DNA of 64,000 nucleotides from an uncultured Planctomycetia bacterium (GTDB lineage: Bacteria > Omnitrophota > Gorgyraeia > 2-02-FULL-51-18). Made by a program: the position numbers and the translations under genes. The DNA is taken from the NCBI GenBank assembly GCA_964606485.1, contig CAZSGP010000001.1:33085-97084 (forward strand), in the 5' to 3' direction. Each line of letters opens with the position of its first letter. Position 1 is the first letter of the stretch. This document shows positions 1 to 64,000 of the stretch, in pieces. The notes beneath the pieces are model-generated. The model saw only the letters and a program-made list of their open reading frames with translations, ran no database searches and was not told where the DNA came from.

Positions 1-261
1 GATGTCTTCCACGAAGGCAATGCTCACGGCCTGCTGGCTGCGGTAAAGCACGTCCCAAAAAATCATCGCACTTAAAAGAAGCGGTATAATTTTAGGAATC
101 GTGTTGTTCGACAGCGTTTGAATGTACACCGACACAAATCCCCACACCAAAAGTTCCATCACCGGCCAGAAAATAATTTCTAAAAAGCGGGGGAGGCTGC
201 GCTTGTGAAGGTAAAGATAACGCGAGATCATTGCGCCGATGCGCGTGATGGATTCGTTCAT
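1..261 (-). CDS. ABC-2 family transporter permease, N-terminal part; the gene runs off the window start
   Basis: My own translation of the minus strand from the ATG at 261..259 (overlapping the upstream ATPase stop as ATGA) gives MNESITRIGAMISRYLYLHKRSLPRFLEIIFWPVMELLVWGFVSVYIQTL... with no stop before position 1. The ABC-2 permease-like N-terminus and its position directly downstream of the ABC ATPase support the call. It is absent from the ORF track because it is open-ended. Confidence 0.75.
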   Translation of the reverse strand, partial: MNESITRIGAMISRYLYLHKRSLPRFLEIIFWPVMELLVWGFVSVYIQTLSNNTIPKIIPLLLSAMIFWDVLYRSQQAVSIAFVEDI

Positions 262-998
262 GAGTCCCCCAGCACCAAATCGCCCTTGCGGACAATTTTA
301 ATAAACACTTCGTCGAGACTTTTACTTTTAAACAACGTTTTCACCTCACCCGGTGTTCCTTCGGCGATGGTTTTTCCTTCGTGAATGAATAAAATCCGGT
401 CGCAGACTTCTTCGACCTCTGGCATATTGTGCGAGGTGTAGAGAATGCCCATATTGTTGCGGCTTTGAATTTTTTTTAAGGTTTTTCGCACGGTGTCAGC
501 CATTTCCGGGTCAAGGCTTGCCGTCGGTTCATCGAGCAGTAAAAGCTCAGGGTCATTCAAGAGACATTTGACGAGCTGAAGCCTTGTTTTTTCGCCGGCC
601 GACAGCGCGCCCGTGATTCTATTTTCTAGATCCGCGATGTCGAATATTTTTAAAAGCGAACCAACTTTTTCTTTGGCGTTTTGCACGCAGTAAAGCTTCG
701 AGAATATTTTTAAATTTTCCGAAACCTTTAAATTCGACGGCAGTTGCACATAAGCCGATGAAAAATTAAGACGTTTGGAAATTTCATGGTGATCTTTGAT
801 GGGGGATTTTCCAAACACCTTTGCTTCGCCCGAAGAAGGGGAGAGAAGTCCCAGTAAAATGTGAATCGCCGTGGTTTTTCCGGCTCCATTGGGCCCAAGC
901 AGTCCCAAAATTTCGCCCGGGTTCAAGGTGAACGAAAGATCGTCGAGCGCTTTGGTGTCCGCGTAGTTCTTTGAAAGCTTTTTGGTTTCAATCAGCAT
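258..998 (-). CDS. ABC transporter ATP-binding protein (ABC-2 / NatA-like exporter ATPase)
   Basis: Walker A GPNGAGKTT, ABC signature LSAGEKTRL and Walker B LLLDEPT are all present. Length is 246 aa. Confidence 0.93.
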   Translation of the reverse strand: MLIETKKLSKNYADTKALDDLSFTLNPGEILGLLGPNGAGKTTAIHILLGLLSPSSGEAKVFGKSPIKDHHEISKRLNFSSAYVQLPSNLKVSENLKIFSKLYCVQNAKEKVGSLLKIFDIADLENRITGALSAGEKTRLQLVKCLLNDPELLLLDEPTASLDPEMADTVRKTLKKIQSRNNMGILYTSHNMPEVEEVCDRILFIHEGKTIAEGTPGEVKTLFKSKSLDEVFIKIVRKGDLVLGDS

Positions 999-1039
999 TG
1001 TTGTATAATCTCCCCATTAAATTAGCACAGGGAGATGGC

Positions 1040-1474
1040 ATGAAAAAGCAATACTTTGTCTATTCGTTTGTTTTCATTTTCACAATTTTACTTTTAAACG
1101 GCTGTGCAACGGCGCCTAAAAAAACAGCCGGACCGAGCCATGAAGAACAAGTGGCTCAACTTCAAAATGAAGTGCAGGCTAAAGATCAGCAGATTCAGGA
1201 ATTGCAGTATCAGCTTCAAAACACTCAAGCGCCGATGGTTTCCGGAAATTCCAACTACTCCAAATCAAGCCGCTCCAGCAAATTTATTAAAGCGTCCGGC
1301 GTTTCCGTGTTGGATGTCCAAAGGGCCTTAGAGAGAGCCGGTTTTGATCCAGGACCCGCAGACGGTCAAATGGGCAAAAAAACCAAATCCGCTATCAAAG
1401 CGTTTCAGCGAAAGAATAATTTGAAAGCCGACGGCGTCGTGGGCGAACGCACCTGGTCCGCCTTGAAGGGCTAG
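1040..1474 (+). CDS. lipoprotein with coiled-coil/Gln-rich linker and C-terminal peptidoglycan-binding (PG_binding_1-like) domain
   Basis: A signal peptide and lipobox (ILLLNGC) follow the internal Met at 1040, which is preceded by GGAGA. The C-terminus LDVQRALERAGFDPGPADGQMGKKTKSAIKAFQRKNNLKADGVVGERTWSAL matches the PG-binding repeat. The 971 start in the ORF track lacks a signal peptide. Confidence 0.8.
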   Translation: MKKQYFVYSFVFIFTILLLNGCATAPKKTAGPSHEEQVAQLQNEVQAKDQQIQELQYQLQNTQAPMVSGNSNYSKSSRSSKFIKASGVSVLDVQRALERAGFDPGPADGQMGKKTKSAIKAFQRKNNLKADGVVGERTWSALKG

Positions 1475-1475
1475 C

Positions 1476-1808
1476 ATGTTTATTCACATGGTGCTTTTTA
1501 AAATTAAAAAGCAGCATGTCTCGGTTTACCGGCGTGATTGCAAGCTCTGGTCGAAGGAAGTCACAAAGGCTCCGGGTTTTTTGGGGGTTCACACGCTTTT
1601 TCGCACAAATGAAAAAGACCAGGTTGCCTCTCTTTATATGTGGAAGAACGAAAACGCTCATAACCGTTTTATGAGCAAACACCACGACCGGCTGGTCTCT
1701 CTGTCAAAATGCCCGGTTTCGGTGTTAGGGTATTTTAATTTCGAAACCTCCGAGCAGCGCGCGCTAAAATCAGTCGGAGAATTCTGGCGGTCCCGGAAAT
1801 CTAACTAA
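1476..1808 (+). CDS. small conserved hypothetical protein (possible ABM/ferredoxin-like fold)
   Basis: A 110-aa ORF is tightly packed between neighbouring genes. Weak resemblance to antibiotic-biosynthesis-monooxygenase-like proteins (WKNENAHNRFMSKHHD). The functional call is uncertain. Confidence 0.5.
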   Translation: MFIHMVLFKIKKQHVSVYRRDCKLWSKEVTKAPGFLGVHTLFRTNEKDQVASLYMWKNENAHNRFMSKHHDRLVSLSKCPVSVLGYFNFETSEQRALKSVGEFWRSRKSN

Positions 1809-3190
1809 TGGAACAAATGCATTCTCTCGCGCTCTTAATTCCCGAAATTAAAGAGCTTTTAAAAGAGAAAAACTTTACGCTCGTGCGGCAAGTCATCCGC
1901 GAATGCGTGCCAATTGAGCTTGCCGACTGCTGGAAAAAATTTGAAGAGGACGAGCGTCTCCAGCTTTTCAAATTACTTCCTGCAGCGAGCGCACTCCGCC
2001 TTTTTGAAGTGCTCGAGATGGACGATCAGCGAGCACTTTTGGGGCGTTTGAATGACGAAAACGTAACCCCGCTTCTTGAAGGCATGTCCTCGCCGGATCT
2101 GGCCAAAATTTTTCACAAGATGAATCCGCGCTTTGTCAAAAAAATGACAAGTCTCATCAAACGCCAAGAAGCGCTCGCGCATATTGATCTGGTCATGAAA
2201 TACCCCGAGCACACGGTTGGAAATTTGATGCACCCGGAGTACGTAAAGCTCTCTCCAAAGCTCACCGCCAAACAAGCGTTGCTCGTCATGCAAGCCGTCG
2301 CGCGTCCGAATCAAAAAGAACATTTGTACGAGCTTTATGTCACCGACGAAGAGGGGAAAGTGCTCGGAAGTTTGAGCCTGCAGGATTTGGTGAGTGCCCC
2401 CGAAGATGAAAAGCTCGTGAAGATTATGTCCTCGGTGGAAGGCATTAAAATTCGTCCCGAAACCGACCAAGAAGAAGCCACGAAGATTTTTTCCAAATAC
2501 AATTTAAGCTCCGCACCCGTGATCGATGAATCTGGAAAAATGATGGGTGTTTTGACGACCAAGGACATGATCTCCATTGTTCGCCAGGAAGCCACCGAAG
2601 ACATCGCAAAAATGGCCGGTACCCGCGCCAAAGACTTGCGCGAAGAGTCCTCCTTTAAAATCGTGTTCTTTCGTATGCCGTGGCTTGTTGTAACGCTTTT
2701 GGGCGGTATGTTTATTTCAGTGATTATCCGCCACTTCGAACCGATTTTGGCCAAAGCCGTAGCACTCGCTGCTTTTTCTCCGCTCATCGCCGGTATGGGT
2801 GGAAACGTCGGGTCGCAGTCGGCAACGATTATGGTGCGAAGTCTGGCGCTGGGACATCTCAACGAACGAGCCGATCAATTTAAAGCAATTTTCCGCGAAT
2901 TCAGAGTCGGGGTGATGCTGGGTGGGATTTATGGCGTCGCACTTGCAGGCTTTGCTTATTTAGTTTACGGACATCAATATGGTTACCAGTTCGGCATCGT
3001 GGTCGCGGTTGGAATGGGAACGTCCATGACGGTTGCCGCGACAATGGGAGCCGTTGAGCCCATTATTTTTCATCGTCTTGGCATTGACCCGGCGACCGCC
3101 ACCGGTCCGCTCATCACCACCATCACCGACATTATCTCTAACTTCACGTATTTTTCGCTCGCCACCGCACTCTTAATGCACCTTTTGTAA
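1808..3190 (+). CDS. mgtE: magnesium transporter MgtE
   Basis: The MgtE N-domain, tandem CBS region and C-terminal membrane domain with the GGNVGSQSATIMVRSLALG motif are all present. Length is 460 aa. Confidence 0.93.
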   Translation: MEQMHSLALLIPEIKELLKEKNFTLVRQVIRECVPIELADCWKKFEEDERLQLFKLLPAASALRLFEVLEMDDQRALLGRLNDENVTPLLEGMSSPDLAKIFHKMNPRFVKKMTSLIKRQEALAHIDLVMKYPEHTVGNLMHPEYVKLSPKLTAKQALLVMQAVARPNQKEHLYELYVTDEEGKVLGSLSLQDLVSAPEDEKLVKIMSSVEGIKIRPETDQEEATKIFSKYNLSSAPVIDESGKMMGVLTTKDMISIVRQEATEDIAKMAGTRAKDLREESSFKIVFFRMPWLVVTLLGGMFISVIIRHFEPILAKAVALAAFSPLIAGMGGNVGSQSATIMVRSLALGHLNERADQFKAIFREFRVGVMLGGIYGVALAGFAYLVYGHQYGYQFGIVVAVGMGTSMTVAATMGAVEPIIFHRLGIDPATATGPLITTITDIISNFTYFSLATALLMHLL

Positions 3191-3191
3191 G

Positions 3192-3647
3192 ATGCCGCAC
3201 ATCCACGAGCTTTACGATTTTGTGGTTTCCGTTTTCATCGTCTACCAAAAAAAAGTGCTGCTCATTTATCACAAAAGCTACAACGAGTGGCTCCCTATCG
3301 GCGGACACATTGAACTCAATGAAGATCCGGAAGAAGCGCTGTACCGGGAAATTCAAGAAGAGTGCGGCCTGAAAGTAAAAATTCTGTCAAAAGCGCCGCC
3401 CATTGCACACCGGCACGTGAAACCAATTCCGACCCCGGATTATGTGGACGCGCACCGCATCAGCGCCTCGCACAAACACGTCGCATTTGTTTATTTTGGA
3501 ACGTCGAAATCCGATCAAGTGAAATTGCACACCCGCGAGCATCGCGAGTTTGCATGGGTTTCCAAAAAAGAGCTGAAGAATCCAAAATACAAACTCACGA
3601 AGTCCATTTTGTTTTACTGCGAGAAGGCGCTCGAGCGATGCGCATAA
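3192..3647 (+). CDS. Nudix hydrolase
   Basis: Canonical Nudix box GGHIELNEDPEEALYREIQEECGL (G-x5-E-x7-REUxEExGU). Confidence 0.9.
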   Translation: MPHIHELYDFVVSVFIVYQKKVLLIYHKSYNEWLPIGGHIELNEDPEEALYREIQEECGLKVKILSKAPPIAHRHVKPIPTPDYVDAHRISASHKHVAFVYFGTSKSDQVKLHTREHREFAWVSKKELKNPKYKLTKSILFYCEKALERCA

Positions 3648-4132
3648 CTGTCATTGCATTGGGTATTTTCATGTTTTTGTCGGCACCGCTTTTTGCCGAG
3701 CAAATCCTCATCGGCCCGGATTTAGATGGCATGATCGACATTAAAGAAGGTTCTAGTTTTACCGTGCTTTCCAAAAGCCCTCAAAAAATTTCGCTCCAGC
3801 AGGGTGAGTTGATGATGGTGCAGGAAGGTCAGGGAGCGCCCCCCATCCAAATTCTTACACCCTCCGGTCTCGTGGAGCTCGGTTCCGGCGGAGCCATGAT
3901 TCAAGCAGGTTCAAGCGGCACTTCTGTGCGCGTGTTCGGAGACCGAGTCAAATTCGGAAACAAAACCGTGACTGAAGGATTTGCCTACACACAGCCTGCT
4001 AAAAAAGGGAAGTCTGCGCTCACGCGTCTTGAGTTTCGCGATTACGAAAAATGGACGGTCTGGATCCGCAAATGGTACGAAAAAAAAGACGATTTTATTT
4101 ATGAGCGCGTTGAAAAGGAGATGGACTGGTGA
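3638..4132 (+). CDS. exported hypothetical protein
   Basis: An internal Met (MRITVIALGIFMFLSAPLFAEQ) gives a clean signal peptide. The longer 3362 start in the ORF track overlaps the Nudix gene in another frame and is low-complexity. Confidence 0.6.
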   Translation: MRITVIALGIFMFLSAPLFAEQILIGPDLDGMIDIKEGSSFTVLSKSPQKISLQQGELMMVQEGQGAPPIQILTPSGLVELGSGGAMIQAGSSGTSVRVFGDRVKFGNKTVTEGFAYTQPAKKGKSALTRLEFRDYEKWTVWIRKWYEKKDDFIYERVEKEMDW

Positions 4133-5064
4133 TCGCAACGATTACGCTTAATCCTTCAATAGATCAGTACCTGGTTGTGCCCGACTTGCACAAAGACGAC
4201 ACCAATCGCGCGAGCTCCGTCGTGAATTTTGCCGGCGGAAAAGGCGCCAATGTTTCGAAAGTCGTGCGCGAACTGGGTGGCCTCACTCACGCTTACGCGC
4301 TGCTCGGAGGTTTTGTGGGTGAATTTTGGAAGCAGTTGATCGTCTCGCTCGACATTCCATTTACGGCGTCGTGCGTCAAAGGCGAAACGCGCATCAACAC
4401 CATTCTGACAGATGTGAAAGATAAAACACAGACGCGCGTGAGTGCGCCGGGACCACACGTCACTCAAAAAGAAATCCAAATTTTTTTAAAAAGCCTTTTA
4501 AGCATCAAAAGAAAACCGTTTGCCTGGGCGCTCGGAGGAAGTCTTGCCAAAGGAATGCCGGAAGATACGTACCGGAATTTTGTGGCGCATCTTCAGAAAC
4601 AGGGCGTTTATAGCGTGCTCGACACCGACGGCCCCGCACTTAAAATCGGACTGAAGGCCAAGCCGTTTATGATCAAGCCCAATGAACATGAACTTGAACG
4701 CCTCATGGGTCATTCATTTAAAAATACAAGCCAGTATCTAAAGGCTGGTCGTGCGCTCGTCGAGAGCGGCGTTTCCATCGCGGTGATTTCGCTCGCCGCA
4801 AAGGGCGCTTTGTTTATTACGAAGCACAAAGCGTTTCACGTGTCGACGCCAAAGGTTGAAGTTAAAAGTAAGGTAGGGGCGGGCGATTCATTGATCGGCG
4901 GCTTCCTTCTTGGCCTCTCCCGAAACAAATCTCTCGAAGAATCCGCCCGGCTCGGGGTCGCCGCTTCCACTAGTGCCGTGATGCGCGAAGCGCCACGGCT
5001 TTGTGTCAAAGCAGACATCCCCAAACTCCTCTCCAAAATAAAGATCAGCTCGTTTCCAGCCTGA
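4129..5064 (+). CDS. PfkB-family carbohydrate kinase (1-phosphofructokinase / tagatose-6-P kinase-like)
   Basis: N-terminus MIATITLNPSIDQ, GGKGANVS, and the C-terminal VGAGDSLIGG anion hole typical of the FruK/PfkB ribokinase superfamily. Confidence 0.82.
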   Translation: MIATITLNPSIDQYLVVPDLHKDDTNRASSVVNFAGGKGANVSKVVRELGGLTHAYALLGGFVGEFWKQLIVSLDIPFTASCVKGETRINTILTDVKDKTQTRVSAPGPHVTQKEIQIFLKSLLSIKRKPFAWALGGSLAKGMPEDTYRNFVAHLQKQGVYSVLDTDGPALKIGLKAKPFMIKPNEHELERLMGHSFKNTSQYLKAGRALVESGVSIAVISLAAKGALFITKHKAFHVSTPKVEVKSKVGAGDSLIGGFLLGLSRNKSLEESARLGVAASTSAVMREAPRLCVKADIPKLLSKIKISSFPA

Positions 5065-5119
5065 TTGCAGACGACTCTCAACTAGAGTATAATAGCCTCT
5101 CTTTAAGGAGGAGTGCGCA

Positions 5120-5668
5120 ATGCATCACGAAGAATGTTGTGAAGAAAGAACGTTACAAATCGGCCAAAAGGCCCCTGATTTTGCGGCACAGGCACTTATG
5201 CCGGACGGAAGCTTTAAAGAAGTAAAGCTTTCCGATTATAAGGGGAAGTGGGTCGTTCTATTTTTCTATCCTCTCGATTTCACGTTTGTTTGCCCGACGG
5301 AAATTAAGAGTTTCAATCAGCACCTCGATCAGTTTAAGAAATTAAACGTCGAAATCTTGGGTGCCAGCACCGACAGCGTGTATTCTCACAAGGCTTGGTC
5401 CGAAAAAGAATTGGGCAAAATTAATTTCCCGATCTTGGGCGACACCAATCACTCGGTCTCCAGAGGATTCAACGTTCTCTTGGAAGATAAAGGAATTGCG
5501 CTTCGTGGAACGTTTATCATTGATGCCAATGGCGTATTAAAATCCGCCGTCGTCAACGATCTTCCCGTTGGCCGCAGTGTCGATGAGACGCTTCGCACCG
5601 TGCAAGCCCTTCAGACCGGTAAACTTACCGGTTGCGAGTGGAAGCCCGGCGAAAAGACGCTGAATTAA
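5120..5668 (+). CDS. peroxiredoxin (AhpC/TSA family, 2-Cys type)
   Basis: FTFVCPTEI peroxidatic Cys motif and LQIGQKAPDF N-terminus. An AGGAGG-like RBS (aaggagg) lies upstream. Confidence 0.92.
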   Translation: MHHEECCEERTLQIGQKAPDFAAQALMPDGSFKEVKLSDYKGKWVVLFFYPLDFTFVCPTEIKSFNQHLDQFKKLNVEILGASTDSVYSHKAWSEKELGKINFPILGDTNHSVSRGFNVLLEDKGIALRGTFIIDANGVLKSAVVNDLPVGRSVDETLRTVQALQTGKLTGCEWKPGEKTLN

Positions 5669-5680
5669 AATTATCTCAAC

Positions 5681-5777
5681 TACGCGACGGGTCCTGCCGG
5701 CGGTTGTCCGTTCGAAAGCCACCTTCGGTGTTTTCGATACGGACGCCTACCGCCGTCACCCGTCGCGTAATTTTTTA
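5681..5777 (+). terminator. large GC-rich stem-loop with T-run after the peroxiredoxin gene (complex rho-independent terminator or structured RNA)
   Basis: The 12-bp perfect outer inverted repeat TACGCGACGGGT ... ACCCGTCGCGTA encloses additional internal pairing (GGCGG/CCGCC, GTCCG/CGGAC). It is followed by ATTTTTT. Confidence 0.6.
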
Positions 5778-5815
5778 AACCCCCACATGTCAGCGCCGTC
5801 TCTTGGTGTGAACAA

Positions 5816-7141
5816 GTGAATAAAAAATCTCTCGCTCTTCAAATTGTCCAAACGCTCCGCAAAAATAATTACGAAGCTTATTTTGTCGGTGGTTGTGTCC
5901 GTGATCTGCTTCTCAAAAAGAATCCCAAAGATTTTGATGTGGCGACGAATGCCACGCCGAAGCAAGTTCAGAAACTCTTTCCTAAAACCGTAGCGGTGGG
6001 CGCTCAATTTGGCGTCGTCGTCGTGATGATCGAGGGCCAATCCTTTGAAGTGGCAACCTTCCGTGCGGACGGAGGCTATCAGGACGGCCGGCGTCCGACA
6101 TCGGTAGAATTCACAAACGCTAAAGAAGATGCGGTGCGCCGCGATTTTACGGTGAACGGCCTTTTTTACGATCCGGTCTCCAGAAAAGTTTTTGATTGGG
6201 TCGATGGGCAGAAGGATTTAAAAAAGCGCGTGATTCGAGCGATCGGCGATCCGATAAGACGCTTCAACGAAGACAAGCTCCGCATGCTGCGCGCCGTGCG
6301 ATTTGCGAGTGTCCTGAATTTCAAAATAGAACCTAAAACATTTTCGGCCATTCAAAAGCTCCACAAAGAAATTCACGCCGTGAGTGCCGAGCGCATTCGC
6401 GAGGAACTCGTGAAAATGTTTACCGGCCCAAATCCTGCTGGCGCCATGGAGCTTTTGGACAAATCTGGTCTTCTCAAAGAAATTTTACCGGAAGTCGAGC
6501 GCATGAAAGGCGTCGAACAACCCAAGCAGTTTCACCCGGAAGGTGATGTGTTCAAGCACACCAAACTTTTGCTAAAACAGTTGAAGAATCCGGACGTGGT
6601 CTTAGCATTTGGCGCGCTTCTGCACGACGTCGGAAAGCCGCCGACGTTTAGGCGCGCGGACCGCATTCGTTTTAACGGCCACGAAAACGTCGGCGCGCGC
6701 ATGACTGAGAAAATTTTGGAACGCCTGCGCTTTTCGAATGATCTAAAGGAAAAAATCACCGCCTGCGTTGAAGGGCATATGCGTTTTAAAGACGTAAAAC
6801 AGATGCGCGAGAGCACACTTAAGAAATTTATGCAGCGCGAAACCTTTGATACGGAGCTTGAGCAGCACCGCATCGATTGCCTGGCAAGTCATGGCGACTT
6901 GACAAACTGGCGCTTCTTAAAGAGAATCAGGAAATCACTTGGGCAAAAAGACATTAAGCCCGATCCGCTCATCAGCGGGAGTGACTTGATTGCGATGGGG
7001 CTTAAGCCTGGGCCGGTGTTTGGAGAAATTTTAAAGGCCGTCGAAATTCAACAGCTTGAAAGAAAAGTTTCTACTAAAGAAGAAGCATTGAGTTGGGTGA
7101 AACAAAATAGTCCACGGAGACCAAATGAACAATCTAAATGA
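5816..7141 (+). CDS. cca: CCA tRNA nucleotidyltransferase with HD domain
   Basis: GGCVRDLLL plus DFD nucleotidyltransferase motifs, a poly(A) polymerase head domain, and a C-terminal HD domain (HDVGK). Length is 441 aa. Confidence 0.88.
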   Translation: MNKKSLALQIVQTLRKNNYEAYFVGGCVRDLLLKKNPKDFDVATNATPKQVQKLFPKTVAVGAQFGVVVVMIEGQSFEVATFRADGGYQDGRRPTSVEFTNAKEDAVRRDFTVNGLFYDPVSRKVFDWVDGQKDLKKRVIRAIGDPIRRFNEDKLRMLRAVRFASVLNFKIEPKTFSAIQKLHKEIHAVSAERIREELVKMFTGPNPAGAMELLDKSGLLKEILPEVERMKGVEQPKQFHPEGDVFKHTKLLLKQLKNPDVVLAFGALLHDVGKPPTFRRADRIRFNGHENVGARMTEKILERLRFSNDLKEKITACVEGHMRFKDVKQMRESTLKKFMQRETFDTELEQHRIDCLASHGDLTNWRFLKRIRKSLGQKDIKPDPLISGSDLIAMGLKPGPVFGEILKAVEIQQLERKVSTKEEALSWVKQNSPRRPNEQSK

Positions 7142-7757
7142 TCTGTCCTTATTCGAACTTTTAAAAACCGGCGGCGCGACCGTTGTGATTTTGCTGCTCT
7201 GCTCGGTGGTGTCTCTGGCAATTGCGCTCGAGCGCTTTTTTTATTATCTCAAGCGCTCAAAGACAAAACTGGAAGATTTTATGCCTCGCGTCAAAGAAGC
7301 GTTGAAAGACAAAGACACTCAACGCGCCCTTCAAATTTGCGTGATGTCAGAAGCGCCCTTTTCCAAGGTGGCTCAAAAGGGAATAGCACAGTGGGGTCAT
7401 AGCGAAACAACTGTCTCGAACGCCATGGAGCGCGAGATTGCGCTCGAAACAAGCAAGCTGCAGCGCGGCATTGGCATTAACGGAACGATTGGCAGTGTGG
7501 CGGTGTACATCGGTCTCTTTGGAACGGTGCTCGGCATCATCCGCGCGTTTCATGATATCTCACAAAAAAGCTCAGGCGGTATGAACGTCGTCATCAACGG
7601 CATCTCAGAAGCGCTCATTTGCACCGCGGTGGGTCTTGTGGTCGCCGTGCCGGCCGTTATTTTTTATAATTATTTTATCAAGCGAATCGATAGCTTCGTA
7701 CTCGACATGGAGCTCTGCGCCTCCGAAATTTTGGACCTCTCTAGAGACTCAAAATGA
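7125..7757 (+). CDS. MotA/TolQ/ExbB-family proton channel
   Basis: Three transmembrane segments, the MotA_ExbB family signature region, and translational coupling with the downstream ExbD. Confidence 0.85.
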   Translation: MNNLNDLSLFELLKTGGATVVILLLCSVVSLAIALERFFYYLKRSKTKLEDFMPRVKEALKDKDTQRALQICVMSEAPFSKVAQKGIAQWGHSETTVSNAMEREIALETSKLQRGIGINGTIGSVAVYIGLFGTVLGIIRAFHDISQKSSGGMNVVINGISEALICTAVGLVVAVPAVIFYNYFIKRIDSFVLDMELCASEILDLSRDSK

Positions 7758-8176
7758 AGCGGCAAAAAATCCGTAAAGAGCCCATCTCTGAAATCAACAT
7801 CACGCCTTTTACGGACGTTATTTTAGTCATCCTTGTTATTTTTATGATCGCGACTCCCTTGCTCTCCCAGCAGGGCGCGGAGTCCAAGATCGAAGTGCGA
7901 CTGCCGCAGGGTTCTGCAGAGACCACCCAGTCCAAGGCGGACGCGCCGCTTGTGGTCTCTGTGAACGCCGGAAATGAAGTTTATATCGACAAAGTCCGCG
8001 TTCCCGTTGAAAATTTAAAGAAAGAACTTGCTGCGCGCTACAAAATTTCCAAATTCTCCGGAATTCTCGTGCGAGCCGACAAAACCGCCGCTGTAAATGC
8101 CCTCGTGAAAGTTCTAGACTCCGCCAAACAAGCCGGCATTCAGAAGCTCGGCGTGGCCATCGAGCAGGGCAAGTAA
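7754..8176 (+). CDS. ExbD/TolR biopolymer transport protein
   Basis: N-terminal TM helix (EINITPFTDVILVILVIFM) followed by a periplasmic domain. Length is 140 aa. Confidence 0.85.
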   Translation: MKRQKIRKEPISEINITPFTDVILVILVIFMIATPLLSQQGAESKIEVRLPQGSAETTQSKADAPLVVSVNAGNEVYIDKVRVPVENLKKELAARYKISKFSGILVRADKTAAVNALVKVLDSAKQAGIQKLGVAIEQGK

Positions 8177-8232
8177 GATCCCTCGTTTCGCTCAGGATCA
8201 CAATCAACGATTGTCAATTTTGTTAAAAAGAG

Positions 8233-8262
8233 TTGAAATCTTATAAGAAATTGTGGTAGGAT
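8233..8262 (+). promoter_or_regulatory. candidate sigma70-type promoter for the HTH gene
   Basis: TTGAAA, an 18-nt spacer, then TAGGAT. It is followed by the RBS gaaaggaag and the ATG at 8290. Confidence 0.4.
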
Positions 8263-8289
8263 ACTTCCATTGAGAAAGGAAGTAAAATC

Positions 8290-8505
8290 ATGACAGACGA
8301 GAAAAGACCACAACGCACGCAGATTATGACGCTCAAGGAAGTAGCGAAGTATTTGGGCGTTCATTCGATGACTGTGTACCGCTTGCTCAAAGAGAAAAAA
8401 CTCCCCGGATTTAAAGTGGGCGGGCAGTGGCGCACCAAGAAAGAAGTTTTAGACAATTATCTCCTGAAAGAAATCGACAAGAGCTCCGAAGGAAAGAAAA
8501 AATAA
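8290..8505 (+). CDS. excisionase-family helix-turn-helix DNA-binding protein (paralog 1)
   Basis: MTLKEVAKYLGVHSMTVYRLLKEKKLPGFKVGGQWRTKKEVLDNYL matches the excisionase/MerR-like HTH. About 69% identical to the ORF at 16528. Confidence 0.85.
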   Translation: MTDEKRPQRTQIMTLKEVAKYLGVHSMTVYRLLKEKKLPGFKVGGQWRTKKEVLDNYLLKEIDKSSEGKKK

Positions 8506-9410
8506 AAGCTTCTTTAGTTGACGGTCGCGAGCGCGGCCGTAAGATTGCGCAAGTTCTTTGGATAACGCTAGTTTTAAACTGGGCGGTTTCCCTCGGGAAA
8601 ATCGTTTTCGGTTTTATGACGAGCTGTATGGTGATTGTTGCGGATGGATTCCATTCCTTTGCAGATGGAACCTCCAATATCGTTGGGCTTGTGGCGGTGC
8701 ATATCGCCCAGCATCCCGCCGATGACGATCATCCCTACGGGCACCATAAGTTCGAAACATTTGCATCCGTTTTAATTTCGCTCTTTCTATTTGTGCTGGC
8801 TTTCGAAGTATTTCGCAAGGCGATCGAAGGATTTTTTAGCCCCATGGTCCCGCAGATTAGCCGAGCAAGCTTCGGGGTGATGATCGTAACGCTCGCCGTG
8901 AATCTCTTCGTGGCTTTTTACGAGCGCCGGCAGGGTCAGAAGCTAAAAAGTGATTTTTTGGTTAGCGATTCTTGGCACACGATGACGGATATATTTTTGA
9001 CGCTCGGCGTGCTAGCCGCACTTGTCGGGATTCAGCGCGGCATTCCGCATTTGGATTCAGTGGTTTCGATTGCGATCGCCATATTTATTGTCTTAGCGGC
9101 CATTAATATTTTGAGGCGTGGTTTGGACGTTCTGGTGGACAAAGCAGTTATCGATCCCAAAAAAATCGAGATGATTGCAAGAGGTGTGGCGGGCGTCCAG
9201 GACTGTCACGAAATTCGTACACGAGGCAACGCGCATAATATTTATGTGGATTTGCACGTTTTGGTGGATGGGCATATGAGTGTTCTTGCCTCACACGGCC
9301 TTGCAAACCAAGTTGAGAGTCGAATTCGCAAAGAGATTGAAGGGGTCGGAGACGTAATGGTTCACGTGGAACCAGTCTCACATGACCATAAAGAAGTAGA
9401 AGGGTCGTAG
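8427..9410 (+). CDS. cation diffusion facilitator (CDF) family metal efflux transporter; start codon uncertain
   Basis: TM helices with the HSFADG metal site motif and a C-terminal cytoplasmic domain (HEIRTRGNAHNIYVDLHVLVD). The only in-frame ATG upstream of TM1 (8427) overlaps the HTH gene by 79 nt. The true start may be non-canonical. Confidence 0.85.
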   Translation: MAHQERSFRQLSPERNRQELRRKEKIKASLVDGRERGRKIAQVLWITLVLNWAVSLGKIVFGFMTSCMVIVADGFHSFADGTSNIVGLVAVHIAQHPADDDHPYGHHKFETFASVLISLFLFVLAFEVFRKAIEGFFSPMVPQISRASFGVMIVTLAVNLFVAFYERRQGQKLKSDFLVSDSWHTMTDIFLTLGVLAALVGIQRGIPHLDSVVSIAIAIFIVLAAINILRRGLDVLVDKAVIDPKKIEMIARGVAGVQDCHEIRTRGNAHNIYVDLHVLVDGHMSVLASHGLANQVESRIRKEIEGVGDVMVHVEPVSHDHKEVEGS

Positions 9411-9416
9411 GAGCAC

Positions 9417-9785
9417 ATGGCTAAAAAGAAGATATTGGTGGTGGATGATGAGCAAGGGTTTCTCCAGCTCATGAGAGATTATTTTAAGCCGCTCGGGTAC
9501 GACGTGAACATTGCCTCCAATTTAGAAGACGCCATTGTTGCGTTTCGTCAGGAGCGCCCCAAGGTGGTGCTCCTTGATTTCAACATGCCGCTGATTACCG
9601 GCGAAAAGTTTTTGCCTCTCTTGCAAAGCGTCGAGCCGATGGTTCGCGCGATTGTCGTTTCCGGATGCCTCGTTGAGGAAGTAGAGGAGAAATTTAAAGG
9701 CCTCGGCTATTTCGCTTTCTTCCGCAAAGGGGATCTCTCCTTAGAAAAACTTCGTCAGAGCGTCGACGAAGCTCTCGCGTACTAA
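9417..9785 (+). CDS. stand-alone response-regulator receiver domain protein
   Basis: KILVVDDE ... LLDFNMP ... receiver fold with no output domain. Length is 122 aa. Confidence 0.85.
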   Translation: MAKKKILVVDDEQGFLQLMRDYFKPLGYDVNIASNLEDAIVAFRQERPKVVLLDFNMPLITGEKFLPLLQSVEPMVRAIVVSGCLVEEVEEKFKGLGYFAFFRKGDLSLEKLRQSVDEALAY

Positions 9786-9827
9786 ATTCATTACATTAAA
9801 ATCACTAGAAATTTTCTATTTTGGAGT

Positions 9828-9853
9828 GTATACTTATACCAGGTATGGGTATA
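9828..9853 (+). promoter_or_regulatory. imperfect inverted repeat, candidate CsoR operator upstream of csoR
   Basis: Half-sites TATACTTATACC and GGTATGGGTATA pair at 10 of 12 positions. The repeat overlaps the RBS region of csoR. Confidence 0.45.
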
Positions 9854-9865
9854 GGAGGGTGAATC

Positions 9866-10135
9866 ATGCTGAACGACACTACGAAAACCGATGTTTATTC
9901 TCGTTTAAAAAAAATTGAGGGTCAGGTGCGCGGCCTTGAAAAAATGGTCGACGAAAAACGTTATTGTATGGATATTTTAAATCAGGTAGCCGCGGTGCGC
10001 AGTGCACTGGATAGTGTTAGTATGGTCATGCTCAAGCGGCATATGGAAACCTGTGTTTCAAGCGCAATTCGAGATGGTCGCTCAAAAGCGGTGATTGATG
10101 AGATTATTGATTCGGTGGGGAGGTTTGTACGATGA
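9866..10135 (+). CDS. csoR: CsoR/RcnR-family metal-sensing transcriptional repressor
   Basis: DUF156 fold with the C-H-C ligand pattern (YCMDIL ... HMETC). It sits immediately upstream of a heavy-metal RND efflux operon. Confidence 0.85.
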   Translation: MLNDTTKTDVYSRLKKIEGQVRGLEKMVDEKRYCMDILNQVAAVRSALDSVSMVMLKRHMETCVSSAIRDGRSKAVIDEIIDSVGRFVR

Positions 10136-11334
10136 ATTCTAAGGGAAGCTCGCTTATTCGGATTTTATTGGTCGCGCTCATTATTTTAGGGGTCATCGGT
10201 GGAATTTTTTATGTCCGAACCAAAGGAGGTTTTAGTTCGAAGAGTGCGTCTACCCATGCCCATCAGGCGAAATACCATTGCCCTATGCACCCGGACTACG
10301 TTTCGGACAAACCGGGTGATTGCCCCATTTGTCATATGAAACTCGTTTTGATGCCGACTCAAGAGATGGATTTAGCGGCTTCCAAGGATGATTCTAAGGA
10401 ATCCTGCGCGGTTCATGAATGCTCTATGATGAAAGAAGGCCAGTCGTGTCCCATGCTTGTTATTTCTGAAAAGGGCGAGTGGATGGAATGCCCCGTTTGT
10501 AGGCAGAAAATCGATGAAAAAAAAGAGCAGCTCTCTGAGGCGGGTTACGCGGCGATCTTGCTTAGCCCCGAAAAGCAGCAGATGATCGGCGTGCGGAAAG
10601 TGGATGTTGCTAAGCGCACCATGACCAAAACCCTTCACGTGCCTGGAAAAATTGCGTACGACCCTGAGCTTTATCAGGCCCAGATTGAATATTTAAAAGC
10701 GCTGAAGCAGGTTAAGTACGCGCCTGTTCAGGCTACCTGGGTCAAAAGTTTAATGGAAAGCGTGCGCGTCAAAATGGTGCTGATGGGCCTTGATCAGACT
10801 ATGATTTCTCAAATTGCCAAGCAAACCATTGCCGACAAAAGCTTGATTTCGTTAGAGCCAAATGGCAGCGCTTGGATTTATGCCAATATTTTTGAATACG
10901 AAATCGGTCTTGTGAAATCGGGAGATAAAATCACGATTGATGCGCCGTCTTTATCCGGAAAGACTTTAGAGGGAGAAATTCGCGCGATCGACGCTCTGGT
11001 GGACCCTGTGACGCGCACGGTGAAAGTCCGGGCGGTCGTGCAAAATCAAAATGGATTGCTCAAGTCCGACATGTTTGTGAATGTGCAACTTAAAACGAAT
11101 TTGGGAGACGTGCTGGCTGTTCCGGAAGAGTCGGTGTTCTTATCGGGCAAGCGCGCCTTTATTTTTGTGGATAAAGGGGAAGGATTGTTCGACCCGCGTC
11201 CGGTGGTGCTAGGCAGCTTAGCGGACGGTTTTTACGAAGTTAAAAGCGGCGCATTGGAAGGGGAAAAGGTGCTCGCCAACGGTAATTTTCTAGTGGATTC
11301 CGAAAGTAAGTTAAAAGCGGCACTTTCCCAATAA
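10132..11334 (+). CDS. cusB: RND efflux periplasmic adaptor (CusB-like) with N-terminal heavy-metal-binding domain
   Basis: YHCPMHPDYVSDKPGDCPICHMKL is an HMBD-type motif. CxxC and CPVC pairs follow, then the membrane-fusion-protein beta-barrel/lipoyl regions. Confidence 0.85.
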   Translation: MNSKGSSLIRILLVALIILGVIGGIFYVRTKGGFSSKSASTHAHQAKYHCPMHPDYVSDKPGDCPICHMKLVLMPTQEMDLAASKDDSKESCAVHECSMMKEGQSCPMLVISEKGEWMECPVCRQKIDEKKEQLSEAGYAAILLSPEKQQMIGVRKVDVAKRTMTKTLHVPGKIAYDPELYQAQIEYLKALKQVKYAPVQATWVKSLMESVRVKMVLMGLDQTMISQIAKQTIADKSLISLEPNGSAWIYANIFEYEIGLVKSGDKITIDAPSLSGKTLEGEIRAIDALVDPVTRTVKVRAVVQNQNGLLKSDMFVNVQLKTNLGDVLAVPEESVFLSGKRAFIFVDKGEGLFDPRPVVLGSLADGFYEVKSGALEGEKVLANGNFLVDSESKLKAALSQ

Positions 11335-11352
11335 TTTTAAGTCGAGGCTCTG

Positions 11353-14300
11353 ATGATTGAAAAATTAATCGAGTTTTCTGCCAAAAATAAATTCCTCGTT
11401 CTCATTCTAACGGCTGTAGCCGTGGTTTTTGCGGTTGTTTGTCTGCGCCGCGTGCCTCTCGACGCCATTCCCGATCTTTCTGACACGCAAGTCATTGTGT
11501 ATTCGCGCTGGGACCGCAGTCCCGATATTTTAGAAGACCAGGTGACGTACCCCATTGTCAGCGCTTTGCTTGGCGCGCCCAAAGTAAAAGATATCCGCGC
11601 TTTTTCCGATTTTGGATTTTCGTATGTGTACGTGATTTTCGAAGACGGCACCGATATTTACTGGGCGCGAAGCCGGGTGCTCGAGTATTTGAATAAAATT
11701 CTCCCCAATCTTCCGGAGGGCGTCAAAACAGAGCTTGGTCCCGACGCCACGGGTGTGGGTTGGGTGTATCAGTATGCGCTAGTCGACCATAGTGGCAAGC
11801 GATCGCTTGCGGAACTCAGGTCTTATCAGGATTGGAATTTGCGCTACAGCCTTCAATCGGTTCCAGGCGTCGCGGAAGTAGCGTCCATCGGCGGATTTCA
11901 AAAGCAGTATCAGATCAATGTGGACCCTAATAAATTATCCGCAGCGAGTGTGACTTTGAGTGAGGTTATTGAAGCGGTTCGCGCCGGCAATAACGATGTC
12001 GGTGGGCGGCTCATGGAAATAGGCGGCGCCGAATACATGGTGCGCGGCCGCGGCTATGCCAAATCAACAGCTGACTTAGAAAATATTGTCGTTAAAACGG
12101 ATAACAAAGGTACGCCAATTCTCGTTCGAAACGTCGCTTCCGTCGTGATGGGGCCGCAGATCCGCCGAGGCGTTTCTGATTTGGACGGGGAAGGCGATAC
12201 TGTTGGCGGCATCATTGTGATGCGCTCGGGTGAAAATGCGCTCAATGTGATTGACCGCGTCAAAGAGCGCATTCGGGAATTAAAACCCTATTTGCCGGAG
12301 GGAGTTGAAATTATCCCGACGTATGACCGCTCGGAGCTGATTCATCGCGCCATTCATACGCTGACGAGTCAGCTGCGCGAAGAAATGATTATCGTAAGCC
12401 TCATCATCCTTATATTTTTATGGCATATTCCATCGGCTATTATTCCAATTGTGACGATACCCGTGTCGGTGCTCTTAGCGTTCATCCCGATGTATTTCAT
12501 GGGCCTTACCTCTAATATCATGTCGCTTGCGGGTATTGCCATCTCCATTGGCGTTTTGGTAGACGGAGCGATTGTGGAAGTGGAGAACGCCTATAAAAAA
12601 TTAGAAATTTGGCAGGAGGAGGGGCGAAAGGGGGATTTTCATGAGGTGCGTCTCAACGCTCTGAAGGAAGTGGGGCCGTCGGTCTTTTTTTCACTTCTCG
12701 TGATCGCGGTGGCGTTTATGCCGATTTTTACTTTGGTGGATCAAGAGGGTCGTCTATTTAAACCATTGGCTTTTAGTAAAAATATTGCGATGGCGATTGC
12801 GGCGCTCCTCGCGGTAACCCTCGATCCGGCGCTTCGTATGCTTTTTACGCGCATGGATGGATTTACCTTTAAGCCTAAATGGGCCGCAAATATTGTGAAC
12901 GCGGTCACCGTCGGAAAGTATTACTCAGAAGAAAAACACCCAATTAGCCGAAGACTTTTCAAAATTTACGAACCGGCAGTTCGCTTTACGCTGAAGTATA
13001 AAAAAGCAACCATCGCTGGCGCCATTATTTTATTTTTAGCGACGATTCCCGCGTACCTGCATCTTGGGACAGAATTCATGCCGCCCTTAAATGAGGGCGC
13101 TATTTTATACATGCCCACGACACTTCCGGGAATATCCGTCACGGAAGCGCAAAAGCTATTGCAGTCTCAGGATAAAATACTCAAAAGTTTTCCAGAGGTG
13201 GAGCGTGTATTTGGAAAAGCGGGGCGCGCCGAAACGTCGACGGACCCTGCTCCATTTTCAATGATGGAAACCACCGTGGTTTTAAAACCAAAAGATCAGT
13301 GGCGCAAAGGGTTGAGCTACGAAGATTTGGTGAATGAGATGGACCAAAAACTTCAAATTCCGGGTGTCACGAACGCGTGGACCATGCCGATTAAAAACCG
13401 CATTGACATGCTGTCGACCGGTATCCGCACCCCCGTAGGTGTGAAGATTTACGGGTCCGACTTGAATACGATTGAAAAAATTGGAAAAGACGTAGAGCTT
13501 GCCGTTCGGGACGTGAAAGGCGTGCGCAGTGTGTACGCCGAGCGCGTGGCGGGTGGGTATTTCCTGGATTTTGATTTTAAGCGCGAGGAGCTTGCGCGTT
13601 ACGGCCTCTCAATGGAATCTGCACAGGAAGCCATCATGTCTGCCATTGGCGGGGACAATGTCACAACAGTGATCGAAGAGCGTGAGCGATACTCGGTGAA
13701 CGTGCGCTACGCGCGTGAATTTCGAGAAAATGTAGAAGATTTAAAGCGAGTGCTTGTGTCGACACCGGCGGGCTTGCAAATCCCACTGGCTCAAATTTCC
13801 GAGATTCGCATGGTCCAAGGACCATCCATGATTCGCGATGAAAATGGCCGGCTTTCCGGATACGTTTATGTCGACATGGCTGGCCGCGACGTTGGTAGCT
13901 TTGTAAACGACGCCAAAAAAGCGGTGTCTGAGCGCGTGATGGTTCCCGAAGGGTACTCCATTCTTTGGAGCGGGCAGTACGAAAATATGATCCGTGTGCA
14001 GAAGCGACTCATGCTCGTTGTACCACTAACCTTATTCTTAATTATCTTTCTGCTTTATTGGAATACTCATTCGTGGGTAAAGACCGGCATCGTGATGCTC
14101 GCTGTCCCATTTTCACTGATCGGCGCCATTTGGTTTCAGCATTTTTTAGGTTACAACATTTCCATCGCGTCGTGGGTCGGAATGATCGCTTTGATGGGGC
14201 TCGATGCCGAGACGGGTGTGTTCATGTTGCTGTACCTCGACATTTCCTACAAAGAAGCAGTGGATAAAAATAAAATGAATTCAAAGACCGACCTCGAAGA

Positions 14301-14526
14301 AGCGGTGATTCACGGCGCCGTGAAACGCATTCGCCCCAAAATGATGACGGTGTGCGCAGCCATGATCGGGCTCTTGCCGATCATGTGGTCGTTTGGAACA
14401 GGTGCGGACATGATGAAGCGCATCGCAGCCCCCATGATCGGCGGCCTTTTGACCAGTTTTGTAATGGAGTTATTGGTTTATCCGCCCATTTATTATTGGT
14501 GGAAGTCCAAACATGTCAAAAGCTGA
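11353..14526 (+). CDS. cusA: CusA/CzcA-family heavy-metal efflux RND transporter
   Basis: 1057 aa with 12 TM helices and two large periplasmic loops, as in the HME-RND family. Confidence 0.93.
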   Translation: MIEKLIEFSAKNKFLVLILTAVAVVFAVVCLRRVPLDAIPDLSDTQVIVYSRWDRSPDILEDQVTYPIVSALLGAPKVKDIRAFSDFGFSYVYVIFEDGTDIYWARSRVLEYLNKILPNLPEGVKTELGPDATGVGWVYQYALVDHSGKRSLAELRSYQDWNLRYSLQSVPGVAEVASIGGFQKQYQINVDPNKLSAASVTLSEVIEAVRAGNNDVGGRLMEIGGAEYMVRGRGYAKSTADLENIVVKTDNKGTPILVRNVASVVMGPQIRRGVSDLDGEGDTVGGIIVMRSGENALNVIDRVKERIRELKPYLPEGVEIIPTYDRSELIHRAIHTLTSQLREEMIIVSLIILIFLWHIPSAIIPIVTIPVSVLLAFIPMYFMGLTSNIMSLAGIAISIGVLVDGAIVEVENAYKKLEIWQEEGRKGDFHEVRLNALKEVGPSVFFSLLVIAVAFMPIFTLVDQEGRLFKPLAFSKNIAMAIAALLAVTLDPALRMLFTRMDGFTFKPKWAANIVNAVTVGKYYSEEKHPISRRLFKIYEPAVRFTLKYKKATIAGAIILFLATIPAYLHLGTEFMPPLNEGAILYMPTTLPGISVTEAQKLLQSQDKILKSFPEVERVFGKAGRAETSTDPAPFSMMETTVVLKPKDQWRKGLSYEDLVNEMDQKLQIPGVTNAWTMPIKNRIDMLSTGIRTPVGVKIYGSDLNTIEKIGKDVELAVRDVKGVRSVYAERVAGGYFLDFDFKREELARYGLSMESAQEAIMSAIGGDNVTTVIEERERYSVNVRYAREFRENVEDLKRVLVSTPAGLQIPLAQISEIRMVQGPSMIRDENGRLSGYVYVDMAGRDVGSFVNDAKKAVSERVMVPEGYSILWSGQYENMIRVQKRLMLVVPLTLFLIIFLLYWNTHSWVKTGIVMLAVPFSLIGAIWFQHFLGYNISIASWVGMIALMGLDAETGVFMLLYLDISYKEAVDKNKMNSKTDLEEAVIHGAVKRIRPKMMTVCAAMIGLLPIMWSFGTGADMMKRIAAPMIGGLLTSFVMELLVYPPIYYWWKSKHVKS

Positions 14527-15580
14527 TTGCTGTCACGCTACGCAAGAAGCGACTAGCCCTCATTCTCACCCAAGAAAAAAGTTTTATAAAAATTCCAATT
14601 TATGGATAACGATCATTTTTGCTTTGTTGTATTTAGGCGCATGCTGCTTTTCAAAATTTCATTTTTTCAGAGAAACGGTCGGCATGTATTTTGGACAAAT
14701 GATTTGGGCTGTGACGCTGGGTTGGCTTCTAGGGGGCGTTTTAGACCGTTACGTGCCGCGCGAATATGTCTCCAAACTGCTTTCTCGGAATAAAAAACGG
14801 TCGATTGGCTATGCGGTGTTGCTGGGATTTTTGATGAGCGCTTGCAGTCACGGAATATTGGCACTTTCGATAGAGCTTCACAAAAAAGGGGCGTCAAATC
14901 CGGTCGTCGTAAGCTTTTTACTGGCAAGCCCCTGGGCGAATTTGCCAATTACGCTGTTGCTAGTGGGATTATTTGGCCTAAAAGCGCTTTATATTATTTT
15001 TGGAGCGCTGGTCGTGGCTTTGACGACGGGCTTGATTTTTCAACGACTCGAAAAATGGAGACTCATCGAAAGCAATCCTTTTACGTTGAATCTCGAGGTT
15101 GGATTTTCGGTGCGCGCGGACATTGCTCGTCGGCTTAAAAATTATAAATTTAGTTTCCGATCTCTACTGCTAGACGGGAAGGCAATTTTGTTGGGTTCGT
15201 GGGCTCTCGTCGAAATGACATGGGGCTGGATTCTTCTAGGTGTGGGTTTATCAGCTTTGTCAGCCGCTCTGATCCCGCCCGATATTTTTAAAAATTATAT
15301 GGGTCCGACATTCACGGGGATGCTTGCGACTTTGTTGCTGGCCACGGTGCTGGAAGTTTGTTCGGAAGGCACTGCTCCGCTCAGTTTTGAAATTTTTAAA
15401 CAAACAGGAGCGTTTGGAAATGCTTTTGTATTTCTGATGGCCGGTGTTATTACAGACTATACGGAGATTGGGCTCATCTGGAAAAATATCGGTCGCAAAA
15501 CAGCACTCTGGATACCGGCGATTGCCGTGCCTCAAGTTCTCATTTTGGGGCTTCTTGCGAATTTCATCTTTCGTTGTTAG
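14513..15580 (+). CDS. DUF318/ArsP-like permease (SO_0444-type putative Cu/Zn efflux permease) with Cys/His-rich N-terminus
   Basis: N-terminal CCHATQEATSPHSHP followed by about 8 TM helices. Its operon position after cusA supports a metal-transport role. Confidence 0.65.
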   Translation: MSKADCCHATQEATSPHSHPRKKFYKNSNLWITIIFALLYLGACCFSKFHFFRETVGMYFGQMIWAVTLGWLLGGVLDRYVPREYVSKLLSRNKKRSIGYAVLLGFLMSACSHGILALSIELHKKGASNPVVVSFLLASPWANLPITLLLVGLFGLKALYIIFGALVVALTTGLIFQRLEKWRLIESNPFTLNLEVGFSVRADIARRLKNYKFSFRSLLLDGKAILLGSWALVEMTWGWILLGVGLSALSAALIPPDIFKNYMGPTFTGMLATLLLATVLEVCSEGTAPLSFEIFKQTGAFGNAFVFLMAGVITDYTEIGLIWKNIGRKTALWIPAIAVPQVLILGLLANFIFRC

Positions 15581-15608
15581 TCTATTACCATAGAAAAAGG
15601 GAGTACCC

Positions 15609-16349
15609 ATGAAAAAACAAGCCATTTTGACCGTAGTAGGTATTGCAGTTGCACTGTTTGCGGTGAGCATTCTAAAAAATGTTGCCACAGGTACCGCAAT
15701 TTCAACGACACTTTCGCAGGTGATGCACGCATCTGTGAAGCTTGGAAAAACAAATATTAGTTTTGCCAAGGCAGCAATCAAGCTCGAAAATATTCAAATT
15801 TCAAACCCCAGCGGTTTTCCGGCTGGCGTGATGGTGGATGTCCCGCTCGTGGCGATTGATTTTCAGCCAGCGGAGCTTTTGCAGAAAAAGATCCATTTTG
15901 GAAACGTGGCACTGGATCTCAAAGAGCTTGTCGTGGTTAAAAATAAAGCCGGTGAGATTAATCTGAATGCCCTTAAACCCAAAGAGGACGCAAAAGACAA
16001 AGAAAAGAAGCCGACCAAGTCGGATTATAAACTTCAGATCGACAGGCTTGATTTGAGCATTGGTAAGGTTGTTTATATGGACTATAGCGGCGGAGGAGAG
16101 CCGAAAGTTCAGACCTTCGATATCAACATTAAGAATCGGGAATTTAAGAACATTTCAAACCCCACCGCCATGGTGAGCGTGATCATGATGGAGGCTTTAA
16201 CGCGCACCACTTTATCTAAAATCACCAATTTGGATGTAGGTTTTCTTAAAGATCAGGCCGGTGACGTGCTTTCGGGGAGTCTTGGACTCGTAGGGGATGG
16301 GGCCGACAAGGTTCAATCCACTGCCAAAAGTTTGCTTAAGCTATTTTAA
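15609..16349 (+). CDS. exported hypothetical protein
   Basis: Signal peptide MKKQAILTVVGIAVALFAVS. An RBS (aaaagggag) lies upstream. No confident family match. Confidence 0.6.
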   Translation: MKKQAILTVVGIAVALFAVSILKNVATGTAISTTLSQVMHASVKLGKTNISFAKAAIKLENIQISNPSGFPAGVMVDVPLVAIDFQPAELLQKKIHFGNVALDLKELVVVKNKAGEINLNALKPKEDAKDKEKKPTKSDYKLQIDRLDLSIGKVVYMDYSGGGEPKVQTFDINIKNREFKNISNPTAMVSVIMMEALTRTTLSKITNLDVGFLKDQAGDVLSGSLGLVGDGADKVQSTAKSLLKLF

Positions 16350-16373
16350 GCTAATTTCATCCTTTTAAGAATA

Positions 16374-16418
16374 AACCGTAACTCTTTGTATTCAATGGGG
16401 TTACGGTTTATTATTTTT
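16374..16418 (+). terminator. rho-independent terminator
   Basis: Perfect 10-bp stem AAACCGTAAC / GTTACGGTTT with an 18-nt loop, followed by a T-run. Confidence 0.7.
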
Positions 16419-16459
16419 AGTAAATATATTATATAATTAGTTAAGAATACATAGAAAAG

Positions 16460-16488
16460 TTGACAAATACTAATTATTAATGTATGGT
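16460..16488 (+). promoter_or_regulatory. candidate sigma70 promoter
   Basis: TTGACA, a 17-nt spacer, then TATGGT, inside an about 110-nt AT-rich tract upstream of the second HTH gene. Confidence 0.5.
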
Positions 16489-16527
16489 TTCCATAGATTG
16501 TTACGCGTTCGAGGGAGGACGCTTATT

Positions 16528-16767
16528 ATGGAACCTATGAATAATAGCAATAACGCTGATTCGGCAAAGCCGCACAAGGTCTCTTCAAAACGGACCCAAA
16601 TCATGACAACCAAGGAACTTGCAAAGTACCTGGGAGTGCATGAGATGACGGTTTACCGCTGGCTTAAAAAAGGGGTAATCCCTGGCTTTAAGATCGGTGG
16701 GCGCTGGCGCAGCAAGAAGGATTTGCTCGACGCTTATCTGATGAATCAACAGCCTCACGCAGCCTAA
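16528..16767 (+). CDS. excisionase-family helix-turn-helix DNA-binding protein (paralog 2)
   Basis: MTTKELAKYLGVHEMTVYRWLKKGVIPGFKIGGRWRSKKDLLDAYL. The start is set at MEPMNN with an RBS (gagggagga); the ORF track begins at 16480. Confidence 0.8.
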   Translation: MEPMNNSNNADSAKPHKVSSKRTQIMTTKELAKYLGVHEMTVYRWLKKGVIPGFKIGGRWRSKKDLLDAYLMNQQPHAA

Positions 16768-16814
16768 AGCTTGCAGCGTGTGGATTGCCTTGATCTGATA
16801 TAATTCTTCGGGTC

Positions 16815-17270
16815 ATGGAAAAAAGTTGGATCGTAGACGGCTACAATTTACTTCACAGTGGTGACAGGTGTTCATCACAAAAGCAGTCCCGTGAGGATCT
16901 TCTCACGAAACTCGCGAACTTTGCCTCGGTGGAGATGAGCCGCGTCACGGTCGTCCTTGATGGCAAGGGACCTCAGTCGGAGCTCGACAAATACCACACC
17001 TCGTTTTTCGAGGCGGTGTACTCTCAAGAGATTCCGGCCGATGCGTTCATCGAAAAGTTAGCCTCCAAAAGCCCTTCTAAACTAGCAACGACAGTGGTAA
17101 CATCGGACCGTGCCATTCAGAACATGGCTTTCGGCTCAGGTGTTTGTGTGGTGAGTTCCAGCGAGTTTAGCCAAACCCTAAAAGAATTTGACAAGAATTT
17201 AAACGACACGTTATTTAAAAAGAAATTTGAATCCCATGGCTTCAATCGTCCTTTCGAAAAAAAATTTTGA
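16815..17270 (+). CDS. NYN-domain (YacP-like) predicted RNase
   Basis: The N-terminus WIVDGYNLLH and TVVLDGKG are characteristic of the YacP/NYN family. Confidence 0.8.
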   Translation: MEKSWIVDGYNLLHSGDRCSSQKQSREDLLTKLANFASVEMSRVTVVLDGKGPQSELDKYHTSFFEAVYSQEIPADAFIEKLASKSPSKLATTVVTSDRAIQNMAFGSGVCVVSSSEFSQTLKEFDKNLNDTLFKKKFESHGFNRPFEKKF

Positions 17271-18393
17271 TCACCCATGGATTTACCGGAGTCTGATCCG
17301 GGAAATCACGGGAACTCCCGTAGATGGATCTGTTGTGGACGTGCTGTCTTCGTCGAAGCAGTTTCTTGCAAAGGCCTACTTTAATTCCAAATCTGAAATC
17401 ACCGTTCGAGCGCTCACGCGCGAAAATCGGCCCATTGATGCTTCCTTTTTTTCTGAAAAAATTAAAAAGGCTGTTGAGTATCGCAAACGCTTTGTGACCG
17501 ATACGAATGCTTACCGCCTTATTTCTAGCGAAGCGGATGATCTTCCGGGTGTGATCGTTGATTTTTATGCAGATATTCTCGTCCTGCAAATTTTAACACT
17601 CGGCATGGAAAAAATGCGGCCACTCATTTTAGCGGCCCTGGAAGCGCATGTTTCGGTAAAGGGAATTTACGAGAAGAGTGATTCTAATTCGAGATCCCTG
17701 GAGGGGTTGGAGCCAAGGGTGGGTTGGATTCGTCAGGATTGTGGAGCGGATGTAGAAGTTTATGAAGGAAAAATTCGTTATTCAGTCCCACTCGGCGGGG
17801 GACATAAAACGGGGTTTTATTTGGATCAACGCGAAAACCGTTTAGGCCTTGCTGCTTCACCCATTCGCGGAAAAGTACTCGATGCTTTTTGTTATACCGG
17901 GGGGTTTGGTTTGCATCTAGCCGCCAAAGGCTGCCAAGTTTTGGGGATTGACCAAAGTGAAGAGGCTTTAAAGCAGGCGGAGGCAAACCGCGAACTCAAT
18001 GGGATTTCTAAAGACAGACTCCAGTTTAAGTGCGCCAATGTTTTTGATGAGCTCAAAAATTTTGACAAGGCGAAGGAAAAATTCGACTGCGTGATTTTGG
18101 ACCCGCCCTCATTTGTGAAGCGTAAAAAAGAGCTCGATGGAGCTCTTTCCGGTTACAAAGAAATCATCCTCCGTTCCCTTAAAATTTTAAACCCCGAATC
18201 TTATTTGTCTGTTTTTTCCTGCTCTTATCACGTGGGGGACGATCTTTTGATGCAGGTCGTGCTCAACGCAGCCTTCGACACCCGCCGGGAAATCAAACTG
18301 ATCAAATTTTTAAAACAGTCGGTCGATCACCCCATCAACCCTTTTATCCCCGAATCGTACTATCTCAAAGGCTTTCTATTTTTTGTCCAATAA
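17227..18393 (+). CDS. class I SAM-dependent rRNA methyltransferase, RlmI-like (PUA plus MTase)
   Basis: N-terminal PUA-like region, then VLDAFCYTGGFGLHLA (SAM motif I) and ILDPPSF (motif IV). The exact start is uncertain; 17227 and 17236 are both possible. Confidence 0.85.
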   Translation: MNPMASIVLSKKNFDHPWIYRSLIREITGTPVDGSVVDVLSSSKQFLAKAYFNSKSEITVRALTRENRPIDASFFSEKIKKAVEYRKRFVTDTNAYRLISSEADDLPGVIVDFYADILVLQILTLGMEKMRPLILAALEAHVSVKGIYEKSDSNSRSLEGLEPRVGWIRQDCGADVEVYEGKIRYSVPLGGGHKTGFYLDQRENRLGLAASPIRGKVLDAFCYTGGFGLHLAAKGCQVLGIDQSEEALKQAEANRELNGISKDRLQFKCANVFDELKNFDKAKEKFDCVILDPPSFVKRKKELDGALSGYKEIILRSLKILNPESYLSVFSCSYHVGDDLLMQVVLNAAFDTRREIKLIKFLKQSVDHPINPFIPESYYLKGFLFFVQ

Positions 18394-18521
18394 ATAAGTC
18401 ATAACCTACTGTTATAAATAAGGTTATAGATCTATTAAATCGCTATCTTCTGCTTGATTTCAGCCACTTCTAATGTAAACTTTAATTAAGGATAGTTAAT
18501 ATTAATTATTCTTAGTAAGGA

Positions 18522-21500
18522 ATGCATATGAGTGGATTTTTAAAACAAAGGGTTTTGGCCCTCTGCTTAATTCTTGTTTTTGGAATTGAGCAGGCCGCTT
18601 TTTGTCTGCCCCAAGACTGGACCGTTGAAAGTGGAGACGTTAGCTTCAATGTCTCCGAAGATAACAGCATGCTTACGATCAATGCCTCGAACAACGCCAT
18701 CATTAACTTCGGAAGCTTTAATATCGGACAGGGGGAAATGGTTCAGTTTATCCAACCCGGAATGGATAGCTCAGTCCTCTCAAGAGTCACGGGTGGAGGA
18801 AGCTCAGACATCTTCGGCTCACTCTTCTCGAACGGACAGTTAGTCCTTATTAACCAAAACGGCATTACCTTCCACGACACCGCTAATGTTCAAGTCGGAA
18901 GTCTCATTGCCTCTACGCTCGACATTCAATCAAGTCTTTATCTCTCAAACCAGTTCACCTTTGAAAAACTAAACAACTCTAACCCTGCCTCTATCTTTAA
19001 CGAAGGAACCATTACAGCTCGAGACGGAGGATCTATTGCTCTGTTATCCGACCAACAAATTCTAAACTCAGGATCCATCACTGCAAACCTTGGAAGCATC
19101 GCCTTAGGTGTTGGTGAAAAACAAACCATCTCCTTTGATAACAACGGTCTAATAAATCTAATTATCGAGTCACCTATCACCACCTCCGGGGTGGGATTAG
19201 GTATCACAAACGCTAGTACGGGTCTTCTACAGGCTAACGGGGGAAGAATCAATCTCTCGGTTAAGACACTCAATGATGTGCTCGATACACTCATTAACAA
19301 CGAAGGAATAATTGAAGCCACACAGGCCGTGGAGAGAGATGGGGAGATTGTGTTTGAGGCCAATGGGATTGTGGAAACAAGAGGCACGATTTCAACGACC
19401 AACCTTTTTATAAATGACAAGACGACGCTCAATGCCCATGACACTCGTTTTAACATTGAAGGCGATTGGAATAATCACGGCGCCTTTAACGGCCAAGAGT
19501 CGACGGTGGAGTTTTTGGGAGCAAAAAATATCCACTATATTTATGGCGATTCTGATTTTTATAATCTCCAAGCCTATGGTTCTAATCGAGCCATATTTTT
19601 TGAGTCACAAAAGCTTCAAAGGGTCTATGGGAAGTTGGATCTCGTTGGTGAATTCGCGAATTTACTTAAAATTCACTCCACTGTTTTAGGGTCTCGTTAT
19701 TTCTTGGATGTTTTGGGGGATTCCCATCTTGATTTCGTGGACGTGCAAGACTCGGCACAGCTTGGCGGAGATGAAATTTTGATCACTCGTTCTCATTCGG
19801 ATGGAAATATATCTGGCTGGAATGCGGATCCTGAATGGACGAATGGAACCGGTGATGGTTTTTGGAACACGGGACTGAATTGGGACAGCGGCGTGGTTCC
19901 GGGAGGCGGCAATACGGTTACGTTTACAGGAAATACAGGTCTTTACCCACAATCCGATGGCAACATGACGCTGAACGCCAACCCAACGATTGCGAATCTC
20001 ACCATCGGCGCGGGTTACGCGGGAATATTTGATTTGAATGGAAATACGATCACCATTACGAATTCATTTACACAAAATGGCGGAACCGTGGCTGGAACGG
20101 GCGGCGGCACCATCGAAGTGCAGGCGGGAGGCGCGTCTGTTAACGGCGGCGCCGCAGGTACATGGACAGGCGGCCGACTTTTCATGAATGTTGGCGGTAG
20201 TGTGACCTGGACTCCTGGAAGTGTTTCTTGGTATGACGTACAAGCCAATCTTCCTGGCGGCGGATGCTGTGACAATTTGACGATTAACGGAGGCGATGCG
20301 CTTGTTACCAATAGCTTCACGCTCAACGGCGCAGAGCTAGCTAGCGGAAATATTAATCTTCAGGGAAATTTATTTATCGCCAACGGCGCTTATGGTGGTG
20401 GTTCCATAACCTTGATGGGAACAGGTCTTCAGGAAATTTCGCAATCAGCCGGATCTTCACCGAATGTGATTATCAATAAAGCCTCGGGCACTGCGCGCAT
20501 TGCGACCGGGTCGATTGATTACACCTTTCAAAGCGGGCGGACGTTCACAATGACGTCCACCGGAACCGGCGTTTTTGATTTGAACGGAAAAACGATGATC
20601 GTTCCTAATTTTACCCAAACCGCAGGAACCGTGACCGACTCTGTGGGTGGGGGGATCTTGCGGGTGACCGGCGCCATGACCGGTGTGGCCGGCAGTTGGA
20701 CGGCCGGCTCCATGGACTTAAATAATGCCGGCAATTTTACCTGGACGCCCGGATCAACTTCCTACTATGACGTGAGCGTTCATCTCCCAGGTGGCGGTTG
20801 CTGCGATAATCTCACTGTTTCCGGAGGCAGCGCAAATGTCACCCATGATCTTACGCTGAATAGCGTTGAAATCAGCTCAGGGAATATCAATGTTCAAAGA
20901 AATCTCATCATGACGGCCAACGTCGCCGGAGGCGCAGGCAGTGTCACATTAAACGGTACCGGAGCTCAAACAATTAGCCAGGGAGCCGGCGGTTCGGCGC
21001 CAAATATCACGATCAATAAAGCCTCTGGCGTGGCATCCATTGACAGCGGTTCTTCGGATATTTCGCTTCAAAGCGGAAGAACGTTTACGATTACGGACAC
21101 AGGATCTGGAAATTTCGATTTGAATAATAAACTCTTAATCACCCCGCACTTTGTGCAAACCGCGGGCACCGTAGCCGGAACAGGCGGTGGCACATTGCGT
21201 GTGACGCAGCCCGGCGGCACGAGTGGTGTTGCGGGGACGTGGACCGGCGGGACACTTCATCTTAACCAAGGTGGAAATTTTGACTGGACTCCCGGCAATG
21301 TAAATTATTACAACGTGAACGTTGATTTTTATGGCGGCGGCTGTTGTGACACCTTTCGATTATTGGGCGGAAGTCAGACAGCTGTTATCACCAATAATCT
21401 TACATTAACGGGTGGCGAATATATGGCGGGGATCTTTGATGTGAGAGGAAATATCACGACTGCCGCAGGCTGGGCGGGTGGCATTGCCTGGTTTACGTTG

Positions 21501-24500
21501 TCAGGCTCCAATAACCAAACGATTGATTTCTCTTTAGGCAATGATCCGGACGGAAATTTTACGATCAATAAATCGGCCGGAACCGTCTCTCTGCTCTCTG
21601 ATTGGGTCTTGGACACGGCGGGTCAGGATTTAACAATCACTTCCGGTGCGCTGGATCTTGATGGGCACAATTTAACGGTGAATGATCAATTTACGATAGG
21701 CGACAACGGGATTTTAAGATTGCTGGGGAGTGAAACCGTTTCAGCGATCGACGCCAACACCGGAACAATTGTTTTTGACGCGCCGGGCGGAGGAGCGCTT
21801 CCCGGAATACCAGGAGGTGCAGGCTCTTACTACGGGGTTGGTTTCGCCGGAGCGGGAAGTTGGACGCTTGGAGCAGATCTTAATATTTCAGGAAATTTCT
21901 TACTTCAAGATACGGCAACGGTCAATTTCCAAAACCACAATCTTGCAATGGGCGGCAGTTTCCAAAAATCAGCGGGGTCTACTCTCAGCAATCTTGGCCT
22001 AACCACGCTCAATGCCACTGGGTTGGCCGCCGCTAAAACGATTACGACGAATGGATATAATTTTTCCAATATGACGGTCAATGGCGCCAATCGTCAGTGG
22101 GATATGCAAGATCAATTGCATGTCACCGGAGATTTGAATATTATTGCCGGTACTTTAAATCTAGCTGGCAGTAATTTAGTGGTCGACAGCACGTTTACCA
22201 ACAACGGAACGCTAGCGATGATCGGTGCTGAAACCGTTTCGAGCATCGATGCCGGAAATGTCAGCGTTTCTTACACCGGCACCGGAACCTACAATAGCCT
22301 TTCACTCGGAAATTCCTACTACAACCTGACGTTTAACGGAGCCGGAACCTGGAATTTAAATTCAGATCTCACGGTGACCAATGACCTCACGCTGACACAA
22401 GGGACACTCGATTTGAATAGCCGCAATTTAGCGGTGACGAATAATTTTGTCGTGGGCGCTTCGGGAAATTTAAGACTGCAGGGCAGCGAAACGGTCTCTG
22501 CAATCGACACCAATAACGGAACTGTTACTTATTATGGAGCTGGAAATTACACGGCCGCTTCGGGCGGTCTCGTGACAGGCGACACGTATAATAATTTAGT
22601 GTTTAACGGTCCCGGAACTTGGGAGCTCGATAATAATCTGACTGTGAATAATAATCTTACCCTTACTCAAGGAACGGTGGATATTAATGCGCACAATCTC
22701 GCCGTCACGACGAATTTTAGTATCGGAGCCACCGGAAATTTACGCCTACAAGGCGCTGAAACTGTTTCAACGATAAACACCAACAACGGAACCGTGACTT
22801 ACGACGGCGCCGGGAATTACACCGCAGCGGCGGGAGGGCTTGTCGCGGGCGACACCTATAACAATCTGGTATTTAATGGTTCGGGAACTTGGGCTCTGGA
22901 CAATAATCTTACTGTGAATAACAGTCTGACGCTCACACAAGGCACGCTGGATTTGGAAGGACGCAATCTCAGTGTTACCGGCACTTTTTCTAACGACGCG
23001 GCACTTCGACTTCAAAATACCGAAACGATCACCTTCACCAGCGGCTTCGATACGAACTCTGGTACCGTTATTTACGACGGGGCTGGCACCTACGGAGCTT
23101 TACGGGCGGCGATGGGAAATGATTATCACAATCTGACACTGACCGGTGCGGGTACATATAATTTGGGTGGCGTGATCAACGTGGAAGGGGATTTCTCTAA
23201 CACAGCCACTCTGAATCACTCCGGCACTCTAATTTTAGACAATGCGAGCGTCACCTCTAATATCAACGGCTCAAGCACATTTAATAATCTCACCATTAAT
23301 GCGGGTAAGACTGTTCGTTTTGCGGCGGCAACAACAACGTCGGTCACCGGAACATTCTCCGCTCAAGGTGTGGCTCTTAACCAGATCACTCTTTCTAGTC
23401 AAACGCCGGGTCAAACCTGGAACATCAATCCGAACGCCCCAGGAGCACTCTTAGATTATCTGAATATTCAAGATTCGATCAACACATCGGGAGTTTTGCT
23501 AAATCCGGCAAACTCGGTGAATCTTGGCAATACGACGCTTTGGTTCCCGGTCCCGGTGGTTGCGGATCAAAATACTGCCTCGGTAAGTCAGGGGGTTATC
23601 GCGATTCAAGACTCAATTAATATCACACAGCCCTCAAATACCGCCCCAGTTGTTTCAGATAACACGCAGCAGCCAGCAGCTTCCCCGGTGTCCGAACCCC
23701 AGCCGGAGGAGCAGCCTGTTTCCTCAGAATCTAAAGTAGAGAGCGACCCCAGTGCGGAGCCTGCAGTGGTGGAGGCCAGCACCGAAACCAAGAAGGAAGA
23801 GAAGAAAGATGAGGAGCAGGCTAGCGAAAGCGAAGAGCCCGCGCAAGAAACCAAGCAGACAGACTCAAAAGAAAACAAGCCTTCAGCAGCAGCGCAGTCT
23901 GTGGAAGTACCGCAAGAGCATCTCCAAGAGCCGATGACAAAAAGTGATCCATTTGATTTTGATAAAACGCTTCAATTCGGTAAAAAAGGCGAAGATTATA
24001 TTTCGGCAAATACCAGCGAAGTAGACGTGAACGAGGGCTCGGTGACCGTGAATGGGCATTTGGTGTACGACGGTGAAAAAGCTTATGTTAAAAATTTTAG
24101 GGACGATCAACGTAACACCGTTTCCACTTCGACCGCGCTTCACATGAGAGGGGTTTATATTGTGACGAGCGAGGGTATGGATGTACTGAGAGCCAAAGTC
24201 CACCAGCCGCTCAATACTCATAATACCGCGTCACCTCTCGTGGATATCGCTGAGTCGAATCAAAAAAATGAAGTTTATTTATTTTCGAAAGGCAAACAGC
24301 TGTCGGTGATGAATACCAATTCTTTCAATGTGAAAGATTATCCGGTTTTAAAAGAGGGTTCGTCCGATGCCCTGATAAGTCCCGACGATAAACAAGCGTT
24401 CGTCACGAACGCCTTTACGGATGAGGTGACGGTTTTAAATTTAAAAGACCATTCCAAAGCACAAACCTTTGAATCTGGAGCGATGCCGCTTCAAGCCACA

Positions 24501-25031
24501 ATTTCAAATGACGGACGCAATCTCTTCGTGTCCAATACGCTCGACGGAACCGTTTCAAAAATTGATTCAAAAACCGGAAAAATGTTAAACACGTTTCAAG
24601 CGGGCACTCTGCCTTATGGGCTTTATGTTTCCAAAAACGGCGAGACGCTTTTTGCATCCGATTATAAAGAGGGCGTTGTGAGAGTGCTAGATACGACATC
24701 CGGAATCGAAAAAGCGAAGATTTCTGTCGGCGACGGGCCGTATTTGCTGGAAGCGGACGCCAAAGAGAACATTCTCCTCGTTTCAAACCGCAAAGATAAC
24801 ACCGTCTCTGTGATTGATATGGCGACGCTGACGGAGCGCACCAAGATTTCAGTTGGGGATCGTCCAATGGGCATGGCCATTACCCCAGAAGGTGATAAAG
24901 CATACGTCGCCAATCAACTGTCCAATACGGTTTCTTTGATTGATCTCAAATCCAACCGGGTTTTAGAAAATATTCCGACTGACTCGGCGCCCTCGCGAAT
25001 TCTTATCGGGGGTCATAAGGAGAAGGGCTGA
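18522..25031 (+). CDS. giant secreted TPS-domain exoprotein (TpsA-like adhesin) with beta-helix repeats, acidic Pro/Glu/Ser linker and C-terminal YVTN beta-propeller
   Basis: Signal peptide, then the filamentous-hemagglutinin N-terminal (TPS) domain with SVLSRVTGGGSSDIFGSLFSNGQLVLINQNGITF (NPNGI-type motif). Long Asn/Thr/Gly-rich parallel beta-helix repeats follow. The EPQPEEQP...KKEEKKDEEQ linker is followed by at least five YVTN-type propeller repeats (AFVTNAFTDEVTV, LFVSNTLDGTVSKID, AYVANQLSNTVSLID). Confidence 0.9.
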   Translation: MHMSGFLKQRVLALCLILVFGIEQAAFCLPQDWTVESGDVSFNVSEDNSMLTINASNNAIINFGSFNIGQGEMVQFIQPGMDSSVLSRVTGGGSSDIFGSLFSNGQLVLINQNGITFHDTANVQVGSLIASTLDIQSSLYLSNQFTFEKLNNSNPASIFNEGTITARDGGSIALLSDQQILNSGSITANLGSIALGVGEKQTISFDNNGLINLIIESPITTSGVGLGITNASTGLLQANGGRINLSVKTLNDVLDTLINNEGIIEATQAVERDGEIVFEANGIVETRGTISTTNLFINDKTTLNAHDTRFNIEGDWNNHGAFNGQESTVEFLGAKNIHYIYGDSDFYNLQAYGSNRAIFFESQKLQRVYGKLDLVGEFANLLKIHSTVLGSRYFLDVLGDSHLDFVDVQDSAQLGGDEILITRSHSDGNISGWNADPEWTNGTGDGFWNTGLNWDSGVVPGGGNTVTFTGNTGLYPQSDGNMTLNANPTIANLTIGAGYAGIFDLNGNTITITNSFTQNGGTVAGTGGGTIEVQAGGASVNGGAAGTWTGGRLFMNVGGSVTWTPGSVSWYDVQANLPGGGCCDNLTINGGDALVTNSFTLNGAELASGNINLQGNLFIANGAYGGGSITLMGTGLQEISQSAGSSPNVIINKASGTARIATGSIDYTFQSGRTFTMTSTGTGVFDLNGKTMIVPNFTQTAGTVTDSVGGGILRVTGAMTGVAGSWTAGSMDLNNAGNFTWTPGSTSYYDVSVHLPGGGCCDNLTVSGGSANVTHDLTLNSVEISSGNINVQRNLIMTANVAGGAGSVTLNGTGAQTISQGAGGSAPNITINKASGVASIDSGSSDISLQSGRTFTITDTGSGNFDLNNKLLITPHFVQTAGTVAGTGGGTLRVTQPGGTSGVAGTWTGGTLHLNQGGNFDWTPGNVNYYNVNVDFYGGGCCDTFRLLGGSQTAVITNNLTLTGGEYMAGIFDVRGNITTAAGWAGGIAWFTLSGSNNQTIDFSLGNDPDGNFTINKSAGTVSLLSDWVLDTAGQDLTITSGALDLDGHNLTVNDQFTIGDNGILRLLGSETVSAIDANTGTIVFDAPGGGALPGIPGGAGSYYGVGFAGAGSWTLGADLNISGNFLLQDTATVNFQNHNLAMGGSFQKSAGSTLSNLGLTTLNATGLAAAKTITTNGYNFSNMTVNGANRQWDMQDQLHVTGDLNIIAGTLNLAGSNLVVDSTFTNNGTLAMIGAETVSSIDAGNVSVSYTGTGTYNSLSLGNSYYNLTFNGAGTWNLNSDLTVTNDLTLTQGTLDLNSRNLAVTNNFVVGASGNLRLQGSETVSAIDTNNGTVTYYGAGNYTAASGGLVTGDTYNNLVFNGPGTWELDNNLTVNNNLTLTQGTVDINAHNLAVTTNFSIGATGNLRLQGAETVSTINTNNGTVTYDGAGNYTAAAGGLVAGDTYNNLVFNGSGTWALDNNLTVNNSLTLTQGTLDLEGRNLSVTGTFSNDAALRLQNTETITFTSGFDTNSGTVIYDGAGTYGALRAAMGNDYHNLTLTGAGTYNLGGVINVEGDFSNTATLNHSGTLILDNASVTSNINGSSTFNNLTINAGKTVRFAAATTTSVTGTFSAQGVALNQITLSSQTPGQTWNINPNAPGALLDYLNIQDSINTSGVLLNPANSVNLGNTTLWFPVPVVADQNTASVSQGVIAIQDSINITQPSNTAPVVSDNTQQPAASPVSEPQPEEQPVSSESKVESDPSAEPAVVEASTETKKEEKKDEEQASESEEPAQETKQTDSKENKPSAAAQSVEVPQEHLQEPMTKSDPFDFDKTLQFGKKGEDYISANTSEVDVNEGSVTVNGHLVYDGEKAYVKNFRDDQRNTVSTSTALHMRGVYIVTSEGMDVLRAKVHQPLNTHNTASPLVDIAESNQKNEVYLFSKGKQLSVMNTNSFNVKDYPVLKEGSSDALISPDDKQAFVTNAFTDEVTVLNLKDHSKAQTFESGAMPLQATISNDGRNLFVSNTLDGTVSKIDSKTGKMLNTFQAGTLPYGLYVSKNGETLFASDYKEGVVRVLDTTSGIEKAKISVGDGPYLLEADAKENILLVSNRKDNTVSVIDMATLTERTKISVGDRPMGMAITPEGDKAYVANQLSNTVSLIDLKSNRVLENIPTDSAPSRILIGGHKEKG
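20028..21654 (+). repeat. three in-frame 540-nt (180-aa) coding repeats inside the exoprotein gene, each with a GGGCCD vicinal-Cys motif
   Basis: Repeat units start FDLNG(N/K) at about 20028, 20574 and 21114. Each contains WTPG...YYDV...GGGCCD. They are diverged at about 50% aa identity. Confidence 0.85.
22317..23126 (+). repeat. three tandem in-frame 270-nt (90-aa) repeats (YNNLVFNG-PGTW...NLTLTQGT-DL...NLAVT...NLRLQG-ETVS...NNGTVTY-GAGNYTAA) with more degenerate copies upstream from about 21780
   Basis: Direct reading of the translated ORF shows units beginning near 22317, 22587 and 22857. They share about 75% aa identity. Confidence 0.85.
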
Positions 25032-25056
25032 TTGCCTAGTGTGATATAATTCACTC

Positions 25057-25959
25057 ATGAGAAAATCAACTCTGTGGATTATTATTCTCGGCACTCTCAT
25101 TTCATCGCATGCATCCGCTTTCAAGCTTTCCGGTTTTGAAACTCCCGAAAGTTTTCTGGTGGACCCCGAAGATGGTTCTTATTACGTATCCAATATTAGC
25201 GGCGACCCTCTTGCTAAAGATTCAAATGGCTACATCTCTAAAATTACAGCCAACGGAAACACAGTGGTCCAAAAATTTATCGGCGAAAAGAAAGACGAAA
25301 TGCCGCTACACGCCCCGAAGGGCCTGCTCATCAGCGGAAAAATTCTTTTTGTCACTGACATCGATACGGTAAAAGGGTTTTACAAATCAAACGGAAAGCC
25401 CGCGGTACTCGTTGATTTGGCCGGTTGGAATGTGACGTTTCTAAATGATCTTGCCATGGATAAAGACGGGCTAATTTATGTGAGCGACATGCTCGCCAAC
25501 CGGATTTTTTCGATTAACCCCAAAAAAAATTACGAAGTGAAACTATTCAAGTCCGGTCCGGAACTCGGAAACCCAAACGGCTTAATGGTGAATCCTAAAA
25601 CCAAGTATTTGATGGTGGTGACATGGGGATCCGGTCAGATTTTGGAAATTGACCGTCGCACCGGAAAAGTGTTTGTGGTTAAAAAGGGTCTGATGGGTCT
25701 CGATGGAATTGATTCTGACGGAGAAGGAAATCTTTACGTCTCTAGTTTCCAAAAAGGGGAAATTTATAAAATTCCGAATCTTGGCCGCGGGACGCTCACC
25801 ACTTTCGAGGGGGGTCTTAAGACGCCGGCCGATATTTCTTTTGACCGCAAACGCAAAGAAGTTCTAGTGCCGTCTTTCGAAGGAAACACGGTGGAAACTG
25901 TTCCGGTGGTTCCAGTTAAAAAGGCCGAAAAAAGTAAGGATCTTAAGGTAGTAGAGTAG
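25057..25959 (+). CDS. secreted beta-propeller protein (SMP-30/gluconolactonase/NHL-like)
   Basis: Signal peptide MRKSTLWIIILGTLISSHASA. Repeated YVS / DG blade-like motifs. The family assignment is tentative. Confidence 0.6.
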   Translation: MRKSTLWIIILGTLISSHASAFKLSGFETPESFLVDPEDGSYYVSNISGDPLAKDSNGYISKITANGNTVVQKFIGEKKDEMPLHAPKGLLISGKILFVTDIDTVKGFYKSNGKPAVLVDLAGWNVTFLNDLAMDKDGLIYVSDMLANRIFSINPKKNYEVKLFKSGPELGNPNGLMVNPKTKYLMVVTWGSGQILEIDRRTGKVFVVKKGLMGLDGIDSDGEGNLYVSSFQKGEIYKIPNLGRGTLTTFEGGLKTPADISFDRKRKEVLVPSFEGNTVETVPVVPVKKAEKSKDLKVVE

Positions 25960-27367
25960 ATTCGATCGCGCGCTGACTAAACGCGATGAGTTCGTTTGGA
26001 AAGATTCCCAAGATCACAATTCCCGCAAAAAGCAGAATCCCTAAAATCTTAGCCCCCGTGCAAAGCTTGATCTCTGAGCTAGTTTTGGGCTTTTCAAGAT
26101 AAGCGTGTTTGACGAGTGTGAGATAGTAAAAAAGCGAAACCACGCTATTCAGAACGCCCCATAGCACTAAAAACCAATGCCCTTTGTCCATAGAGGCGGA
26201 GAACAAAATCCATTTACCTGTGAAGCCGACAAGCGGGGGAATGCCCGCAAGCGACAATAAGCTCAGCAAAAGAATCAGTGCGGTGAAGGGTGATTTTTCG
26301 GCCAAACCATCAAAGTGAGAAACCTGCGGGTTGTCGGTATTTTCAGCGCGCGAGACGACGAGTACAGTGAAAAATGCTCCGGTGTTCATGAGCACGTAGG
26401 CGACGGCATAAAAAAAGCTCGAGGTATACGCTTCAAAACTTCCAGCGAGCAAGCCCACTAAAATGTAACCCGCTTGCGCGATGCTTGAGTAGGCTAGAAT
26501 TCTTTTCACATCCGTCTGGACGAGGGCGGCAGCGTTACCAAGCGTCATCGATACAAACGCGATCACGCCAAGCATAGAAATAAGATTCGGCGAAAGCCCT
26601 AAGAAAATAAAAACACGAATGATAATGGCCACCGCTGCGGCCTTCGAGGCTGTGGCGATGAGTGTTGTGACAGGCGTGGCCGATGCTTCGTATACATCCG
26701 GCGCCCAGAAGTGAAACGGCGCTGCGGAGAGCTTAAAGAAAAACGAAAATAGTACAAAAATAAATCCAAGCACAAACGCGGGTTGCGTCATGTGTGCTGT
26801 GATGTGCGAAGAGATTTCTGGAAGTGATACGCTGCCGGAGACCCCAGCCATTAAACTCATGCCCCAGAGTAAAATGCCGCTTGTGGCTGCACCGAAAATT
26901 AAATATTTCGAGCTAGACTCCGCCACGCGGTAGTCCTTGCGAAGTGCCGATAGAAGGTAGAGCGAGTAGGATGAAAGTTCGAGTGAGACGTAAAGAGTTA
27001 AGAAATTCACGGCACTTGTCATCATCATCATTCCGAGTGTGGCTGTGGTTGCAAAAAGGAAATACTCCCCTCGGCGATGATCCGGAATCGAAATCGAGCT
27101 TTTCGTGAGAGCGAGCACCAAACAAAGGGCGAGTGCTAAAAGCGCTTTAAAGCCCTGCGATAAAAGGTCAATGCGGTATGTTCCTGAAAATAGAGTGATG
27201 GAGTATTGAAAGGTGTAAAAACAAACCCCGAGTGTGACGAGAGCTAGGCCTAGCAGAACCCCATTTTGAGATTTGCAGGAGCTGTCTTTTTTGACAACGA
27301 GGCCGATCAAGGTCATTGTCATCATGGCGGATAGTAAAATTTCAGGAAGCAGTGCCAATAGTTTCAT
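25943..27367 (-). CDS. nuoN: NADH-quinone oxidoreductase subunit N
   Basis: 474-aa antiporter-like subunit at the distal end of the nuo operon. Supported by operon order. Confidence 0.9.
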   Translation of the reverse strand: MKLLALLPEILLSAMMTMTLIGLVVKKDSSCKSQNGVLLGLALVTLGVCFYTFQYSITLFSGTYRIDLLSQGFKALLALALCLVLALTKSSISIPDHRRGEYFLFATTATLGMMMMTSAVNFLTLYVSLELSSYSLYLLSALRKDYRVAESSSKYLIFGAATSGILLWGMSLMAGVSGSVSLPEISSHITAHMTQPAFVLGFIFVLFSFFFKLSAAPFHFWAPDVYEASATPVTTLIATASKAAAVAIIIRVFIFLGLSPNLISMLGVIAFVSMTLGNAAALVQTDVKRILAYSSIAQAGYILVGLLAGSFEAYTSSFFYAVAYVLMNTGAFFTVLVVSRAENTDNPQVSHFDGLAEKSPFTALILLLSLLSLAGIPPLVGFTGKWILFSASMDKGHWFLVLWGVLNSVVSLFYYLTLVKHAYLEKPKTSSEIKLCTGAKILGILLFAGIVILGIFPNELIAFSQRAIESTLLP

Positions 27368-27373
27368 ATTCGT

Positions 27374-28831
27374 TTAAGCCCCTAGTAGCGCCCGAGTGGA
27401 CACTTGAATCCAATTAATGAAAATTTGCGGAAAAAGACCGAAGAAAATAAGACAGCCCACGAGAATAGCGCGCGGGATAAATTGAAACCCGTTAATGTCC
27501 TTGAAATCTGAATGGTGGTGGTTGACCGGACCATAAAAAACTTTTTGAATGGCGGTGAGCACATAATACGCGGTGATGAGGAGCGCAATGATGGACGTGA
27601 TTCCAATCACCGGATACTTTTCAACCGCGGCAATCGTGACGAGAAGTTCTGCCACAAAACTACCCATGCCCGGAAGCCCTAGACCGCAGAGACCGGCAAT
27701 GATGAAAAAGGCTGAGATCTTCGGCGCTTGCTTCGAGAGACCGCCCAGTTCGCTGAGCATGCGGGTGTGGCAACCGTCGTAAATAAAACCGACGCATGCG
27801 AAGAAAAGTGCGGTCATGATGCCGTGAGAGAACATTTGAAGAATCGCGCCATTAAAGCCAGCCGACGTCATGGTAGCAATTCCGAGTAGCACAATGCCCA
27901 TGTGGCTTACACTTGAGTAGCCGATAATGTATTTCATGTCTTTTTGCTGAGTGGCCACGAACGCGCCGTAAACAATGTTGCAGAGCGCGAGCCACGCCGT
28001 AAATTCGGCCCAGTGACGCGCGCCTTCCGGCAAGAGATACACCGCAACGCGTAAAATTCCGAATGCCCCAAGCTTCATAAGCACACCCGCGTGCAACATG
28101 CTTGCCGCAGTGGGGGCTGCCACGTGACCATCTGGCGACCACACGTGAAACGGGAAGCAGGCGGCTAGCACACCAAAGCCCACAAAGAGAGCCAGATATA
28201 AAATATTTTGAACCTGAGGCGTAAAGACCACATTTTCCTTAAGGAGCACAAGATCAAATGTATGGGAGCCGGGAAGCGAGTACATGTAAAGGAAGCCGGC
28301 GAACATCAGCGCGCTTCCAAGTAGGAGATACAACGTAAGTTTCATTGCAGCGTATTGTTTATTGGTCGAACCCCAGACCACGATTAAAAGGTACATCGGG
28401 ATCACGGCAATTTCATAAAAGAGAAAGAAGAAGAAAAGATTCGTTGTCATGAACACCCCGAACACGCCCGCGACCAAAAAGAGCATGTTCGCAAAAAAGT
28501 CTTTCACGCGGTAAGTGACGCTCCAGGAAACCAAAATGCCGCAGAAGATGACGATGGAAGTCAGAAGAATCATCGAAACGTTCAACCCATCGACGGCATT
28601 GGAGTAATTGATGCCGTAACTTGGAATCCAGGTGACATTTTCAACGAACTGGAAAGCACTGCTCGCCGAATTAAATTTAAAACATAGGATAATCGACAGA
28701 ACAAGAGTTGCTGCGGCTGAGATGAGCGAAGTGACTTTGATCAAGGTCTCGCATTTACGGGGCATGAGAAGCACCGCAAAAAGACCCACCACTGGACACA
28801 AAAGAATCGTTGTTAAAATCGGAAAACCCAT
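27374..28831 (-). CDS. nuoM: NADH-quinone oxidoreductase subunit M
   Basis: 485-aa Mrp-antiporter-like subunit. Supported by operon order. Confidence 0.9.
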   Translation of the reverse strand: MGFPILTTILLCPVVGLFAVLLMPRKCETLIKVTSLISAAATLVLSIILCFKFNSASSAFQFVENVTWIPSYGINYSNAVDGLNVSMILLTSIVIFCGILVSWSVTYRVKDFFANMLFLVAGVFGVFMTTNLFFFFLFYEIAVIPMYLLIVVWGSTNKQYAAMKLTLYLLLGSALMFAGFLYMYSLPGSHTFDLVLLKENVVFTPQVQNILYLALFVGFGVLAACFPFHVWSPDGHVAAPTAASMLHAGVLMKLGAFGILRVAVYLLPEGARHWAEFTAWLALCNIVYGAFVATQQKDMKYIIGYSSVSHMGIVLLGIATMTSAGFNGAILQMFSHGIMTALFFACVGFIYDGCHTRMLSELGGLSKQAPKISAFFIIAGLCGLGLPGMGSFVAELLVTIAAVEKYPVIGITSIIALLITAYYVLTAIQKVFYGPVNHHHSDFKDINGFQFIPRAILVGCLIFFGLFPQIFINWIQVSTRALLGA

Positions 28832-28871
28832 CGCTACCTTTCTGTCATTCCCGCGTAGGCGGGAATCTAAA

Positions 28872-30740
28872 CTATCTCAAAACAACTAAAAGAATGACCA
28901 GCACTCCACCCATAATCGAGAGTGTCAGATAATCCTGTAACAATCCATTTTGGATTCCGGACAATACTCGTCCGAGACGCATGACGCTAAAAGCGCTTTG
29001 GTTGACCATGAGGCCATTGATCACCGTGCGGTCAAACCAATCGAGAACCGCACCTAATCTTAGACCCACCTGCTTGACCATAAACGCATACGCATCATCC
29101 AAATAAAATTTATTTTCCAGAACCGAGCGCAAGCCCGAAGGCTTCGATAATTTCTCAAGTGCTTTTTTCGGATCGCGGAATTGCACAAAGGCGATGAGCG
29201 CGGCTGTCACAATTAAAATAGAAGTGGTTACTAGAATTTCAATATTGAGATGCGTTTCTTCACCACCCAGCCAATGCAGAAGCCGACTTCCCATAAAGGA
29301 GGTTCCAGAGAAACCCACAAAAAGTGAAATCAGCGCCAAGCTGACGAGTGGCAGAGCCTTGCAGAATTTGAGCAGCGATGATTCGTGATGCGCTTCATGC
29401 CCATGATGTTTGCCGTGAGACTCTTCCTTTGAAAGCGCGATCACAAAGAATAGTCGGAATGAATAATAAACGGTTAAAAAGCTGACGAGAATGGCTGCGC
29501 CATAGAAAAAGAGACTGTGTTCGCGCAAGGATTCTAGAATCATGTCCTTACTGAAGAATCCGGCAAACGGGAAAATCCCGCAGAGCGAGGCAAGGCCCAG
29601 TGCGAGGGCCGCCATCGAAAGAAGGTCTTTCTTGCCGCCTTTTTTTCCAATTTCAAAAATATCGTTGGTGTGGCATTGGTGAATGAAGGCGCCCGAGGTT
29701 AAGAAAAGAAGCGACTTGAAGTAAGCGTGTGTGGATAAATGAAACATGCCAGCGACCGGTGCGTGTGCGCCAATGCCCATGACCATGAGACCCAGCTGAC
29801 TCACGGTGGAGTAGGCAAGAATCTTTTTGATGTCCCGTTGGACGGTTGCGATCGCCGCGCTCGTGAGCGCTGTGAGTGTGCCGATAACGAGAATCACGTC
29901 TAACGTGTGAGCGGACGCGCTAAATAGACCAAATGCGCGTACCAGTAAGAAAACGCCCGCCGCAACCATGGTGGCGGAGTGAATCAGGGCGCTTACCGGT
30001 GTGGGGCCTTCCATGGCATCCGGGAGCCACACATGAAAGGGGAATTGAGCGGACTTGCCCATGACACCCATGAACACTAAAAGCCCAAGCAGCGTCAACA
30101 TATGAGGCGAGAAAGCCAGTTTTAAATTTTCAGCCGTAAGCAGGGTGAAATTTAAATGCCCAAAGGACAAAAAGAGCAGAACGATGCCCAGATAAAATCC
30201 GAGATCGGCTAGACGGTTAATGACAAATGCTTTGCGGGCGGCCGTCGCGGCACTTGGTTTCTGATACCAAAAACCGATGAGAAGGTAAGACGTTAAACCG
30301 ACAAGCTCCCAGAACAAAAAGGTTTGAAGGAGATTGTTTGAGAGCACCAGTCCCGTCATTGAAAACGAGAAAAAGCTTAAGAATCCAAAGTAGCGCGCGC
30401 GGGACTCATCCTCAGCCATGTAGTAGAACGAAAAGACCTGAACAAAAAAGGCAATGGTGGTGACGAGCGTAATCATTAAAAGATTGATGGGGTCAATCAA
30501 GAAGCCGACCGTTAGCGAATAGGATTCATTGACCGAAAGCCAGAGGCGTTCAAATTGAATGGGGAGCCCCGCTCCGTTTTGGTGAGCCCAGAAAAGGCGA
30601 AGGCTTGCGAGAGCTGCCAGGGCAGCAAAGCCCATGCCCACTGCCGGCGCAATGCGCTTTAAATTTTTAGGTAATAGCTGGATCAATAAAAATGCCACAA
30701 TCGGGGCAAGTTGAATGACCCACAATAACTTTAAATCCAT
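28872..30740 (-). CDS. nuoL: NADH-quinone oxidoreductase subunit L
   Basis: 622-aa subunit with the C-terminal long horizontal helix region. Supported by operon order. Confidence 0.9.
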   Translation of the reverse strand: MDLKLLWVIQLAPIVAFLLIQLLPKNLKRIAPAVGMGFAALAALASLRLFWAHQNGAGLPIQFERLWLSVNESYSLTVGFLIDPINLLMITLVTTIAFFVQVFSFYYMAEDESRARYFGFLSFFSFSMTGLVLSNNLLQTFLFWELVGLTSYLLIGFWYQKPSAATAARKAFVINRLADLGFYLGIVLLFLSFGHLNFTLLTAENLKLAFSPHMLTLLGLLVFMGVMGKSAQFPFHVWLPDAMEGPTPVSALIHSATMVAAGVFLLVRAFGLFSASAHTLDVILVIGTLTALTSAAIATVQRDIKKILAYSTVSQLGLMVMGIGAHAPVAGMFHLSTHAYFKSLLFLTSGAFIHQCHTNDIFEIGKKGGKKDLLSMAALALGLASLCGIFPFAGFFSKDMILESLREHSLFFYGAAILVSFLTVYYSFRLFFVIALSKEESHGKHHGHEAHHESSLLKFCKALPLVSLALISLFVGFSGTSFMGSRLLHWLGGEETHLNIEILVTTSILIVTAALIAFVQFRDPKKALEKLSKPSGLRSVLENKFYLDDAYAFMVKQVGLRLGAVLDWFDRTVINGLMVNQSAFSVMRLGRVLSGIQNGLLQDYLTLSIMGGVLVILLVVLR

Positions 30741-30743
30741 GAC

Positions 30744-31058
30744 TTATCCTTTTAAATCGTTCGCTTTCTCAATGCTGATCGAGTTTTTGACCCGGTACAA
30801 ATAAAGAATCAAGCTTAAACCAATGCTCACTTCCGCGGCGGCCAGAGCGATAATAAAAATCACAAAGACCTGCCCGACGGATTTATCCACTATAGAAAAT
30901 TTATTAAATGCTAAAAAGTTAATGCTCGCCGAATTTAAAATCAGTTCTAGTGAAATCAGAATGGCCACTAAATTGCGGCGAAATAAAAGTCCGGCGATCC
31001 CAATTGAAAAAAGGATTGTGGAAACAAGCAAATAGCTTTGAAGAGATTGGCTTAGCAT
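30744..31058 (-). CDS. nuoK: NADH-quinone oxidoreductase subunit K
   Basis: 104 aa with three TM helices, typical of NuoK. Confidence 0.9.
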   Translation of the reverse strand: MLSQSLQSYLLVSTILFSIGIAGLLFRRNLVAILISLELILNSASINFLAFNKFSIVDKSVGQVFVIFIIALAAAEVSIGLSLILYLYRVKNSISIEKANDLKG

Positions 31059-31549
31059 CAGCTTTTATCTCCCGAGATCACGAGCGCTCCGATAATGGCG
31101 ATGAGAAGCACAACTGAAACCGCTTCAAAGGGAAGAACGGCCTGAGTCATCAACGCGTGACCCACCGTTTTAAGCGAGTAGTCGCCTTCTGTAGAAGTTT
31201 GAGCAAAGCGTGTAGAGCTAATGACTTTCCAAATTCCAAGACCAAGCGCCACGGCTGCCATCACAGAGCGCGCCACTTTTTCTTTGGAGCGAGGCTCGCT
31301 TTCTTTTTGCATGGTTTGAGAGAGCATGATTGCAAAAATAATGGCAATGGAAATTGCGCCGATATAAATAATCACTTCAATCACTGCTAAAAATTCACTG
31401 TTTAAGAAAATGAATATTCCCGCCACACAGAAGAGACAAAGAATCAGCGAGAGCGCGTTGTAGAAAACATTCTTTAGTGCCACGGCTAAAATGGCCGCCG
31501 TGATCATGACCACACAAAGACCGGTGAAAATCCCGTTTGCCAGCATCAT
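31058..31549 (-). CDS. nuoJ: NADH-quinone oxidoreductase subunit J
   Basis: 163 aa. Supported by operon order. Confidence 0.88.
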   Translation of the reverse strand: MMLANGIFTGLCVVMITAAILAVALKNVFYNALSLILCLFCVAGIFIFLNSEFLAVIEVIIYIGAISIAIIFAIMLSQTMQKESEPRSKEKVARSVMAAVALGLGIWKVISSTRFAQTSTEGDYSLKTVGHALMTQAVLPFEAVSVVLLIAIIGALVISGDKS

Positions 31550-32094
31550 GTCGTTGCTCCTGCGGGTGGGGGAGGCGGCGTTGCTGCTGCCGGGGCCGCT
31601 GGTTTTGGAGCGAGTGTCTGACCGGGTGCCAAGAGCGGAATCTTGGTGAGCGGTGTTCCTTTTTTCTCAAAAGGTTCGAGCAAGTCCATAATCATTTCTT
31701 TTTGCGTTATGGCAACCATGTCGTAGTTCGGGGTATCGTGCTTTAAGGCGTCGGTCGGGCAAACATCAATGCACAAACTGCAGAGACTGCAGAGCATGTA
31801 ATTGACTTTAAAATCGGTGAGCACGCGCTTGCCGTCGACGGCACTCTTGCCAACCTCGAGCGACATGCAGCGCGAGGGACAGGTTTTAATGCAGGCGTTA
31901 CAGGCAATGCACTTGTGGTCGTTTGTTTTTTCATCGGTGATGAACGCAATGGGACCTTTGAAGCGCGTCATAGGAATGCGCTCAGTTGGGTAAATCACCG
32001 TCACCGGTTTTTTGAAGAAGTAACGCATTGTCACACCCATACCGGCGATGAGACTGTAAGCGCCTTCCCAGATATCAACTAAATATTTGACCAT
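31546..32094 (-). CDS. nuoI: NADH-quinone oxidoreductase subunit I (2x[4Fe-4S]) with Pro/Ala-rich C-terminal tail
   Basis: CIACNACIKTCP and CSLCSLCIDVCP ferredoxin motifs. The start is set at the internal MVKYLVDIW (the ORF track extends to 32220), giving an ATGA overlap with the nuoH stop. The C-terminal tail reads APKPAAPAAATPPPPPAGATT. Confidence 0.85.
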   Translation of the reverse strand: MVKYLVDIWEGAYSLIAGMGVTMRYFFKKPVTVIYPTERIPMTRFKGPIAFITDEKTNDHKCIACNACIKTCPSRCMSLEVGKSAVDGKRVLTDFKVNYMLCSLCSLCIDVCPTDALKHDTPNYDMVAITQKEMIMDLLEPFEKKGTPLTKIPLLAPGQTLAPKPAAPAAATPPPPPAGATT

Positions 32095-33065
32095 TATTTT
32101 ACAAACAATAAAACGCCTGCCGTTACAAGGAGATTCACGATACCAAACGGAATCAACACTTTCCATGCAAAACTCATGAGCTGATCGCTTCTTAAGCGCG
32201 GAAACGTCCAGCGAATCCACATCACGACGAATACGAGTGCATAAATTTTAATGAGAAGCCAAACAGGACCGGGTAAAAACGGACCTTGCCAGCCACCTAA
32301 GAAAAGTGTCGCTGCGATCGCTGACGAGATAAAAATAGCCGTGTATTCACCAAGGAAAAAGAGCGCAAAGCGCATACCGGAGTACTCGGTGTGAAAGCCG
32401 GCCACAAGTTCGGACTCCGCTTCGGGAATGTCAAACGGCGCACGATTCGCTTCCGCTAAGGCCGAGCAGATGAAAATAACAAATGCCAGCGGCTGAAACA
32501 AAATAAACCAATGATTGGTTTGGGCGAGCACCAAGTCTGTCATTTTAAGTGTCCCAGCAATCATCACGACACCCATGGTCGATAAAAGAAGCGGGATTTC
32601 GTAGGAGATATTTTGCGCCACTGCGCGCATCGACCCCAGTAAGGCGTACTTATTATTAGAAGACCAGCCCGCTGTGAAAATACCGATAAAACTGATGTTG
32701 GTGAGCGAGAAGACGAACAAGAAGCCGACATTTAAGTCTCGCATGATGAAATCTTTAGACAGCGGCAGAATGAGAAACCCACACAGAAGCGGCGCGAAGG
32801 CCAATGCTGGCGCCATGACGTACACGAATTTATCGGCTTGGCTGGGGAGAACAAGCTCTTTGGTGAGTAGCTTGATGGCGTCTGCTACGGTTTGTAAAAG
32901 CCCCTGGGGTCCAACGTGAATGGGGCCACGGCGGATCTGAATACGCGCGGCAACCCGGCGCTCCATCCAGACCAAAAAGAGGGCGTTCACGGAAATAAAT
33001 AAAATTCCGAGTGTTCCGTAAATAACGATTTTTAGAAGTTCTTGAAAATAAAAATTACCAAACAT
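32094..33065 (-). CDS. nuoH: NADH-quinone oxidoreductase subunit H
   Basis: 323-aa NuoH/ND1 family protein (VWMERRVAARIQIRRGP). Confidence 0.92.
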   Translation of the reverse strand: MFGNFYFQELLKIVIYGTLGILFISVNALFLVWMERRVAARIQIRRGPIHVGPQGLLQTVADAIKLLTKELVLPSQADKFVYVMAPALAFAPLLCGFLILPLSKDFIMRDLNVGFLFVFSLTNISFIGIFTAGWSSNNKYALLGSMRAVAQNISYEIPLLLSTMGVVMIAGTLKMTDLVLAQTNHWFILFQPLAFVIFICSALAEANRAPFDIPEAESELVAGFHTEYSGMRFALFFLGEYTAIFISSAIAATLFLGGWQGPFLPGPVWLLIKIYALVFVVMWIRWTFPRLRSDQLMSFAWKVLIPFGIVNLLVTAGVLLFVK

Positions 33066-33136
33066 TTAACATTCCCAATGTAGGGGCGCGGTTTACCGCG
33101 CCCATTTTTGGGCGGGATGAATCCCGCCCCTACGTT

Positions 33137-34759
33137 TTATCGATCGATTTCTGGTAAAACAATATCAATACTTCCCAATACCGCCACCACGTCGGAGACG
33201 AGGCAGCCCGGAAGCATATCCACAATTGCATTCAAATTCGAAAAAGACGGTGTTCTTAGCTTAATCCGGTAAGGATTCAGCGTTCCGTCGCTCACTAAAT
33301 AAATTCCAAATGATCCGCGAGGCGACTCTACCGCCGAGTAATACTCACCCTTCGGCACATTTTTGGGAAGTTTCCCAAGTGTGACCGGTCCTTCGGGCAT
33401 TTGGGAGATTACTTGCTCAATAATTTTTAAACTTTCATGCATTTCCTCGACTCGGACATTGAAGCGCGCAAAAATATCGCCCTCGGTGCGGGTAGGGACT
33501 TTAAAATCAAGTTTCGGATAAATGGAATACGGCTCATTGCGTCTCAAATCAAACTCAACGCCGCAAGCACGTAGCGTTGGCCCTGTTACGCCGTAGGCGA
33601 GAGCGGATTCGCGCTTTAAATAGCCCAGTTTCTGAACGCGGTGTTTGAAAATAACGTTCTTTGTGATCAACGTGTCGTAATCTTTTAAATGTTGGCGAAA
33701 GTGCGGAATAAAGGACTTGATCGCCGGAATCATTTGCGGAGGAATATCTTTGTCGAGCCCGCCAAAGCGGAAATAATCGTAGGTCAAGCGTTCGCCGGTG
33801 GCGAGTTCCAAAATATCTAATAATTTTTCGCGGTCATCAAAGCAATAAAAGAAGGGGGTGAAGGCTCCCAAATCCATTAGGAAAGTTCCAAGCCACAACA
33901 AATGAGAGGTGATGCGGTTTAGTTCTGCGCAAAGCACGCGAATGTATTCGACGCGCGCAGGAGGTTCAATGCCCATGGCTTTTTCAATCGCAATGGCATA
34001 GCCAAAGTTGTAGCTCATCGCACCGATGTAATCAAGTCGACCCATGTTCGGCCAGCAGGCGAGATAATTTTGGATTTCCATCATCTTTTCGTGATGACGG
34101 TGCGAGTAGCCAAGCACCGGCTCGCCGTCTAAGACGCGTTCGCCGTCCAAATGAAGCAAGACGCGCAACACGCCGTGCGTGCTAGGGTGCTGAGGACCCA
34201 AATTCAAATAATAATCTTTTTGGTGTTGCGTGATGGACTTGGGGTATTGAATTTCAAACCCATCTTTGTCTTCATTAATCAGTTTCAAGCTTTGCTCAAC
34301 GTCGGACCCCGCCGGCTCACCCTTAAAGCTTTTTAAGAGCGGGTGAATGGTCGAGCTATCTGGAAGCAAAATTCTTTTTAAGTCCGGGTGTCCTTCAAAA
34401 CGAATGCCGAACATGTCGTACACTTCGCGTTCGAGCCAATTGGCCGCGCTATAGACCGAAGAGATGCTGGGCGCGCTGTTGGCTGCTTTGTCGACGAGAA
34501 TTTTCACGCAGGAGCGCTGAGTGTTTTCATATTTATTGAAGTGATAAACAATTTCAAAGCATTCGGCAAAGTCGACGGCGGTGAGCGATTCTAAAAAATA
34601 CCCTTGAGTCAAATATTCATGCGCAACTTCTTTAATTTTATTTTGCGCGACAATGGCTTCAAAGAGAATTCCCGATTTTTGAATGTCTTTTTCAACAAAT
34701 TCTTCAGGCTTAATGGTTTCTAAAAGCCAGGATTTGATGTTTTTTTCGAGGACGGCCAT
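33137..34759 (-). CDS. nuoCD: fused NADH-quinone oxidoreductase subunits C and D (NuoCD)
   Basis: N-terminal 30-kDa (NuoC) region followed by the 49-kDa NuoD region (LNLGPQHPSTHGVLRV). Total 540 aa. Confidence 0.92.
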   Translation of the reverse strand: MAVLEKNIKSWLLETIKPEEFVEKDIQKSGILFEAIVAQNKIKEVAHEYLTQGYFLESLTAVDFAECFEIVYHFNKYENTQRSCVKILVDKAANSAPSISSVYSAANWLEREVYDMFGIRFEGHPDLKRILLPDSSTIHPLLKSFKGEPAGSDVEQSLKLINEDKDGFEIQYPKSITQHQKDYYLNLGPQHPSTHGVLRVLLHLDGERVLDGEPVLGYSHRHHEKMMEIQNYLACWPNMGRLDYIGAMSYNFGYAIAIEKAMGIEPPARVEYIRVLCAELNRITSHLLWLGTFLMDLGAFTPFFYCFDDREKLLDILELATGERLTYDYFRFGGLDKDIPPQMIPAIKSFIPHFRQHLKDYDTLITKNVIFKHRVQKLGYLKRESALAYGVTGPTLRACGVEFDLRRNEPYSIYPKLDFKVPTRTEGDIFARFNVRVEEMHESLKIIEQVISQMPEGPVTLGKLPKNVPKGEYYSAVESPRGSFGIYLVSDGTLNPYRIKLRTPSFSNLNAIVDMLPGCLVSDVVAVLGSIDIVLPEIDR

Positions 34760-34763
34760 CGGA

Positions 34764-35405
34764 TTATCCTTGCGCCGGGGCCGCTGGCGCTGCCGGAGCG
34801 GGAGGAGGAACTGGTTTTCTAAATTCCGCTCGAGAAATGGCGTTTTTGTATTCGGCCGGGCGATTGTCCTGAGAGTCTTTGACCACCGCAGGCGACATAT
34901 GCGCTTGGAGTTTTCCGGAGATAATTTGTTTTTTGAGTTCTAAGAGTCCGGCAATCAGCGCTTCGGGGCGGGGCGGACAGCCCGGAACGTAAACATTCAC
35001 CGGAATAATTTTATCAATGCCTTCCAAAATGCCGTACTGGCCCGGGTATTTGAATGGACCGCCGGCAGTCGCACAACCACCAAGCGCAATCACATACTTG
35101 GGAGCAGGCATCTGGTCATACAGCGTCTTAATACAAGGAACCATCTTGCGGGAAATCGTCCCAGCCACAATCATTAAGTCCGATTGACGAGGAGAGGGGC
35201 GAGCGACGCCAAAGCCAAAACGGTCTAAATCAAAGCGCGCCGCGCCCCCGGCCATAAATTCAATGGCACAACAGGCTAGTCCAAAGGTGAGCGGCCAGAG
35301 AGAATTTGCGCGCGCCAAATTGAACGCATCTTCCACTCTAAAAAAATTCACAAGACCTGGAGCGGGCGTCTGAGTGTTCATGAGTTCATTCGTGTTTACT
35401 TCCAT
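34764..35405 (-). CDS. nuoB: NADH-quinone oxidoreductase subunit B with Pro/Ala-rich C-terminal tail; start uncertain
   Basis: CCAIEFMA and GCPPRP motifs. The C-terminal tail reads [16 protein letters not shown]. The start is chosen at MEVNTNEL; the ORF track's longer N-terminus would overlap nuoA heavily. Confidence 0.85.
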
Positions 35406-35761
35406 TCGAACAAGCCCCTTCTCCACGCATACAGAATGGCAAAAGAAAGAATCAGTAGAAAAATCACAAGCTCCAGAAATACGATGGGGCTTAACCACTC
35501 GCGGTAACCGACGAGCACGGGAAAAAGAAATGCGGTTTCTACGTCGAACACTAAAAAGATAAGCGCAAAAAGATAATAGTTAACGTCAAATTGAATCCAA
35601 GCACTACCGATCGGTACTTCCCCGCTCTCGTAAGGATCGGAAGCGCGCTCTCCACGGCTTTTGTGGCTAATGAAAAGAGGAAGAATGGTATTTACGACGA
35701 CAAAGCCGATGCCGATGATCAAAAAACCGAGTACGTAGGAATAATCGTGCAGAAGAGACAT
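35396..35761 (-). CDS. nuoA: NADH-quinone oxidoreductase subunit A
   Basis: 121 aa with three TM helices. It is the first gene of the operon, with a divergent promoter region upstream. Confidence 0.9.
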
Positions 35762-35828
35762 TCAAACTCCAAAAGTTTATCCGCAAAGTATATAAAAAGC
35801 GCACTTTGAAGTCAACGCCTCTCGGGTT

Positions 35829-37487
35829 ATGATAGTCGGCGCCTTTATGAGAAAAACAACACTGATTTTTTTAAGCCTGCTTCTTCTAAGCGGAACCTTG
35901 TTCTTTTACCGCTTGGGGAGCCGGACCTTGCGCAATCCAGACGAGGGCCGTTATGCCGAAATCGCCCGTGGGATGGTGTTGCGTCAGGATTGGGTGGAGC
36001 CGAGACTTTTCGGGGTTGATTACCTGAGTAAGCCTGTGCTCTTTTATTGGCTGCTGATGATATCCTTTAAGGTATTTGGGTTCACCGAGTTTGCGGCTCG
36101 ATTCATGCCGGCCTTGTTCGGGCTTCTGGGGGTGATAGCGACTTTTATTTTTGCCAAGCGCTTCTACGGAGAGCGAGCAGCCGTCTTTTCCACACTGATT
36201 TTGGCCACCAACTACTGGTATTTGCAGGTGGGCCGCTACGTTCTCATCGACATGGTTCTGAGCTTTTTTCTGGTAGCGGCTCTGTACTGCTTTTATGCGG
36301 CTCTGCAGATTCCGTCCAAAAGAACTGTTTATTTGACCGCGTTTTATGTGCTGACGGGACTTGCTTTTCTCACGAAGGGGCTTGTTGCTTTGGTGCTCCC
36401 AGGTTTTACGCTGTTTGTTTACGCGTTCTGGACTAAAAACGCCCGCATCATTCTTCTTAAAAAGCATTGGTTTTTCGGCGCGCTCATTGTTCTGGCGGTA
36501 GCTTTGCCCTGGTTTTGGAAAATTTCTGTCGCGGAGCCCGAATTTTTAAATCAATTTTTCTGGCACGAGCATTTCAATCGCTTCGTTTCCAGTGATTTTG
36601 AACATCAAAGCCCCTGGTATTATTTGATTCTGATGACCCCGGTGCTTTTTTTGCCGTGGCCGATTCTTCCGGAGCCATTCTTCTCAAAAAATGTATTTAA
36701 AGAAAAATTTTTACTGGCTGGAATTTTGTGTCCCATTATTTTTTACTCGATTTCAAAAACCAAGCTGCCAACTTATATTTTGCCGGCATTTCCTTTTTTA
36801 GCGATGTGGGTGGGCAGAGCGTGGGCTGATTGGACCCAAGGAGCAAAGTCATCCGTAAAAATTTCCAGCTTCATTTTAGCGGTGCTGTGTCTTGCTGGTT
36901 TAGTGACGGCGATTGGTGCGCCAAGCGTTGGACCGAAGCTCGTCAAAAAATTCCCTATGGAAGCCGCAGAAGATATACAAGAAATGGGTTGGATGCTTAC
37001 GGTGGGTGCTGGTGCCGCTTTTTGGGCACTCAAAAAAAATAGGCGAACACTTGTTTTTGCGGCGCTTGTTGCGACCCTCGCGTTTTCGACCGTGCCCGTC
37101 ATGGAAATGATTCAAAAGAAAAATTCGCTTTATACCACGGAACACTTTGCCAAATATTTAAAGCCTCAGCTAAAGCAGGGTGATCTTGTTCTGCTTTATG
37201 GGTCACCTGGAGCGTTTTATGATTTTCAATTTTACTTGGATCATCCGGTCCAGGTGATGAGTTTGGAAGGGGAGCTTGAGCTTGCCAACGACAACCCTTT
37301 CGAAGATCTAATCGAAAAAGAACAGGTAAAAAGCACAGCATTAAAATACTTAATAAAGAACAAAACTCCTTTTTATTGCCTGATGCGCCGCTCCGATTTC
37401 GAGGGATTTGACGAGGAAACTCGTAAAAATTTAAGCGCCCTTAAAGAAGACCCCAGAAAAATCTTAGTTCAAAGCCGCACGCCTTGA
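35829..37487 (+). CDS. ArnT/PMT-family (GT39/GT83) membrane glycosyltransferase
   Basis: N-terminal DEGRY motif (RNPDEGRYAEIARGM), about 11 TM helices and a C-terminal periplasmic domain. Confidence 0.85.
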   Translation: MIVGAFMRKTTLIFLSLLLLSGTLFFYRLGSRTLRNPDEGRYAEIARGMVLRQDWVEPRLFGVDYLSKPVLFYWLLMISFKVFGFTEFAARFMPALFGLLGVIATFIFAKRFYGERAAVFSTLILATNYWYLQVGRYVLIDMVLSFFLVAALYCFYAALQIPSKRTVYLTAFYVLTGLAFLTKGLVALVLPGFTLFVYAFWTKNARIILLKKHWFFGALIVLAVALPWFWKISVAEPEFLNQFFWHEHFNRFVSSDFEHQSPWYYLILMTPVLFLPWPILPEPFFSKNVFKEKFLLAGILCPIIFYSISKTKLPTYILPAFPFLAMWVGRAWADWTQGAKSSVKISSFILAVLCLAGLVTAIGAPSVGPKLVKKFPMEAAEDIQEMGWMLTVGAGAAFWALKKNRRTLVFAALVATLAFSTVPVMEMIQKKNSLYTTEHFAKYLKPQLKQGDLVLLYGSPGAFYDFQFYLDHPVQVMSLEGELELANDNPFEDLIEKEQVKSTALKYLIKNKTPFYCLMRRSDFEGFDEETRKNLSALKEDPRKILVQSRTP

Positions 37488-37512
37488 CAACCCTATAGAG
37501 CGCGTGTATACT
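37484..37512 (+). promoter_or_regulatory. candidate sigma70 promoter for the lipoprotein gene
   Basis: TTGACA, a 17-nt spacer, then TATACT. Confidence 0.45.
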
Positions 37513-37571
37513 CGCCCACAAAAGGCAGACTTATCATCCATTTTCACTCATTTCAAACGAAGGAAATCTTA

Positions 37572-38105
37572 ATGAAGCGCATTCAATTTGGTCTGGTGAT
37601 GTTTATTTGCGTGGCAGTGCTCAGTGCAGGTTGCTTTAAGAAGTCAAACGAACAGGCGGGCTTAACGGGTCTTGAGAATTCTACTAGCGAAGAATTAGCT
37701 CAGCTTCCTCAAGCCAGCAGCACCTCCACTCAACAGACAGGTGTTGAGGTTCTTCCAATCGAAGCTAGCCCCGTGACTCAGTCTGCGGCGATGGGTATCC
37801 CGGTAACAGCCCCTTCGACCTACTCTTCGACTTCAGCCGTTGAATCCGTTTCAGCTCCTGCGTCTACGGACAAGCTTTCCCGCGACAAGGAAATCCAAAC
37901 CGCTTTGAAAAATGCGGGTCTGTACCACGGAGCTATTGATGGAAAAATTGGTCCTGGCACCAAAAAAGCGATCCAAGCTTTCCAAACAAGCCATGGCCTG
38001 AAGGCAGACGGCAAGGTCGGCCCAAAAACATGGGCGGCTTTAGAGGCTTTTTTAAGCTCGAGCAGCACTTCTTCCACAGCTGCAACGGCATCTAGCCAAC
38101 AGTAA
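37572..38105 (+). CDS. lipoprotein with Ser/Thr-rich linker and C-terminal peptidoglycan-binding domain
   Basis: Lipobox LSAGC. The C-terminus DKEIQTALKNAGLYHGAIDGKIGPGTKKAIQAFQTSHGLKADGKVGPKTWAALE. Same architecture as the ORF at 1040..1474. Confidence 0.85.
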   Translation: MKRIQFGLVMFICVAVLSAGCFKKSNEQAGLTGLENSTSEELAQLPQASSTSTQQTGVEVLPIEASPVTQSAAMGIPVTAPSTYSSTSAVESVSAPASTDKLSRDKEIQTALKNAGLYHGAIDGKIGPGTKKAIQAFQTSHGLKADGKVGPKTWAALEAFLSSSSTSSTAATASSQQ

Positions 38106-38120
38106 GCGATTTTCTTTTAA

Positions 38121-38151
38121 ACCCCCCCGGAGATCCCGGGGGGTTTTTTGT
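38121..38151 (+). terminator. rho-independent terminator
   Basis: CCCCCCCGG-AGAT-CCCGGGGGG hairpin followed by TTTTTTGTTT. Confidence 0.85.
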
Positions 38152-38230
38152 TTCTATTCAATCCTATAAAAATTGTATGTTTTTTAATCAATTCTTAGTA
38201 TAATTATAGGGTTGGAGGGTATGTCTAAGA

Positions 38231-39679
38231 ATGATAGTTATCGTTGTTACGATTGCCATTATTGTCGGTATTATTGGCGCTGTGGCACTTGTGAAGACCG
38301 CACAATCCCAGAAAGAGATCGACGTCAATGTTTTGGACGTCAAAAAAATTTCCCTCGACACTTCTACCATTCCTAATGCGATCCGCGACAAAGTGAAGAA
38401 GCTTCCTCTTCGCGGTGAAAACACCGAAGAGACGGTGAAGGCTATTTCTAAGATGGTTGAAGAGCAAACGCATCAAATGCTACAGGACATTAAAGACGAG
38501 TACTCTGTGAAGTACCAAGTCATTGAGCAGCAGAAAAACAAAGAAGTGGAAGTGGTTAAGAAAGAGTATGAACAAGTTAAGGAAAAATACGATGAGGCTA
38601 GTAAAAATTTTAAAAAGGTAGAAAAAGAAAAACAGCAGACGGACGCTGTGGTGAAGAGTATTGCCGAAGGACTCGTGGTGGTGAATCAAAAAGGGGAAGT
38701 GCTGCTCATGAACCCGACTGCCGAAAAATTACTGGGTGTCGGCAAGAAAAATAATATCGGCAAGAACATCATGGATACGGCATCTGACGATCTTATGATT
38801 TCGCTCAGCAAGCCCGCTGGCGACGGCGATGACAAAGTGATAGAATACAAGGCCAAAGACGAAAATACGAAGAAGATCCTGCGCTCCTCCAGCGCTATAA
38901 TTCAGAATGAGAATGGGGAAACCGTTGGAATGGTAAACATTCTAACGGACGTCACCAAGCAAAAAGAGCTAGATGAAATAAAAAATAAATTTTTGTCAAA
39001 CGTGACGCACGAGCTTCGTACGCCGATCGTGGCCATGCAAAAGGCGATTGCGATCTTGATGAATCCGCAGGCCGGTTCTTTGAATGAAACGCAGCAGAAT
39101 TTTTTTAATATCATCACCCGCAATATGGCTCATTTGAGCCGCTTGGTTGAGGATCTTCTTGATGTCGCGAAGATTGAGGCGGGGAAGATGCAGATTAAAA
39201 TTGCTCCAAATCGGCTGGATAAAGTAATCGTCGACGCGTGCGAAACGCTCGACACTTGGGCGAAGTCCAAGAATATTCAGATGGATAGAGAAATTGATAA
39301 AAGTTTACCGGAGTTTCCTTTTGACCCAGGGAGAATTACCCAAGTTTTAAACAACTTGATTAGTAACGCGGTGAAGTTTACGCCAACAGGGGGAAAGATT
39401 ACGGTTAAAAGCGGCTGGTCGAAGGATATGTCTAAAGTTGAGGTGCGCGTGATGGATACCGGAGTGGGCATCTCTAAAGAAGATCAGAGAAAGCTTTTTG
39501 GACGTTTCGAGCAGTTTGGGGATCAGCAGGGAATCATGGGGACGGGTTTGGGCCTTTCGATCACGAAAGAGATTATCGAGCGCCACGGAGGAGAGATTTC
39601 CGTGGAAAGCGAGCCTAAAAAAGGAGCAACATTTATGTTTTCCTTGCCGATCCGGCCCCACGTGCAAGCTAAATTTTAA
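38231..39679 (+). CDS. sensor histidine kinase (TM, coiled-coil, PAS, HisKA, HATPase_c)
   Basis: HisKA H-box [12 protein letters not shown] plus N, G1 and G2 boxes ([24 protein letters not shown]). Confidence 0.9.
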
Positions 39680-39702
39680 CAGTTTTAACAGGAGGTTGTA
39701 AG

Positions 39703-40095
39703 ATGTCGTCTCAAATTAAAATTCTTCTGATTGATGATCAACCAGATTTTTTAGCTACCATGTCCTTTTGGATGAAATCCAAAGGTTATGAAGTTCAGAC
39801 TGCTCCGGACGGATCAGCGGGCGTGGAAGCCGTGCGGCAGGGCGGGATGGATTTGGTTTTTATTGATTTTAAAATGCCGGTGATGAACGGGGTTGAAGCG
39901 CTCACCAAAATTCGCGAATTCAACAAGACCATTCCTGTGATCATGGTCACCGCACACGCCGATGACGCGATGGTGCATCAACTCAAAGATTTGAATATTG
40001 CAGGATTTTTCTCCAAAATGGGCGAGTTCGAGGAGCTTGAGCAGGTTTTGAGCGTCGTGCTTCGCCGCCTCAAAAAAACACCGACCGCCGAATGA
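39703..40095 (+). CDS. stand-alone response-regulator receiver domain protein
   Basis: KILLIDDQ ... FIDFKMP receiver fold with no output domain. Adjacent to the histidine kinase. Confidence 0.88.
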
Positions 40096-41222
40096 AATTT
40101 AAGGCATTCCCCGCAGCTTTAGCGGTATTTTTTTGTTTTTCAGCTTATGCCGCCACCGATGAAAGTGTTGTTTCAATCGGGGTGGTGGCGCCGCTCACTG
40201 GTGATCAGGCCTATATCGGAACGGGTGTTCAGCAAGGCGTCCAAATGGCTGTCGAAGACGCCAATATCAAGGGTCCTGTTTTTGGAAACACCAAACTAAA
40301 AGTTCTGCCGCTTGATGACCAGCATAATCCTACCCAAGCGGTGCTTGCGGCGAACAAATTTGCGGCAGACAGTTCGGTGGTGGCCGTGGTCGGACATTTT
40401 AATTCGAGCTGCAGCAAGGCTGCGTCTTCCATTTACCACGAAGCGCGTTTAGCACAAATCAGTCCCGGTTCCACCAATCCTGAAATATCCAAACAAGGGT
40501 ACGACACTTTTTTTCGCGTGTGCGCAACGGATGATGTGCAGGCTCCGGCAGGGGCAGATTTTATTTTTAAAAAATTGGGCCTTAAAAAAATTATTTTAAT
40601 TGATGATCAAACCACTTACGGGAAGGGGCTTGCCGACGAGCTCGATAAGCGCTTTAAGAGTCTCGGTGGAGAAGTGCTTTTTAGAAGCGGAATCACGCAG
40701 GGCGAAAAAGATTTTACACCGCTTTTAACCAAAGTAAAATCCATGAAGCCGGAGCTTGTGTTTTACGGCGGGGTATACCCAGAGCTCGCTTTGCTTCTCA
40801 AGCAAGCCAAAAAAATAGGTCTGAGTGTGCCTTGGATGGGAGGCGACGGAATTTTTGACGTGACCTTGATTCAGCTTGCGGGCGCTTCCAGTGAGGGCGT
40901 ATATTCGACGATGATCGGTGTCGATCCCCATTCGCTACCGGCGGCACAAGACTTTGTCGCACGGTATGAGGCGCGGTATGGCGAGATTGGTTCATATTCC
41001 TCGTACGCCTATGATGCTACGAATATTTTAATTGAAGCCATCCGGAAGGCGGGTCGTCCTGACCGCGAAGCGGTGCTCAAAGAAGTTCACGCCACCAAAG
41101 ATTTCCCGGGAATTTTAGGGCCGGTGAATTTTGACGCAAACGGCGACGCCATCGGTAAGAGCATTGGTATTTTTCAAGTTCAAGGTGGAAAATTTGTTTT
41201 CTTGCAAGAGGTAGGGGCGTGA
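40092..41222 (+). CDS. livK: branched-chain amino acid ABC transporter substrate-binding protein (LivK/LivJ-like)
   Basis: Signal peptide and a periplasmic-binding-protein type I fold. It sits upstream of livHMGF. Confidence 0.88.
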
Positions 41223-41272
41223 TTCATCACGCCCTTCTTTAAATACGGGCGCAATGAATTGCGCCCCTACGA

Positions 41273-42181
41273 TTGATGGATCTTTTCCTACAACAACTCC
41301 TCAACGGCCTCACCATTGGCATGATGTACGCGCTGATTGCGCTTGGGTACACCATGGTCTACGGCGTCATTCAGCTGATTAATTTCGCGCACGGTGAAAT
41401 TTTTATGAGTGGGGCGTATCTGGCGATGACCGCGATGAGTCTCGCGGCCCTCTGGTTTGTCGGCGCACCTTTTTGGGCTCTGCTTATTTTTATTTTTGTT
41501 TTTTCGATGCTTGGTTCTGGAATATTAGGCGCTGTCATCGAAAAAGTTGCCTACCGGCCCCTTCGAAAATCACCGAAACTTAGCGCGCTGATCACTTCTA
41601 TCGGCGTTTCCTTTTTTTTGCAGAATGCCGTGATGCTTTTGTATGGCTCGAAAGAGCAAAACGTTCCCGAAATCATTCCAACCGTGATTTTTAATGTGGG
41701 AAACGTCTCAATCTCGCTGATTCAGATCATCGTGTTTAGCGTCTCGACGGGCCTTATGCTAATGCTAACCTGGTTTATAAAAAATACGATGATGGGTAAG
41801 GCGATGCGTGCTACTGCGGAGAACCCGGATGCAGCGAAGCTCGTGGGGATTCCTGTGAATCGGGTGATTCTCTCAACATTTGTGCTGGGGTCAATGCTCG
41901 CCTCGGTGGCGGGGGCACTGTTTGGAATGACGTACGGGAGCATTAGTTTTCATGACGGGTACTTGGCGGGCTTAAAAGCTTTTACGGCGGCGGTGCTAGG
42001 CGGCATTGGGAGCGTTCCGGGCGCGATGCTGGGCGGTGTGCTGCTCGGCGTTGTCGAAGGTTTTGGCGCCGGCTATTTTTCATCCCAGTGGAAAGACGTG
42101 TTTGCTTTTATTCTTTTAGGAGCGGTTCTAATTTTGCGTCCCTCAGGACTGCTTGGCGAAAATACTCCGGATAAAGTTTGA
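41273..42181 (+). CDS. livH: branched-chain amino acid ABC transporter permease LivH
   Basis: 302-aa permease of the LivH family. Confidence 0.9.
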   Translation: MMDLFLQQLLNGLTIGMMYALIALGYTMVYGVIQLINFAHGEIFMSGAYLAMTAMSLAALWFVGAPFWALLIFIFVFSMLGSGILGAVIEKVAYRPLRKSPKLSALITSIGVSFFLQNAVMLLYGSKEQNVPEIIPTVIFNVGNVSISLIQIIVFSVSTGLMLMLTWFIKNTMMGKAMRATAENPDAAKLVGIPVNRVILSTFVLGSMLASVAGALFGMTYGSISFHDGYLAGLKAFTAAVLGGIGSVPGAMLGGVLLGVVEGFGAGYFSSQWKDVFAFILLGAVLILRPSGLLGENTPDKV

Positions 42182-43134
42182 GAAAACGACACACTTTTTT
42201 TCAAATTCTTGTAGTTTGCGGAACGCTTGCGCTCTTTCCGCTTATCGACCACAACGCGTATCACATAGACGTGATGACGAATGTGGGTATCTACGCGATT
42301 CTCGCCATGGGTTTAAATGTGGGTGTGGGTCTTGCGGGACTTCTCAATCTCGGTTACGCCGCTTTTTTTGCGATCGGTGCGTATGCGTACGCGCTCCTCA
42401 ATCTCCACTGGCATTGTCCGTTTTGGATTGGGCTCCCACTTGCCGGAATCTGCTCTATGTTCTTTGGAGTGCTGATTGGGCTCCCGTCGATTCGCGTGAG
42501 AGGGGATTACCTGGCTATCACCACGCTGGGCTTTGGCGAAATTGTAAGAATTGTGTTTAATAATTCTGACGCCTGGAGCGGCGGGCCAAACGGCTTGCTT
42601 GGTATCGACCGGCCGAATTTTTTTGGATTTTCATTTTCGGTGAATGCCACGCCGTATTATTATCTCACCGTTGTTCTCATCGGAATCACCGCATTTCTTT
42701 TATTCATGCTTTGCCGCTCTAAAATCGGCCGCGCACTCGTGGCCATTCGTGAAGACGAACTCGCCGCTTCTTGCATGGGTGTAAACGTAGTGCAAATTAA
42801 GCTTATTGCTTTTGGCATCAGTGCGTTCATTGCGGGAGTTGCGGGTTCGGTATTTGCGGCTAAGCAAACCATTGTGACGCCGGATAGTTTCGATTTTGTA
42901 TTTTCCGTTTTAATTTTAGCCATGGTCGTGCTCGGGGGTCTCGGCAATATTTGGGGGGCAGCGCTTGGGGCGCTCGTGCTCGGGATTTTACCTGAGCTTT
43001 TACGCGAATTCGCCAATTACCGCATGTTGATTTTCGGAATGCTGATGGTTGTGATGATGATTTTTAGGCCTCAAGGAATTCTCGGGAGCCAACTCATTAA
43101 ACGCGAATTCGGCGCATCGCGTGAGGGAAAATAA
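42178..43134 (+). CDS. livM: branched-chain amino acid ABC transporter permease LivM
   Basis: 318-aa LivM-family permease, translationally coupled to livH. Confidence 0.88.
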   Translation: MRKRHTFFQILVVCGTLALFPLIDHNAYHIDVMTNVGIYAILAMGLNVGVGLAGLLNLGYAAFFAIGAYAYALLNLHWHCPFWIGLPLAGICSMFFGVLIGLPSIRVRGDYLAITTLGFGEIVRIVFNNSDAWSGGPNGLLGIDRPNFFGFSFSVNATPYYYLTVVLIGITAFLLFMLCRSKIGRALVAIREDELAASCMGVNVVQIKLIAFGISAFIAGVAGSVFAAKQTIVTPDSFDFVFSVLILAMVVLGGLGNIWGAALGALVLGILPELLREFANYRMLIFGMLMVVMMIFRPQGILGSQLIKREFGASREGK

Positions 43135-43863
43135 ATGACGCTTTTGGACGTGCGCGGCATTCATAAAAACTTCGGAGGTGTAGCGGCCGTGAATGGCGTA
43201 AGCTTGAAGCTTGGTTATGGCGAAATTGTCGGGCTGATTGGCCCCAACGGCGCAGGCAAAACCTCCTTTTTTAATTGTGTCACAGGACTTATCAAGATCG
43301 ACGGCGGTGAAATTTTATTCGATCAAGGCCGTGAGCGGCTCGATGGACTTTCGCCCAACAGAATCGTAAAACTTGGCGTTGCGCGCACGTTTCAAAATCT
43401 AAGAATTTTTAAACACATGACAGTGATCGAAAACGTCTCGGTTGGGTTTCATTTGCAGAAAAAAAGAGACCGCGAAATTTTTTACGAGAGCGGAAAGCTT
43501 CTTGAAATGGTGGGGCTTTCCGGAAAAGAAAATGAAATCGCGGTGAATTTGTCCTATGGCGGGCAAAAGCGCTTGGAGATTGCTCGGGCGCTGGGTTGCC
43601 AGCCGAAGCTGCTCTGTCTTGATGAGCCGGTGGCTGGGATGAATCCGAGCGAAAAAGAAGAGATTGTGGGTTTGATCCGGAAGATTCGCGCAACCGGCGT
43701 TTCGATTTTAATCATCGAGCACGATATGAAAGTGGTGATGCCGCTATCCGACAAAGTGTTCGTGATGGACCAGGGTGAAAAAATTGCCGAAGGCGCTCCG
43801 CTTGACGTGCAGAATAACCCAAGAGTGATTCAGGCGTATCTCGGGGAGGCGACCCTTGCTTGA
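43135..43863 (+). CDS. livG: branched-chain amino acid ABC transporter ATPase LivG
   Basis: GPNGAGKTS Walker A, LSYGGQKRLEIARAL signature and the LivG-specific C-terminus. Confidence 0.92.
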   Translation: MTLLDVRGIHKNFGGVAAVNGVSLKLGYGEIVGLIGPNGAGKTSFFNCVTGLIKIDGGEILFDQGRERLDGLSPNRIVKLGVARTFQNLRIFKHMTVIENVSVGFHLQKKRDREIFYESGKLLEMVGLSGKENEIAVNLSYGGQKRLEIARALGCQPKLLCLDEPVAGMNPSEKEEIVGLIRKIRATGVSILIIEHDMKVVMPLSDKVFVMDQGEKIAEGAPLDVQNNPRVIQAYLGEATLA

Positions 43864-44560
43864 ACTAAAGCACGTTTACACGCGCTACGCAAATGTGGAG
43901 TGCCTCAAAGGAATTAATCTTGCTGTAAAGGCGGGGGAGATTGTGGCGCTTCTCGGAGCCAATGGCGCCGGCAAAACCACGGTGCTAAAAACCATTTCAG
44001 GGCTTGTGGCGCCCTCAGCCGGCGAAGTCTTTTTAAAGGGAAAATCCATTTCGGCCCTTGAAGCGCATGAAGTGGTGAAGCTCGGCATTGCCCACGTTCC
44101 CGAGGGCCGGAAAATATTTCAACGGCTTTCGGTTTTAGAAAATTTAGAACTCGGCTCTTTTACGCGAAATGATAAAAAAGAAATTCGGTCTGACCTCGAC
44201 GAAATTTTTAAAACATTTCCCATTCTCAAAAAGCGACTTGCTCAAAAAGCAGGAACACTTTCTGGGGGAGAGCAGCAGATGCTCGCGATTGGCCGCGGGC
44301 TCATGTCGCGGCCGGCGGTGTTGCTGCTAGATGAACCGTCACTCGGTCTCGCACCCATTTTGGTTTCTCAAATTTTTGGAATGATCGAAGCCATTCACAA
44401 AAAAGGAACGACGATTCTCTTGGTTGAACAAAACGCACACATGGCGCTTAAGGTGGCGTCGCGCGCGTATGTTTTAGAGACGGGGGAAATGGTGTTGGAA
44501 GGAAAATCGTCCGACTTAAAAAGTAATCCGAAAGTGCAGAGCGCGTATTTGGGTGGCTAG
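43856..44560 (+). CDS. livF: branched-chain amino acid ABC transporter ATPase LivF
   Basis: GANGAGKTT Walker A, LSGGEQQMLAIGRGL signature and LLLDEPS Walker B. Confidence 0.92.
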   Translation: MLELKHVYTRYANVECLKGINLAVKAGEIVALLGANGAGKTTVLKTISGLVAPSAGEVFLKGKSISALEAHEVVKLGIAHVPEGRKIFQRLSVLENLELGSFTRNDKKEIRSDLDEIFKTFPILKKRLAQKAGTLSGGEQQMLAIGRGLMSRPAVLLLDEPSLGLAPILVSQIFGMIEAIHKKGTTILLVEQNAHMALKVASRAYVLETGEMVLEGKSSDLKSNPKVQSAYLGG

Positions 44561-44576
44561 GTCGCGCTCTTTTTTA
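44539..44576. terminator. rho-independent terminator at the liv operon end (possibly bidirectional)
   Basis: AGAGCGCG ... CGCGCTCT 8-bp stem followed by TTTTTT. It overlaps the livF stop. Confidence 0.6.
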
Positions 44577-44763
44577 AAACGAAATTGAGTTTTCCGGATT
44601 TATCGAGCGTAATATCCAACAAGCGGTCTTGGAGCGATTTTTTGTGTTTAGTGCAGAGAAGCACCGGAAACATCTCATCGGGCATCGGCACGACATTGGT
44701 AACCGTTTCGATTTCGACGTTTTGACTGGACCCGCAAACTGAGCAAATTTTTTCGAGATTCAT
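44557..44763 (-). CDS. small hypothetical protein with CxxC...CxxH zinc-ribbon-like motif
   Basis: 68-aa ORF convergent to livF, carrying CSVCGS ... LLCTKH. There is no homology evidence, so it may be spurious. Confidence 0.3.
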   Translation of the reverse strand: MNLEKICSVCGSSQNVEIETVTNVVPMPDEMFPVLLCTKHKKSLQDRLLDITLDKSGKLNFVLKKSAT

Positions 44764-44935
44764 GGCTAATTAATTTGCATTCTACCGAATTTTTCCTGAC
44801 TTGTCAAAGATAATCAAAATTGGTTAATTCTGATTAAACTCGCTAAGAAGAAATTTTCGAATTTCTCGACTTAGGCGCTGGTATTCTCGGCTCCCGTCAG
44901 GCATACTTTGTTCACCGTTTTCTAGCGGCCAAACT

Positions 44936-47900
44936 ATGCCCATATTTAACAAACATTTTAAATTTAAAAAAATTAGTTTCTTGAGAGCTATTTCTTTAGC
45001 TTTGTTAATGGCCTTTATAGGTCAAGATCTTCTCTGGGCTAGTCCTGATCTCAAATTTGAACACCCCACTCAAAATCTCAAATGGGCCAAAAGTATTCTC
45101 CCTAGTCTTCCCGAAACTGTCGTAAAACTAGAAGATGCCTGGAAGGCCTGCCTGCCGGTAGGCAAGGGGCCGGACCCCTCTGGCACCGTGATTCTTATTC
45201 AAGACGCTCACACGAATCCTTCAGGGCAGATGAATTTGGCCAAGACGTTGGATCTTGTCTTATCTAGTCGGCGGGACCTGTCAGCGACTCATATCTTCCT
45301 CGAAGCGGGAACCGGCGACGACTCTCTGTCGTATCTAAGAAAGAACGGCTCTCTCAAAGATCGTCAACAGATCGCCATGAAATATTTAAAAAAAGGCGAA
45401 CTTCATGGAGAGGAATATTTAGATCTTACTTCGAATCACAACATTACGCTCTGGGGCGTTGAAGACAAAGTACTTTACTTAAAAGCACTTCGAGACTACA
45501 AAGTCGTTGCATCCCAAAGAAGCAAGTTTCAAAACACTCTCGATAAAATCAAAGTCACGACTCAAGTTTTAAAACCTAGAATCTTAAACCCACTGCTCTT
45601 GTCTCTTGAAGACAGTCGCCAGAAATTTCAAAAAGGGGAGCTCTCCTTTACGGAATATGCAGATTTTCTTTTGACGCTTCAAAAATCAGTAGAAAGCTCC
45701 CATACTTATTCTCATCTTACGAAGCTCGGCAAATTCAAGGGTTTGGAGCAAAAACTCGCGGCTCGGAAAGTGTCGGCCCGCCATCAAAAAGCGATTGTAA
45801 GCCGGCTTCTTAAAGCGTCCAAGGCGCTAGATTACGCACAGGTGCTGAGCGAGCAAAAAGCGCTCGAGCTTGAACTCTTTCAGGCGCTTATCCAAAACGA
45901 AGAGGAGCGGCGATTCATTGATTGCATTAAACTCCAGGAGTTTTACCGGAAACTTTTTAATTTCTCGCTGACACCGGAGGAATACAAAGAATTTAAAAGT
46001 TTGAACTTAAATATTCAATCGCTGACTGGCTTTCTCAACCGTCAAATTATGTCTCTAGGAAGTTACTACGAGAACGCTTTATTTCTTGAGCCGGGGTTTG
46101 ATGAAGTGATTCAAAAGGCTGAAGACTTCTATGGGTTGACACTCAAGCGCGATGAGAAATTTGTTGAGAATATGCTGAGTCAAAGCGAGAAGCAGCGGGT
46201 GGCGGCGGTAGGTGTCCGTCTCGAAAACACCGAAGGTGGCTTTCGAACGGACAACCGCCAGGCAGCCTGCCTGCCGGCAGGCAGGGACCCGCTGCGGACG
46301 GCCGCCGTTCTGATTACAGGTGGTTACCACACTCCCAATCTCAAAAACATTCTGAAATCCAAAAATATTTCCTACATTTCCCTGATTCCCCAGGTGACTC
46401 AAGAAACCAATCAGAAACGATACGAAAAAATTCTCTTTGGTCAAAATCTTCAAGAGAGCCATTTTCCCAAAATTCAAGGAGCGGTTCCAAGTTCTATGAT
46501 GACGGCCCCTCAGGCTGAGGTTGCGGGGAGTCGGTTGGTGGGGGAAATCGCGGCGCTACCTCGCAATTCCACCCCGGAGGTGGTGATAGGTTGCCAAAAA
46601 GTTAGTTTTGGCGCCCGCCTAGCAATCATCGTCATGCCACATTTGTCGGTTCCGCTAGCGATGAGTAAGCGGGCTTTCGGAGTTGCATCCAGTTTTCTGG
46701 GACACGAAAAAGCGGTGATTGAGGATTATTCGCTGAAGGTTGCGAAAGAGCTGAAGGAAGACGGTTTTAATTTTCACAAAAAAGAATACAAGAACATGCT
46801 TTTCCGGTGTCTCGAAGTGTTATTTGCGCCCGCTTTTTTGGAGAACACCCAACAGAAACTGATTTTGATCGGCAAAATGGAGGATTTTCTTAAAGAATTT
46901 AAAATGATTCTCGGTAATTTCAGACCGGCAAAAAATGAGGAGATGTCGGATTTTTCGGTGGTGGACATCGGCTGGTATTTTCTGGTTCGACTTTTAACCA
47001 TTCAAAGTATGAAAGTGCAGTGGACTCCGCATGATCAGATGGCTGCTCATGATGATTTGCTTAGGCGAGCGATTGCAACGGTGTTGAGAGACGCCAAGGC
47101 CTTGCAGTCCGATGCCAGGTTATTTTTCGAAATCAATAAGGAATTTGCGCTTCGCGCCGAGAAAATGATGAGGGCAGTTGGAAGTCTTTCGTTGTCTCAG
47201 GATTTTCGCACTCGTTTTTTTCATGCGCTTGAATGGTTTGTGAGCTACGTCGAAAATCCCTCTGCGGATTTTGAGGATGACGCCGTTACGGTTAAGGAAT
47301 TAGTTTCTTTTGAGCCGGTGGGCAAGTCGATTGCTAAAGAAGCCGCTGAAAATCGGATCACCGAAGATTTGCTAAATCGACTGCGACTCGTGTTTGCTCC
47401 GGTGGAAAGCCCGGAAGAAGAAATTTGGCACGAACCGCTGGATTACTTTGCAAGTTTGCTGAATCCCGAAAAAATAAGAGTGATGCAACTGTCTCCGGCT
47501 ATGGGTTTTCAAGATCAACCCGTCGATGGTGACACTAGCGGTTTATCGAGAACATTTCTTTTTCAAATTAGGTGGTTTGAGGCGCTAACTCAGAAAAACC
47601 ACAGCTATAACCGGTGGATTGTGCCGGACATGGACGCTTATCTTGAACCACTAATTGCGGAGCTAAGTTCCGACCCGAGTGCCATTGACCGGTGTCTCAG
47701 CAAGCTTCCGGATTATTTCTCAAGCGCCGGACCGTCCCCCGAGCGTATGACCTTGCGCGAGTATTTGGGATTAGACAGCGTCATCTTAAGTGACCGCGCC
47801 CGCATGTCTCTTCTTTTTTTTCAGGAATTAAAAAAAGCGTCAATTCGACAGAATGCCAGCGTATTTTTACTACGCGAGCATGATTTAACTCTGGGTTCCA

Positions 47901-50900
47901 CTGTGGTGAGACACGGAGCTCACAAGAAACGAACCAATCATTTGGAAGGCCTACTTAAAACAGGGCCGGTTTTAGTGCTAGGCTCTTTTGTTTTTGATGT
48001 GGAAACGACGGACGATTGGTTTGGGCTTTGTGTAGGAGACAAACAAATTGTTCGAATCAATCAGGAAAAATCAGATTATGTGGGAGGTTCTACGGCCTAT
48101 CACTTAATGGACGCTGTTGTTTTTACCGTTACGCAACTCGCGGAGAGCTTTAGTTGGGGAGCGGGTTCTTTGAAAACATCGGGCGTTTACATCAAGGATT
48201 CCGAAGGACTTAACCCTAAGCTCAGAGAATTTTTAGAACACGTGAAAAAGGAGCACGAAGGACAGCTTCAGGCTGGGTTGGCCGCTGATTTGAAGCAGCA
48301 GGCCTTGGGTAAAATTCATTATGTTGTTGTTACTAGAGTGACCGACGGGGAACGGGCACCGATTGAAAGGAGTCCGGAGAATAAGCGGACTCCGGCCGGA
48401 TCGTTGAGCGGCGCCCGCCTTGCGGCGTCACCGAAGTTTTGGCGCATAAAAAAATCGGTAGGGGGTTCGAGTGCGACGACAATCGGGGATCTCAAAATGA
48501 GCGCAATTCAAATTGCGGGCGAAATTGTCGACGCCGTGCATGGGCAAGTGCAAAAAGATAAATCTGCCGTGATGAGTGCTGAGAAGATGAAAAATCTGCT
48601 CTCGGGAATTATTGATAACGCTCTCGACGCCATTCAAGATGGTTTTCCTTCTCACAAATACGAAGGCGCGGAAATAGAGATCGAAGCCATTATTGGACAC
48701 GGCCGGCTTATCTTAAAAGTCAGTGATAATGGCGCGCCTTTTAGCAATGAAGCGATGGCGAATGCGGGTCGGCGAAGGTTTACCACTAAAGATCCTGATT
48801 TTGAAGGCAAGATTTATTATGGCGGTAACGGTATTTTTCTTAAGCGCACGTCTGAGCAAGTCAGGGGTTTGGGTGGAAAAATGTCGATTAGAAATTTTGC
48901 CGATCGCCAAGGCTCATGTGTGTCATTTAACCTGCCTTTCGAAGTTCCGTTGGGCGCGCGACTCGCCAGCACCCGTGATTTTAATCAAATGAGTGCGCAG
49001 GAAGTGCGAGCGACTTTGAAGGATCTTAAAGATTCCAAAGAAATAAAGGCCAAATCCATTTCAAAGGAATGGCAGGCTTTTCGAGCGTTCGGGAAGAGAC
49101 GCGTTGCGGGTGTTGTGGTGGTTCGTAAGATTGGCGGACGTTGGAGCTTTTTGATGGCCCGGCGAACCAATCACGGGGACAATGCGGGGCTCTTTACATT
49201 TCCCGCTGGAAAAAAAGAGAGGGGCGAGCCCGTTAAAAAGGCAGCTTCGAGAGAGCTTTCCGAAGAAGGTAAGATTTCGGTAAATTCCAACCGGTTGAAA
49301 ATTATGTTGGATGAATTTTACGGGTATAAACGGGAAATTCTTTTAAATTACTACGTTTTCGTCGACGCATCTGAAGAAAGTGAGATTGCGCCAACAAAGG
49401 AGCTCGACCATTTTACATGGGTTCCTCTGGATGAAATTATTTTGTCGAAACCTGGCGAATCCGCAAAAGCGGTCACGGCGTGGCTTGCGCTCAAAAATAC
49501 AGATTTAGCCAACATTGAAATTATCAGCGGAATTAATCCTAACGGACTCGAAAGCCTCCGAAATGTTTTTGCCAAAGTTTATGAACGCATCGAATCGAAG
49601 GAAAGTGCTGCGGCGCGGCTCGCCCAAGAAAGCCCCAATCCATTTTTTACAAAATCTGAATTTGAAGAAGCATGCCGAGCGTTAAAAGGTGTGGTGGTGA
49701 GAACGCCGTTGAGACGCTTAGAGCGAATGAGTAAGGCCGCCGGAAAACCGGTTTTCCTCAAGAACGAAGCCGAGCAAATCGGGGAAGCGTTTAAAATTAG
49801 AGGTGTTTACTACCAGGTTTATTGCGCGGTCCGCGAAGCAATCCAAGATGGGTTTAATTTTCTGGAAAATTTCTTAATTATTTTCACGCAGTCTACCGGC
49901 AACCACGGAATTGCCATGATTTTATCGGTGGCAAAAATCGTTAATTCGTTTGGGCAAAATAAAATCCTGCCAATTGTTTTTACATTCAAAGAGCTTCCGC
50001 CGGTGAAACGTTTTTTTATGGAGAAGGCGCTCGGCGAATACCGCAAGGCGAGCGGCAACCCCACTGCCGGAAAAATTGTGGACGAGGTGGATGGAAAACA
50101 GTTTGAGCATTACTCGGAAATGGTCCGGCACCGGAATTTATTTAAAGAAGAAAACGCCGCTGTGGCGCGCTACATGTCGCACGCGGACCCGAATATCATG
50201 CTTGGTCACGGCTCGGCGGGAATTGAAATTCATGAGCAATTAAACGAGGCGGGAATAGGGCCGAATAAAAAAGTGACACTCATTCTTCCGATTGGCGCGG
50301 GCGGGCCGCTCGGAATTGCCGCGGCACTTAAGCTTTCAAGGTCAAACGTAACGGTTGTAATGGTTCAGTGTCCGGATTTTGACGCATTTGTGCGAACGCT
50401 TCGGAGCGGAAAAACCCAGACCAACCCTAAGAAGGATCCCAAAGCTTATCTCCTCAACGGAAAGACAGTTTTTTTAAGAACGCTTGCGGACGGCATTGCA
50501 GTGGACGGCCCCGAAAATGAGCGCGCCGTTGAGATTGCACGCGAGTTTGTCGATCTCTCAGTTGTGGTAGATGACGCCCACGCAGTGGATAACGCCGGTG
50601 TCACGGTGTACCGCGATTTGCAAAAAAGTTTTGAAGAGACTCGGAAGCCGGTCGAAAGCGTGCGCGTGGGTGGGACCGCGGCGATTGCGGCACAAGCGAT
50701 TATCAATTTTAAAAATCGTCCCGAAATAAAAAATGCCGACGCAATTGTGGTGCTCGGAACCGAAGGAAATGTGATTGAAGAACTCACTGAGCATTTAGCG
50801 GGGCAGTCGATTCGGTATAGAGACGATGAACTATCAGTTGCGCTTATTCGGCAGGTTGATGAAAAGCCGTTAACCGTCGAGCAGGTATTCAGTTTACCAG

Positions 50901-53221
50901 CGTTTAAAAAATACCCTGGACTTGATGTTGAAGATATCGAAAAGCTAATTCTTTTGGCAAACCGGAACCTTGAAAGGGATCGGGAGAATTTTAGAATTGG
51001 ACTTCGAAATGAAAAAAAAGCGTATCTTTTTAAAATCCGGCTAATGCAAGGCGGGCGCGGATTTTCTACGGCGGGCGCGCGGCTGGCCAAACGCAAGGAC
51101 CCCAAAAATCCCAGACTCAAGTCCTGGACCGCTTCTTCCGAGCTCAACAAAGCGGTGAACGGTCCAATCCGAATCATCGGCCAATCTTTTGGTTTTCCGG
51201 AGACGCCGGAGGAAATGGATGCGTACCGGAGCATTGTCACAGCTTTCAAGACGCATAGCGGTAATAAACCAATTGATGTGACGGTTGAATTCATGGGGTA
51301 TCTCATAGCCAGCTACCTTTTTGGTTACGGAGATTCCCAAAAAACGCTCGAACTGTTGGAAGGCTTGAGAGACAAGCCCAGAGAGCTTCGCGCTGAAATG
51401 TTTAAAGGCGACTTTTTGCCGATGATGGTCGCCGTTGCAACATTGATGCAGGCTGGAAGCGTTCGTCGGCTGATTGAAGAGGGCAAGGGTCCATTTTATT
51501 TATTCGACGAAACTTTTTTTGATGAGGGCGTTAATGAGCGCTGTATAAATTTAAGTGTGGCATTTTGGCCCACAGCCTTAAAGACACTTTACGAAAGTAT
51601 CCAATTTTTGGAGTTTACCGGAAATTTTAAAAAAGCCATCGATGTCTTAGATAATTTTATGCTAGTTATTTCATACATCAAAAGTATCGATTCAGCGTTT
51701 TCGGAAGACGAGCTTTTAGAATGGCGCCAGCGTTTAACAGAAGCGATGCAAACGGTCGAGCAGGCTAGGGCGAATAAATCGGCCGGCGCGCGGCTTGCCC
51801 ACCCCTCGCAAAAAAAAGAAAGGGTTCAGAAAGCATACAGAGGCGTTCTGAAGAGGGCTATTTTGGTGTCATCGCAACTAAAACTGCTGATGCGAACTCA
51901 CAATGAAGTGCGTGACGATCACTTTCGTCGCGACGAAGCCATGCGTGTTTTGCACGACACGCGCCGGGCTCTTTTTTCGAAATCCGATTTGATAAAAGCG
52001 GTCGCTATAGATGACCGGGCGGGATCCGAATCTTGGCTGCCCGAAGAACGCGCCGCATGTATCTGGACACTGTATTTTTTAAGTTCTTCCTTAGATAGTT
52101 GGGTGGGGCAGAGATATTTCAGCGATTACTCAACCGATGAGGAGGAACATAGTCTTCGATTTGACCGTTTAAATTGGCACGAAATTCGTCCTCTGCTTAA
52201 ACAATTGCGAAGAAACCCAAACGAAAGTCCGCTCGTTAAAAGGGCGATCCGCAATGTCTTCCGCCGCGCTCAAGGCTCGAGGCTCGTCAAAGATACTGTT
52301 TATAATTTCAGTCTCCGCGTTTTCGATGCAACCCGGCAGTCGGGCGTTCTGGCCCTCAGTTTAGGTGAGGCGACCGACGTGTTGCTGGTTAATTTTCAGT
52401 TTGACGAAGCTCAAAACATACTTCACCTGACTTATAATGACGGGACCATTTCCGTGAAAAATCCAAAAGCGATTCCACATTCCGACCGTTCGAATTTAAG
52501 CGCGTCTCTCAAAGGATTTGAAATTCCGGAAAAGGAATTGGCGGATTTGCCCGAGGTTTCAGCCCAATTCCAGAAAGCCGCGAATGCATTTAAGTCATTG
52601 CCGGCCGATTTTTTCACGCAGACTTCTAAAATAATCCGCTTGAGAGCGAGCTCATTTATTCGTAACAACTCTCCTCACAAAAAGGAATGGATCCGCTGGT
52701 TTTTGGCGTCGATTGCGGATTTTAAAAAATACGGAGCCACTGTGGTTTTAGAAGAAGACGAAGTTTCCGCGGAGATTATTTCTGCTGCGGGATCGGACGT
52801 GCCTCTTTTTGAATTAAAAAAAGGGGAGAAGCTGCCGTTTGAATCCAAAAATATTTCTCGCATTGAAATCCTTAATCCAAAATCAACCGGATCGTATAAC
52901 GACAAAACATCGACTTATCTATTTGGAATGGAAGCCGGTGGAGCCGGACTGCAAAATATTTCACTTCTCCTGCATCTAGCACTCATCGAAGCCGAGGTGG
53001 GTGTTGAAAATATGCAAGCCGGAAATAAAAAATTTGAAGTGTATCAAAGAGTTTACGAATCGATTCACGGAGCGATTTCAGATCCCGAAGGTTTTGTGGA
53101 GTTTAGCTTAGGAACAGTTATTTTAGGAGCAGCTCAGCATTTTGGGCTTGCAGCTCTTCGTGTCGAGTCGCTGATTCGGGCGACAGCTCTCGGCGCGCGC
53201 ATGGCGCTGCAGGCCGCTTAA
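44936..53221 (+). CDS. giant (2761 aa) exported multidomain protein with embedded GHKL-ATPase-like, Nudix and PLP fold-type-II domains, punctuated by a recurring GAR[LM]A motif
   Basis: N-terminal signal-like segment (KHFKFKKISFLRAISLALLMAFIGQDLLWA). Residues about 1175-1335 carry N/G1/G2-like boxes (IIDNALDAI, VSDNGAPF, YYGGNGIFL). The Nudix box AGKKERGEPVKKAASRELSEEGKI lies near nt 49207-49272. The PLP domain has VVRTPL ... FKIRG ... STGNHG ... PIGAGGPLGIAAA ... ADGIAVD across nt about 49690-50760. The remainder is mostly helical. Confidence 0.85.
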   Translation: MPIFNKHFKFKKISFLRAISLALLMAFIGQDLLWASPDLKFEHPTQNLKWAKSILPSLPETVVKLEDAWKACLPVGKGPDPSGTVILIQDAHTNPSGQMNLAKTLDLVLSSRRDLSATHIFLEAGTGDDSLSYLRKNGSLKDRQQIAMKYLKKGELHGEEYLDLTSNHNITLWGVEDKVLYLKALRDYKVVASQRSKFQNTLDKIKVTTQVLKPRILNPLLLSLEDSRQKFQKGELSFTEYADFLLTLQKSVESSHTYSHLTKLGKFKGLEQKLAARKVSARHQKAIVSRLLKASKALDYAQVLSEQKALELELFQALIQNEEERRFIDCIKLQEFYRKLFNFSLTPEEYKEFKSLNLNIQSLTGFLNRQIMSLGSYYENALFLEPGFDEVIQKAEDFYGLTLKRDEKFVENMLSQSEKQRVAAVGVRLENTEGGFRTDNRQAACLPAGRDPLRTAAVLITGGYHTPNLKNILKSKNISYISLIPQVTQETNQKRYEKILFGQNLQESHFPKIQGAVPSSMMTAPQAEVAGSRLVGEIAALPRNSTPEVVIGCQKVSFGARLAIIVMPHLSVPLAMSKRAFGVASSFLGHEKAVIEDYSLKVAKELKEDGFNFHKKEYKNMLFRCLEVLFAPAFLENTQQKLILIGKMEDFLKEFKMILGNFRPAKNEEMSDFSVVDIGWYFLVRLLTIQSMKVQWTPHDQMAAHDDLLRRAIATVLRDAKALQSDARLFFEINKEFALRAEKMMRAVGSLSLSQDFRTRFFHALEWFVSYVENPSADFEDDAVTVKELVSFEPVGKSIAKEAAENRITEDLLNRLRLVFAPVESPEEEIWHEPLDYFASLLNPEKIRVMQLSPAMGFQDQPVDGDTSGLSRTFLFQIRWFEALTQKNHSYNRWIVPDMDAYLEPLIAELSSDPSAIDRCLSKLPDYFSSAGPSPERMTLREYLGLDSVILSDRARMSLLFFQELKKASIRQNASVFLLREHDLTLGSTVVRHGAHKKRTNHLEGLLKTGPVLVLGSFVFDVETTDDWFGLCVGDKQIVRINQEKSDYVGGSTAYHLMDAVVFTVTQLAESFSWGAGSLKTSGVYIKDSEGLNPKLREFLEHVKKEHEGQLQAGLAADLKQQALGKIHYVVVTRVTDGERAPIERSPENKRTPAGSLSGARLAASPKFWRIKKSVGGSSATTIGDLKMSAIQIAGEIVDAVHGQVQKDKSAVMSAEKMKNLLSGIIDNALDAIQDGFPSHKYEGAEIEIEAIIGHGRLILKVSDNGAPFSNEAMANAGRRRFTTKDPDFEGKIYYGGNGIFLKRTSEQVRGLGGKMSIRNFADRQGSCVSFNLPFEVPLGARLASTRDFNQMSAQEVRATLKDLKDSKEIKAKSISKEWQAFRAFGKRRVAGVVVVRKIGGRWSFLMARRTNHGDNAGLFTFPAGKKERGEPVKKAASRELSEEGKISVNSNRLKIMLDEFYGYKREILLNYYVFVDASEESEIAPTKELDHFTWVPLDEIILSKPGESAKAVTAWLALKNTDLANIEIISGINPNGLESLRNVFAKVYERIESKESAAARLAQESPNPFFTKSEFEEACRALKGVVVRTPLRRLERMSKAAGKPVFLKNEAEQIGEAFKIRGVYYQVYCAVREAIQDGFNFLENFLIIFTQSTGNHGIAMILSVAKIVNSFGQNKILPIVFTFKELPPVKRFFMEKALGEYRKASGNPTAGKIVDEVDGKQFEHYSEMVRHRNLFKEENAAVARYMSHADPNIMLGHGSAGIEIHEQLNEAGIGPNKKVTLILPIGAGGPLGIAAALKLSRSNVTVVMVQCPDFDAFVRTLRSGKTQTNPKKDPKAYLLNGKTVFLRTLADGIAVDGPENERAVEIAREFVDLSVVVDDAHAVDNAGVTVYRDLQKSFEETRKPVESVRVGGTAAIAAQAIINFKNRPEIKNADAIVVLGTEGNVIEELTEHLAGQSIRYRDDELSVALIRQVDEKPLTVEQVFSLPAFKKYPGLDVEDIEKLILLANRNLERDRENFRIGLRNEKKAYLFKIRLMQGGRGFSTAGARLAKRKDPKNPRLKSWTASSELNKAVNGPIRIIGQSFGFPETPEEMDAYRSIVTAFKTHSGNKPIDVTVEFMGYLIASYLFGYGDSQKTLELLEGLRDKPRELRAEMFKGDFLPMMVAVATLMQAGSVRRLIEEGKGPFYLFDETFFDEGVNERCINLSVAFWPTALKTLYESIQFLEFTGNFKKAIDVLDNFMLVISYIKSIDSAFSEDELLEWRQRLTEAMQTVEQARANKSAGARLAHPSQKKERVQKAYRGVLKRAILVSSQLKLLMRTHNEVRDDHFRRDEAMRVLHDTRRALFSKSDLIKAVAIDDRAGSESWLPEERAACIWTLYFLSSSLDSWVGQRYFSDYSTDEEEHSLRFDRLNWHEIRPLLKQLRRNPNESPLVKRAIRNVFRRAQGSRLVKDTVYNFSLRVFDATRQSGVLALSLGEATDVLLVNFQFDEAQNILHLTYNDGTISVKNPKAIPHSDRSNLSASLKGFEIPEKELADLPEVSAQFQKAANAFKSLPADFFTQTSKIIRLRASSFIRNNSPHKKEWIRWFLASIADFKKYGATVVLEEDEVSAEIISAAGSDVPLFELKKGEKLPFESKNISRIEILNPKSTGSYNDKTSTYLFGMEAGGAGLQNISLLLHLALIEAEVGVENMQAGNKKFEVYQRVYESIHGAISDPEGFVEFSLGTVILGAAQHFGLAALRVESLIRATALGARMALQAA

Positions 53222-53237
53222 GAGGCGCAATATTCTT

Positions 53238-53267
53238 TTGACGTTCCACGTTCATTTGATAAGATAG
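53238..53267 (+). promoter_or_regulatory. candidate promoter for the tRNA cluster
   Basis: TTGACG, a 16-17 nt spacer, then TAAGAT upstream of tRNA-Leu. Confidence 0.4.
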
Positions 53268-53301
53268 CGGGTCTCAGGTGGGAGAGTAAATTTTTTTCAG
53301 G

Positions 53302-53383
53302 GGCGGATGGCGAAACTGGCAGACGCGCAAGCCTTAGGAGCTTGTGGGGCAACCCTTGGAGGTTCAAATCCTCTTCCGCCCAC
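53302..53383 (+). tRNA. tRNA-Leu (anticodon TAG), type II with long variable arm
   Basis: Acceptor stem GGGCGGA / TCCGCCC. Anticodon stem CAAGC / GCTTG with loop CTTAGGA. Variable arm GGGGCAACCC. T-arm GGAGG-TTCAAAT-CCTCT. Discriminator A. No encoded CCA. Confidence 0.85.
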
Positions 53384-53531
53384 GATTTTTTAAGCGGCTC
53401 GAGAGGATTTGAAGTGAGCGCCGTGTTTATGAGTTGCGACCTTAGGGGAGCAACGAATGGCGCGAGTGGCCGACCCGGAGCGGACATGCAATGCCGCGCA
53501 GGGCGCCAAATCCTCTTCCGCCCATAGATTT

Positions 53532-53607
53532 GCGGGAGTAACTCAGCGGCTAGAGTGCCACCTTGCCAAGGTGGACGTCGAGGGTTCGAATCCCTTCTCC
53601 CGCTCCA
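53532..53607 (+). tRNA. tRNA-Gly (anticodon GCC), CCA encoded
   Basis: GCGGGAG acceptor, D-arm ACTCAGCGGCTAGAGT, anticodon loop TTGCCAA, T-arm GAGGG-TTCGAAT-CCCTT, then CTCCCGC-T-CCA. Length 76 nt. Confidence 0.92.
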
Positions 53608-53635
53608 GTTTTTTGTTGTACAATTTTAGGACTCA

Positions 53636-54100
53636 ATGAAAATTGTCGATTTCTTAAACGATAAGGCGATTGTCGCCGACCTCAAGTCTTCTAATAAAGA
53701 AGACATTCTGCGAGAGCTTGTCGATATTCTCGCGAAGGCTGAAGGGATTCGTAATAAAGAAGAGCTCGTCAAGACGCTCTTAGCGCGTGAGGCGCTGGGC
53801 TCGACCGGCATCGGTCAAGGCGTGGGTATTCCGCATGGTAAAACTAACTCCGTTAAAAAATTAGTCGCAGCTTTCGGACTGTGCCGTCAAGGTGTAAACT
53901 TCGAAGCGTTGGACGGCGAGCCGGTTTATATTTTCTTTTTGCTCGTCGCCCCCGAAGATTCTGCCGGACCGCATTTAAAGGGACTCGCCCGGATTTCCCG
54001 TTTGCTCAAAGATAAATTTTTCAGAGAATCCCTCAAAAGCCTCACCGACGAGAAGATGATCTACAAGCTTCTCAAAGACGAAGACTCCAAAAAGCCGTGA
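53636..54100 (+). CDS. ptsN: PTS IIA-Ntr-type nitrogen regulatory protein
   Basis: PTS_EIIA_2 fold with the conserved His (GIGQGVGIPHGK). Length is 154 aa. Confidence 0.88.
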   Translation: MKIVDFLNDKAIVADLKSSNKEDILRELVDILAKAEGIRNKEELVKTLLAREALGSTGIGQGVGIPHGKTNSVKKLVAAFGLCRQGVNFEALDGEPVYIFFLLVAPEDSAGPHLKGLARISRLLKDKFFRESLKSLTDEKMIYKLLKDEDSKKP

Positions 54101-54156
54101 AACCCGGGGGAAAGCTTTCCGCGCCCCTCTACCAGAAGACGATAAGGTAAAAATCA

Positions 54157-55425
54157 ATGGGTCTTTTTAAATGGCTTTACCCAGGCATGCGCGTCAAGCG
54201 GTGGATCGTGCTGTGCTCTTTGGGAATTATCTTATCTTCGATGGGCTTTGTCCTTACGATTATTGAAGATCAGAAAACGAGCGGCAGTCTCGTGGTGCTC
54301 CTGGGTGTTGGGCTTGTAGCGATGAGCATCCGCAAAATTATTAAATCCGTTGTCACCGTTTTATTGCCTCAGCGCGAAAATGAACTCGTTAACATTATGT
54401 ATCAGAAGCGGTATCTCGAGCGCGGGCCGAAAGTCGTGGCCATTGGCGGCGGCTCCGGACTCTCCGTTTTACTCCACGGTTTAAAAGAGTTTACTTCCAA
54501 CATCACGGCTGTTGTGACGGTGGCTGACGACGGCGGATCTTCCGGGCGGCTGCGCAGTCAATTTAATATCCCGCCTCCGGGAGACATTCGCAACTGCTTG
54601 GTTGCGCTGGCTGACTCCGAAGCGCTGATGTCCGAACTTTTTCAATTTCGCTTCGAAGAATCGGGCGCGTTCGAAGGTCATAATTTTGGAAATCTTTTTA
54701 TTTTAGCGATGCTCAAGGTCACCGGAGGTGATTTTGAAAAAGCCATTCGCGAATCCAGTAAAGTTTTGGCGATTCGCGGACGCGTGGTGCCCTCTACTTT
54801 AAAGAGAGTGACGTTGACGGCTGAGCACAAAGACGGAACGCGCACCGAGGGCGAGAGCAATATCGGAAAAGCCAAAAGCCCAATTGAGAGACTTTATTTA
54901 AAACCGGAAGGGTGTGCCGCAGCGCAAGACGCGATTACCGCCATTGAGCAAGCAGACGTGGTGGTGATTGGCCCCGGAAGTTTGTACACGAGCATACTGC
55001 CTAATTTACTCATTGATGATTTGAGTGCCGCCCTTGCGCGTTCGGGCGCCCCAAAAGTTTATGTGTGCAATATCATGACTCAAGCCCACGAAACCGATAA
55101 TTTAACCGCTTTCGATCACGTAAATGCGATTATTGAACACACGCGTCCCGATGTTTTAAGCCACGTGCTCGTCAACACCGGCACGATTCCGCCCAGCATT
55201 CTCAAAAAGTACGCTACCGAAGAAGCATTTCCAGTGACGGCGGATGTGGACCGCATTAAAAGTCTAGGTTACGAGGTGATTGCCACGAACATTGCGCTTT
55301 CAGCAAACATGGTTCGTCATAACTCAAGACGCGTTGCGAGAATTGTGGTGGAACTCGTTCAGACGCTTAAGAAAAAGCAGGTTGAGGAAAAAAAGAGGCC
55401 AAGACCCTCGTATGCCCGCCGGTAA
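54157..55425 (+). CDS. YvcK/UPF0052 (CofD-like) gluconeogenesis-factor family protein with N-terminal two-TM extension
   Basis: VVAIGGGSGLSVLLHGLK and the downstream conserved YvcK core. The first roughly 75 aa are predicted to be membrane-embedded (LCSLGIILSSMGFVLTII ... LVVLLGVGLVAMSI). Confidence 0.85.
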   Translation: MGLFKWLYPGMRVKRWIVLCSLGIILSSMGFVLTIIEDQKTSGSLVVLLGVGLVAMSIRKIIKSVVTVLLPQRENELVNIMYQKRYLERGPKVVAIGGGSGLSVLLHGLKEFTSNITAVVTVADDGGSSGRLRSQFNIPPPGDIRNCLVALADSEALMSELFQFRFEESGAFEGHNFGNLFILAMLKVTGGDFEKAIRESSKVLAIRGRVVPSTLKRVTLTAEHKDGTRTEGESNIGKAKSPIERLYLKPEGCAAAQDAITAIEQADVVVIGPGSLYTSILPNLLIDDLSAALARSGAPKVYVCNIMTQAHETDNLTAFDHVNAIIEHTRPDVLSHVLVNTGTIPPSILKKYATEEAFPVTADVDRIKSLGYEVIATNIALSANMVRHNSRRVARIVVELVQTLKKKQVEEKKRPRPSYARR

Positions 55426-57322
55426 AAAGAAAAATTTCATTTTTTGTGTTCACGCTCACCAGCCCGTCGGAAATTTCGGCTCTGTTTTTGAAGAGGCTTA
55501 CGAACGCTCCTATCGTCCATTTTTTGAAGTCGTTTCAGCGCACCCTGCCGTAAAAGTTTCCGCTCATTTTTCGGGAAGCCTGTTGGATTGGCTTGCCGAA
55601 CATCACCCGGAATTTATTTCAAAGCTCAAGTCCATGGCTCAAAGCGGCCAAATTGAATTTTTGGGCGGCGCTTATTACGAGGCGATTTATGGCATGATTC
55701 CGGCTAAGGATTTAAAAGGACAGATTCTGAAGATGCGCGCGAAGTTGCGCGAGTTTTTTGGCGTAGAGTTTGAAGGGGTCTGGCTCACCGAGCGCGTGTG
55801 GGATGCCCAGCTGCCAGCGCTTTTAAAATCAGCGAAGGTAAATTTTACAATTCTCGATGATCTGCACTTTGAAAATAGCGGGGTTCAGGCGCCGGTGACT
55901 GGTTTTTACAAAGCGGGGACCGGGAAAAACTCGCTTGATCTTTTTGCGTCGATGAAAGATCTACGCTATCTTATGCCGTTTCAGAAGGCCGAGAAAACGC
56001 TCGAATTTTTTCACGCGGCGACAGCTCAAGAAAATGATGTTTGGGTTTTTGCCGATGATTGTGAGAAGTTCGGTATGTGGCCCGGAACCTACGACTGGGT
56101 GTACGGCCAAAAGTGGCTCGACCAATTTTTTACGCTGATTGAAAATGATGAGCAGATTCAGATGTGTCATTTTTCGGAAGTCCGAAAATCCTGCAAATCC
56201 AAAGGCACTCTGAGCATTAAACACGCCAGTTACACTGAAATGATGGAGTGGTCGGGAGGGCGTTTCTACAATTTTTTTGAAAAGTACGCGGAGAGCGGGT
56301 ACATGCGCGACCGTATGGAATCGGTGAGTCGCCGCGCCCAGCGCTCAAAGGAAGCACTTAATTTTCTCTATAAAGCGCAGTGCAACTGCTCGTACTGGCA
56401 CGGCGTATTCGGAGGGCTTTACTTGCATCACCTGCGTTCGGCGGTATTTGAAAATCTCATCGCTGCCGACAAAATTTTGGAAAAAAAGCCGCTCGCGTCC
56501 AAAGAAAAACTTGGGGCCGAGACGCATTATAAAATCCGTCAGAACGAGATCGTTTCTTATTTGAACGCAGGCTTAGGCGGCGCGCTCGAGGAGATTGATT
56601 ATCTTCCAAAGACGGTGAATCTGATGTGCAATTTAATGCGCCGTAAGGAAATTTATCACGAGGTGGCGCATTCTAAAAAAGCCAAAGAGGGGTCCGATGA
56701 GCCGCTCTCGATTCATGACATGCTTGGCTCTAAAGAGAAAGATCTGGATAAGCACCTTTTTTATGACCCCTATCGTCGCTTTTCTTTTTTGGATCACTTT
56801 TTTGGCTCGACTATCTCAAATGAAGAATTTTTGAGGGCAAGCTACATTGAAACCGGTGATTTTGCCGGAAAGCCGTTTCGAGCGAAGCAGGTGCGGGTGA
56901 CGGGTAGGTCGGGTTGGGTGCTTGAGCGAAAGGCGGGAGCGCTGTTGGTGCAAAAGACCTTCTTGCCTTTAAAGGCCAATACGCTCGAAGTTCGCTACCG
57001 GATTAAAAATGTTTCAAAGAAAACATTTTCGGCGGTTTGGGGAACGGAGTTTAATTTTTCGATCGGTGATCCCTACGCGAATCAGGGTGTGAGGGTGGAG
57101 GGAGTCCGGGAGTGGGTGTTTAAAGATTCCTGGAGAAATCTTGAGATTTCACTCACGACTGACCGGGAAAGCACCTTCTTGACCGCGCCTATTGAAACCG
57201 TTTCAGAGTCAGAATCGGGGCTTGAGCGCACATTTCAGGAGCTCGGGGCCTTGGTTCAAGTGCCACTCCGGCTTGAGCCGGGAGCCTTGCACGAACAAAT
57301 CTTTAAACTGGCGATCAATTAA
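55412..57322 (+). CDS. glycoside hydrolase family 57 protein (alpha-glucan-acting enzyme)
   Basis: N-terminal CVHAHQPVGNF and WLTERVWD are typical of GH57. The start is chosen at the internal MPAGKKK (55412); the ORF-track start at 55280 lies wholly inside yvcK. Confidence 0.82.
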   Translation: MPAGKKKNFIFCVHAHQPVGNFGSVFEEAYERSYRPFFEVVSAHPAVKVSAHFSGSLLDWLAEHHPEFISKLKSMAQSGQIEFLGGAYYEAIYGMIPAKDLKGQILKMRAKLREFFGVEFEGVWLTERVWDAQLPALLKSAKVNFTILDDLHFENSGVQAPVTGFYKAGTGKNSLDLFASMKDLRYLMPFQKAEKTLEFFHAATAQENDVWVFADDCEKFGMWPGTYDWVYGQKWLDQFFTLIENDEQIQMCHFSEVRKSCKSKGTLSIKHASYTEMMEWSGGRFYNFFEKYAESGYMRDRMESVSRRAQRSKEALNFLYKAQCNCSYWHGVFGGLYLHHLRSAVFENLIAADKILEKKPLASKEKLGAETHYKIRQNEIVSYLNAGLGGALEEIDYLPKTVNLMCNLMRRKEIYHEVAHSKKAKEGSDEPLSIHDMLGSKEKDLDKHLFYDPYRRFSFLDHFFGSTISNEEFLRASYIETGDFAGKPFRAKQVRVTGRSGWVLERKAGALLVQKTFLPLKANTLEVRYRIKNVSKKTFSAVWGTEFNFSIGDPYANQGVRVEGVREWVFKDSWRNLEISLTTDRESTFLTAPIETVSESESGLERTFQELGALVQVPLRLEPGALHEQIFKLAIN

Positions 57323-57327
57323 GCTTT

Positions 57328-57609
57328 ATGTTTATTAAAAAGAAGATTAAAATCAAGAACCCGCAGGGCCTGCACGCAAGGCCGGCTTCGGTATTTGTGA
57401 AGATTGCCAACAAATACGAGTCGGACATTAGTGTCAAAAAAGGCTCAGAAAAAGTAAGCGGGAAGTCCATTATGGGTCTTTTGATGCTGGCCGCAAGCCA
57501 AGGCAGCACGATTGAGATTGAAGTCAGCGGGTCGGACGCTATTTTAGCCATGAAAGAATTAGAGGAGTTTTTGTTAAACGATTCCGATGAAAAGCCAAAA
57601 GTCAGTTAA
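57328..57609 (+). CDS. ptsH: phosphocarrier protein HPr
   Basis: Active-site GLHARPAS (His15). Length is 93 aa. Confidence 0.92.
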   Translation: MFIKKKIKIKNPQGLHARPASVFVKIANKYESDISVKKGSEKVSGKSIMGLLMLAASQGSTIEIEVSGSDAILAMKELEEFLLNDSDEKPKVS

Positions 57610-59347
57610 ACTTAAAGGAATTGCCGCGTCGCCTGGCATTGCTGTCGGGAAAGCGTTTTTGCTCGATTCCGAAGAGCTCTCGATCCCGCGCCGTAGCATC
57701 AAAGAATCCGAAATTCCCAAAGAGATCACGCGCTTTGAAGATGCTCTTACGCGTACACGCGCGGAAATTCTTAACATCCGCGACAAGATCACCGATGAAA
57801 TCGGCAAAGATCACGGCGATATTTTTAATGCCCACCTTTTAGTCATTGAAGACCGCGCGCTTATTGAGGAAGTGATTGAGCGCGTTAAAAAAGAAAAACT
57901 CACCTGCGATTACGTATTGTCGCAAGTTCTTAAAAAATACATCCAATCCTTTTTAAAAATTGACGACGAATACCTACGCGAGCGCGTCAGCGATATTAAC
58001 GACGTTGGCCGGCGCATCATTCGCCACCTCGTCGGAGGACGTAAAACATCTTTGGCGGACATTAAAGAAAAAGTAATTGTGGTGGCGTATGACCTGTCAC
58101 CCAGCGACACCGCCGTGATGCACCGCAAGAACGTGATCGGCTTTGTGACGGATATCGGTGGACGCACTTCTCACACCGCCATCATGGCGAAATCTTTAGA
58201 AATTCCGGCCGTGGTGGGTATTGAAGTCGCGACACATCGCATTAAGGAAGGCGATACGATTATTGTCGACGGCGCTCAAGGCGTGGCCATTGTAAATCCG
58301 ACCGCCGCAGATCTTGCCAAATACAAAACCGACAAAGCCCGTTACGTGGAGTTTAATCGCGGCCTAAAGAAAATGAAGGACCTGGCTTGCGTGACGTCGG
58401 ATGGCCGGCGCATCGAACTTGCGGCCAATATCGAACTTCCAGAAGAAACCACGTCGGTGCTAGCGCATGGCGCCAATGGCATCGGGCTTTACCGCAGCGA
58501 ATTTTTGTACATGAACCGTTCCGGTCTTCCCAAGGAAGAGGAGCAGTTTGAGGCCTATAAAAAAGTGGTCAAAGAAATGGCGCCCAAGCCTGTCATTATC
58601 CGCACCTTTGATTTGGGCGGCGATAAATTCTTATCACATTTAGAAATGCCGCACGAAATGAATCCGTTTTTAGGCTGGAGAGCGATCCGGTTTTGTCTCG
58701 CGCGCCCTGAAATTTTCAAAGTTCAGCTCAGAGCCATTTTAAGAGCGAGCGCTTTCGGAAAGCTGCGCATGATGTACCCGATGATTTCGGGGATTACCGA
58801 GCTGCAGCAAGCCAATAAATTACTCGCGGAAGCCAAGCAGGAACTGCGCGCTAAAAAAATGTCCTTCGACGACAAGATTGAAGTCGGGGCGATGATTGAA
58901 ATCCCTTCTGCTGCACTCACCTGTGACATCCTGGCGCGGGAAGTGGATTTTTTCAGTATCGGCACAAACGATCTTATTCAATACGCGCTGGCGGTGGACC
59001 GTATCAACGAAAAAATTGCCTATCTGTACGAACCGGCGCATCCTGCGGTTTTGCGTCTCATTAAAATGATTATCGAAACGGGACACGCTAAAAATATCTG
59101 GGTCGGGATGTGCGGCGAGATGGCAGGGGACCGGCTTTTAACGCCGCTTCTTGTGGGTTTGGGTTTGGATGAGATTTCTGTATCGCCCTTGCTTTTGCCG
59201 GAAGTTAAAAAGATTATCCGCTCGCTTAATTTTAAAGAATGCCGCCAGATGGTCGACGAAGCGCTTAAGCTGAGTTCCGGCGAAGAAGTGATGGAATTTT
59301 TAAAATCCCAATCGCTCAAGCTCATTCGAAAAACGGCTGCTTCCTAA
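57587..59347 (+). CDS. ptsI: phosphoenolpyruvate-protein phosphotransferase (PTS Enzyme I)
   Basis: Phosphohistidine domain (GGRTSHTAIMA) and the PEP-utilising domain. Length is 586 aa. Confidence 0.93.
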   Translation: MKSQKSVKLKGIAASPGIAVGKAFLLDSEELSIPRRSIKESEIPKEITRFEDALTRTRAEILNIRDKITDEIGKDHGDIFNAHLLVIEDRALIEEVIERVKKEKLTCDYVLSQVLKKYIQSFLKIDDEYLRERVSDINDVGRRIIRHLVGGRKTSLADIKEKVIVVAYDLSPSDTAVMHRKNVIGFVTDIGGRTSHTAIMAKSLEIPAVVGIEVATHRIKEGDTIIVDGAQGVAIVNPTAADLAKYKTDKARYVEFNRGLKKMKDLACVTSDGRRIELAANIELPEETTSVLAHGANGIGLYRSEFLYMNRSGLPKEEEQFEAYKKVVKEMAPKPVIIRTFDLGGDKFLSHLEMPHEMNPFLGWRAIRFCLARPEIFKVQLRAILRASAFGKLRMMYPMISGITELQQANKLLAEAKQELRAKKMSFDDKIEVGAMIEIPSAALTCDILAREVDFFSIGTNDLIQYALAVDRINEKIAYLYEPAHPAVLRLIKMIIETGHAKNIWVGMCGEMAGDRLLTPLLVGLGLDEISVSPLLLPEVKKIIRSLNFKECRQMVDEALKLSSGEEVMEFLKSQSLKLIRKTAAS

Positions 59348-59353
59348 CGCTTC

Positions 59354-60103
59354 ATGGTCGCTATTATTCTTGCCGCAGGTTACGCCACACGACTTTACCC
59401 TCTTACCGAAAACCAACCCAAATGCCTTTTAGAGGTTGCGGGAAAAACCATTCTCGACGCGCTTTGTGAAAAGTTAGATGCGCTCGAAAACTTGAACCGC
59501 ATTGTGATCGTTACGAACGCCAAGTTTTATCGCATCTTGACGGATTGGAGTCAAAAAGCGCCTCACCGCGTGCGGATTGAGGTGCTAAACGATGGCACGA
59601 CGTCCAATGACACGCGTTTAGGGGCAACCGGTGACCTAAGTTTCGCCATTCAACAATCCAAAATTGACGATGATATTTTGCTGCTTGCTAGCGACAATTT
59701 ATTCGAAGAAGATCTAAAAGGGTTCACGAGTTTTGTCCATTCCCAGAAAAATGAAATCTGTGTGGCCGTGTATGACATTCAAGATAAAAACCTCGCTAAA
59801 AACACCTTCGGTGTGCTCGAACTGGATGCAAAATCACAGGTCGTGAGCATTGAAGAAAAGCCGGCTGAGCCTAAATCGAGTCTCATTGGGATGGGGATTT
59901 ATTATTTACCTAAGACTAAAATCAGTCGGATTGGACAGTATTTGGCTGACCCTGAGGCCAAAGACGCGCCGGGTTATTTTTTCCGCTGGCTGCTCGATTA
60001 TGAAAAAATTTTCGGTTTTCGATTTAAAGGCCTATGGTATGATATCGGGAATTTGGAAGCGCTTCAAAACGCGAATATCATTTTTTCGAAGCTAAAACAT
60101 TAA
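59354..60103 (+). CDS. sugar-phosphate nucleotidyltransferase (NTP_transferase domain)
   Basis: N-terminal AIILAAGYATRLYPLT G-rich loop typical of RmlA/GlmU-N-type enzymes. Confidence 0.8.
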   Translation: MVAIILAAGYATRLYPLTENQPKCLLEVAGKTILDALCEKLDALENLNRIVIVTNAKFYRILTDWSQKAPHRVRIEVLNDGTTSNDTRLGATGDLSFAIQQSKIDDDILLLASDNLFEEDLKGFTSFVHSQKNEICVAVYDIQDKNLAKNTFGVLELDAKSQVVSIEEKPAEPKSSLIGMGIYYLPKTKISRIGQYLADPEAKDAPGYFFRWLLDYEKIFGFRFKGLWYDIGNLEALQNANIIFSKLKH

Positions 60104-60122
60104 AAAATAGAAGAGAGAAATC

Positions 60123-61265
60123 ATGAGAGCCAAGAGTTGTTTATTTACTTCCGAGAGCGTTACCGAAGGTCACCCCGATAAAGTCGCGGACCAGATCTCC
60201 GACTCAGTATTAGATGCGATTCTAGCAAAAGACCCTACCGGTCGCGTTGCTTGCGAGACGCTCGTGACCACCGGTTTAGCATTTGTGGCGGGAGAAGTCA
60301 CGACGTCCTGCTACGTGGACATTCCTAAAATTGTTCGAAACACGATTAAAGAGATTGGTTATGACAGCCACGGCGCGGGATTTGATTACAATACTTGCTC
60401 AGTGGTGACCTCTATTCAAGGTCAATCGCCCGATATCGCCATGGGCGTCGACACGGGTGGAGCAGGCGACCAAGGCATGATGTTTGGTTATGCGACTGAT
60501 GAAACGCCAGAGCTCATGCCGCTCCCGATTTCTCTAGCGCATCGCCTCGCGCGCCGCGTCTCTGAACTACGTAAAAATAAATCATTAGAATATTTAAGGC
60601 CTGACGGTAAATCTCAGGTGACGGTCGAATATGTAAACGACAGACCTGTTCGCGTGGACACCGTGGTGGTGAGCGTTCACCATGACCGCAAGACGCATTT
60701 GAAAACGATCACGCAAGACATGAAAAAGCTTGTGATCGAAAAAGTGATCCCTGCGCACTATCTCGATAAAAAAACAAAAATCTACATCAACCCAACCGGC
60801 CGCTTTGAAGTGGGCGGTCCTCAGGCGGATACCGGTTTAACCGGCCGCAAAATCATTGCCGATACTTACGGCGGAGTCGGTGCGCATGGCGGCGGAGCGT
60901 TTTCGGGCAAAGATCCAACAAAGGTGGACCGCTCAGCGTGCTACATGGCGCGTTACATTGCTAAAAACATTGTCGCGGCAAAGCTTGCCACAAAATGTGA
61001 AATTCAGCTGGCGTACGCTATCGGAATTGCAGAGCCTGTTTCGGTGATGGTGAATACCTTTGGAACCGGAAAATTATCGGAACCCGAACTCACGAAGCTT
61101 GTTCGGCGGAATTTTAATTTGACGCCGGCCGGAATTATCCGCGACCTAAAACTGCGCCGTCCGATTTACAAGGCGACCGCGGCTTACGGACATTTTGGAC
61201 GCACCGAAGAAGGTTTTAGCTGGGAAGAAATTGACAAAGTCTCGCAACTCAAAAAAGGAATTTAG
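60123..61265 (+). CDS. metK: S-adenosylmethionine synthetase
   Basis: [21 protein letters not shown] and other MetK signatures. Length is 380 aa. Confidence 0.95.
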
Positions 61266-61269
61266 GAAA

Positions 61270-62529
61270 ATGGCAAAGTCTGATATTACGGATCTCAAGT
61301 TAGCACCTAAGGGAAAAGCGCGTATTGAATGGGCCGGCACACAAATGCCGGTGCTCGAGCGCATTCGCGAGCGTTTTTCGAAAGAAAAACCCCTAAAAGG
61401 AATGAAGCTTTCAGCTTGTCTTCACGTGACTTGTGAAACTGCGAACTTGATGGTGGCGCTGAAGGCCGGTGGAGCAGACTTGGTTTTGGTGGCCTCCAAT
61501 CCTCTCAGCACTCAAGACGACGTGGCGGCTTCTCTCGTTAAAGATTTTGGAATCTGCACTTTGGCCCGCCGCGGCGAAGACCGTAAAACTTATTACGATC
61601 ATATCTACGCTGCGCTAAACCATCAGCCTCATATGACGATGGACGATGGAGCGGATTTGGTTTCAGCCATCCACAAAGAGCCTGCGAAGTATAAAAAGAA
61701 CATCATTGGTGGAACCGAAGAGACAACGACTGGCGTGATTCGCCTGCGCAGTCTCGAGGGACAGGGCAAGCTTCTTTTCCCGATCGTGGCCGTCAACGAC
61801 GCCAACACTAAGCATTTATTTGATAACCGTTACGGCACCGGCCAGTCGACGATGGACGGTGTGATTCGCGCGACCAACGTTCTGATTGCGGGTTCAACCG
61901 TCGTGGTTTGTGGTTACGGATGGTGCGGACGCGGTGTGGCGACACGCGCGCGGGGCATGGGCGCTAAAGTCATTGTCACCGAAGTCGATCCCTTGAAGGC
62001 TCTCGAAGCCGTCATGGACGGTTTCCAAGTGATGCCGATGGCGGACGCTGTCAAAACCGGTCAAATTTTTGTAACCGTCACAGGAAATACCAGCGTCATT
62101 CGCAAAGAGCATTTTCTAAAGATGCCTGATCGCGCCATTGTCTGCAACTCTGGTCACTTTGACGTTGAGATTGATGTCGCGGCCTTGCAGAAAACCGCTA
62201 AAAAAGTGCGCCCCATGCGCGAAAACGTGGAAGAGTTCACACTGCCAGGCGGCAAGCGCGTTTATGTGCTGGCGCAGGGAAGACTCGTGAATCTGAGTGC
62301 GGCCGAAGGACATCCAGCGATGGTGATGGATATGAGTTTCGCTAACCAAGCGCTTTCCGCTGAGTGGGTAGCCAAAAACATCGATACGCTCGAAAATAAG
62401 GTCTACTCCGTGCCCGAAGACATCGATAAAGAAATTTCATCGATTAAACTTAAGACGATGGGCGTCAACATTGACCGCCTGACACCTGAGCAGGAAAAAT
62501 ACCTCTCCGCTTGGGAAGCGGGAACTTAA
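61270..62529 (+). CDS. ahcY: adenosylhomocysteinase
   Basis: AhcY family with NAD-binding GYGWCGRG. The start is chosen at the internal MAKSDITD with an RBS (aggaa); the ORF-track start at 61195 overlaps metK. Confidence 0.92.
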   Translation: MAKSDITDLKLAPKGKARIEWAGTQMPVLERIRERFSKEKPLKGMKLSACLHVTCETANLMVALKAGGADLVLVASNPLSTQDDVAASLVKDFGICTLARRGEDRKTYYDHIYAALNHQPHMTMDDGADLVSAIHKEPAKYKKNIIGGTEETTTGVIRLRSLEGQGKLLFPIVAVNDANTKHLFDNRYGTGQSTMDGVIRATNVLIAGSTVVVCGYGWCGRGVATRARGMGAKVIVTEVDPLKALEAVMDGFQVMPMADAVKTGQIFVTVTGNTSVIRKEHFLKMPDRAIVCNSGHFDVEIDVAALQKTAKKVRPMRENVEEFTLPGGKRVYVLAQGRLVNLSAAEGHPAMVMDMSFANQALSAEWVAKNIDTLENKVYSVPEDIDKEISSIKLKTMGVNIDRLTPEQEKYLSAWEAGT

Positions 62530-62530
62530 T

Positions 62531-63619
62531 TTAAGAAGTGTTTTTAATTAAGTAAATTCCAGAAGCGGCAAGCAGGATGTTGGCCATCCATGCCGCGAGA
62601 ATCGGGGGGAGATGGCCTCCTTTGCCCATGGCAAGTGAAACCGATTCGATCGCATAGTAAATCACGATCACCACTAAACCTGTCCCAAACCCTGCGGCAG
62701 CATTTTGACGCACACCGCGCATGGCGAGCGGCGCTCCCATCACCATCACGACGAGTGCTGTAAACGAAAAGGCGACCCGGTAATAAAAGTCAACCCAGAG
62801 CCGGTTGATCAGTTTGCGGCTGGTGCCCTTTAAATTTTTAATATAACGCCGCAGCTCCGAAGAGCTCATCAGATCAGATTGGGATGCTTCCCGGATAAAA
62901 TCATCCGGTTTTTCGGGAAGATCAAACACCGCTTTAGACGAGAACTCCGGCTCACCCACAATATCTCCCCGGCGGTTTAGGTTTTGTTTGAGCGATTCGT
63001 ATAAAATCCAGCGGCCGTCTTCGAAGCGCACTTTTTTGGCGGTGATCTTCATTTGTTGAGGCTCGGTGGGGTTGTCCTCAAAAATCACCACGTCGTGGAG
63101 CGTTTGATTTATTACTTCAAATTCTCTGGCAAAAATCATCCGGTGGTTTTGCCCGTAGTAAGTGAGATTAGAAATCGAGCGATCTTTTAAATCCTTTTTC
63201 CCTTTTAAGATTAGCCCTTGCATGATCGATTGAGAATTAATTTTAGATTGTGGCACCCACTTTTCGCCCGAGGCAAAGAGAAGCATGCTGATCAAAATTC
63301 CAATAAATAAATAGGGGGAGATAATGGTAAAAGCGCTTAAGCCGCCCGTTTTAAGGGCGATGACTTCATGGTGCCGATGCAGGTCTCCGAGAGAAAAGAG
63401 AATGGCGGCGAGGCATGCGATGGGCGCAATTTGCGACATCATCGACGGTAGAAGGTAGAGGTAGTAGGAGAGCACAATTTGTATCGTGACCCCGTGCCGC
63501 AAAAACTCGTTGATGTTGTTGAATAAATCTAGAACCACAAAAAGAAGGACGAGGAGTGCAACCACGTATAGCAGTGATTTAATGAAGTGACTGATGAGAT
63601 AGCGGTCGATGATGCGCAT
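62531..63619 (-). CDS. LptF/LptG-family LPS export permease (YjgP/YjgQ)
   Basis: N-terminus MRIIDRYLISHFIKSLLYVVALLVLLF, a periplasmic beta-jellyroll region and C-terminal TM helices. The start is trimmed to MRIIDRY. Confidence 0.85.
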   Translation of the reverse strand: MRIIDRYLISHFIKSLLYVVALLVLLFVVLDLFNNINEFLRHGVTIQIVLSYYLYLLPSMMSQIAPIACLAAILFSLGDLHRHHEVIALKTGGLSAFTIISPYLFIGILISMLLFASGEKWVPQSKINSQSIMQGLILKGKKDLKDRSISNLTYYGQNHRMIFAREFEVINQTLHDVVIFEDNPTEPQQMKITAKKVRFEDGRWILYESLKQNLNRRGDIVGEPEFSSKAVFDLPEKPDDFIREASQSDLMSSSELRRYIKNLKGTSRKLINRLWVDFYYRVAFSFTALVVMVMGAPLAMRGVRQNAAAGFGTGLVVIVIYYAIESVSLAMGKGGHLPPILAAWMANILLAASGIYLIKNTS

Positions 63620-63620
63620 T

Positions 63621-64000
63621 TTAGGTTCGAAACTTCCGGATGAAGAAAAAGAGGCTAGTCGAACCCAGTACAATGTTCGCAAATTGCAGGCCCAGCACCG
63701 CGTTCACGACTCCCTTTTTTGCCAGGCCATGTCCGCCGATTAAAAGAAGCCAGTAGAGTCCCAGCGCCAAAAGACCCACTCCGAAGCTCATTCGTTTTTC
63801 ACGCCGGTGTGTTCCAATCGCCGCCGCGGCGCCAATCAGCAAAAATACAATGCTCGACATGGCGAGGGCTGCTTTATTTTGAATTTCAGCGGCGAGCGAG
63901 TAAGTGTCTTTGATGCCCTCTTCTTTTAAGCGCGAAATCTCGCTCTTAATTTCTTTCACGGACATGTCTTTTGGTTTCTTGGTAATTTCTCCTGTTTCTT
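63621..64000 (-). CDS. LptF/LptG-family permease, C-terminal part; the gene continues beyond the window end
   Basis: C-terminal TM helices (AALAMSSIVFLLIGAAAAIG ... ). The frame stays open upstream of 63965 to position 64000 by my own translation (ETGEITKKPKDM...). Confidence 0.75.
   Translation of the reverse strand, partial: ETGEITKKPKDMSVKEIKSEISRLKEEGIKDTYSLAAEIQNKAALAMSSIVFLLIGAAAAIGTHRREKRMSFGVGLLALGLYWLLLIGGHGLAKKGVVNAVLGLQFANIVLGSTSLFFFIRKFRT

Follow-up and report, generated by a model that had tools for sequence, protein, structure and literature searches.

Viral polyproteins such as those processed by picornavirus 3C, flavivirus NS3, and alphavirus nsP2 carry short cleavage motifs at every junction, with unconserved flanks, a motif that co-evolves with the lineage, and the protease located in the chain itself. 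[quoted passage not shown] MARTX proteins are giant chains in which shuffled effector modules are joined by unstructured linkers that are cut by an in-chain protease (PMC6254334). Giant ORFs are also a hallmark of the phylum Omnitrophota, where those of the Archaeovorin and dockerin types and the "multi-enzyme metabolic" giants of a 2026 complete-genome preprint exceed approximately 20 kb or encode 30,000–147,000 aa, and the described types carry C39 peptidase, dockerin, or SecA-like domains. In this literature, C39 or subtilisin-type domains are invoked and post-translational cleavage of the giants is suspected, with one paper describing the cleavage points as unknown. Searching two Omnitrophota preprints for the words "motif" and "linker", together with the giant-ORF passages of a third paper, revealed no recurring linker motif.

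Here we describe a giant ORF (44936..53221, + strand; 8.3 kb) in a 64-kb window, that is, the whole stretch of DNA that was analysed, from an uncultivated member of the Omnitrophota. It encodes 2761 aa plus a stop, and all features given below lie on the same + strand. Its product belongs to an extensive family of giant modular proteins that has not yet received a name, and a literature search for the motif described below or for the family found no prior description of either. The family comprises approximately 9,900 representative clusters, with named members mostly from Omnitrophota; its proteins are 1.5–7 kaa long, occur as many paralogs per genome, and are almost absent from viral contigs. 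Common to the members is a frame consisting of an N-terminal signal or anchor helix, an N-domain of about 470 aa, variable modules, and a conserved C-terminal domain. Modules are clearly shuffled among paralogs, and the cargo in relatives consists mostly of ordinary metabolic and regulatory enzymes, including glycolytic enzymes, kinases, Nudix hydrolases, sigma factors, and CsrA. Like the Omnitrophota giants described so far, the ORF comes from this phylum, is very long, begins with a signal or anchor at the N-terminus, and strings metabolic enzyme domains together; at 8.3 kb, it differs from them in having no C39 peptidase, dockerin, or SecA-like domain.

The protein starts with a basic stretch and a hydrophobic segment (44936..45043; segment at aa ~10–36, ending ...LLWA|SPD), which was judged from hydrophobicity alone to be a putative signal peptide or signal anchor. 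It is the only strongly hydrophobic segment outside the folded domains of the 2761-aa protein, and its Ala35 is invariant across the family. The conserved N-terminal domain, a candidate peptidase, follows (45053..46465, aa ~40–510). The segment that carries the first motif site (aa 511–560) was modelled as disordered; within this stretch lies a loose copy, GSRLV (46526..46540, aa 531–535), ahead of site 1, GARLA (46610..46624, aa 559–563), which corresponds to a family-wide first site right behind the N-domain.

From there on, the chain is divided into modules by further copies. Module A (46625..48409, aa 564–1158) has no recognisable domain and ends at site 2, GARLA (48410..48424, aa 1159–1163). 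Module B (48425..48952, aa 1164–1339) holds an HATPase_c domain (Pfam, aa 1216–1336), four residues past the end of which lies site 3, GARLA (48953..48967, aa 1340–1344). Module C (48968..49609, aa 1345–1558) holds a NUDIX domain (Pfam, aa 1387–1510), and direct reading of the sequence showed the core Nudix box residues G-x5-E-x7-R-E-L-x-E-E to be present. A variant site, AARLA (49610..49624, aa 1559–1563), separates it from module D (49625..51073, aa 1564–2046), where the PLP-dependent PALP domain (Pfam, aa 1587–1940) is threonine/serine dehydratase-like and, again by direct reading, contains the PLP lysine motif FKIRG. Site 4, GARLA (51074..51088, aa 2047–2051), and site 5, GARLA (51785..51799, aa 2284–2288), enclose module E (51089..51784, aa 2052–2283), which is without a recognisable domain, as is module F (51800..52273, aa 2289–2446). 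A second loose copy, GSRLV (52274..52288, aa 2447–2451), stands exactly at the start of the conserved C-terminal domain (52289..53218, aa ~2452–2761), and site 6, GARMA (53192..53206, aa 2753–2757), lies within the conserved C-terminal tail helix, eight residues ahead of the stop. HATPase_c, NUDIX, and PALP are the only Pfam domains in the protein, and in this ORF as well as in the relatives P0019 and P0003, each Pfam domain falls between consecutive sites. A short consensus site therefore recurs at the junctions of independently folding modules, as is characteristic of autoprocessing polyproteins.

These positions agree exactly with the six GAR[LM]A copies reported in the first-pass annotation of this DNA, which had also correctly seen the domains bracketed by sites (HATPase_c between 1159 and 1340, NUDIX between 1340 and 1559, and PALP between 1559 and 2047) and had noted an additional AAARLAQ at nt 49610; the latter proved to be the AARLA copy at aa 1559, exactly between NUDIX and PALP. 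Together with the two GSRLV copies at aa 531 and aa 2447, it brings the looser copies in the ORF to three, all marking further boundaries. No exact copy was found in any other real ORF of the 64-kb window, in which the only other exact GARLA, at nt 31286, is read in a + frame of a region whose listed ORFs all run on the − strand.

Since the motif involves nothing beyond common residues, it might have arisen by chance or reflect the abundance of Gly, Ala, Arg, and Leu in the protein. The annotation had considered six chance copies very unlikely, and our calculations bear this out: 0.010 copies are expected from the composition of the protein, and 20,000 protein shuffles never gave more than one. 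Across the family, 195 proteins contain 591 exact copies against 2.7 expected (218-fold), and permuted orders of the same residues yield 2–7. The shuffles and the permuted-order controls refute chance and composition, to which we assign a practically negligible probability. The homolog scan proposed in the annotation thus gave a clear outcome, namely a motif hugely enriched across the family, and neither of the grounds on which the motif could have been dismissed, absence from homologs and local composition, holds.

We then considered whether the signal resides in the nucleic acid, as a recombination junction for shuffling module cassettes or as a GC-rich mRNA element by which ribosomes are slowed between domains, with peptide conservation being secondary. 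Module shuffling among paralogs fits such a signal, as does the skewed codon choice at the motif. In this ORF, Gly is encoded by GGC in 6/6 copies, and GC3 is 0.83 at the motif vs 0.48 in the ORF; in 200 copies, the frequencies (background in parentheses) are 0.68 (0.36) for GGC, 0.56 (0.35) for GCG, 0.52 (0.20) for CGG, and 0.69 (0.40) for YTG. However, every synonymous codon occurs at the motif, with AGA/AGG accounting for 24% of Arg in the same 200 copies, and the codons of the six copies in this ORF differ exactly as the annotation had listed, supporting its view that conservation is at the protein level. The 148 GARLA copies correspond to 116 distinct 15-mers, and in one genome 33 distinct versions occur among 39 copies. 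The DNA core is also frame- and strand-specific (97 in frame vs 16 out of frame), and the DNA and protein sequences flanking it are not conserved. Synonymous diversity and frame specificity rule out a DNA-level repeat as the primary cause, with a residual codon preference remaining, and they indicate that selection acts on the peptide; a mainly nucleic-acid signal is accordingly left as very improbable.

At the protein level, the motif takes the form [G/A]-[A/S]-R-[L/M]-[A/S/T] in the family, with AARLA as the second most common variant, and it occupies short polar linkers wherever modules adjoin. Residues beyond the five positions carry almost no information. The annotation's remark that the copies are usually followed by basic residues did not hold up: only 2–3 copies in this protein are, and across the family, E, A, and G are the commonest residues at the position that follows the motif. 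Hydrophobicity is lower in the flanks than at random positions (0.283 vs 0.325, p = 9e-24), the median site-to-site spacing is 270 aa, and segments that paralogs conserve contain fewer sites than expected (201 vs 439). In 133 full-length proteins, the motif is almost lacking at aa 1–500 and peaks sharply at aa 520–620; in the same proteins it is almost absent inside the C-domain, with a peak 280–400 aa from the C-terminus. Variants of the motif are genome-specific and common to all paralogs of a genome, including GARL[AS], AARLA, GARAA+GARMA, GTRL, RTSP, SGSR, and G.R.A. This lineage-dependent variation supports the view that the motif behaves as a recognition site would. The variant follows the genome and not the individual protein, a pattern that does not separate an enzyme acting in cis from one acting in trans.

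A strict small-small-Arg core that is independent of its flanks and present at every boundary, including directly behind an invariant hydrolase domain, amounts to the classic layout of polyprotein cleavage sites. We regard the motif as most likely a site-specific proteolytic processing signal in a polyprotein that would be cut by its own N-terminal domain, a reading that the sequence data and the fold model suggest and that we hold with a little less than even confidence.

The C-terminal copy calls for a different interpretation. The family-wide tail consensus is ...ALPPxxRLxxxxxxQxxRLAxRMAEQAA, and the GARMA of site 6 aligns with its "xRMA"; this copy is part of the conserved tail helix and does not look like an obvious processing site. 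The annotation had proposed a processing, cleavage, or docking signal of a polyprotein, and this proposal gains support from protein-level conservation, family enrichment, the position in linkers and at boundaries, and lineage variation, but it does not readily extend to the copy at the C-terminus. A motif-like sequence built into the conserved tail, where cleavage makes little sense, instead favours a motif that remains uncut and serves within the linkers as a binding site for either terminal domain or for an external partner, so that modules are folded, assembled, tethered, or handed over, with the tail as an internal mimic. A sharp five-residue signal in linker position with lineage variants would suit any such recognition motif. 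The cleavage-site layout described above, with its lack of flank preference, argues against docking, and no peptide-binding domain was recognised in the protein. We consider docking unlikely, and if it were nevertheless true, a huge protein family would still be organised by a short linear motif that has not been described before. As for the C-terminal domain itself, it was modelled as a generic Rossmann-like alpha/beta fold plus the terminal helix. Considered as a protease candidate, it gave only generic Rossmann-like matches (macrodomain, HAD) and showed neither invariant catalytic residues nor a Pfam match.

For the proteolytic reading, the candidate enzyme is the N-domain, which models as a TIKI/TraB/EreA/ChaN-like alpha/beta core split by a helical insert of about 250 aa. 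The predicted core has a central parallel beta-sheet, as in ChaN, Ere, TraB, HopBA1, and RRSP. Invariant residues are D90, H92, N94, E123, E176, Y181, R405, D406, G462, G463, and H465. Among these, D90-x-H92, E123, and H465 are invariant in 183–194 sequences and lie just after the strands at 84–90, 118–122, and 457–462. Matched by sequence and secondary structure only, the domain presents the pattern of the 2His/2Glu constellation (E-x-H, a Glu about 28 residues on, and a distal His), with Asp in place of the first Glu; its D-x-H...E...H is the catalytic pattern of the endopeptidase RRSP, as taken from PMC6254334. These residues are also retained in motif-poor members of the family.

In profile searches, no curated Pfam model (e.g. 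PF04187 or PF01963) or NCBIfam model matched the N-domain above threshold. PF04187 gave sub-threshold matches in 9/32 members (best match: E 0.011, 16 bits, with the cut-off at 27.7), and these are co-linear, aligning protein aa ~420–480 with profile positions 142–203. A profile search of PDB sequences with the N-domain returned nothing relevant, and in a Foldseek comparison with the PDB, the helical insert dominated the matches. On the basis of the modelled fold and the invariant residues, we propose the N-domain as a candidate peptidase within the same chain.

The distribution of the motif bears on where the enzyme is encoded. Across 78 genomic loci, 315 motifs fall in the 177 kaa encoded by N-domain ORFs, compared with 43 in the 224 kaa of all other ORFs of at least 200 aa; of these 43, about 35 lie in giant ORFs that are truncated or frameshifted. 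Proteins with the N-domain are essentially the only ones to carry the motif. This confinement weighs against a separate, trans-acting protease encoded elsewhere, for which substrates outside the family would be expected too and next to which the TIKI-like domain would do other work, for example as an esterase or other hydrolase at the membrane. The annotation had expected a cognate protease elsewhere in the genome, but no protease gene was found in the 64-kb window or recurring beside family genes in the 78 loci, and the candidate turned up in the same chain instead. Nevertheless, paralogs of one genome share the same mix of variants, as they would with one enzyme per genome; the N-domain keeps its catalytic residues in motif-poor members; and the TIKI fold does not by itself imply peptidase activity. 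A trans-acting enzyme appears to us rather improbable.

Under the favoured reading of cleavage by the N-domain, the chain would be a polyprotein whose cargo here comprises an ATPase-like domain, a Nudix hydrolase, a PLP enzyme, and three unknown modules. The N-terminal TIKI-like domain would recognise the small-small-Arg core, either in its own chain or in those of paralogs, and cut the linkers, and the cargo modules would thereby be released. We infer that a bond is cut at these sites, probably the one directly after Arg, and cleavage may take place inside or outside the cell.

Compared with MARTX, the protein has a similar arrangement of variable enzymatic modules and linkers with a short site, and the MARTX effector RRSP shares the TIKI fold modelled for the N-domain. 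It differs in having no C80 cysteine protease domain and no RTX or glycine-rich repeats (Pfam), and its candidate protease is of another fold and N-terminal, with a small-small-Arg-Leu/Met-small site. The cargo, mostly ordinary metabolic and regulatory enzymes, and the occurrence as many paralogs per genome in uncultivated Omnitrophota also set it apart. With viral polyproteins it shares a recurring junction motif, unconserved flanks, and lineage variants, and it would also share a protease in the chain if the N-domain is a peptidase; unlike them, it is cellular and chromosomal, and its candidate protease has a different fold. Within the TIKI/TraB/PrgY/EreA/ChaN superfamily, which includes the Wnt protease Tiki, the Ras/Rap1 endopeptidase RRSP, and erythromycin esterases, known members cut other proteins or small molecules and not repeated sites in their own chain; the N-domain also differs from them in its fusion to kilobases of cargo. 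Sortase signals such as LPXTG, which is recognised by a dedicated enzyme, and its relatives likewise combine a sharp five-residue motif with unconserved flanks. LPXTG and PEP-CTERM, however, are single C-terminal signals followed by a hydrophobic or transmembrane helix and a basic tail, whereas the motif here is internal and repeated, with no hydrophobic segment after it.

A broader proposition can be formulated, which we put forward tentatively and consider somewhat doubtful: Omnitrophota may encode thousands of exported, self-processing polyproteins, in which each linker would be cut at a genome-specific small-small-Arg pentapeptide by the TIKI-fold endopeptidase at the N-terminus, freeing a customised set of intact metabolic and regulatory enzymes, perhaps extracellularly or into the cell of a host or prey. 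Such proteins would represent a bacterial analogue of both viral polyproteins and MARTX, built on another protease fold, and the motif would be the missing cleavage code for the giants of this phylum. For these suspected substrates of cleavage, [G/A][A/S]R[L/M][A/S/T] with its lineage variants offers a concrete candidate code, and the N-domain offers a candidate enzyme for a family of ~9,900 clusters without any Pfam or NCBIfam model. If this code and this enzyme hold, self-processing would become a further role of the TIKI fold, and many natural protease/site pairs of differing specificity would be available for engineering. The finding would also allow the giants to be divided into real functional units by computation and would explain why ordinary enzymes are strung behind a signal sequence.

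The giant ORF (44936–53221, + strand; 8.3 kb, 2761 aa) carries GARLA at aa 559, 1159, 1340, 2047, and 2284 (nt 46610, 48410, 48953, 51074, and 51785, all +) and GARMA at aa 2753 (nt 53192, +), confirming the positions and codons reported for all six copies in the first-pass annotation. Looser copies were found at aa 531 and 2447 (both GSRLV) and at aa 1559 (AARLA). The Pfam positions of HATPase_c (aa 1216–1336), NUDIX (aa 1387–1510), and PALP (aa 1587–1940) place each recognisable domain between consecutive sites, and the NUDIX/PALP boundary is marked by the variant AARLA at aa 1559, which corresponds to an additional AAARLAQ in the same annotation. These cargo enzymes look intact, as judged from the readable core Nudix box residues and PLP-lysine motif. 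Composition alone would give 0.010 copies of GAR[LM]A vs the 6 observed, and none of 20,000 shuffles of the protein yielded more than one copy, in line with the earlier view that the exact copies were unlikely to be due to chance. The motif was not found in any other real ORF of the 64-kb window. A second very long ORF (18522–25031, +; 2169 aa) combines a TPS (two-partner secretion) domain at its N-terminus with beta-propeller repeats at its C-terminus; it lacks the GARLA motif and bears no relation to the family.

A protein search recovered 155 relatives of the query, all of them giant (1,500–4,750 aa), with the named ones nearly all from Omnitrophota MAGs. The part shared with the query is only the first ~500 aa, the last ~300 aa also being common in a subset, while the middle regions differ in every protein and carry all kinds of enzymes; the cargo includes PEP carboxykinase, phosphoglycerate kinase, phosphomannomutase, kinases, methyltransferases, sigma factors, and CsrA. 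When all 1.84 billion representatives were scanned with a profile, the N-terminal domain was detected in 9,944 clusters (6,751 at E ≤ 1e-30), and it lay at the N-terminus in all of the best 150 of these 9,944, in proteins as long as 7,011 aa. A scan of species-representative genomes returned 127 family loci, and hardly any members occur on viral contigs. Several paralogs occur per genome (five each for three assemblies, among the loci kept). At four loci (L015, L049, L052, and L065), a giant motif-bearing ORF lies directly upstream of the family member and is cut off at the 5′ boundary of the locus, which suggests that paralogs stand in tandem in some genomes.

Across 195 family sequences, exact GAR[LM]A was observed 591 times where 2.7 copies would be expected, whereas six permutations of its residue order gave 2–7 copies each; the motif therefore withstood both the homolog scan and the composition control, and the shuffles together with the scrambled-order counts exclude a chance origin. 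Conservation beyond the five residues is essentially absent in the family, and the basic residues noted earlier after the motif did not generalise. Conservation at the protein level, which had been proposed from the differing codons, was borne out: every synonymous codon occurs, 148 GARLA copies in the genomic loci are encoded by 116 different 15-mers (39 copies by 33 versions within one genome), and the GC-rich DNA core is frame- and strand-specific. For these reasons selection acts on the peptide, with a secondary codon preference. A junction or pausing signal at the nucleic-acid level, which ranks below every other reading considered here except chance, is very improbable. The codons GGC, GCG, CGG, YTG, and GCG are each used at ~2x background at the motif family-wide (loci L001–L078), and in the giant ORF GGC is used in 6/6 copies, with GC3 of 0.83 vs 0.48; pausing of ribosomes, the structure of the mRNA, or the accuracy of decoding could lie behind this skew.

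The placement of the sites follows the domain architecture throughout the family. In 133 full-length proteins, the motif is nearly absent at aa 1–500, peaks sharply at aa 520–620 directly after the N-terminal domain, peaks again 280–400 residues from the end directly before the C-terminal domain, is nearly missing from the last 20–280 residues, and reappears in the last 20; the query counterparts are site 559, site 2447, and the terminal GARMA. The description of the motif as delimiting domains accordingly holds across these proteins as well as in the giant ORF. The median inter-site spacing is domain-sized (270 aa), and in two family proteins (P0019 and P0003) every Pfam domain lies between sites, many ending a few residues short of one. 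Motif flanks are less hydrophobic than random positions of the same proteins (p 9e-24), a dip limited to ~10 residues on each side, and sites are two-fold depleted within paralog-conserved segments. Sites also turn over, with aligned-position conservation of ~60% at 40–60% identity and only 12% at 20–30%.

Proteins without the exact motif repeat a variant of their own, such as GTRL[SAT] (six times), xRTSP (nine), SGSR (five), [SA]GAR[VGA]A, or GSRL[AS], and divergent linker motifs were seen in P0066, P0117, P0051, and P0112 and at loci L007, L039, and L026. Within a genome, all paralogs draw on one mix of variants: GARL[AS] in the first genome, AARLA more than GARLA in the second, GARAA with GARMA in a third, and a degenerate G.R.A (33 copies) in a fourth. 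No motif was detectable in the paralogs of a fifth genome, though the invariant N-domain residues are retained in all of them. What stays constant is small-small-Arg, and since the variants keep the residues through Arg and differ beyond it, Arg would, provided that cleavage takes place, be the P1 residue, on the N-terminal side of the scissile bond. Such variation resembles that of a recognition site co-evolving with its reader.

The motif is essentially confined to N-domain ORFs (315 copies/177 kaa); other ORFs of ≥200 aa at the same loci hold 43 copies/224 kaa, ~35 of which lie in fragments of giant ORFs, either truncated or frameshifted. A protease acting in trans could also be the reader, as genome-level motif specificity fits cis and trans cleavage alike. 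The 64-kb window contains no protease gene, and none of its neighbours (a Liv-type ABC transporter, PTS EIIA and EI, CofD, a GH57 enzyme, an RND pump, and the nuo operon) recurs beside family genes at 78 loci; we regard cleavage in trans as unlikely and place it second, after processing by the N-domain. Immediately downstream of the giant gene, 53636–60103 (+) encodes PTS EIIA, a CofD-family protein, a GH57 alpha-amylase/4-alpha-glucanotransferase, PTS enzyme I, and a sugar-nucleotidyl transferase, a carbohydrate-related cluster that echoes the sugar-metabolism cargo of many family members.

The sole strongly hydrophobic segment outside a folded domain (aa ~10–36) is preceded by lysines and ends in an invariant Ala, and by these simple criteria it is a predicted signal peptide or anchor. 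At the other end, at least 24 members share a conserved domain (aa ~2452–2761; 52289–53218, +; alignment A2) at their very C-terminus; modelling gives it a generic Rossmann-like fold, and no diagnostic residues were found in it. Its terminal helix has the consensus ALPPxxRLxxxxxxQxxRLAxRMAEQAA, and among the C-termini listed, most finish with [A/S]-A, in many cases after a Gln. Because the query's GARMA aligns with the RMA of this tail, the last copy belongs to the architecture that the whole family shares and is no ordinary linker site. The tail is similar to the linker motif and might act as a mimic of a substrate or product; processing leaves this copy unexplained. We consider a docking signal that is not cleaved unlikely as well, listing it after cleavage in trans at about the same weight.

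Within a low-confidence loop of the N-domain, a palindromic repeat is inserted in frame at 46196–46309 (+; aa ~422–458; VAAVGVRLENTEGGFRTDNRQAACLPAGRDPLRTAAV). It folds at -72.4 kcal/mol (z -5.5), has no Rfam match, and over 64 nt is 95% identical to an intergenic copy at 5699–5762 (-), just 3′ of ORF 5120–5668, in a long terminator-like hairpin followed by a T-run. The same peptide insert occupies the same loop in the paralogs P0002 and P0013, the rest of the domain being only 42–53% identical, and the repeat looks like a REP/MITE-like element tolerated in a coding loop.

Overall, we favour the reading in which the N-terminal TIKI-like domain would cut the motif sites in the linkers of its own giant-protein family, at somewhat less than an even chance. 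It ranks first because the layout matches that of autoprocessing polyproteins, of which MARTX toxins and viral polyproteins are examples: one end of the chain holds a conserved hydrolase, joined to a variable string of intact modules, with a strict five-residue signal per exposed linker that drifts by lineage. Against cutting by the N-domain, the TIKI-like fold also includes non-peptidases, and motif-poor members retain the catalytic residues. Full-text literature searches found no mention of the motif, or of polyproteins, in Omnitrophota. The ORFs described in the Omnitrophota giant-gene papers are much larger than those of this family; one of these papers states that the points of cleavage are unknown, and word searches of the three found no recurring linker motif. 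Self-processing multi-module proteins are already known; what is new here is the candidate protease fold, its putative site, and the family itself, which is very large and has no name.
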